This document shows, piece after piece, positions 1 through 20,000 of a DNA stretch of 20,000 nt. The notes beneath the pieces are model-generated. The model was not told where the DNA came from. It did no database searches and worked only from the letters and a program-made list of their open reading frames with translations. Position 1 is the stretch's first letter. Every line of letters starts with the position of its first letter. This DNA is from an uncultured virus (IMG/VR IMGVR_UViG_3300006173_000005). Its lineage: Duplodnaviria > Heunggongvirae > Uroviricota > Caudoviricetes. Made by a program: the position numbers and the translations under genes. The stretch lies in IMG/VR virus record IMGVR_UViG_3300006173_000005. The stretch is one strand, 5' to 3'.

Positions 1-394
1 TATCCCATAGTATCCCGAAGGTAACAAACCGCTGCTGCAAGGTAGCATTAGCGATAGAGTTATCATCTTTAGTAGTATCAACAATGCGAGACATTAAGTC
101 TTGCATATCCTGCAAGTGTAGCGCTTTTGTTTCCGCTACTACCTGAGGGATATTGACAGGTTGTTTGGCTAGACTATTATCGGCTGTCTCAACCTTATCC
201 CCATAATTATCCCACCAATGCTTCATGGTATAGGTTGATACGTTACGACCTAATAACTTGCGAACAGCTTCTATGCTGGCGTTGGTCGCCATGCCTCCGT
301 GTAGTTTCATCGTAGTCACGGCACGTATTTTGTCCTGTTCGCTGTACGGGCCTTGATGGGTAATAGGTCGTGTGCGTTTTGGGTCTTTGGTCAC
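1..394 (-). CDS. HTH protein, probable terminase small subunit (3' end runs off the window; not in ORF track)
   Basis: GTG at 394 with AAGGTG RBS; reads MTKDPKRTRPITHQGPYSEQDKIRAVTTMKLHGG...AVRKLLGRNVSTYTMKHWW...ATLQQRFVTFGILWD without a stop; N-terminal HTH plus 'GIL.D' helix resembles phage TerS-like proteins. Confidence 0.6.
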   Translation of the reverse strand, partial: MTKDPKRTRPITHQGPYSEQDKIRAVTTMKLHGGMATNASIEAVRKLLGRNVSTYTMKHWWDNYGDKVETADNSLAKQPVNIPQVVAETKALHLQDMQDLMSRIVDTTKDDNSIANATLQQRFVTFGILWD

Positions 395-445
395 GTTTGG
401 ACGTTCACCTTATTATCACTTACTAAAAGTAGCTTACCTACAAAT

Positions 446-475
446 ATTGTATCACGATTATTCTGTAATATGCAA
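446..475 (-). promoter_or_regulatory. Putative sigma70 promoter for the leftward HTH/TerS-like gene
   Basis: TTGCAT-18 bp-TACAAT with extended TGn. Confidence 0.5.
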
Positions 476-555
476 ATTAATTTCAGATGATCATCTTATG
501 CTCATTCAATGATAACCGTATTCAATTATCCCCTCAACCTGTTATGTTTTCGTTA

Positions 556-596
556 TTGACAACTAATCATAGTGGATATATACTAGTAATCATAGT
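556..596 (+). promoter_or_regulatory. Early promoter P1 with tandem A(C/G)TAATCATAGT boxes
   Basis: TTGACA(556-561)-17 bp-TATACT(579-584); repeats at 562-573 and 585-596. Confidence 0.85.
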
Positions 597-623
597 CAAA
601 TAAACAAGGTAACAGGGTGTTCT

Positions 624-812
624 ATGTCTAAGCTCTCTGAACTGAACCAAGCCAATAAACGTATCGCTGAAAAACTCTCAACTGGCAAGTTTAAGGATAC
701 TGGCGTTAAGTATAGTGCGGAACAAGCAGTGGCCGATCATATCAATCCTGCCCTACGCTTGACTGCACAAACATCAACCAATGGTCAATTAACATGGAAA
801 CAAGGTAGCTAA
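624..812 (+). CDS. Hypothetical protein (62 aa)
   Basis: RBS-like AGGGTG; first gene after P1. Confidence 0.7.
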   Translation: MSKLSELNQANKRIAEKLSTGKFKDTGVKYSAEQAVADHINPALRLTAQTSTNGQLTWKQGS

Positions 813-814
813 CA

Positions 815-1063
815 ATGAACAACAAATATTTCTGCCCTTGCTGTGGACATTTTTACGGTCAAGATGATAGCGATGGGCATATCGGCGTTGATAAGATGAT
901 TAGAGTACGGGATAACAGCATCGTACTTATGCTTACATGCTGGAATAGCGATTGTACTTTAAACACAGCAACAACAACCATACGCAGTCTTGAGAATGGC
1001 GATTTATGCGAACGCTTTGAGTGTTGCGAATCGTTTGATTATCAGACCGGATTATCTAAATAA
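815..1063 (+). CDS. Cys-rich, putative zinc-binding hypothetical protein
   Basis: CPCC...CWNSDC motifs; AAGGT RBS. Confidence 0.7.
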   Translation: MNNKYFCPCCGHFYGQDDSDGHIGVDKMIRVRDNSIVLMLTCWNSDCTLNTATTTIRSLENGDLCERFECCESFDYQTGLSK

Positions 1064-1072
1064 GGTCGTGAT

Positions 1073-1210
1073 ATGAACAGAAAACAGCGTCGGGCAGTTC
1101 TACACAGTCAATTGGTTGTCAAGCGATACATAGCCCAAAACTCTATGTATCATGCGTGGGAAGTTGCCCTACACCATTTGTCAAACCTTTATGGTCATAA
1201 GGATTTATAA
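1073..1210 (+). CDS. Small basic hypothetical protein (45 aa, MNRKQRRAVLH...)
   Basis: Fills the gap between neighbours; TAAGGT RBS; not in ORF track. Confidence 0.6.
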   Translation: MNRKQRRAVLHSQLVVKRYIAQNSMYHAWEVALHHLSNLYGHKDL

Positions 1211-1213
1211 ATC

Positions 1214-1873
1214 ATGTATAACAAACCGGATGAATTCGCTAACCTAGAGGAAACACTTATCCATTGGAAGTATCAATATGAGCGCTATCATACAACGCGA
1301 TTGCGATCATGGCGGACGATTACAGGTAAATGGATTGATCCCGCTTGCTTGTTTCAATTGGTAGAACTTGGACTAGCTACAGTCAAACTATTTAACGATA
1401 TGTGGCTAGACAATCAATTCTATTTAACCGACTTAACCCCATTGGTTGATCCCGATAACGACTATTGGTGGCAAAACGACAATAACGATTATCCACGCGA
1501 TACAGTTGAGTATATTGTCTATCTTGAGCCGCGTGTATGGGGCAAAAGACGCCAATTAGCCATTAATCTAATCTACGATCTAGGCAATGGTCATAATCCC
1601 CTAGATCGTATCAATTCAGGATTTTATGACATTGTACTGGATGCTGATATTTATCAATTCATCATGACCGAAGTCAAGCCGTTTAACGAAACATTGCAAT
1701 CTAATCTTGCCTGGTCGAGTATTCAACGTGAAATAGGCGAATTGAACCAAAAAACCGCTGACGTATATGCCTTAACTGATAATTTCAAATTAGAAGCTAA
1801 TAAGCTATCGAATTGGCGCAAGTCCCTGATAGATACAATGCTAATTTTGGTTTATGGGCGCAGCGATAACTAG
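1214..1873 (+). CDS. Hypothetical protein (219 aa)
   Basis: Long ORF with TAAGGA RBS; C-terminal coiled-coil-like segment. Confidence 0.8.
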   Translation: MYNKPDEFANLEETLIHWKYQYERYHTTRLRSWRTITGKWIDPACLFQLVELGLATVKLFNDMWLDNQFYLTDLTPLVDPDNDYWWQNDNNDYPRDTVEYIVYLEPRVWGKRRQLAINLIYDLGNGHNPLDRINSGFYDIVLDADIYQFIMTEVKPFNETLQSNLAWSSIQREIGELNQKTADVYALTDNFKLEANKLSNWRKSLIDTMLILVYGRSDN

Positions 1874-1896
1874 GTAGTACTTTAGTACCAATTCTA

Positions 1897-1951
1897 TTGA
1901 CAACCAATCAAGAGCACTTTATACTAGTAATCATAGTAAGGTTGATGATTA
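1897..1951 (+). promoter_or_regulatory. Early promoter P2 with AATCA boxes and TAATCAT-N10-ATGATTA inverted repeat
   Basis: TTGACA(1897-1902)-17 bp-TATACT(1920-1925)AGTAATCATAGT; downstream part identical to P1. Confidence 0.85.
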
Positions 1952-1970
1952 ATAAGGAATAAGGTGTTCT

Positions 1971-2132
1971 ATGTCTAAGCGCTCACTGTTCAAGATGATT
2001 TTAGCGGTTGCAGAACTAGACCGCGAATTCGCAATCTTTTACATCGAATCTGCGATCAAACAAGCTGATATTTGCCCCGATGAAAACGTTAGCTATTACC
2101 ATGAGCTATTAGCGCTCATTGAGGGTAATTAA
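1971..2132 (+). CDS. Hypothetical protein (53 aa, MSKRSLFKMILAVAELD...)
   Basis: TAAGGTG RBS; start context identical to gene 624; not in ORF track. Confidence 0.75.
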   Translation: MSKRSLFKMILAVAELDREFAIFYIESAIKQADICPDENVSYYHELLALIEGN

Positions 2133-2137
2133 CCAAT

Positions 2138-2434
2138 ATGACACAATCACAGCGTGCTTTACTTGCAGTGGCGGATATGACACAAGGTGAGTATCTAACC
2201 TATCTTGAAGATGAGTACATGATGCTGCTAAAGAGTAGCAATCCTTATCAGGCAATGGATAGCCTAATCGAATTATCCTCATTTATTGCTCGCATTGAGG
2301 ATATTACACCAAAGCAGTTTAACCACTATCGCAAGTTGTATTTACAGGAGAATCCGTATACACAAATCGAGGTTATCGCCAGTCCATTGCCAATTGCAGA
2401 AGAATCAACCGAAGTGCAGTTAAGTTTATTCTAA
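2138..2434 (+). CDS. Hypothetical protein with C-terminal QLSLF (beta-clamp-binding consensus)
   Basis: GAGGGT RBS; ends ...EVQLSLF. Confidence 0.75.
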   Translation: MTQSQRALLAVADMTQGEYLTYLEDEYMMLLKSSNPYQAMDSLIELSSFIARIEDITPKQFNHYRKLYLQENPYTQIEVIASPLPIAEESTEVQLSLF

Positions 2435-2488
2435 ATTTAACGGAATAGGCCATAAGTGAGGACTTATGGCTTAACCCGTGCAATTTAG
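2431..2488 (+). promoter_or_regulatory. Long imperfect intergenic hairpin (RNase III-type or stabiliser)
   Basis: CTAAATT..ACGG..GCCATAAGT-gagg-ACTTATGGC..CCGT..AATTTAG; no U-tract. Confidence 0.55.
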
Positions 2489-2520
2489 CACGATAAGCAA
2501 AGTATGAGGGAATAACTATC

Positions 2521-3009
2521 ATGTCTTACTCAAGTAAAGTTAACAACTGGCGTCGTGAATTTATGGACAAGTTCGGAAAAATGGCGGTGAAATATACTCC
2601 ATATACTGAACATGGCAATCTGATCGCCTACGATCAAGCGCGGGAAGTGGCTAAATTGATTATGCGTCATGCTGCTACTCACCAACGATTGCAAGAGGAA
2701 GAATGCAACGGCGTTGATTTTATGGCCCCATATTCATCAGCCTATATGCTGAATCTATACAATAATGATCGCCCCGCTCATACAGCGCTTATGGCAAAAA
2801 TTTCACAGCGCTATGATCGTTGGGAGAAACGTCTACAGCACCGCCAAGAACTAATTGAACGTCGTATCTTGCAACTTGCTGCACAATTTGGATTTAGTGC
2901 TGTGTTTGAAGGCGATCCACGCGGGGCAACCGTCAAAATCATATTTCCCGATGGGTCATACGATGACTCTGCACATGAGGGCTGGTGCGTTCCGACCAAT
3001 AATCGATAA
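2521..3009 (+). CDS. Hypothetical phage protein (162 aa, C-terminal GDPRG motif)
   Basis: GAGGG RBS; long ORF. Confidence 0.8.
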   Translation: MSYSSKVNNWRREFMDKFGKMAVKYTPYTEHGNLIAYDQAREVAKLIMRHAATHQRLQEEECNGVDFMAPYSSAYMLNLYNNDRPAHTALMAKISQRYDRWEKRLQHRQELIERRILQLAAQFGFSAVFEGDPRGATVKIIFPDGSYDDSAHEGWCVPTNNR

Positions 3010-3013
3010 TCTC

Positions 3014-3072
3014 GTTTAATCCCTCACACACTGCGCATTAAGGTAATAGTGCGCAGTAGTGAGCGAATAAGC
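3014..3072 (+). promoter_or_regulatory. Long imperfect intergenic hairpin (RNase III-type or stabiliser)
   Basis: CTCAC..ACTGCGCATTA-aggtaa-TAGTGCGCAGT..GTGAG; ends just before the AAGGA RBS. Confidence 0.55.
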
Positions 3073-3088
3073 ATAAGGATAACGCACC

Positions 3089-3445
3089 ATGACCACCAAC
3101 GATATTGAAATTTTAGCCCTAGCCTATAAAGCCTCTCAAGCATGGCGCGAATATGCTGCAATGCGTGCTATCGTGGATCGGGCAGAAGAGTATATGAATT
3201 CAATTCCATTGCTAAATAATCCTAAAGACAATTTTGATGAATACGAAGCTGCATACAATATCTTGTGCGATTTTAGGGTAACACTAGACTGCTACGCCAG
3301 TGTGCGCGATAACGCTTTTCTTAACTGGCGTCACAAACTGCCAGAGATGAATAGTTTCATCGCTTACAATCGCTGTAACACAATGGCGCGACAATATGAA
3401 ACACTGCTACAAAACAGCTATCTACAGTTTATCAAGTCGGTTTAA
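3089..3445 (+). CDS. Hypothetical protein (118 aa)
   Basis: TAAGGA RBS. Confidence 0.8.
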   Translation: MTTNDIEILALAYKASQAWREYAAMRAIVDRAEEYMNSIPLLNNPKDNFDEYEAAYNILCDFRVTLDCYASVRDNAFLNWRHKLPEMNSFIAYNRCNTMARQYETLLQNSYLQFIKSV

Positions 3446-3458
3446 GGACTATACGCTC

Positions 3459-3749
3459 ATGTATAAGCAGATTTATAAAAATCAATATGGTATGCACCGC
3501 AAAAATAAGACGCTATGTACTCCTGATGATAGCTGCCCTGTTGGTGGACGTAGTAACTTACATCACGTTATGCAAGCTGCTTATAAAACCTATGTATACG
3601 AGCGCTGTTATCTGTGTGATCCACTAACTTTTATGGATCGTTATCCGGTTGAGTACATTAAGCAGCACATGGACTATTTCAAGCAAGAAATTAGAAACAC
3701 TTATCAGCTATCCAATAGCTTCAAGTATAGCAAAGCAGCACAAGGATAA
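3459..3749 (+). CDS. Hypothetical protein (96 aa, Cys/His-containing)
   Basis: Start moved to ATG 3459 (TAAGGA RBS) from the track's 3396. Confidence 0.7.
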   Translation: MYKQIYKNQYGMHRKNKTLCTPDDSCPVGGRSNLHHVMQAAYKTYVYERCYLCDPLTFMDRYPVEYIKQHMDYFKQEIRNTYQLSNSFKYSKAAQG

Positions 3750-3757
3750 GGTGTACT

Positions 3758-4846
3758 ATGTCTCAGGTGGAATTAAAACAAGTAAACATATCAGATGTTC
3801 GAATCCGGTTTAACTACCGAGAAGAATATAATCAAGAATTCCTCTCATGGTTAACTGATCAAATTGCCACTAAGGGTTTTAATCCCGCTAAACCATTGGA
3901 CGTTTACCTTGAAGACGGTATCTACTGGATTGTAGATGGCAATACGCGCTATACAGCCGCTATGCGTGTCGCACTAGCAAAGCCCTATACACTCTATCCA
4001 GAATGTCCCATATGGGTAGCTGTACGCCGACATAAGCCTAGCGACGCTGAATTTGCACTATACAGCGCGCAGGGCAACGAAACTAACCGTGAGGTTGATA
4101 TTGTCTCTCAAGCAAAGAATTATCAACGCATCCTAGACGGCGGTCTGACCATTGCCGATATTTGTAAGCAACTAAACCACACGACTACCTATGTTGAAGA
4201 TAGACTTGCTATCCTTAAACTGGCAGATGGTATTCAGGATTATGTCAAAAAAGGCAGTTTAACTATTAAGTTTGCCGTAACCATGTCCAAGCTAAATTTC
4301 AACCGCCAATGGATTGCATTTAAGGCTTACAACTTACGCAATCTCAAACTGTGCGATTTTGAAGATATGGTCAACGATTTATACATGCAGCAAGAAAAAG
4401 AGAATCAAAAAGACTTCTTTGGTCTGATGTCAATTGAAGAAATAGAGGCAAAAGCGCAAGAACTCGCCAGCACTATACAGACCACCAAGACACCAAAGAT
4501 CAGCGACTTAGAAGCACAGCTAGAGCTAGAGCGCAAAGCACGGCTAGAGGCTGAACAAAAAGCACTAGCCGAAGCACAGGAGCGCGAACGCATCTATAAG
4601 GCTGGCGAACAGCTATACAATCGCTATACAGCCCTGCTTAAAGAATTCGAGTACCAAAAGACTACACTCAATCTACTCGAAGTCCATAACGCAGCACTTG
4701 AGATACAACTAGAGACACCAAAATCGAAATCTACCAAACGCACCAGCAAAGCTAAACAGGCTTCTCTCAATTTCGACGAGATGACAGAAGAAGAAAAGAT
4801 TAAGTTTATCGTCAACAATCCAGACCTAATCAATCCGAAGGACTAA
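3758..4846 (+). CDS. ParB/Srx-like N-terminal domain protein with HTH and coiled-coil tail
   Basis: 'FNYRE', 'PLDVY...YWIVDGNTRYTA' and 'N..R' ParB-N motifs; HTH 'TIADICKQLNHTTTYVEDRLAIL'. Confidence 0.85.
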   Translation: MSQVELKQVNISDVRIRFNYREEYNQEFLSWLTDQIATKGFNPAKPLDVYLEDGIYWIVDGNTRYTAAMRVALAKPYTLYPECPIWVAVRRHKPSDAEFALYSAQGNETNREVDIVSQAKNYQRILDGGLTIADICKQLNHTTTYVEDRLAILKLADGIQDYVKKGSLTIKFAVTMSKLNFNRQWIAFKAYNLRNLKLCDFEDMVNDLYMQQEKENQKDFFGLMSIEEIEAKAQELASTIQTTKTPKISDLEAQLELERKARLEAEQKALAEAQERERIYKAGEQLYNRYTALLKEFEYQKTTLNLLEVHNAALEIQLETPKSKSTKRTSKAKQASLNFDEMTEEEKIKFIVNNPDLINPKD

Positions 4847-4852
4847 ACTATC

Positions 4853-5356
4853 ATGACCACCACATTACTACTACCCGCTACAGCCTCACGCACCAAACAC
4901 GAACGCCGGATGATTCTTTGGGCGCTTGCCAAAGCTGGCAATAACGTCAAAGGTAATAGTCCACGCCAGTACGATACAAATTGTCATTATCCTGTTATTT
5001 ATCTGCCTGCGCCTATACAGCCTATCAGCGACGATCCATTTGAATCCGATGAAGCTGATATCGTAGCGACCTACGATGGGGCTTATTGCAGCATCCGCGT
5101 ACTTATCGGTAGACTGCTGCCACAAAGCACCCAAAACGCTCTCTTTACTCGCATCGGTACAATTGGCTCTCATATCGCCCGATGCACCGTTAATCTGTCC
5201 ACAAACGCCAATAACACCGTACTGGTTATTACACCTAACAAAACTATACAGGCCCGTGAAATCGACACCCTAAAAGCACTGGCGGTTTCCGTTGTACGTG
5301 GCTTTATCATTGAACTCGATAACACACCTGTCGCTATACAGACCAGTCTATTCTAA
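4853..5356 (+). CDS. Hypothetical protein with C-terminal QTSLF (clamp-binding-like)
   Basis: GAAGGA RBS; ends ...AIQTSLF. Confidence 0.75.
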   Translation: MTTTLLLPATASRTKHERRMILWALAKAGNNVKGNSPRQYDTNCHYPVIYLPAPIQPISDDPFESDEADIVATYDGAYCSIRVLIGRLLPQSTQNALFTRIGTIGSHIARCTVNLSTNANNTVLVITPNKTIQAREIDTLKALAVSVVRGFIIELDNTPVAIQTSLF

Positions 5357-5376
5357 GTTGTAACCATTGGCGACAG

Positions 5377-5417
5377 TTGACAAGTAATCATTAAACGGCT
5401 ATACTAGAAATCAAGAT
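5377..5417 (+). promoter_or_regulatory. Early promoter P3 with AATCA boxes
   Basis: TTGACA(5377-5382)-17 bp-TATACT(5400-5405); AGTAATCA and AGAAATCA boxes at the same positions as in P1/P2. Confidence 0.85.
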
Positions 5418-5433
5418 AAATTGGGAGGTAAAC

Positions 5434-5649
5434 ATGAATCGCACCGTCAAAGAAATTATTAGGCTGCACAAGTCCGGTTACACAAACCATCGTATCGCAG
5501 AAGCGCTGAATGTAGAGCATGGACTTGTGCGCGACACCATCAATAAGTTGTACGACCAGAAAGCCCAAGTAGGTCAACACAAAGACCTAGCCAAGAATAC
5601 GGCTAATTATCGAACCGCATCAACACGCAAAGCAAAGAACAGGGGTTAA
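5434..5649 (+). CDS. Small HTH DNA-binding protein
   Basis: GGGAGG RBS; 'IIRLHKSGYTNHRIAEALNVEHGLVRDTI' HTH pattern. Confidence 0.8.
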   Translation: MNRTVKEIIRLHKSGYTNHRIAEALNVEHGLVRDTINKLYDQKAQVGQHKDLAKNTANYRTASTRKAKNRG

Positions 5650-5651
5650 CC

Positions 5652-5903
5652 ATGAAGCGAATTGCTATTGCTACATTCATTCTATTTGTCGCATTGTTCT
5701 GTCTGACAATGCAAAGCGACACAGAACTATCTTATACATGCCAACTTAACAAACAGCAACTACAAGTCATCGCGCTACTCAAATCGCGTAGTGACACACC
5801 TGCCAATTTTATCAGCGCAGAACAAGCGCGATTCTGCGATGAAAACAAAATTCGCTCCATGATGAATATTTCACACAGTGAGCCTGTCTACAATGACCAG
5901 TAG
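5652..5903 (+). CDS. Signal-peptide/membrane-anchored hypothetical protein
   Basis: MKR plus hydrophobic stretch IAIATFILFVALFCL. Confidence 0.7.
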   Translation: MKRIAIATFILFVALFCLTMQSDTELSYTCQLNKQQLQVIALLKSRSDTPANFISAEQARFCDENKIRSMMNISHSEPVYNDQ

Positions 5904-6456
5904 TACTATACTTGCAAAACCTATACAGTCTACAAATGTAGACGGCGCTATGCAGGAACTACGAGCGCTGCTCCTACTCAGTAACGCACCAGCCGTCGAA
6001 GTAGACTACTATACAGCCCGATTAGACGCACTGGCGTTCGTTAGCCTGCCAGATCGCCAGCCCGATGAACCTGACATAGCAATCGCATGGGCTTATGGTC
6101 TGCTTTCAGTGATTGGCGTAGACCCCTATTATCCTGCCCAGAAGGGCGACCAAGCCTTCTGGTTATCCGATGGTGGTCAACTACTGGCAGGCGTGCTATA
6201 CAACGCCTATACGGGCCGATTGATAGCCATTAAAGATGCAGCGGAAATGTTGGGAATATTCCCACAGAACATCGGGCGCTGGGTAAAGCCCGGAATGCTG
6301 ACTGCTGTACCACTACCGCGCTGGACGCAGACCAAGTGGAGCGCCTATTACCGTGAACGTCGTGGGGATACTGAGCGCGTCCATTATATGCTCGTGCGCA
6401 GTGAAGTGATGAAGCTCAAACGGCATCGCACCCAAGCAAAAAAGCACAAGGAATAA
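5878..6456 (+). CDS. Protein with excisionase/MerR-like HTH (start uncertain)
   Basis: 'IAIKDAAEMLGIFPQNIGRWVKPGML...RSEV'. Confidence 0.7.
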   Translation: MSLSTMTSSTILAKPIQSTNVDGAMQELRALLLLSNAPAVEVDYYTARLDALAFVSLPDRQPDEPDIAIAWAYGLLSVIGVDPYYPAQKGDQAFWLSDGGQLLAGVLYNAYTGRLIAIKDAAEMLGIFPQNIGRWVKPGMLTAVPLPRWTQTKWSAYYRERRGDTERVHYMLVRSEVMKLKRHRTQAKKHKE

Positions 6457-6460
6457 CACT

Positions 6461-6694
6461 ATGGACACCGAATGGTATCTACGAGGTCGGGGTGTCACGA
6501 TTAAGGCAGGTGCAGTGTCCAAGTTTGGCGCAAAGTTTGAGCGCGATACGAAGGGTACACTGGCCCGTGACACCGAACCTGATGCAGAGAAATTCTCAGT
6601 ATGGCTATACGAGCCGGTGAGTAATCGGTATATCGACAATGTGAAAACTGTCGTTATACCACGTGAATTCGTTGAATTTGAGCAGGGAGGATAA
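6461..6694 (+). CDS. Hypothetical protein (77 aa)
   Basis: AAGGA RBS. Confidence 0.75.
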   Translation: MDTEWYLRGRGVTIKAGAVSKFGAKFERDTKGTLARDTEPDAEKFSVWLYEPVSNRYIDNVKTVVIPREFVEFEQGG

Positions 6695-6817
6695 ATGTTT
6701 CTATTACTAGTATTATCCATCGTGGTTCATTTTGGTCTATACATCCATCGTCGTGCGCAGTTCCAAAAGCGCGCCAACATTCCTATGCCAACGCATCAAC
6801 TACCGAAGTATCGCTAA
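6695..6817 (+). CDS. Small single-TM protein (40 aa, MFLLLVLSIVVHFGLYIHRR...)
   Basis: GGGAGG RBS; abuts the previous stop; not in ORF track. Confidence 0.65.
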   Translation: MFLLLVLSIVVHFGLYIHRRAQFQKRANIPMPTHQLPKYR

Positions 6818-6858
6818 GTCTATACTGTCCATATTGCACAAAGAAGAAATATCTAATC

Positions 6859-7095
6859 ATGACCAATCATATTACTCATCAAGCGCTCGATCAGAGTGAA
6901 ACTTACTGCTATTCATGGTGGGAAGATGGCACAGTTACCCGCAGTTTACTTGATCGTCCTACCGCACACAGAGATGAACACGGCTATTACGTTTATGGCT
7001 CACTTCGCATCAATCCACATGTACCAGTGATTCCACCGCCCACTTGGAACAATGTCGAATTCAAGTCCCGCATTGCAACTAAGTATGCCAAATAA
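6859..7095 (+). CDS. Hypothetical protein (78 aa)
   Basis: ORF with purine-rich leader. Confidence 0.7.
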   Translation: MTNHITHQALDQSETYCYSWWEDGTVTRSLLDRPTAHRDEHGYYVYGSLRINPHVPVIPPPTWNNVEFKSRIATKYAK

Positions 7096-7178
7096 TCTCC
7101 ACAATCACTAACAATCATTGGGGGCTGCGCATCCATGATTACGCAGAATTTCAGCAATAAGAAGGAAATCTAACTATC

Positions 7179-7472
7179 ATGTCTGACAATCTACAGGTTT
7201 ACGTTATCACTTGGCACGGCGTTGTTGTGGCAATATTCACCGACCAACGGCAAGCCCTGTTACATGCACGTGGACTAGCGCGTACAGAAATGGGTGATTA
7301 TCGAGAGCAAGGGTCTCCTGAACATTTCATGAACTTCTATAACGAAATAGGAGAAAACGCACCAATCACTTTATCTGGACATCTAGTTAATGCACCAGAC
7401 AGATTAGATGAAGCCTATCACGATGCTGCCATCTCGTATGAAATAGCTCAACGTATCGTATCAGGCTACTAA
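7179..7472 (+). CDS. Hypothetical protein (97 aa); predicted target of the sRNA at 12550-12637
   Basis: GAAGGA RBS; 'VYVITWHGVVVAIFTDQRQA' beta-beta-alpha pattern. Confidence 0.8.
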   Translation: MSDNLQVYVITWHGVVVAIFTDQRQALLHARGLARTEMGDYREQGSPEHFMNFYNEIGENAPITLSGHLVNAPDRLDEAYHDAAISYEIAQRIVSGY

Positions 7473-7484
7473 TCCTCCACCACC

Positions 7485-7512
7485 AAAACGGGCTACCCAT
7501 CAGTAGCCCGTT
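7485..7512. terminator. Intrinsic terminator between the convergent blocks
   Basis: AACGGGCTAC-ccatca-GTAGCCCGTT with U-tract on the minus strand. Confidence 0.8.
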
Positions 7513-7517
7513 CTCAT

Positions 7518-7811
7518 TTATACACCATATCTCTCCGTAAGATACTCCAGCGCATCAACCAATCTATCTACAGTATCAATGTCAAAAACGTCAGTTTCCA
7601 TAGCGCTTAAAAACATTAAATGCTTCTTGCATTGATCGCAGTAAACTTCTATCTCCCAGACATCAATATGCCCTTCCTCGGTAACGTAGCTCACATCTAT
7701 GCTAATATCGTGCGCCTGATGAACTTCAAATTTATCACTGTATCCATATGCGTACAGTCTATTCAGTAGATCGTAAATGCGCGGATCGTCATTGATATGG
7801 TAACTCATCAC
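7518..7811 (-). CDS. Acidic hypothetical protein
   Basis: Overlaps the previous stop (GTGA). Confidence 0.7.
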   Translation of the reverse strand: MMSYHINDDPRIYDLLNRLYAYGYSDKFEVHQAHDISIDVSYVTEEGHIDVWEIEVYCDQCKKHLMFLSAMETDVFDIDTVDRLVDALEYLTERYGV

Positions 7812-7984
7812 TTCTCATCCAATAATGCCTGTATCGTCAAATCTATACTCGCAAGCTGCTTTCTCGTAAATGCTAGAGGCGCTCCCGGCTTTTGTAACAA
7901 TTGAATTAGCCGTTCACGTTCCGCCTGTAATTTGGCTATCTGCTCTTGCTTTGCCCATTGCCTCTGCGAAAATAACTTATCCAT
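7808..7984 (-). CDS. Small coiled-coil hypothetical protein
   Basis: GGAGG upstream of ATG 7984. Confidence 0.65.
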   Translation of the reverse strand: MDKLFSQRQWAKQEQIAKLQAERERLIQLLQKPGAPLAFTRKQLASIDLTIQALLDEK

Positions 7985-7989
7985 CGTGA

Positions 7990-8325
7990 TTAATTGTCCT
8001 CCCAAAAGTTTATCCAGGCTTGATAGATACTCTCACGCTCATCTGGCGACACCCCGCGACATTCATGCTCAACCGCCGCTCTTGCAGCATCAGGGTCGGG
8101 CTGCTGGCTAATAAGTTCGTTTAATCGCTTCACCCTGCCTATACGGGCGTCTGCCTCATCCATATCGGACTTCGCTAGTTCAAGGGCGTCCTTGAGGGCG
8201 CTGAACGCCTCCGTGATACCCTCAGCGATTTGTCGAAACTCATCCTGAAAGTGTGCGATCATCTCTTGTTCGGTTAAGTAAATTTGCCGTTGCCGCTCAT
8301 CATCAAAGTAGATTTTATTGCTCAT
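7990..8325 (-). CDS. Hypothetical helical protein
   Basis: AAGGTG RBS before ATG 8325. Confidence 0.7.
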   Translation of the reverse strand: MSNKIYFDDERQRQIYLTEQEMIAHFQDEFRQIAEGITEAFSALKDALELAKSDMDEADARIGRVKRLNELISQQPDPDAARAAVEHECRGVSPDERESIYQAWINFWEDN

Positions 8326-8482
8326 TGTCATCACCTTCGTCTAATTCATCTAAGATTAACTGGATGCGCTGTGCTTCCTTCTCCTTGATCTCAACCTTAT
8401 CCAGCAGGTTTACGATTTATGTATGCAGGGTCGTCAATCGCTGCTCAAGTTTTTCACGTGGGGTGTCTTCGTCAATGGTCAT
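8315..8482 (-). pseudogene. Coiled-coil ORF with an in-frame TAA at codon 22 (8417-8419)
   Basis: GAGGA RBS; MTIDEDTPREKLEQRLTTLHT*IVNLLDKVEIKEKEAQRIQLILDELDEGDDNEQ fills the gap exactly. Confidence 0.65.
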
Positions 8483-8485
8483 GAC

Positions 8486-8725
8486 TTATTCCTCGCCAAG
8501 CAATCTGTCTAAAGTTTCCTTTGGTATACGCACAGCTTCCATGTACCCACGCCATATACGGTCTAGCGCGTTCTGTACATCTATCTCTGCTAAATCCGGC
8601 ACGTCAAACGGCGGATTGACACCATAGCGCAGGTCTAGCGTATCGTCGCACTTCGGACAGGTGAACAGCATGTCATCGCGCTCGACCATCCACTGACCAC
8701 AATTAGGACATCGTTGCTCAGTCAT
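8486..8725 (-). CDS. Zinc-ribbon protein
   Basis: CPNC-x12-CPKC; ATGA overlap with the upstream gene. Confidence 0.75.
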   Translation of the reverse strand: MTEQRCPNCGQWMVERDDMLFTCPKCDDTLDLRYGVNPPFDVPDLAEIDVQNALDRIWRGYMEAVRIPKETLDRLLGEE

Positions 8726-9051
8726 AGCTTCCCATCCTCTCTGCGCTTTTCCATCCATCGTTTCGCTAACGGGAACCCTATCTGCTTACCAATGTCTACC
8801 ATCATGCCGATCACCGCAGCAGTTTTAGGTAGCAGTTCTAGCTCACGATACATTTGGATGAACTTACTGTAAGGTTTGGTCATCTCCGTGAACGCCGGGT
8901 GAACTCCTTCTGGCCCAACTACCTCTAATTCAAAAAGTCTGCCTATTTGTTCACCCTCTAACATCAGATAAAAAACGTCGGGATGAACGGCAATTGACAT
9001 AAACGCAACCGCCAATTCATCGGTGATACCCAACTCCTGAATGTTACTCAT
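8722..9051 (-). CDS. Hypothetical protein (109 aa)
   Basis: AAGGTG RBS; ATGA overlap. Confidence 0.75.
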   Translation of the reverse strand: MSNIQELGITDELAVAFMSIAVHPDVFYLMLEGEQIGRLFELEVVGPEGVHPAFTEMTKPYSKFIQMYRELELLPKTAAVIGMMVDIGKQIGFPLAKRWMEKRREDGKL

Positions 9052-9311
9052 GATTTAACTACACCTTTCATCGCCATTAGTCCTTTCACCTTATTCTTTG
9101 CTGACTCTTTGGCCCCATCCATGCTCGTAAACCCTCGCTCATGGAAGTCTGCGCTCCGTAGCATGTCATCGCCAGCCCTATCCACAATAGCGTAATGCCA
9201 ACGACGATCAACGGGGCTACCATCAGTCCACACTGTGATATGCGCGGGGCCTATCCATGCCTCACAGCACTCGTCGCCGCCAATGTCCTTAAAGTACGTC
9301 CATCTAACCAT
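9048..9311 (-). CDS. Hypothetical protein (87 aa)
   Basis: Translationally coupled ORF. Confidence 0.7.
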   Translation of the reverse strand: MVRWTYFKDIGGDECCEAWIGPAHITVWTDGSPVDRRWHYAIVDRAGDDMLRSADFHERGFTSMDGAKESAKNKVKGLMAMKGVVKS

Positions 9312-9741
9312 GACTACCTACCAATCGGTGATACATCACAATACTACCAGCAACCGCAACGTTATATGACATTAGATTGACACTCTCGATTGATACCACA
9401 CACTGACAAATCGACAACGCATCAGGCGATAATCCATGATCTTCTGCGCCTAACAAATAGACGCATTGTTTGGGATGCACAAAAGCACTCAGGGTAACTC
9501 CACCAAATTCAACACCAACTAGCAGACAATCAATCGGTCTATGTGTCTGAAAATCATCCAATGTCTCGTAGTGTCGCAGTGGAATATGTCGCGTAGCCTT
9601 GCAAGTATCACTGGCTTGCGCCTTGTAGCGACGACCAATAGTGAAGATACCAGACGCACCGAGTTGATATGCACTGCGCCATAGCGTGCCAATATTCTCT
9701 TCTGTTTTCGGGTGATAAATGCCAATCTCAAAATATCCCAT
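9304..9741 (-). CDS. SpoU/TrmH-family (SPOUT) RNA 2'-O-methyltransferase
   Basis: Motif 1 'ENIGTLWRSA', motif 2 'LLGAEDHGLS', motif 3 'SYNVAVAGSIVMY'; GGAGG RBS. Confidence 0.9.
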   Translation of the reverse strand: MGYFEIGIYHPKTEENIGTLWRSAYQLGASGIFTIGRRYKAQASDTCKATRHIPLRHYETLDDFQTHRPIDCLLVGVEFGGVTLSAFVHPKQCVYLLGAEDHGLSPDALSICQCVVSIESVNLMSYNVAVAGSIVMYHRLVGSHG

Positions 9742-9751
9742 GATGTGCTAT

Positions 9752-9982
9752 TCATCCTCCCCTAGTAATGGCAATTGCCCTAAATGTCCACTCGCAGATT
9801 TCACACTTGTATACCTCAATCTCATCGCTCATTCCATCGAACACTGCCCTATGACGATGACAACGTTCGCACTCGATAGAGTCTTCATTAACCACAAATT
9901 CACCGTGAGTATTACAAAACCAGCCATCGTCTTTCCAGATGAGCAACGAACCACAGTGTTCGCAGTAAATAGGCTCACTCAT
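9752..9982 (-). CDS. Double zinc-ribbon protein
   Basis: CEHC...CNTH and CERC...CEIC; GGAGG RBS. Confidence 0.75.
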   Translation of the reverse strand: MSEPIYCEHCGSLLIWKDDGWFCNTHGEFVVNEDSIECERCHRHRAVFDGMSDEIEVYKCEICEWTFRAIAITRGG

Positions 9983-10901
9983 TGCCGCCTCCGATTAATG
10001 GCACATTGCGATTAATGAGTATACGCCCATTATCATCAATAGACGCCCCGCTCAGATAATCCTCGCCAGCATAAGCCGCAAGGTCACGAAACGTAGGCCC
10101 AATGATATAAACCACATCATGTACAATTTGGGCTTGTTCATCAGTCGTCAACTCTCGTTTCATTGACTTCATACGTTTCGCACAAGCCTTATTCGCCTCT
10201 TTAAGTGCAGTCAACGCATAATACCCTAGACGATCACGATACTTATCTTCGTCTTTGGGTAGCAATCCAAAGTATTTCACAATCTCCGCTTTGCTCATAT
10301 CAAATAGACCACGATTTTGGATAGCGCCTATCTCCCCAAAGTTAGGCGTATGTTCTTCGTGAGTAGCCAGTAGTGCGTTAGTCAATTCTTTTTGAGACTG
10401 TTTGCTTTCAACCCGTGCCGTTGCACGGTCTTCATCGAAACCTTTTAGCAGGTAAGCATTGATAGACTTAGTTGTTTCTAGCTTGGCTTGTTCGTCTGCA
10501 AGTTCCTGACGGCGCGTTTGACTAGCAAAATAGAGTTGCGCCTCAGCAATTATCGCTTTACTTGCATCGCTGTTCATGGCAATGAGATAACACGCCAACC
10601 GAGATAACTTGTAATCGTCAATCTCTCGGATAACGCTATTGCCTAATTCGACCTTTTTCGCGATAGTAAGAAAATGTCTATCCGAGCCGCTTCCTGACTT
10701 ATTACAAGAGATGATCGCTTTAGAGATAGACTTACTAAAATTTTCCCATCGGCTGTACTCATAGACAGGCATAAGCTCACGAGCATACCAATACTCGTTG
10801 CCATCATCGTCTATATGCTTAATGCTCTCAAATGGAATGCGAAGCTGAGGGATTGCAAGTTGAATATCTGAGGGGTTTGTGTTACGATTCTTCTTGGACA
10901 T
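9975..10901 (-). CDS. dinD: DinD-like (Bro-related) phage antirepressor-like protein; true start probably ATG 10901
   Basis: 'FESIKHIDDDGNEYWYARELM...Y..WENF', 'DYKLSRLACYLIAMN', 'AQLYFASQTRRQE'; AAGGA RBS before 10901. Confidence 0.8.
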   Translation of the reverse strand: MSKKNRNTNPSDIQLAIPQLRIPFESIKHIDDDGNEYWYARELMPVYEYSRWENFSKSISKAIISCNKSGSGSDRHFLTIAKKVELGNSVIREIDDYKLSRLACYLIAMNSDASKAIIAEAQLYFASQTRRQELADEQAKLETTKSINAYLLKGFDEDRATARVESKQSQKELTNALLATHEEHTPNFGEIGAIQNRGLFDMSKAEIVKYFGLLPKDEDKYRDRLGYYALTALKEANKACAKRMKSMKRELTTDEQAQIVHDVVYIIGPTFRDLAAYAGEDYLSGASIDDNGRILINRNVPLIGGGNE

Positions 10902-10956
10902 GGAACTACATCTTCCTTGTTTACGCCGATAGTTGATCCTATCGGCTTTTTCGTTT
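10860..10956 (+). ncRNA. Predicted cis-antisense RNA (~10895-10955) to the dinD RBS/start, with its promoter and terminator
   Basis: TTGAAT(10860)-17 bp-TACGAT(10883) with TGn; GCCGATAG/CTATCGGC hairpin followed by TTTTT. Confidence 0.6.
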
Positions 10957-11037
10957 ATATACGCCTGTACCGTCTGGGCGGATAGAACGGCTAAACCCAC
11001 GCGCCTAACTCGTGTCAAACTTTCGTCACAGGCAATC

Positions 11038-11068
11038 TTAATTATACACCCCATCTGCAATAATTCAA
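11038..11068 (-). promoter_or_regulatory. Putative promoter of the dinD mRNA
   Basis: TTGAAT-16 bp-TATAAT(11041-11046); GGTGTA(T/C)AATTAA context also found at 11669-11681 and 11792-11804. Confidence 0.55.
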
Positions 11069-11599
11069 CGCATACAGCGTATCTGTCAACGCTTCATAAC
11101 CTATCGCAATGTCAATCGCATCAAGTCTATCCATCCCACTGTAGAACAACCTTCGTTCTTTATAATCCATTTGACGCCGAAGCATAAAGCGTTCTAATTT
11201 CACGGTAGATGTAAAAACATCGCCAATCACCCGCTCTAACTTCCACTCGTAGCCTTTTTGTCGATGCCTATCCTTATTGGTTAATGCGTACACTAGTCGC
11301 CACAGGGTAGCCTTAACGCCCTTGCTTGGCTCCCAGTGCCCAGTATACCGAGGTTGTTCCCAATCATCGAAAAAGAATTGAGTGCGAACAATCGTATCAT
11401 TCACAACGCGCAAATTAGATTGCGGATTGAATTGAGGATACTTGCCTTTTACGTAACGATTGAACTCATACAGTTCGTGAACTAGATAATCTATTCTGCC
11501 GATGACATTGGAGCCGTATTCACTTTTAATCCAATTGCAAAATTGAACGTTTACATCAGGTGGATAACTGGAGATTGTGTTATTATTGAGTGCAGACAT
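11042..11599 (-). CDS. Hypothetical protein (185 aa)
   Basis: AAGGA RBS; own -10 (TACAAT 11672-11677) and leader hairpin. Confidence 0.8.
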   Translation of the reverse strand: MSALNNNTISSYPPDVNVQFCNWIKSEYGSNVIGRIDYLVHELYEFNRYVKGKYPQFNPQSNLRVVNDTIVRTQFFFDDWEQPRYTGHWEPSKGVKATLWRLVYALTNKDRHRQKGYEWKLERVIGDVFTSTVKLERFMLRRQMDYKERRLFYSGMDRLDAIDIAIGYEALTDTLYALNYCRWGV

Positions 11600-11663
11600 G
11601 AGGCTACTATCCTTGTGTCTATGAGATTACTTGCATGTTGAGTGCGGTAATCTCGTTTCATTT
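11578..11663 (+). ncRNA. Predicted cis-antisense RNA (~11593-11663) to the 185-aa gene start
   Basis: Extended -10 TGtTATTAT (11578-11586); GAGATTAC...GTAATCTC hairpin with a weak U-tract. Confidence 0.45.
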
Positions 11664-11704
11664 GATGCTTAATTGTACACCCAAATCCACTTACGCGCTA
11701 CAAC

Positions 11705-11800
11705 AACAAAAGCCGCCTACGTGTACCTCCGCAGGCGGGTCTTATCCACAGTCACCATAACCGTCAAGTCGAGGTGGTTGCGAATGATGAGTTAATTGTA
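11705..11800 (-). ncRNA. Candidate sRNA B (~11788-11705)
   Basis: -10 TACAAT 11795-11800; 5' CAUUCGCAACCACCUC is antisense to an RBS+AUG; terminator CCGCCTGCG/CGTAGGCGG plus U-tract. Confidence 0.5.
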
Positions 11801-11805
11801 CACCT

Positions 11806-11885
11806 AAAACACAAACGGCGATACGTGAATATCGCCGCTTATGCCTGTCAAACATTAGCAAAGGAGGTTGCTGGTAATCATTATA
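11806..11885 (-). ncRNA. Candidate sRNA A (~11873-11806)
   Basis: -10 TATAAT 11880-11885; AGCAA-CCUCCU-UUGCU stem-loop; terminator GCGGCGATA/TATCGCCGT plus U-rich tail. Confidence 0.55.
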
Positions 11886-11890
11886 CCATG

Positions 11891-11926
11891 AAAACGAAAA
11901 CCACTAACTAGTTAGGTTAGTGGTTT
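11891..11926 (-). terminator. Terminator downstream of tRNA-Met
   Basis: AAACCACTAAC/GTTAGTGGTTT plus TCGTTTT. Confidence 0.75.
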
Positions 11927-11960
11927 ATCCGAGTCGTGGAGCCTCTTTAATATTGGGTTG

Positions 11961-12032
11961 TAGCGCGGAAAGGAATTGCACCTTCGACCTTCTGGTTATG
12001 AGCCAGACGAGCTACTACTGCTCTACCCCGCC
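11961..12032 (-). tRNA. tRNA-Met (CAT), initiator-like body
   Basis: GGCGGGGTAGAGCAGTAGTAGCTCGTCTGGCTCATAACCAGAAGGTCGAAGGTGCAATTCCTTTCCGCGCTA folds as a cloverleaf; CCA not encoded (CAA). Confidence 0.85.
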
Positions 12033-12171
12033 ATAAACTCGCTCACGGTTTTACAAAGACGTGAGCGATAACCTTTGCTGCCATTTACCGTCATACAGTG
12101 ACCATAGTAACGCACCTAGCAGATACGTCCTATATCCTGCTGCTTAGGTCAGGATACTTACTACATGGTTA

Positions 12172-12200
12172 ATCATAATCCCTACTGCAAAATCTGTCAA
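12172..12200 (-). promoter_or_regulatory. Sigma70 promoter for the structured leader and tRNA-Met
   Basis: TTGACA-17 bp-TATGAT. Confidence 0.8.
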
Positions 12201-12206
12201 CCGCAC

Positions 12207-12245
12207 AAAAAAACAACCCGCAATCCTCTATGGGTATCGCAGGTT
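12207..12245 (-). terminator. Terminator after the two tRNA-like genes
   Basis: AACCTGCGAT...ATTGCGGGTT plus GTTTTTTT. Confidence 0.75.
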
Positions 12246-12271
12246 ATTACGCACAGTCATCGTGTGCGATG

Positions 12272-12341
12272 TTGGGATGGCAAGAATCGAACTTGCGACG
12301 ACGGAATCGCATCCGCTGTTTTACCACTAAACTACCACCCA
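12272..12341 (-). tRNA. Aberrant tRNA-like gene; 6-nt anticodon loop (TGCGAT), identity undetermined
   Basis: Intact D arm (GTTT/AAAC) and T arm (GCAAG-TTCGATT-CTTGC); two acceptor-stem mismatches. Confidence 0.65.
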
Positions 12342-12392
12342 CGTTCACAGTATAAATCTACAGTTGCGCACCTGTTTTACTCCGTGAACTTG

Positions 12393-12467
12393 TCGGGCTG
12401 CGCAGATTTGAACTGCGCTCCTATAGGCTCTAAATCCTATCGTGCTAACCGTATACACCATTACCCG
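12393..12467 (-). tRNA. Aberrant tRNA-like gene with Pro-like acceptor; 8-nt anticodon loop (ATTTAGAG)
   Basis: CGGG.../...CCCG-A acceptor, GTGT/GCAC D stem, ATAGG/CCTAT stem, CGCAG-TTCAAAT-CTGCG T arm. Confidence 0.65.
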
Positions 12468-12549
12468 CATACATGGGACCAACGACCAAACCCTACAACC
12501 CATGTACTGCTCAGTACGATATTGGTCTCATGCGCCTATCATACATCAT

Positions 12550-12637
12550 AAAAACGGAACGCGCCACACTCTATTGGGGGAGTAGGTGGCGCGTCCGCTA
12601 TCGTAAAGCAATCAGAAGGAAACTAATCATCACGACC
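12550..12637 (-). ncRNA. Candidate trans-acting sRNA E, antisense to the RBS/start of gene 7179
   Basis: Strong promoter upstream; GC-rich terminator 12555-12597 plus TTTTT; 12607-12634 matches 7153-7181. Confidence 0.65.
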
Positions 12638-12643
12638 AATTAC

Positions 12644-12672
12644 AGTCTACTTGGTTATCGTTTGCGTGTCAA
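12644..12672 (-). promoter_or_regulatory. Sigma70 promoter of sRNA E
   Basis: TTGACA-17 bp-TAGACT. Confidence 0.8.
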
Positions 12673-12771
12673 CAAATACCCTATAACCGATACAATGGCA
12701 AGTGTTACAGCGAATGTTACACAGTGCCAGGTGAGTAGTTCCCCAGGGCTTACTGAGAAAACGGGAACCAT
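12655..12771 (-). CDS. Small TM peptide (38 aa, MVPVFSVSPGELLTW...GYLLTRKR)
   Basis: Hydrophobic helix with basic C-terminus; AGGGA upstream; not in ORF track. Confidence 0.5.
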   Translation of the reverse strand: MVPVFSVSPGELLTWHCVTFAVTLAIVSVIGYLLTRKR

Positions 12772-12851
12772 ACCATCCCTACGATGAGTGTAATCAGGCA
12801 CGCGATAATAATCGCTAATACATTGTAAATATGTTCACGCTTGATTGTCAT
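12750..12851 (-). CDS. Small TM peptide (33 aa, MTIKREHIYNVLAIIIACLITLIVGMVWFPFSQ)
   Basis: ATGA overlap; GGAGGG upstream; not in ORF track. Confidence 0.6.
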   Translation of the reverse strand: MTIKREHIYNVLAIIIACLITLIVGMVWFPFSQ

Positions 12852-12976
12852 AGATTACGGAACCCTCCACTTACTTTTGCCAACCAGTTGACGACAATAA
12901 CACTAACGATAATTAGCGTCAAAATGGCCCCAGCGAGGCCACCGCAGACTAGCAATAATAAATCGTGTACATTCAT
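12848..12976 (-). CDS. Small TM peptide (42 aa, MNVHDLLLLVCGGLAGAILTLIIVSVIVVNWLAK...)
   Basis: ATGA overlap with the coiled-coil gene; not in ORF track. Confidence 0.6.
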   Translation of the reverse strand: MNVHDLLLLVCGGLAGAILTLIIVSVIVVNWLAKVSGGFRNL

Positions 12977-13731
12977 GGCATCGTGGTCGTTTCAGGGGGT
13001 GCAGTAGGCTTCTGGGCGTCAAGCTGGTTCTGTAAATCTCTCACTTGACCTTGTAACTGCCTTACTTGCGTCTCAAGCTGAACCACTTTCTCATTAGCTG
13101 TTGCTAAATCTTTTTCGACTTGAGCTTTTTCAGTCACCGCCGTCGCGTACTGCCTTTCAAGTTCCACGATACGCGCCTTCGCCAACTCAAGTTCAATCTG
13201 AGTAAGTCTCAATTTCTCTAGCAGTTCGGACTTAGTAGTCTCAAGTTCGACCTGTGCTTCGGTGAGCGCCTTTTGCGTTCCTCTTAGTGCATCATCCATA
13301 CTGCCCACCTTTTCCACAAGCTCGGCTATTTGGGCATCCCGCGCTTGGCTATCCAACGCTCGCTGCTTGAGCAAAGAATCAACTTCACTGGTAAACTTCT
13401 TTATCTTATCTTCGTTGTCTTCAACCCGTTTGTGGTAGGCTTGGTTTTCAGTGAGAACCGCTGCTTTTTGTGCAGCGAGTTCCCGGTTTGCATCTGCGAG
13501 GTAGGTAAGTACGGATGTCATCTGACTGCTAAACTGATTGACCGTTGTCAGCGTATCTTGAGCAGTGCTTTGCGTGGCCTGCGCCGTCACTTTCGCTTCA
13601 ATCGCTGGCAGTTTTAATTGATCAATCAGACGTTCAAAATTCTTTTGATTGCGTACTAGAAATAAGGTAATGGGGCCACCAACTGCAATTACACTACCAA
13701 TGAGTGTCCCAATAATAACATTAACGTCCAT
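12973..13731 (-). CDS. Membrane-anchored long coiled-coil protein
   Basis: N-terminal TM helix followed by a long heptad-rich region. Confidence 0.85.
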   Translation of the reverse strand: MDVNVIIGTLIGSVIAVGGPITLFLVRNQKNFERLIDQLKLPAIEAKVTAQATQSTAQDTLTTVNQFSSQMTSVLTYLADANRELAAQKAAVLTENQAYHKRVEDNEDKIKKFTSEVDSLLKQRALDSQARDAQIAELVEKVGSMDDALRGTQKALTEAQVELETTKSELLEKLRLTQIELELAKARIVELERQYATAVTEKAQVEKDLATANEKVVQLETQVRQLQGQVRDLQNQLDAQKPTAPPETTTMP

Positions 13732-14077
13732 TGGATGTCACCCGCTGGATCATTTGTGGAAGCAAAGTCAAATCGGATTTGACGATAAATCCCTGTGCGC
13801 CTAAATTGATTAAAGTAGTCATCGAGTCTTCTTGTAAAAAACCCGTGACGATAATCATCGGGATACGCAGCGTCGTAAACTTAGGTTCATTCAGCGCTAA
13901 GAGGGCGTTGTACTGCGGCAAATTGTAATCCGCGAGTATAATGTCCCACCGCTCCTCTAATGCGTCTAAAAACGCTTTTTCAGTGGCAACAAGAAGCGAC
14001 GTATACTCTAACCCGCGTAAACTGTAACGGATTAGCTGCACATCGTTAGGATTGTCCTCTAGGATAAGTATACGCAA
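13721..14077 (-). CDS. Single-domain response regulator (CheY-like receiver)
   Basis: 'ILILEDN', 'DIILADYNLP' (phospho-acceptor D), 'IIVTG', 'GAQGFIVK'; TTG start with AGGTG RBS. Confidence 0.9.
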   Translation of the reverse strand: MRILILEDNPNDVQLIRYSLRGLEYTSLLVATEKAFLDALEERWDIILADYNLPQYNALLALNEPKFTTLRIPMIIVTGFLQEDSMTTLINLGAQGFIVKSDLTLLPQMIQRVTSNGR

Positions 14078-14112
14078 GTGTCACCTAAGTAAGTGTTATT
14101 GAGTTCCCCTTA

Positions 14113-14141
14113 AGCATATGCGATAGTTAATCGAAAGTCAA
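14113..14141 (-). promoter_or_regulatory. Sigma70 promoter of the receiver/coiled-coil/TM-peptide operon
   Basis: TTGACT-17 bp-TATGCT. Confidence 0.65.
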
Positions 14142-14167
14142 GGAAGTGTTAATAGAACAACGAAATA

Positions 14168-14470
14168 CTAACGATTATTGAAATGATATATCGCGGCTTG
14201 GGTTTGCCTATCAATCGCATTCAGGTCAAGTATATAAGCAGAATCTTTGGGTAAAAACCCGCTAACATAAACGCACTCAATTCGTTGATGTCCAGTTATA
14301 TCAAATATCGACAATTTACCGCGACGTTTAATGGTACATCCCCCTCTCTTAAACATATGCAAAAAGAATAGCACCTCTACCATAGGAATAACCGCAGCCT
14401 CACGAGGATGTAATATATCATGCAGTTTATTGAAATGGTCGGCAAAATTACCACCAGCAGTATAATTCAT
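14168..14470 (-). CDS. Hypothetical protein
   Basis: GGAGGA RBS. Confidence 0.75.
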   Translation of the reverse strand: MNYTAGGNFADHFNKLHDILHPREAAVIPMVEVLFFLHMFKRGGCTIKRRGKLSIFDITGHQRIECVYVSGFLPKDSAYILDLNAIDRQTQAAIYHFNNR

Positions 14471-14473
14471 AGC

Positions 14474-14794
14474 TTAATCCTCTTTTGACGCTCTGTAATA
14501 ATTCCAATCTATCGGTGGAATAATCGTGTATTCCGGTAATGTATCTAATACCTTATCTAACGGAACGCCCATCATGATAGATTCCGCAGCACTCATGAGA
14601 ACATGCTTGTAATCATGAATAGTGTACCCATACCTGGCTGGGTGAAAGTTGCTGTAAATACTCGCTTGACAAGCGTGCATGATAGCAAATACCAAAGCGC
14701 CAACGCGCTCTTGCTCATCACGCTTGTGATTTTTAGCAGTATCGACCATTCCTACCATACCGCGTAACTGCTCAATCGTATCATCTAATTGCAT
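14474..14794 (-). CDS. Hypothetical protein
   Basis: GGAG RBS. Confidence 0.75.
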   Translation of the reverse strand: MQLDDTIEQLRGMVGMVDTAKNHKRDEQERVGALVFAIMHACQASIYSNFHPARYGYTIHDYKHVLMSAAESIMMGVPLDKVLDTLPEYTIIPPIDWNYYRASKED

Positions 14795-14796
14795 CG

Positions 14797-15201
14797 TTAC
14801 ATTGTCTCCACATAGTATTCTTCGTTAGTCAGTGTACTTTCGTGACCACAATCCATGCAATGACATACGCACAATCCCTCATCGTTACGTGAAATCTTGA
14901 TGTATATCAGACTGTGGCACTTAGGGCAGGTGGGTTTCTCGTGTTTAACCCCCAACGGAAACAGGACAGCCCAACCGAGTTCATTTAGATATTCCTCAGT
15001 CATGCGCAAATAGAAATTGGTGCGGTTGAGACTATTCTGCTGAACATGGATAGACTTTCGTTCATCGAGCGACATATACGGATAACGTTCGCTGAGATAA
15101 GCAATTACGGGCTTCTCATCGTCTTCAAATTCAATGTCCTGCGGTACTGTGTAGACAATCGGATCGGGCATATGGTCTTGCTGATAGGTAATGGTAATCA
15201 C
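14797..15201 (-). CDS. Protein with C-terminal zinc ribbon
   Basis: CPKC...CMDC; GAGGA RBS; GTG start. Confidence 0.75.
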   Translation of the reverse strand: MITITYQQDHMPDPIVYTVPQDIEFEDDEKPVIAYLSERYPYMSLDERKSIHVQQNSLNRTNFYLRMTEEYLNELGWAVLFPLGVKHEKPTCPKCHSLIYIKISRNDEGLCVCHCMDCGHESTLTNEEYYVETM

Positions 15202-15204
15202 TGC

Positions 15205-15561
15205 TTAATTCCTCTTGATTGCACTGCTCAACTTGCGGTTTGTTCCACGTTCAATGGCAAGTTCTTCTAGCCTGCGATACAACCAGTTACGTGCGTCCTC
15301 TTTCGCCTGGGCAAAGCTCGTAGCAGGCTTACGCTGAATAGTCTCTAACTTGAGTTGGCGTTTGTTGTGCTTTAAGTCGCGCACGGTGAAATAATATTCA
15401 CCTTGAATGAAATCGGGCGTACTATTGCCCATCCAAACCGCTACTAGGAACTGGTAGTGCAGTCCCGGTTGTTCAAAGACAGCAGAGAAGCGCACGCCAC
15501 CCCACTTGTCACCGTCCTTTTGACCAATTCCGTCCTTGTGCCAAACTAGTAATTCATCCAC
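15205..15561 (-). CDS. Hypothetical protein
   Basis: AGGAG RBS; GTG start. Confidence 0.75.
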   Translation of the reverse strand: MDELLVWHKDGIGQKDGDKWGGVRFSAVFEQPGLHYQFLVAVWMGNSTPDFIQGEYYFTVRDLKHNKRQLKLETIQRKPATSFAQAKEDARNWLYRRLEELAIERGTNRKLSSAIKRN

Positions 15562-15565
15562 AATG

Positions 15566-15901
15566 TTAGTCTCCTATGCCGGGTCGGGTAATATGGGTCG
15601 GGTCAGGGTCATCCATTGCGCCAATGGTAATAAGCAAATCTTCAATGGTGCGCCAAAATGGAATAGCATCAGGGGCAACAAGTATATCCCATTCACTTTG
15701 TAAGTCAGTAGCTTTACCCTTCTTTTGCTTAATGTCTCCCACAAACCAGCGACCAGTTGGGGGCCAGTAAACAAGTAGGTCAGGCTTGCCGGGAGCGCTG
15801 ATATAAATCACCTTCGCCCCAGCCTGACGAGCTTGCTTTACAATTGGCTTCTCGTTGTCATCTCGCCTTGCGCCATACTTGGGCATTCGACCAATACTCA
15901 T
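15566..15901 (-). CDS. VRR-NUC-like PD-(D/E)xK nuclease (resolvase-like)
   Basis: 'RRDDNEKPIVK...GA.V', 'GKPDLLV', 'DIK...GK.T..Q..W'. Confidence 0.75.
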   Translation of the reverse strand: MSIGRMPKYGARRDDNEKPIVKQARQAGAKVIYISAPGKPDLLVYWPPTGRWFVGDIKQKKGKATDLQSEWDILVAPDAIPFWRTIEDLLITIGAMDDPDPTHITRPGIGD

Positions 15902-15904
15902 CGC

Positions 15905-16579
15905 CTACTCGCTTTCCGTGTAAATAACAATCTTGATTCTTGCCGATTCTTTTAATCCCCGTAACTTATTAGGAAGTTCGTCTAACACCTGCTCAACAGT
16001 GGTAATTAACTCATTGTGGTACTGCCCAAACCTACGACTAACTATCTGTTTCTCGCTCACCTGCGCATCATGAGCAATTGCCGCCTCATTAAGTGTATCC
16101 GCTTTTAGCCTATTGGACAGTGGCCCATGCGCTATTTTAATCACCGCATCCGCCGCAGCTTGCAGCATCGGGGCATTAATTTTACCCTCCGGGGCACTTC
16201 CATAAGCTACTGCAAGGATAGCCTGACGCTGCTCCACCGGATAATGTTTGAGCACCTCGGTTTCAGCGACGGTTAATAACTTGTAGCCATATGGAGACAA
16301 TTCTTGATTAATGTCGGCGTTGTTAATCCATTCGTACAGAGTATTACGCGCCTGCTGGAACTCAGCGGCAACATAAGCGCTAAAGCTACGATACGTACCC
16401 AAATAGAGCTTCTCGCGCTTAACATGGGATAACAGTGCAATAGCTTTATCGAAGTGGTCTGCGCCCTGTTCAAAATGATATTTAGCATTCAATGTGGATT
16501 CGACATAATCCCGTTGCTGTGCCAATGTAAGCACAGCTAATTCCGCTTCAATATCAATCGTAGTCATCGCTGTGGTCAT
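15905..16579 (-). CDS. Phage protein with a DUF3102-like helical DNA-binding region
   Basis: 'LSHVKREKLYLGTYRSFSAYVAAEF...TLYEWI'. Confidence 0.6.
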   Translation of the reverse strand: MTTAMTTIDIEAELAVLTLAQQRDYVESTLNAKYHFEQGADHFDKAIALLSHVKREKLYLGTYRSFSAYVAAEFQQARNTLYEWINNADINQELSPYGYKLLTVAETEVLKHYPVEQRQAILAVAYGSAPEGKINAPMLQAAADAVIKIAHGPLSNRLKADTLNEAAIAHDAQVSEKQIVSRRFGQYHNELITTVEQVLDELPNKLRGLKESARIKIVIYTESE

Positions 16580-16580
16580 G

Positions 16581-16678
16581 TTGACAAATCCCTTTACCTA
16601 TCCTACACTGTATACGCCAATGAGTAACCTGCGTAACAAAACACGCGAGATATCAACCACCTCGCGTGTTTCTATTTT
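16581..16678 (+). ncRNA. Counter-oriented promoter with ~63-nt sRNA (~16616-16678)
   Basis: TTGACA(16581)-17 bp-TACACT(16604); AAACACGCGAG/CTCGCGTGTTT hairpin plus CTATTTT. Confidence 0.6.
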
Positions 16679-16682
16679 ACCG

Positions 16683-16916
16683 CTATTCTAAAGTACTATC
16701 CCAATCAGGATGTAAGTCTTTGAGCGCACTTTGAACCAGCGCATGATCCCAATATCTACTTTCACCTACGCACATCCAGCCGTGCTTTTGCAGCGTTCTA
16801 ATCAATCCAACGATGAGTGAATACAAATCCACACTGTCATTCAGATTGTCAAGTTGAATTAAACTATCCATCACCGTATCGAATATCTCTGTACCATCTA
16901 CGCAATTCAAGCTCAT
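16683..16916 (-). CDS. Hypothetical protein
   Basis: GGAGGGG RBS; ATGA overlap. Confidence 0.75.
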   Translation of the reverse strand: MSLNCVDGTEIFDTVMDSLIQLDNLNDSVDLYSLIVGLIRTLQKHGWMCVGESRYWDHALVQSALKDLHPDWDSTLE

Positions 16917-17599
16917 TGTGAACCCCCTCCTGCTGACAGTGCTGACATTAACTGTTTGCCGATATATTCAGTGTAAGCAGGCGGAATGCTTTCGCTAATC
17001 TCATGTCGAGTGATGTCATCCCAATCAATCCCCATTGCCATTTTTGCATATTCCATATAAGGCACAGTCAATCCCTGCGCCCCACCGCTCCCTGTAATGC
17101 TGATAATCCCATGCACTTTACTAGGCCCACGTCCGCTCGGTGGACACGGCTCAGGATGCTTAATGTGATGCGGTGACATGATATATAGATTGCTCTCAAA
17201 CAGACGGTGGCGATAGACTTTTAATCCAAACGTGTAACCACATAGTTCAAACGGATTGCACATGTCAGGATAAGCACCCTTGACATTCTCGATTACGTAA
17301 GGCTTGCCAAGTTTATCCAGTAGCGCCCTAAACTGCGCAATCAGCTTAGGGTACGATAACGGATCATAGGTTCCGAGTTTGCTTAAATTACTGTAGCCCT
17401 GACACTGGGGTGATACATGAATAGCATCGTATTCATAACCATGAGCCGCGAGGTAATCCAGTGCATCACCTAAAATAAATTCGTAAGGGTAGTTCGGCTG
17501 CGGTTCAATATCTACGCCAGTGCAAGTAAAACCAGCGCGACGATACCCACGACTTGCTACACCACTACAACAGCACAAATCGAGCAGCCTGTAAGTCAT
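16913..17599 (-). CDS. Orphan DNA (cytosine-5) methyltransferase, short phage type
   Basis: Motif I 'LLDLCCCSG', IV 'SPQCQGYS', VI 'VIENV', VIII 'RHRLFE', X 'ESIPPAY'. Confidence 0.85.
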   Translation of the reverse strand: MTYRLLDLCCCSGVASRGYRRAGFTCTGVDIEPQPNYPYEFILGDALDYLAAHGYEYDAIHVSPQCQGYSNLSKLGTYDPLSYPKLIAQFRALLDKLGKPYVIENVKGAYPDMCNPFELCGYTFGLKVYRHRLFESNLYIMSPHHIKHPEPCPPSGRGPSKVHGIISITGSGGAQGLTVPYMEYAKMAMGIDWDDITRHEISESIPPAYTEYIGKQLMSALSAGGGSQ

Positions 17600-18318
17600 T
17601 ATTTGTCACCATTCGATAGCAGTGGCAATTGACCATTCAGTTTAGGTTTAGGTACGCACACGAGCTTCAATACGTCTTTGTGATACGTATTCAGAGAACC
17701 ATATTGAGCATCAGCAATAGGGATTACCTCAATCTGATGTTCTATGCTATATTGCTTCGCGGCCTTACCCCACAACTGCAACAGCGCTACAGTCCACTTA
17801 ATTCCGTTAACATTGCAATACTGTTTGACGGTCATCCAATCAGCATTATCCAACCGTTCTACGATCTCGCCAACATCTTTACGCAGGGATTTTACCTCAC
17901 GTTCAATCTTGACCATAAACTGAGCCTGCGCAAGTATCATTTCAGCTTCAGTCAAAGATGACATTGAATATGTACCAGTCGATTGCAATGCAGGTAACAC
18001 CTCATGGGTCAACCAACGTTTGAACGCCTTCGACTCTGGCTTCCGACTACCAAGAACCAATGAGAATAACCCTGCTTGATTAACTACAGAATTCCGCACA
18101 GGTACACCATTCAATACATTAATGATAATGGTGTGTTCATCGTCATCTAATCGACTAACGGCTTGTGAAACATTGGCTATTTCAAGAACATTGCATACAG
18201 GGGAAGCGTCCCACCACTTTTGCCCCTTGTGATTGCGAACCGGAATATCTATTCCATTGAAAGTGAATATCTGTGGGTCGTTGTCTGAATTGTCTGGGGA
18301 TGGTAAACTTGTATTCAT
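17599..18318 (-). CDS. Bro-N domain phage antirepressor; true start probably ATG 18318
   Basis: 'FTFNG..VR...WW....VC.VL.I.N...AV.RLDDDE...VNQAGLFSLVLGSRKPESKAFKRWLTHEVLPALQSTGTY'; AAAGGA RBS. Confidence 0.9.
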   Translation of the reverse strand: MNTSLPSPDNSDNDPQIFTFNGIDIPVRNHKGQKWWDASPVCNVLEIANVSQAVSRLDDDEHTIIINVLNGVPVRNSVVNQAGLFSLVLGSRKPESKAFKRWLTHEVLPALQSTGTYSMSSLTEAEMILAQAQFMVKIEREVKSLRKDVGEIVERLDNADWMTVKQYCNVNGIKWTVALLQLWGKAAKQYSIEHQIEVIPIADAQYGSLNTYHKDVLKLVCVPKPKLNGQLPLLSNGDK

Positions 18319-18380
18319 AAGCTGGTGTCCTTTACACACTAGAACCCTCGGATGTTTGTCGCATCGCGGAGGGATTTTTG
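18281..18380 (+). ncRNA. Predicted cis-antisense RNA (~18316-18380) to the Bro-N antirepressor RBS/start
   Basis: TTGTCT(18281)-17 bp-TAAACT(18304) with TGn; CCCTC.GATG/CATC...GAGGG hairpin plus TTTTT. Confidence 0.6.
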
Positions 18381-18418
18381 TTGATGCGCTTATTTTATCA
18401 CAGAACTGTCGTCTTGTG

Positions 18419-20000
18419 CTAAAAGTCGCCCCACATTTCACTTGGATAATAATCAGGTTCGTATTCTGGATAGTCGGGTTCGTCATCGTCACTTGGCTGC
18501 TCAGTTGGCTCAATGCTGACCACTTCACCGCCATAACTGCACATGAGTTCAGCCACAATTGGGTCGTCAATAATCGCCTGTAACTTGTCATCTTCAAGAT
18601 TTGCCAGATACGCGAGTGTGTCGCAGTGGCACGCCTCACCGTCCTTTTTGCACCAGCAACCTAGTAGCTTGCCACGCAGTTCAGGAATGCGTCGTAGCAT
18701 CTCTGGATTGCTAAATAGGTGTACGCGGTACTGCGTAATAACTTCCTCGCGAGTGCCATCTTCGCCTATCTTGTAGGGATTGTGCCAATAGCTTTCAGCG
18801 AAACCATGTGAGAAGTTGGCGCGACCACAATACATCTTCTGTTCATTTGGCGTGGACTTCCATAACTCGCTACGCACATCGCAAACAACGGTGTATGGAA
18901 TAGTGTTATTATCATTGACCATTTCATCGGACGCGGTAACTTGGTCAGATTGCTCAGTCTGACTATCTTCCCACTGCTTATTAACTATTGGGTTATCCGA
19001 TACACCGAACGGTGTATCATCCATTGGTTCGTCTAACATAGCATCCTCCTGATTTTTACCATTTAGCAAGTCGAACATCTCCCATTGTACTACCATTTCA
19101 ATTGGTAGCGTTGGGTCAACTGGCACACATTCTGTGTCGATTAACGCATGGAACTGACCTACCCACTTTTCAGCGGGCTTGCGCTGCTTGCGTTGTTTCT
19201 TTTCTTTCACTGGCGCTTGCTCGACAATTGCGGGCAGTGCTGTAGTCTCAACAGGTTTCTTTTTGCCGCGTGATTTCTTTTCCGCTGGCGGTCTCTGCTC
19301 AGTAATCAAGTACTGTCGGTTAGGTTGATGATAGCGAATGGATAGGTTCAGCCCAGCGTTACAAGCCTCGGCTACGAACTTCTTCCAATCTTTTGTGCCA
19401 AGATTACAGATTGCACCAGCGCTGGTCACAATGGCCTGTGGAAATCCCTTAGCGGTTGCATCCCAATCGGTTTTACTTATCTTGCCAATACGCTCAATAA
19501 GCACAGTTACATCGTTGCTGGCGAGTGGAATATCAACATTCTGATCCTGTAGCACGCCAATGCCAGCATCTTTGAATATCGTGCGAATGGTAGAGGGTCG
19601 ATAGCCTAGCTTCTCTGACCATAGCTGCCATGACCACTGCACCTCGGTTAACCCTGTACGCTTTAGTTCATCCGTGATAATCGTGAGCGCCAGCGTCCGC
19701 ACATAGTTCTTACTTGTACCCCACGCCCGATTGAACAAGGGAGTAAACTTACCGTTGATGACCTGCCCATACATCCGACGATAGACTTTCTGGCACTCGC
19801 CATACGCCTGATGGTAGCCAGTTTGGGATTTCACCTTATCGCCATATAATTCATTCAGTGTCGCCACCGATTCCGCAGGATTAGGATTGTTTAGCTGCTC
19901 AAGGAAGGTTTCATAGGGCGGTGCAACAATAGTCACCTTTTCTTTGAACTTTACAGATAGTCGCTTGGATACCCTGGCAAAAACATCGAGCGACAATATC
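18419..20000 (-). CDS. Large protein (5' end probably outside the window) with C-terminal DUF4326 domain
   Basis: 'YCGR...WHNPYKIG.DGTREEVI..Y...LRGKLLGCWC....CHCDTL'; frame is open to the window edge; HTH-like 'WSEKLGYRPSTIRTIF'. Confidence 0.8.
   Translation of the reverse strand, partial: ILSLDVFARVSKRLSVKFKEKVTIVAPPYETFLEQLNNPNPAESVATLNELYGDKVKSQTGYHQAYGECQKVYRRMYGQVINGKFTPLFNRAWGTSKNYVRTLALTIITDELKRTGLTEVQWSWQLWSEKLGYRPSTIRTIFKDAGIGVLQDQNVDIPLASNDVTVLIERIGKISKTDWDATAKGFPQAIVTSAGAICNLGTKDWKKFVAEACNAGLNLSIRYHQPNRQYLITEQRPPAEKKSRGKKKPVETTALPAIVEQAPVKEKKQRKQRKPAEKWVGQFHALIDTECVPVDPTLPIEMVVQWEMFDLLNGKNQEDAMLDEPMDDTPFGVSDNPIVNKQWEDSQTEQSDQVTASDEMVNDNNTIPYTVVCDVRSELWKSTPNEQKMYCGRANFSHGFAESYWHNPYKIGEDGTREEVITQYRVHLFSNPEMLRRIPELRGKLLGCWCKKDGEACHCDTLAYLANLEDDKLQAIIDDPIVAELMCSYGGEVVSIEPTEQPSDDDEPDYPEYEPDYYPSEMWGDF

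What the first reader, a model, noticed from the sequence alone, without database searches (positions are those of the whole stretch)
11690..12690. Tandem cluster of orphan promoter / anti-RBS / terminator units interleaved with tRNAs
Seen: about 1 kb without convincing ORFs, organised on the minus strand as back-to-back units. Each U-tailed hairpin (11713-11738, 11815-11838, 11898-11926, 12215-12245, 12555-12597) is followed shortly by a -10-like hexamer. Three units carry pyrimidine seeds antisense to translation-initiation regions: A (CCUCCUUU), B (CAUUCGCAACCACCUC, antisense to GAGGUGG-N6-AUG) and E (UUUCCUUCU). Read on the + strand they look like hairpin-RBS-start codon with no gene behind, the same layout as the cis-antisense modules elsewhere in this window. 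Inference: a bank of antisense RNAs detached from cognate genes that silence own, host-defence or rival-phage mRNAs in trans. I know of no named family for this. The -35 boxes of A and B are poor.
Basis: partly seen in the sequence, partly recalled or inferred. Interest (0 to 1): 0.8.

Follow-up and report, generated by a model that had tools for sequence, protein, structure and literature searches.

The report
Phage bank of start-blocking small RNAs
This bacterial virus appears to carry a row of tiny RNA genes beside its tRNAs, and at least one is shaped to cover the start signals of several of the virus's own distant early genes, which would give it an RNA-based off switch.

Summary
The observation largely holds. 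On the minus strand of 11690-12690, five hairpin terminators are each followed by a -10 box (shuffles 0.08 on average). Only three units (A, B, E; about 65-90 nt) look like small RNAs; two are tRNA transcripts (one tRNA-Met, two damaged tRNA-like genes) and the last promoter serves gene 11599. A, B and E repeat the layout of two cis-antisense modules next door (U10, U11). New here: E pairs across Shine-Dalgarno and AUG with three of the phage's own early genes (7179, 4853, 6859), and U10 with three others (624, 1971, 3758). Each beats 400 of 400 seed-fixed shuffles and 5000 of 5000 foreign start-region sets. A and B have no target in the window. Caveats: the phage's start regions form look-alike families, so E may be a relic of a lost gene; no relatives or RNA data were reachable. 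Best reading: P22 sar-type antisense modules turned trans-acting, locking early genes. No Rfam family matches. New variant of a known kind.

The parts
12644..12672 (-). Promoter of unit E (-35 6 of 6, 17-nt spacer, -10 4 of 6)
   Evidence: (10 of 12)
12550..12637 (-). Unit E, candidate small RNA of about 88 nt: 5' hairpin with anti-Shine-Dalgarno loop (seed 12614-12622), then terminator 12554-12598
   Evidence: (z -6.4)
12538..12543 (-). -10 box of the transcript carrying the two damaged tRNAs (poor -35)
12468..12535 (-). Long imperfect leader hairpin H1; no clear target
   Evidence: (z -2.5)
12393..12467 (-). tRNA-like gene with 8-nt anticodon loop and pairs 5-7 of the acceptor stem disrupted; C1-G72 and A73 resemble tRNA-Pro (recalled identity rule)
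   Evidence: (32.9 bits)
12342..12390 (-). Spacer hairpin H2 between the two tRNA-like genes
   Evidence: z -4.0
12272..12341 (-). tRNA-like gene with 6-nt anticodon loop and two acceptor mismatches
   Evidence: (48.8 bits)
12212..12248 (-). Terminator D ending the tRNA-like transcript
12172..12200 (-). Promoter C (11 of 12) for leader plus tRNA-Met
12033..12166 (-). Leader of tRNA-Met; folding not significant (z -1.5), no start-region pairing above chance
11961..12032 (-). tRNA with CAU anticodon, elongator type, 7-nt loop, G5-G68 mismatch, no encoded CCA
   Evidence: (60.2 bits)
11898..11926 (-). Terminator after tRNA-Met
11880..11888 (-). Extended -10 promoter of unit A
11806..11875 (-). 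Unit A, candidate small RNA of about 68 nt: short 5' hairpin with anti-Shine-Dalgarno loop, terminator 11809-11844; target not in window
   Evidence: (z -4.8)
11795..11803 (-). -10 of unit B, same motif as the promoters of genes 11599 and 10901 (repeat D1)
11706..11788 (-). Unit B, candidate small RNA of about 83 nt: anti-AUG and anti-Shine-Dalgarno 5' part, terminator 11706-11745; target not in window
   Evidence: (z -4.1)
11672..11680 (-). -10 of protein gene 11599 (not an orphan unit)
11578..11665 (+). U11: extended -10, 5' hairpin and terminator; cis-antisense to the start of gene 11599
   Evidence: (z -4.3)
10880..10956 (+). U10: extended -10, 5' hairpin and terminator; cis-antisense to the BRO-N/DinD-like gene 10901, also pairs with starts of 624, 1971 and 3758
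   Evidence: (z -4.5)
7151..7190 (+). Start region of early gene 7179, best predicted target of E (-32.7 kcal/mol; holds the only other 9-nt complement of the E seed in the window)
4825..4864 (+). Start region of early gene 4853, predicted target of E (-30.4)
6831..6870 (+). Start region of early gene 6859, predicted target of E (-26.6)
596..635 (+). Start region of early gene 624, predicted trans target of U10 (-31.1)
1943..1982 (+). Start region of early gene 1971, predicted trans target of U10 (-29.6)
3730..3769 (+). Start region of ParB-like gene 3758, predicted trans target of U10 (-27.9)

Best explanation
A, B and E are separate small antisense RNAs of a probably temperate phage. Each has a host-type promoter, a 5' hairpin that presents a pyrimidine anti-ribosome-binding seed, and an intrinsic terminator. 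They arose from P22 sar-type cis-antisense modules like U10 and U11 next door, whose start region was kept after the gene was lost. E now acts in trans: its loop pairs with the Shine-Dalgarno of early genes 7179, 4853 and 6859 and zips through the AUG, blocking ribosome loading. U10 silences its own BRO/DinD-like gene in cis and early genes 624, 1971 and 3758 in trans. Together they form a second lock on the plus-strand early region, whose three promoters share an operator-like repeat. The lock would act in lysogeny or superinfection, or at the end of the early phase. A and B probably do the same to genes outside this window. Shown by computation: layout, strand preference, folds, pairing. Inferred: transcription, repression, timing, temperate lifestyle, origin, and the targets of A and B.
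For: Terminator plus -10 units 5 of 6 against a shuffle mean of 0.08. Minus-strand folding z -4.1 to -6.4. U10 and U11 have an extended -10 at the same place, +19 from the ATG, and are the only 2 of 41 genes whose antisense start region folds at z below -2.5. E and B have their -10 at +17 and +16 from the pseudo-start. With anti-SD and anti-start letters held fixed, the mean of the three best of 41 start regions is matched by 0 of 400 shuffles for E and, with its own gene left out (40 regions), 0 of 400 for U10. Among 790 start regions from 110 unrelated loci, 0 reach E's two best values, 6 reach its third, and 0 reach any of U10's three; 0 of 5000 random sets of 41 match either RNA. After paying for unfolding, net binding of E is -19.6, -16.6 and -15.7 kcal/mol against a median of -3.6; of U10 -17.7, -15.1 and -14.3 against -4.3. 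All six targets lie in the plus-strand early region and the two sets do not overlap. An AATCA pair 23 nt apart occurs at 3 places in the window, all three being the early promoters. Gene 4853 is real (71% identical homolog).
Against: The phage's start regions form look-alike families: perfect antisense copies of 7 of 41 start regions reach three-best means of -27 to -30 kcal/mol (one is U10 itself), about the same as E at -29, so shared ancestry alone could give the pairing. The G-U direction test was inconclusive: 5 of 6 pairs favour the RNA's direction, but pairs with no known RNA differ as much, up to 15.5 kcal/mol. A and B show nothing in the window (125 and 121 of 400 shuffles; 3846 and 2970 of 5000 foreign sets); U11 is marginal (13 of 400). 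The longest strict Watson-Crick stretch between E and the rest of the window is only 10 nt and lies in a promoter, not a start region. B has a poor -35 and a mostly paired seed. Damaged tRNAs beside the units suggest the region may be decaying. No integrase or repressor gene was identified in the window. About 44 kb of the 64,787-base contig was not seen.
Confidence: 0.55

Rival explanations
1. Relics. A, B and E are left-overs of deleted genes together with their cis-antisense modules. They may still be transcribed but regulate nothing; E pairs with early genes only because this phage reuses a few start-region sequences.
For: Start-region families exist (repeat D2). E on the plus strand reads as RBS, ACG and 51 open codons. 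Two neighbouring tRNAs are damaged. No targets for A and B in the window.
Against: Promoter, 5' hairpin and terminator of E are all intact and fold best on the antisense strand. The promoter scan lists no plus-strand site upstream of any of the three pseudo-starts within the bank. E pairs with its three targets better (-29.1) than the perfect antisense copies of those genes pair with their own three best partners (-27.1, -25.0, -23.5). Even a relic with this pairing would repress if expressed.
Confidence: 0.2
2. Outward-facing weapons. The main targets, above all of A and B, are host mRNAs such as defence genes, or start regions of competing phages; the match of E to own genes reflects targeting of related superinfecting phages that share these start regions.
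For: The Shine-Dalgarno sequences opposite A (AAGGAGG) and B (GAGGTGG) occur at no gene start in the window. SviR of the PLE satellite regulates both its own and the helper phage's mRNAs (bioRxiv 10.1101/2022.04.08.487710, passages).
Against: No host or rival sequence was available to test; blastn of the units against 50,697 phage records gave only chance-level hits, E of 1 or more. About two thirds of the phage's own contig is unseen and could hold the targets.
Confidence: 0.15
3. Plumbing only. The region is a tRNA locus with stacked promoters and terminators that insulate the tRNA transcripts and tune transcription into gene 11599; the seeds are incidental.
For: Three tRNA or tRNA-like genes take up much of the region. 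Promoter consensus hits are at chance level in the window as a whole.
Against: A, B and E contain no tRNA yet each has its own -10, 5' hairpin and terminator. The pairing statistics of E are not expected from insulation.
Confidence: 0.1

Closest known systems
P22 sar antisense RNA (review PMC12197685, text read)
   Same: Small RNA pairing with the start of an antirepressor mRNA to block translation. U10 has this arrangement on a BRO-N/DinD-like gene.
   Different: sar is one RNA with one target. Here there are five modules, three with no cognate gene, and two with predicted multiple trans targets. No Rfam match at E up to 5.
SviR of the Vibrio cholerae PLE satellite (bioRxiv 10.1101/2022.04.08.487710, passages; PMC7567579, passages)
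   Same: Trans-acting RNA of a mobile element with antisense likeness to the leaders of several of its own genes; blocks a ribosome binding site; works without Hfq or ProQ.
   Different: One RNA between inverted repeats with two seed regions, in a satellite. Here several independent promoter-hairpin-terminator units in tandem, each with its own seed, among tRNAs.
C4 antisense RNA of P1/P7 and CI RNA of P4 (PMC5320573 and PMC4825925, passages)
   Same: Phage immunity RNAs that act in trans on own mRNAs through exposed loops; the C4 b' loop partly covers ribosome binding sites.
   Different: C4 has three stem-loops and is cut from a precursor by RNase P; CI causes premature termination. A, B and E are predicted primary transcripts with one 5' hairpin and their own terminator; no Rfam match.
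Staphylococcus aureus srn_9342-9346 sRNA cluster (PMC5496865, passages)
   Same: Several small RNA genes packed in under 1 kb.
   Different: Sense/antisense pairs, one coding for a peptide and suggested to be a type I toxin-antitoxin pair; function unknown; the passages seen mention no anti-RBS seeds.

Membership tests
P22 sar-type cis-antisense RNA | Transcribed opposite to and overlapping the start region of its target gene | tested here: not met
   Met for U10 and U11; not met for A, B and E, which have no convincing gene opposite
P22 sar-type cis-antisense RNA | 5' hairpin covering Shine-Dalgarno and start codon, then an intrinsic terminator (recalled structure of sar) | tested here: met
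   Predicted folds of E, A, B, U10 and U11; A covers the Shine-Dalgarno only
P22 sar-type cis-antisense RNA | Target is an antirepressor | tested here: inconclusive
   Gene 10901 has a BRO-N domain and is DinD-like below the cut-off; E's targets have no family
C4 antisense RNA / P4 CI RNA | Match to the Rfam models; three-stem-loop fold | tested here: not met
   cmscan at E up to 5 found 3 tRNAs and one chance hit elsewhere; folds differ
C4 antisense RNA / P4 CI RNA | Processed from a precursor by RNase P | not testable with these tools
   No RNA data were listed
SviR-like trans-acting RNA of a mobile element | Pairs with start regions of several own genes | tested here: met
   E and U10, by computation only
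SviR-like trans-acting RNA of a mobile element | Second seed against another virus; sequence likeness to SviR | not tested
   No comparison with the SviR sequence was run; no co-infecting phage known
Type I toxin-antitoxin antitoxin | Small hydrophobic toxin ORF opposite or next to the RNA | tested here: not met
   Plus-strand frames behind the seeds are 3 codons (B), 6 codons (A) and a 51-codon frame from ACG with no PHROG match
Canonical tRNA | 7-nt anticodon loop and paired acceptor stem | tested here: not met
   12272-12341 and 12393-12467 have 6- and 8-nt loops and 2 mismatched acceptor pairs each; 11961-12032 has a 7-nt loop and 1 mismatch

The most novel reading that the evidence does not exclude
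The locus is an expandable bank of guide-like antisense RNAs. The phage captures start regions of genes as promoter-hairpin-terminator cassettes and stacks them beside its tRNAs, each cassette silencing a whole family of look-alike start regions in its own early region and in related superinfecting phages. This would be a protein-free, sequence-addressed immunity memory. The tRNA-like genes with scrambled anticodon loops would serve as RNase P/Z cutting signals that release further hairpin RNAs (H1, H2).
Probability: 0.15. Interest if true: 0.88.

Novelty: new variant of a known kind. Interest (0 to 1): 0.64.

Why it matters
Characterised phage antisense RNAs in the papers read are single RNAs, mostly with one cognate target. 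A tandem set of self-contained RNAs that divides the phage's own early genes among its members would be a new layer of the lysis-lysogeny or early-to-late switch. It would also show a route from cis-antisense module to trans-acting regulator inside one genome, since intact cis modules (U10, U11) and orphaned ones (E, A, B) sit side by side. It gives a function for the repeated start-region motifs of phage early genes, and it is directly testable with six named RNA-target pairs.

Tried and rejected
Rest of the genome: none held. An exact DNA pattern and proteins 11599, 12976 and ParB found nothing in viral contigs. The metagenome scan with the BRO protein gave 79 loci, none above 60% identity, sharing only the DinD-like domain. 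ParB alignments gave 4, 4 and 1 distant loci. The early-promoter pattern gave 22 loci, none with a protein or DNA match to the window. The U10/U11 start-region pattern gave 0. Sequencing runs: none was listed. Blastn of the bank against annotated phages: the 20 of 300 records shown matched over tRNA parts; non-tRNA parts gave chance hits only. Earlier findings of this scan: none. The G-U direction test was inconclusive. Leader C5 and unit U16 did not beat shuffles (152 and 89 of 300); H1, H2 and other spacers were scored without a null, best values -16 to -28 kcal/mol, and not pursued. A cis-antisense RNA for gene 3089 or 2521 was considered and left as weak, because the hairpins there fold better on the mRNA strand. 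Atlas look-ups of proteins 11599 and 12976 gave no usable lead. Host not identified. Literature: nine searches listed no paper whose title or abstract start describes a tandem bank of anti-RBS RNAs in a phage; the library lacks most subscription journals, and no supplements were read (Table S1 of PMC12197685 lists 38 phage sRNAs without known function and was not seen).

Full report
Setting. The window is part of a 64,787-base contig of a phage or prophage with few known relatives. It holds a plus-strand block of small unknown genes (624-7472) behind three near-consensus promoters at 556, 1897 and 5377, and minus-strand blocks with two BRO-N genes, a methyltransferase, a SpoU-like protein and a response regulator. 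A ParB-like gene lies in the plus-strand block. I call that block 'early' from its strong repeated promoters and small ORFs; this label is inference. No whole genome was held, and the host was not identified.

The observation. Read on the minus strand from 12672 down, the order is: promoter E, unit E with terminator, a -10, hairpin H1, a tRNA-like gene, hairpin H2, a second tRNA-like gene, terminator D, promoter C, a leader, tRNA-Met, a terminator, an extended -10, unit A with terminator, a -10, unit B with terminator, and the -10 of protein gene 11599. A relaxed scan found 6 U-tailed hairpins on the minus strand, 5 followed by a -10, against 1 and 0 on the plus strand and means of 0.88 and 0.08 in 25 shuffles (thresholds set after seeing the region). 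The strict tool finds only 2 of the 5 hairpins and promoter hits at chance level overall. E, A, B and D fold far better on the minus strand. So the layout is real, but only E, A and B are orphan RNA candidates. Rfam found only the tRNAs. On the plus strand B reads RBS-ATG-3 codons, E reads RBS-ACG-51 codons, and A has no usual start.

The template next door. Among 41 genes, only 10901 (BRO-N, DinD-like below the cut-off) and 11599 (no homolog found) have an antisense start region that folds at z below -2.5, and both have an extended -10 at +19 on the opposite strand. These RNAs, U10 and U11, resemble each other and fold as a 5' hairpin with a 7-nt loop followed by a terminator. That is the arrangement of P22 sar, which blocks antirepressor translation (PMC12197685, parts 1-2 of 6 read). 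E and B have their -10 at +17 and +16 from their pseudo-starts, and E and A show the anti-Shine-Dalgarno seed in an open loop. The bank units therefore look like the same module without its gene.

Targets. I paired each 5' part with the start regions (-28 to +12) of 41 window genes. E pairs best with 7179, 4853 and 6859 (-32.7, -30.4, -26.6 kcal/mol), covering Shine-Dalgarno and AUG, with a G-U pair at the AUG. U10, with its own gene left out, pairs best with 624, 1971 and 3758 (-31.1, -29.6, -27.9). Dinucleotide shuffles matched neither (0 of 300 each; two start positions in that call were corrected from then on). With the anti-SD and anti-start letters fixed, the three-best mean was matched by 0 of 400 shuffles for E and for U10, 13 of 400 for U11, 125 for A and 121 for B; the single best value by 1 and 4 of 400 for E and U10. 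Against 790 start regions from 110 unrelated loci, 0 of 5000 sets of 41 matched E or U10, while 3846 and 2970 matched A and B; these loci differ in base composition, which limits that control. Cofolding of full RNAs gave the same three targets each, at -14 to -20 kcal/mol net against medians near -4. The Shine-Dalgarno words opposite A and B occur at no gene start in the window.

What speaks against. The phage reuses start-region motifs: repeat D2 joins 624, 1971 and 3758, and perfect antisense copies of 7 of 41 start regions pair in trans at -27 to -30. E sits at the top of that range, not beyond it. It can be read as a central member of a start-region family, which fits a regulator and also a relic. 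The test for a bias towards G-U-compatible differences was inconclusive. Six candidate RNAs were tested with a null, U11 was added, and 11 segments were scored without a null; E and U10 are the two that stand out. No related locus could be fetched, so conservation is untested, and no integrase or repressor was identified in the window.

The tRNAs. The CAU tRNA has a normal loop and one acceptor mismatch. The other two score as tRNAs (48.8 and 32.9 bits) but have 6- and 8-nt anticodon loops and two mismatched acceptor pairs each; none of the three encodes CCA. They are unlikely to decode. They may be decaying, or may serve as cutting signals for the hairpins H1 and H2; nothing here separates these readings.

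Likely mechanism. Host RNA polymerase makes E, A, B, U10 and U11 from promoters that lack the AATCA pair found at all three early promoters and nowhere else in the window. The RNA's loop meets the Shine-Dalgarno of leaky or incoming early mRNA, the duplex extends over the AUG, and ribosomes are shut out. That would back up a protein repressor in a lysogen, give immunity against the same phage, or end the early phase. One target, 4853, ends in a motif like the sliding-clamp binding motif (recalled pattern), and its 71% homolog ends similarly, which hints at a product harmful to host replication and worth a second lock. All of this beyond layout and pairing is inference.

Comparison. It works like sar in form and like SviR in reach: SviR pairs with leaders of several own genes and blocks a ribosome binding site without Hfq (bioRxiv 10.1101/2022.04.08.487710, passages; PMC7567579, passages). 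C4 and CI RNAs also act in trans for immunity but are processed and folded differently (PMC5320573 and PMC4825925, passages). A packed sRNA cluster is known in S. aureus with another layout (PMC5496865, passages). Passages of PMC7067206, PMC8244752 and PMC9964418 added nothing closer. A, B and E fail the defining cis feature of sar and match no Rfam family, so they are not members of these families. Nine literature searches, seen as listings with abstract starts, showed no tandem bank of this kind; subscription journals and supplements were not covered.

Verdict. A real and unusual locus. Best reading, at 0.55: sar-type modules orphaned into trans-acting silencers of the phage's own early genes, shown by computation for E and U10 only. 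New variant of a known kind; interest 0.64.

Noticed in passing
window 556-593, 1897-1934, 5377-5413 (+): Three near-identical strong promoters, each with AATCA twice, 23 nt apart; this pair occurs nowhere else in the window. Looks like an operator for a phage repressor.
   Followed up: partly
window 16581-16680 (+): Unit U16: good promoter overlapping the ribosome binding site of gene 16579, then a 65-nt RNA ending in a hairpin. It shares 11 nt with the seed of B but shows no start-region pairing above chance (89 of 300).
   Followed up: partly
window 2138-2434 and 4853-5356 (+), 17599-18318 (-): C-terminal motifs like the sliding-clamp binding motif (recalled pattern) in two early proteins and an antirepressor; the homolog of 4853 ends similarly.
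   Followed up: partly
window 2431-2488 and 3015-3075 (+): Long hairpins between early genes that fold best on the mRNA strand (z -5.4 and -4.1); possible RNase III sites or stabilisers. A minus-strand promoter match at 3139-3110 could make an antisense RNA to gene 3089 (weak).
   Followed up: partly
window 12272-12341 and 12393-12467 (-): Two tRNA-like genes with 6- and 8-nt anticodon loops; all three tRNAs have a weak or broken pair 5-68 and none encodes CCA.
   Followed up: partly
window 3089-3109 (+) and 16547-16579 (-): Genes 3089 and 16579 have similar first codons (inverted repeats I5 and I24).
   Followed up: no
window 12848-14077 (-): A stand-alone response regulator receiver domain next to a coiled-coil protein with an N-terminal hydrophobic stretch and a 42-residue hydrophobic ORF; unusual for a phage. 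A 72% homolog of the receiver exists.
   Followed up: partly
window 9304-9741 (-): SpoU-family RNA methyltransferase (Pfam E 4e-20), 2 kb from the tRNA cluster; could modify phage or host tRNAs.
   Followed up: no
window 10950-11035 (-): The BRO/DinD-like gene has a leader of about 135 nt; its promoter shares a -10 motif with unit B and gene 11599 (repeat D1).
   Followed up: no

Follow-up and report, generated by a model that had tools for sequence, protein, structure and literature searches.

A candidate trans-acting small RNA complementary to translation starts in the genome of an uncultured tailed phage

The window analysed here is a stretch of 20,000 nucleotides (20 kb) from a 64,787-base (64.8 kb) phage contig, and was scanned on both strands (40 kb). 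Its plus strand carries a block of small early-type genes (624-7472) downstream of three TTGACA-17-TATACT promoters, with a ParB-like gene just upstream of gene 4853. Among the minus-strand genes are those for two Bro-N/antirepressor-like proteins, a DNA methylase and a response regulator, together with three tRNA-like genes. The combination of ParB-like and antirepressor-like genes suggests a temperate state. Two tiny membrane-peptide ORFs of 38 and 42 aa on the minus strand (12771-12655 and 12976-12848, respectively), an unusual cargo for a phage, are both preceded by a stand-alone response regulator and a coiled-coil protein with a membrane anchor. The promoter of the unit considered below overlaps the end of the first of these ORFs, and the unit comprises the following features.

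12644-12672, minus strand: sigma-70-type promoter, presumably active, with -35 TTGACA (12672-12667), a 17-nt spacer and -10 TAGACT (12649-12644)
12550-12637, minus strand: predicted 88-nt two-hairpin RNA, with a probable start at ~12637
12628-12637, minus strand: 5' arm (nt 1-10), predicted to pair in register over start codons, with a G-U pair at the U of AUG
12600-12636, minus strand: 5' hairpin (nt 2-38), the reverse complement of an SD, a spacer and a start codon
12616-12622, minus strand: exposed anti-SD loop UUUCCUU (nt 16-22), probability unpaired 0.99
12624-12630, plus strand: copy of the TAATCAT box, a possible operator, within the 5' arm of the RNA
12598-12633, minus strand: 11-codon mini frame with a GUG or AUG start, lacking an SD and running to the terminator foot
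12550-12599, minus strand: GC-rich intrinsic terminator, stem 12599-12553 (~-27 kcal/mol) followed by five U
12572-12579, minus strand: terminator loop CCCCAAUA, probability unpaired 0.97

Both signals that the initial annotation had placed around this unit, a minus-strand promoter TTGACA-17-TAGACT and a GC-rich, U-tailed terminator, are present at these positions. The 88-nt RNA folds with -37.7 kcal/mol (z -6.35, matched by none of 200 shuffles) and consists of two hairpins in the MFE as well as in the centroid structure. Its 5' hairpin, which includes four G-U pairs, is specific to the minus strand (-9.3 versus 0.0 kcal/mol on the plus strand), and an equally stable 5' hairpin was found in 42 of 2000 shuffles. 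The loop UUUCCUU of this hairpin is the likely seed of pairing. The enclosed ~88 nt had been described as non-coding; the 88-nt unit stands, but nt 5-40 hold the 11-codon frame. Searches against Rfam assigned no family to the RNA, either over the whole window (E up to 1) or over 11600-12700 (E up to 10). The earlier proposal of a stand-alone RNA gene, with 7179 as the top-ranking target (see below), is supported in silico.

The promoter belongs to a strict class, TTGACA-17-TAnnnT, of which the window contains six members, whereas 200 shuffles gave 0.27 on average and never more than three; a loose promoter scan remained at chance level (42 found, 43.2 expected). Because its -35 box sits within the last codons of the small membrane-protein ORF (12771/12801-12655), the 88-nt unit doubles as the 3' UTR of the operon ending at 12655. 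The terminator, which is absent from the output of a simple terminator scan, probably also ends this upstream minus-strand operon. The position of the -35 box and the lack of another terminator in the scan therefore give the hairpin a role even without a small RNA. A further strict-class promoter (16581-16609, plus strand) opposes minus-strand genes and overlaps the start of gene 16579, from which a possible antisense transcript may arise.

The TAATCAT box has 13 copies in the window, seven of which lie within the regions of the six strict promoters, together 2% of the window (p = 2e-9). Copies are located at 564, 587, 1928, 1951, 5385, 11875, 12170 and 12624; the box is present at five of the six strict promoters and at the neighbouring unit B (see below), and it often overlaps or adjoins the -10 box. 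Since two of the promoter copies sit in untranscribed spacers, the box would act as DNA, and we regard it as a probable operator, with the HTH genes 5434 and 5878 as candidate binders. Some copies extend into a TAAT-N-ATTA palindrome, which we take to be reminiscent of Fur-family boxes. The box accounts for seven bases of the RNA, not for the 20-base match around the SD.

The initial annotation had aligned positions 12607-12634 with the translation initiation region of gene 7179 (7153-7181). This alignment holds, with identity at 24 of 29 positions and two differences that are compatible with G-U pairing, one of them in the AUG. No other local alignment of the RNA's 5' domain on either strand of the window scores as high, and neither 500 shuffled queries nor 60 shuffled windows reach it; when all 88 nt serve as the query, 10 of 500 shuffles do. 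The match coincides with a gene start and has the orientation required for pairing. The sites for which pairing is predicted are given here.

7153-7184, plus strand: predicted target 1, from the SD to codon 2 of gene 7179-7472 (28 bp, 3 G-U; hybrid -31.8, net -17.0 kcal/mol)
4831-4858, plus strand: predicted target 2, from the last ParB-like codons over the SD to the start of gene 4853-5356 (25 bp, 2 G-U; hybrid -29.8, net -16.8 kcal/mol)
6836-6864, plus strand: weaker predicted target 3, start of gene 6859-7095 (net -11.4 kcal/mol)
7117-7124, plus strand: possible second contact site on the 7179 leader, complement of the terminator loop and the adjoining C

The net score is the hybrid energy plus the opening cost of both partners, which amounts to ~10 kcal/mol for the RNA, and was calculated for 39 gene starts and for 2662 windows on both strands. 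The 39 starts were chosen by eye, with the starts of ORFs 11060, 18639 and 19996 covered by the window scan only. Over these starts the order is 7179, 4853, 6859 and 15201 (-10.1 kcal/mol), whereby two starts were misplaced by 3 nt in this scoring, in its shuffle controls and in the second early-block test, and correctly placed in the 5'-arm and hybrid-energy tests. The best non-self windows are 7179, 4853, an in-frame SD-5-AUG at 19039, 6859 and 15201. After correction for accessibility, gene 7179 thus heads the window targets as had been expected, and the weaker match that had been noted at 6859 is present at rank 4 of the non-self windows. The earlier view of one or two target genes is incomplete, as it missed the equally strong 4853 and the wider family of gene starts that the RNA mirrors. 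The predicted duplexes with 7179 and 4853 both begin 5' of the SD and include the AUG, in identical register at the start codon. The strong SD-5-AUG at 19039 lies on the minus strand within ORF 19996-18419 and would yield a 206-aa protein with a DUF4326 domain.

The fit to gene starts extends beyond these sites. When 7179 is excluded, the 5' arm can form at least nine of ten pairs at 8 of 38 starts and at 28 of the 725 ATGs elsewhere (p = 9e-5). Its fit to starts is equalled by 3 of 105 flank permutations. No specificity of the pairing for the early block was detected between the 18 plus-strand and 21 minus-strand starts (p = 0.30), nor in a second test (5 of 18 versus 4 of 21). The motif shared among gene starts is loose (AACTATCATG at three starts).

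Shuffle controls indicate that the pairing is stronger than a bare anti-SD would give, as supported in silico. In terms of hybrid energy, full shuffling reached the best target in 3 of 1000 cases and the best two in none; when only the flanks of the anti-SD core were shuffled the counts were 18 and 1, and with both the anti-SD and the TAATCAT box kept 43 and 9 of 1000. If opening costs, which weigh harder on the folded real RNA than on the shuffles, are included, the best one, two and three targets were reached by 16, 0 and 37 of 300 complete shuffles, and by 24, 3 and 82 of 300 shuffles in which the anti-SD was kept. With these costs counted, 7179 by itself has a narrower margin. From these counts we conclude that the signal rests on two strong targets, with 6859 being marginal.

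The terminator loop may make a second contact on the 7179 leader, which we regard as a lead only. The two contacts are in register, separated by 28 nt along the RNA and by 29 nt along the leader, and the match, which was noticed post hoc, has a p of ~0.01-0.06. The site itself is predicted to be paired in the leader (probability unpaired 0.002), and the hexamer core of the contact recurs at four other places in the window. The in-register similarity further upstream was equalled by 30 to 193 of 3000 shuffles, depending on which of four scoring schemes was applied.

The predicted target genes encode proteins of 97 aa (7179), 167 aa (4853) and 78 aa (6859), none of which has a match in Pfam, PHROG, NCBIfam or PADLOC. 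Membrane-spanning stretches are absent from all three, as the maximal 19-residue hydropathy is 1.09, 1.40 and 0.12, respectively, compared to 1.8-2.8 in the membrane peptides of the window. The suggestion that the targets might be toxic consequently finds no support in either family matches or membrane-spanning stretches. Two single-sequence models of target proteins have low confidence (pLDDT 54 and 50). The model of 7179 has no fold match at E up to 0.001, and that of 4853, the gene after the ParB-like gene, is a low-confidence alpha/beta model whose best fold match (Z 6.8) lies under the trust level. Atlas matches of the targets are under 0.9, and no weighty sequence match was found in the PDB.

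No homologue was recovered in the searches for relatives. Patterns of the exact RNA and of the terminator had no matches, proteins 7179 and 12973 identified no loci in viral contigs, and alignment A1 identified none in viral and genome contigs; its two loci in metagenome contigs were matched only via the coiled coil and were dismissed. The same applies to the single match of the early-promoter pattern, which is unrelated, and to six matches of the loop pattern, none of which shares genes or architecture. In a blastn search of 11500-13000 against phages, the best 20 of 284 records cover tRNA stretches only. Proteins 7179 and 11042 match only themselves, and the closest relatives of protein 12973 sit on contigs of 2.8-3.6 kb. 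One contig encodes a protein with 57% identity to the gene that lies 340 nt upstream of the unit. A search for the layout of promoter, anti-AUG and anti-SD gave three matches, of which only one resembles a small two-hairpin unit: at ~10010-9935 (minus strand) in an unrelated phage, ~78 nt accommodate a promoter, a hairpin rich in U and C, and a terminator whose tail is U8. This unit was rejected, as the complement of its loop is not enriched in its own genome (20 matches versus 22 for the control). Reads from one DNA run yielded five short phage pieces, none over the RNA.

On the sequence evidence available, we consider it moderately likely that the unit encodes a c4-like, trans-acting antisense RNA that would block translation initiation on multiple targets. 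In this process, the host sigma-70 polymerase would transcribe the 88-nt RNA from its early-class promoter, and transcription would end at the RNA's own terminator. The anti-SD loop could then nucleate on the AGAAGGA/GAAGGA of the 7179 and 4853 messages, after which the weak, G-U-rich stem would open and, according to the computed pairing, 25-28 bp would form over a stretch that begins 5' of the SD and includes the AUG. A duplex over both SD and AUG would be expected to block 30S loading. The terminator loop might, with weak indication, bind 29 nt upstream on the 7179 leader in the manner of the c4 a' loop, and 6859 and a few other starts would be paired less well. With an early-class promoter, synthesis of the RNA would begin immediately and its level would rise. 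It is conceivable that a stable RNA of this kind builds up after infection and damps 4853 and 7179 at later times, or alternatively that it keeps both genes silent in the temperate state; either timing is speculative. If true, a remote RNA that mirrors shared start regions would provide a protein-free means of timing or silencing early expression. Most phage antisense RNAs characterised so far target host messages or a single gene that adjoins or overlaps them, and the literature searched, with most subscription journals outside its range, contained no phage RNA that silences several early starts of its own phage in trans. The candidate would add to these the pairing with start codons, a possible c4-like second contact and a link to a promoter box.

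It has to be considered alternatively that the hairpin is a mere operon terminator, that the promoter serves the downstream tRNA genes by read-through and that the resemblance to gene starts arises as a side effect of an operator, the TAATCAT box behind the promoter, and an A-rich stretch. The concentration of TAATCAT in the strict promoter regions (seven of 13 copies), with two copies in untranscribed spacers, would be consistent with this, as would the lack of any other listed minus-strand terminator between 14694 and 11926 and the run of just five U after the stem. However, the copy at 12624 fits the flanks of the other promoter boxes poorly (-5.9, although the 564 copy is likewise low with -2.9), the pairing of the top two targets is still reached by only 9 of 1000 shuffles when box and anti-SD are fixed, and a second promoter-like motif 3' of the terminator could serve the tRNAs. 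As this explanation also leaves the strand-specific hairpin with its anti-SD loop unaccounted for, we regard it as rather unlikely. An origin as an inverted and decayed copy of an early-gene leader, i.e., an emptied promoter-terminator cassette in which the likeness to 7179 reflects DNA ancestry and not pairing, seems improbable. Such an origin is suggested by the weak in-register similarity upstream (30 to 193 of 3000 shuffles) and by the composition of 11600-12700 out of repeated promoter-hairpin-terminator modules, but the RNA matches 4853 as well as 7179 and gene starts in general, and the folding is confined to the minus-strand RNA. A leader origin would moreover be compatible with a present function.

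The exact end of the 11-codon frame at the start of the terminator stem, and two tRNA-like genes within the next 300 nt, might point to a leader or attenuator of tRNA genes, in which the near-leaderless frame is translated and a ribosome at its stop codon controls read-through. We consider this the least probable of the explanations, as the frame has no SD and no antiterminator was found: with the 3' side of the terminator blocked, the best fold reaches -13.4 versus -37.7 kcal/mol. Both the AUG and the hydrophobic codons are explained by the antisense sequence being rich in U, and the match to the targets would stay unexplained. Only slightly less improbable is a genuine small RNA with its main targets elsewhere, be it in the host, in the other 45 kb of the phage or in superinfecting phages, or one acting as a protein-bound guide. 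The general match of the 5' arm to gene starts is in line with targets outside the window. As to a guide, words around the anti-SD resemble, in our estimation, box C and box D, and this pair of words occurs once in the window, exactly at the RNA; yet 0.81 such pairs per window are expected by chance, and neither a second C/D unit nor an array nor, among 40 ORFs compared with Pfam, a Nop-domain match was found.

Returning to the preferred reading of a multi-target antisense RNA, the comparison with known systems gives partial parallels only. Small RNAs of type I toxin-antitoxin systems are encoded opposite or next to a gene for a small hydrophobic membrane toxin. The candidate shares with such antitoxins the predicted block of translation initiation, but it does not overlap a target and has several soluble-looking ones of 78-167 aa, so that a type I pair is not supported. 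The "type-I-antitoxin-like" label of the initial annotation accordingly finds no support, with 7179 and 4853 lying 5.4 and 7.7 kb away. Sar of phage P22 and OOP of phage lambda are likewise encoded opposite their targets. They resemble the candidate as short promoter-to-terminator antisense RNAs that control phage genes (PMC12197685). In contrast to their full complementarity, the candidate is remote and imperfect.

The closest parallel in design is c4 of phages P1 and P7, a phage RNA of ~80 nt that occludes the ribosome-binding site of a phage gene with one loop and contacts a site further upstream with another (PMC5320573, PMC12197685). The anti-SD loop of the candidate, unpaired with a probability of 0.99 and pairing in silico with the SD of 7179 and 4853, corresponds to the b' loop, and a further contact upstream by its second loop, with an identical 5'-to-3' geometry, is possible. 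The predicted RNA begins with GGU, which would fit the GGW start of a c4 RNA released by RNase P as well as a transcription start. Membership in the c4 family was nevertheless rejected, as there is no match to the Rfam c4 models and the candidate has two hairpins and not the three stem-loops P1-P3 described for c4 (PMC5320573). It further differs from c4 in having its own promoter and terminator where c4 is released from a precursor by RNase P, and in having several predicted targets, 5-8 kb away, with a pairing that extends through the AUG. The starts of the two Bro-N/Ant-like genes are absent from the 20 best windows, while the c4 target is an antirepressor message.

Other systems share single traits. 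The SAS motif of cluster K mycobacteriophages, in the portion of the report at hand, occurs at several gene starts and as a single reversed copy with no gene after it (PMC3203893); the motif of the present phage is loose by comparison, and for the reversed SAS that portion gives no RNA function. Mycobacterial 6C/B11 is a two-loop RNA that represses several messages through pairing of its exposed pyrimidine loops with their G-rich leaders (10.1101/2022.10.27.514065), but it is a host RNA with two long C-loops, whereas here one U/C anti-SD loop is combined with long stem-derived pairing. The loops UUUCCUU and CCCCAAUA are not two loops of six or more C, and with no Rfam match the candidate was not assigned to 6C/B11. 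Assignment to the TIGR or box C/D guides is not supported either, the single word pair being at chance level for the window and TIGR units consisting of two spacers between C/D boxes in an array (PMC12045711).

Further promoter-hairpin units lie in the neighbourhood of the candidate.

11876-11806, minus strand: unit B, extended -10-like motif at ~11889, hairpin with CCUCCU loop, long terminator-like hairpin
11790-11705, minus strand: unit C, promoter-like repeat, hairpin and terminator (z -3.8)
12169-12100, minus strand: unit D, between promoter 12200 and tRNA-Met, 8-bp hairpin with a 10-nt loop

By alignment, none of the three units has a window target above shuffles, and unit D has no Rfam match. 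The CCUCCU loop of unit B (fold z -5.2) is a perfect anti-SD, and among the starts of the window this unit pairs best with 6695 (-11.4), which encodes a 40-aa membrane peptide with a basic tail; unit B is a second sRNA candidate, perhaps directed against host messages. The 5' part of unit C is the reverse complement of an SD-7-AUG. In unit D the nested fold is weak (z -1.5), and its loop can pair over 9 bp downstream (-11.0 kcal/mol), which would make a pseudoknot possible. It is tempting, though in our view unlikely, to regard the tRNA cluster as holding a small battery of independently transcribed anti-initiation RNAs on a timer set by a shared box. In such a battery, the 88-nt RNA would mirror SD, spacer and AUG and clamp the 7179 leader with two loops, and its neighbour at 11876-11806 would display the perfect anti-SD loop. 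TAATCAT would couple the promoters of the RNAs to the early promoters, so that one repressor would free both, and the RNAs would later silence the early genes, amounting to an RNA-based timer of a kind undescribed in the literature searched. Two of the tRNA-like genes of this cluster (12271-12341 and 12392-12467, minus strand), to which ARAGORN gave no assignment, have abnormal anticodon loops of ~6 and ~8 nt and could represent degenerate, decoy or frameshift-type tRNAs.
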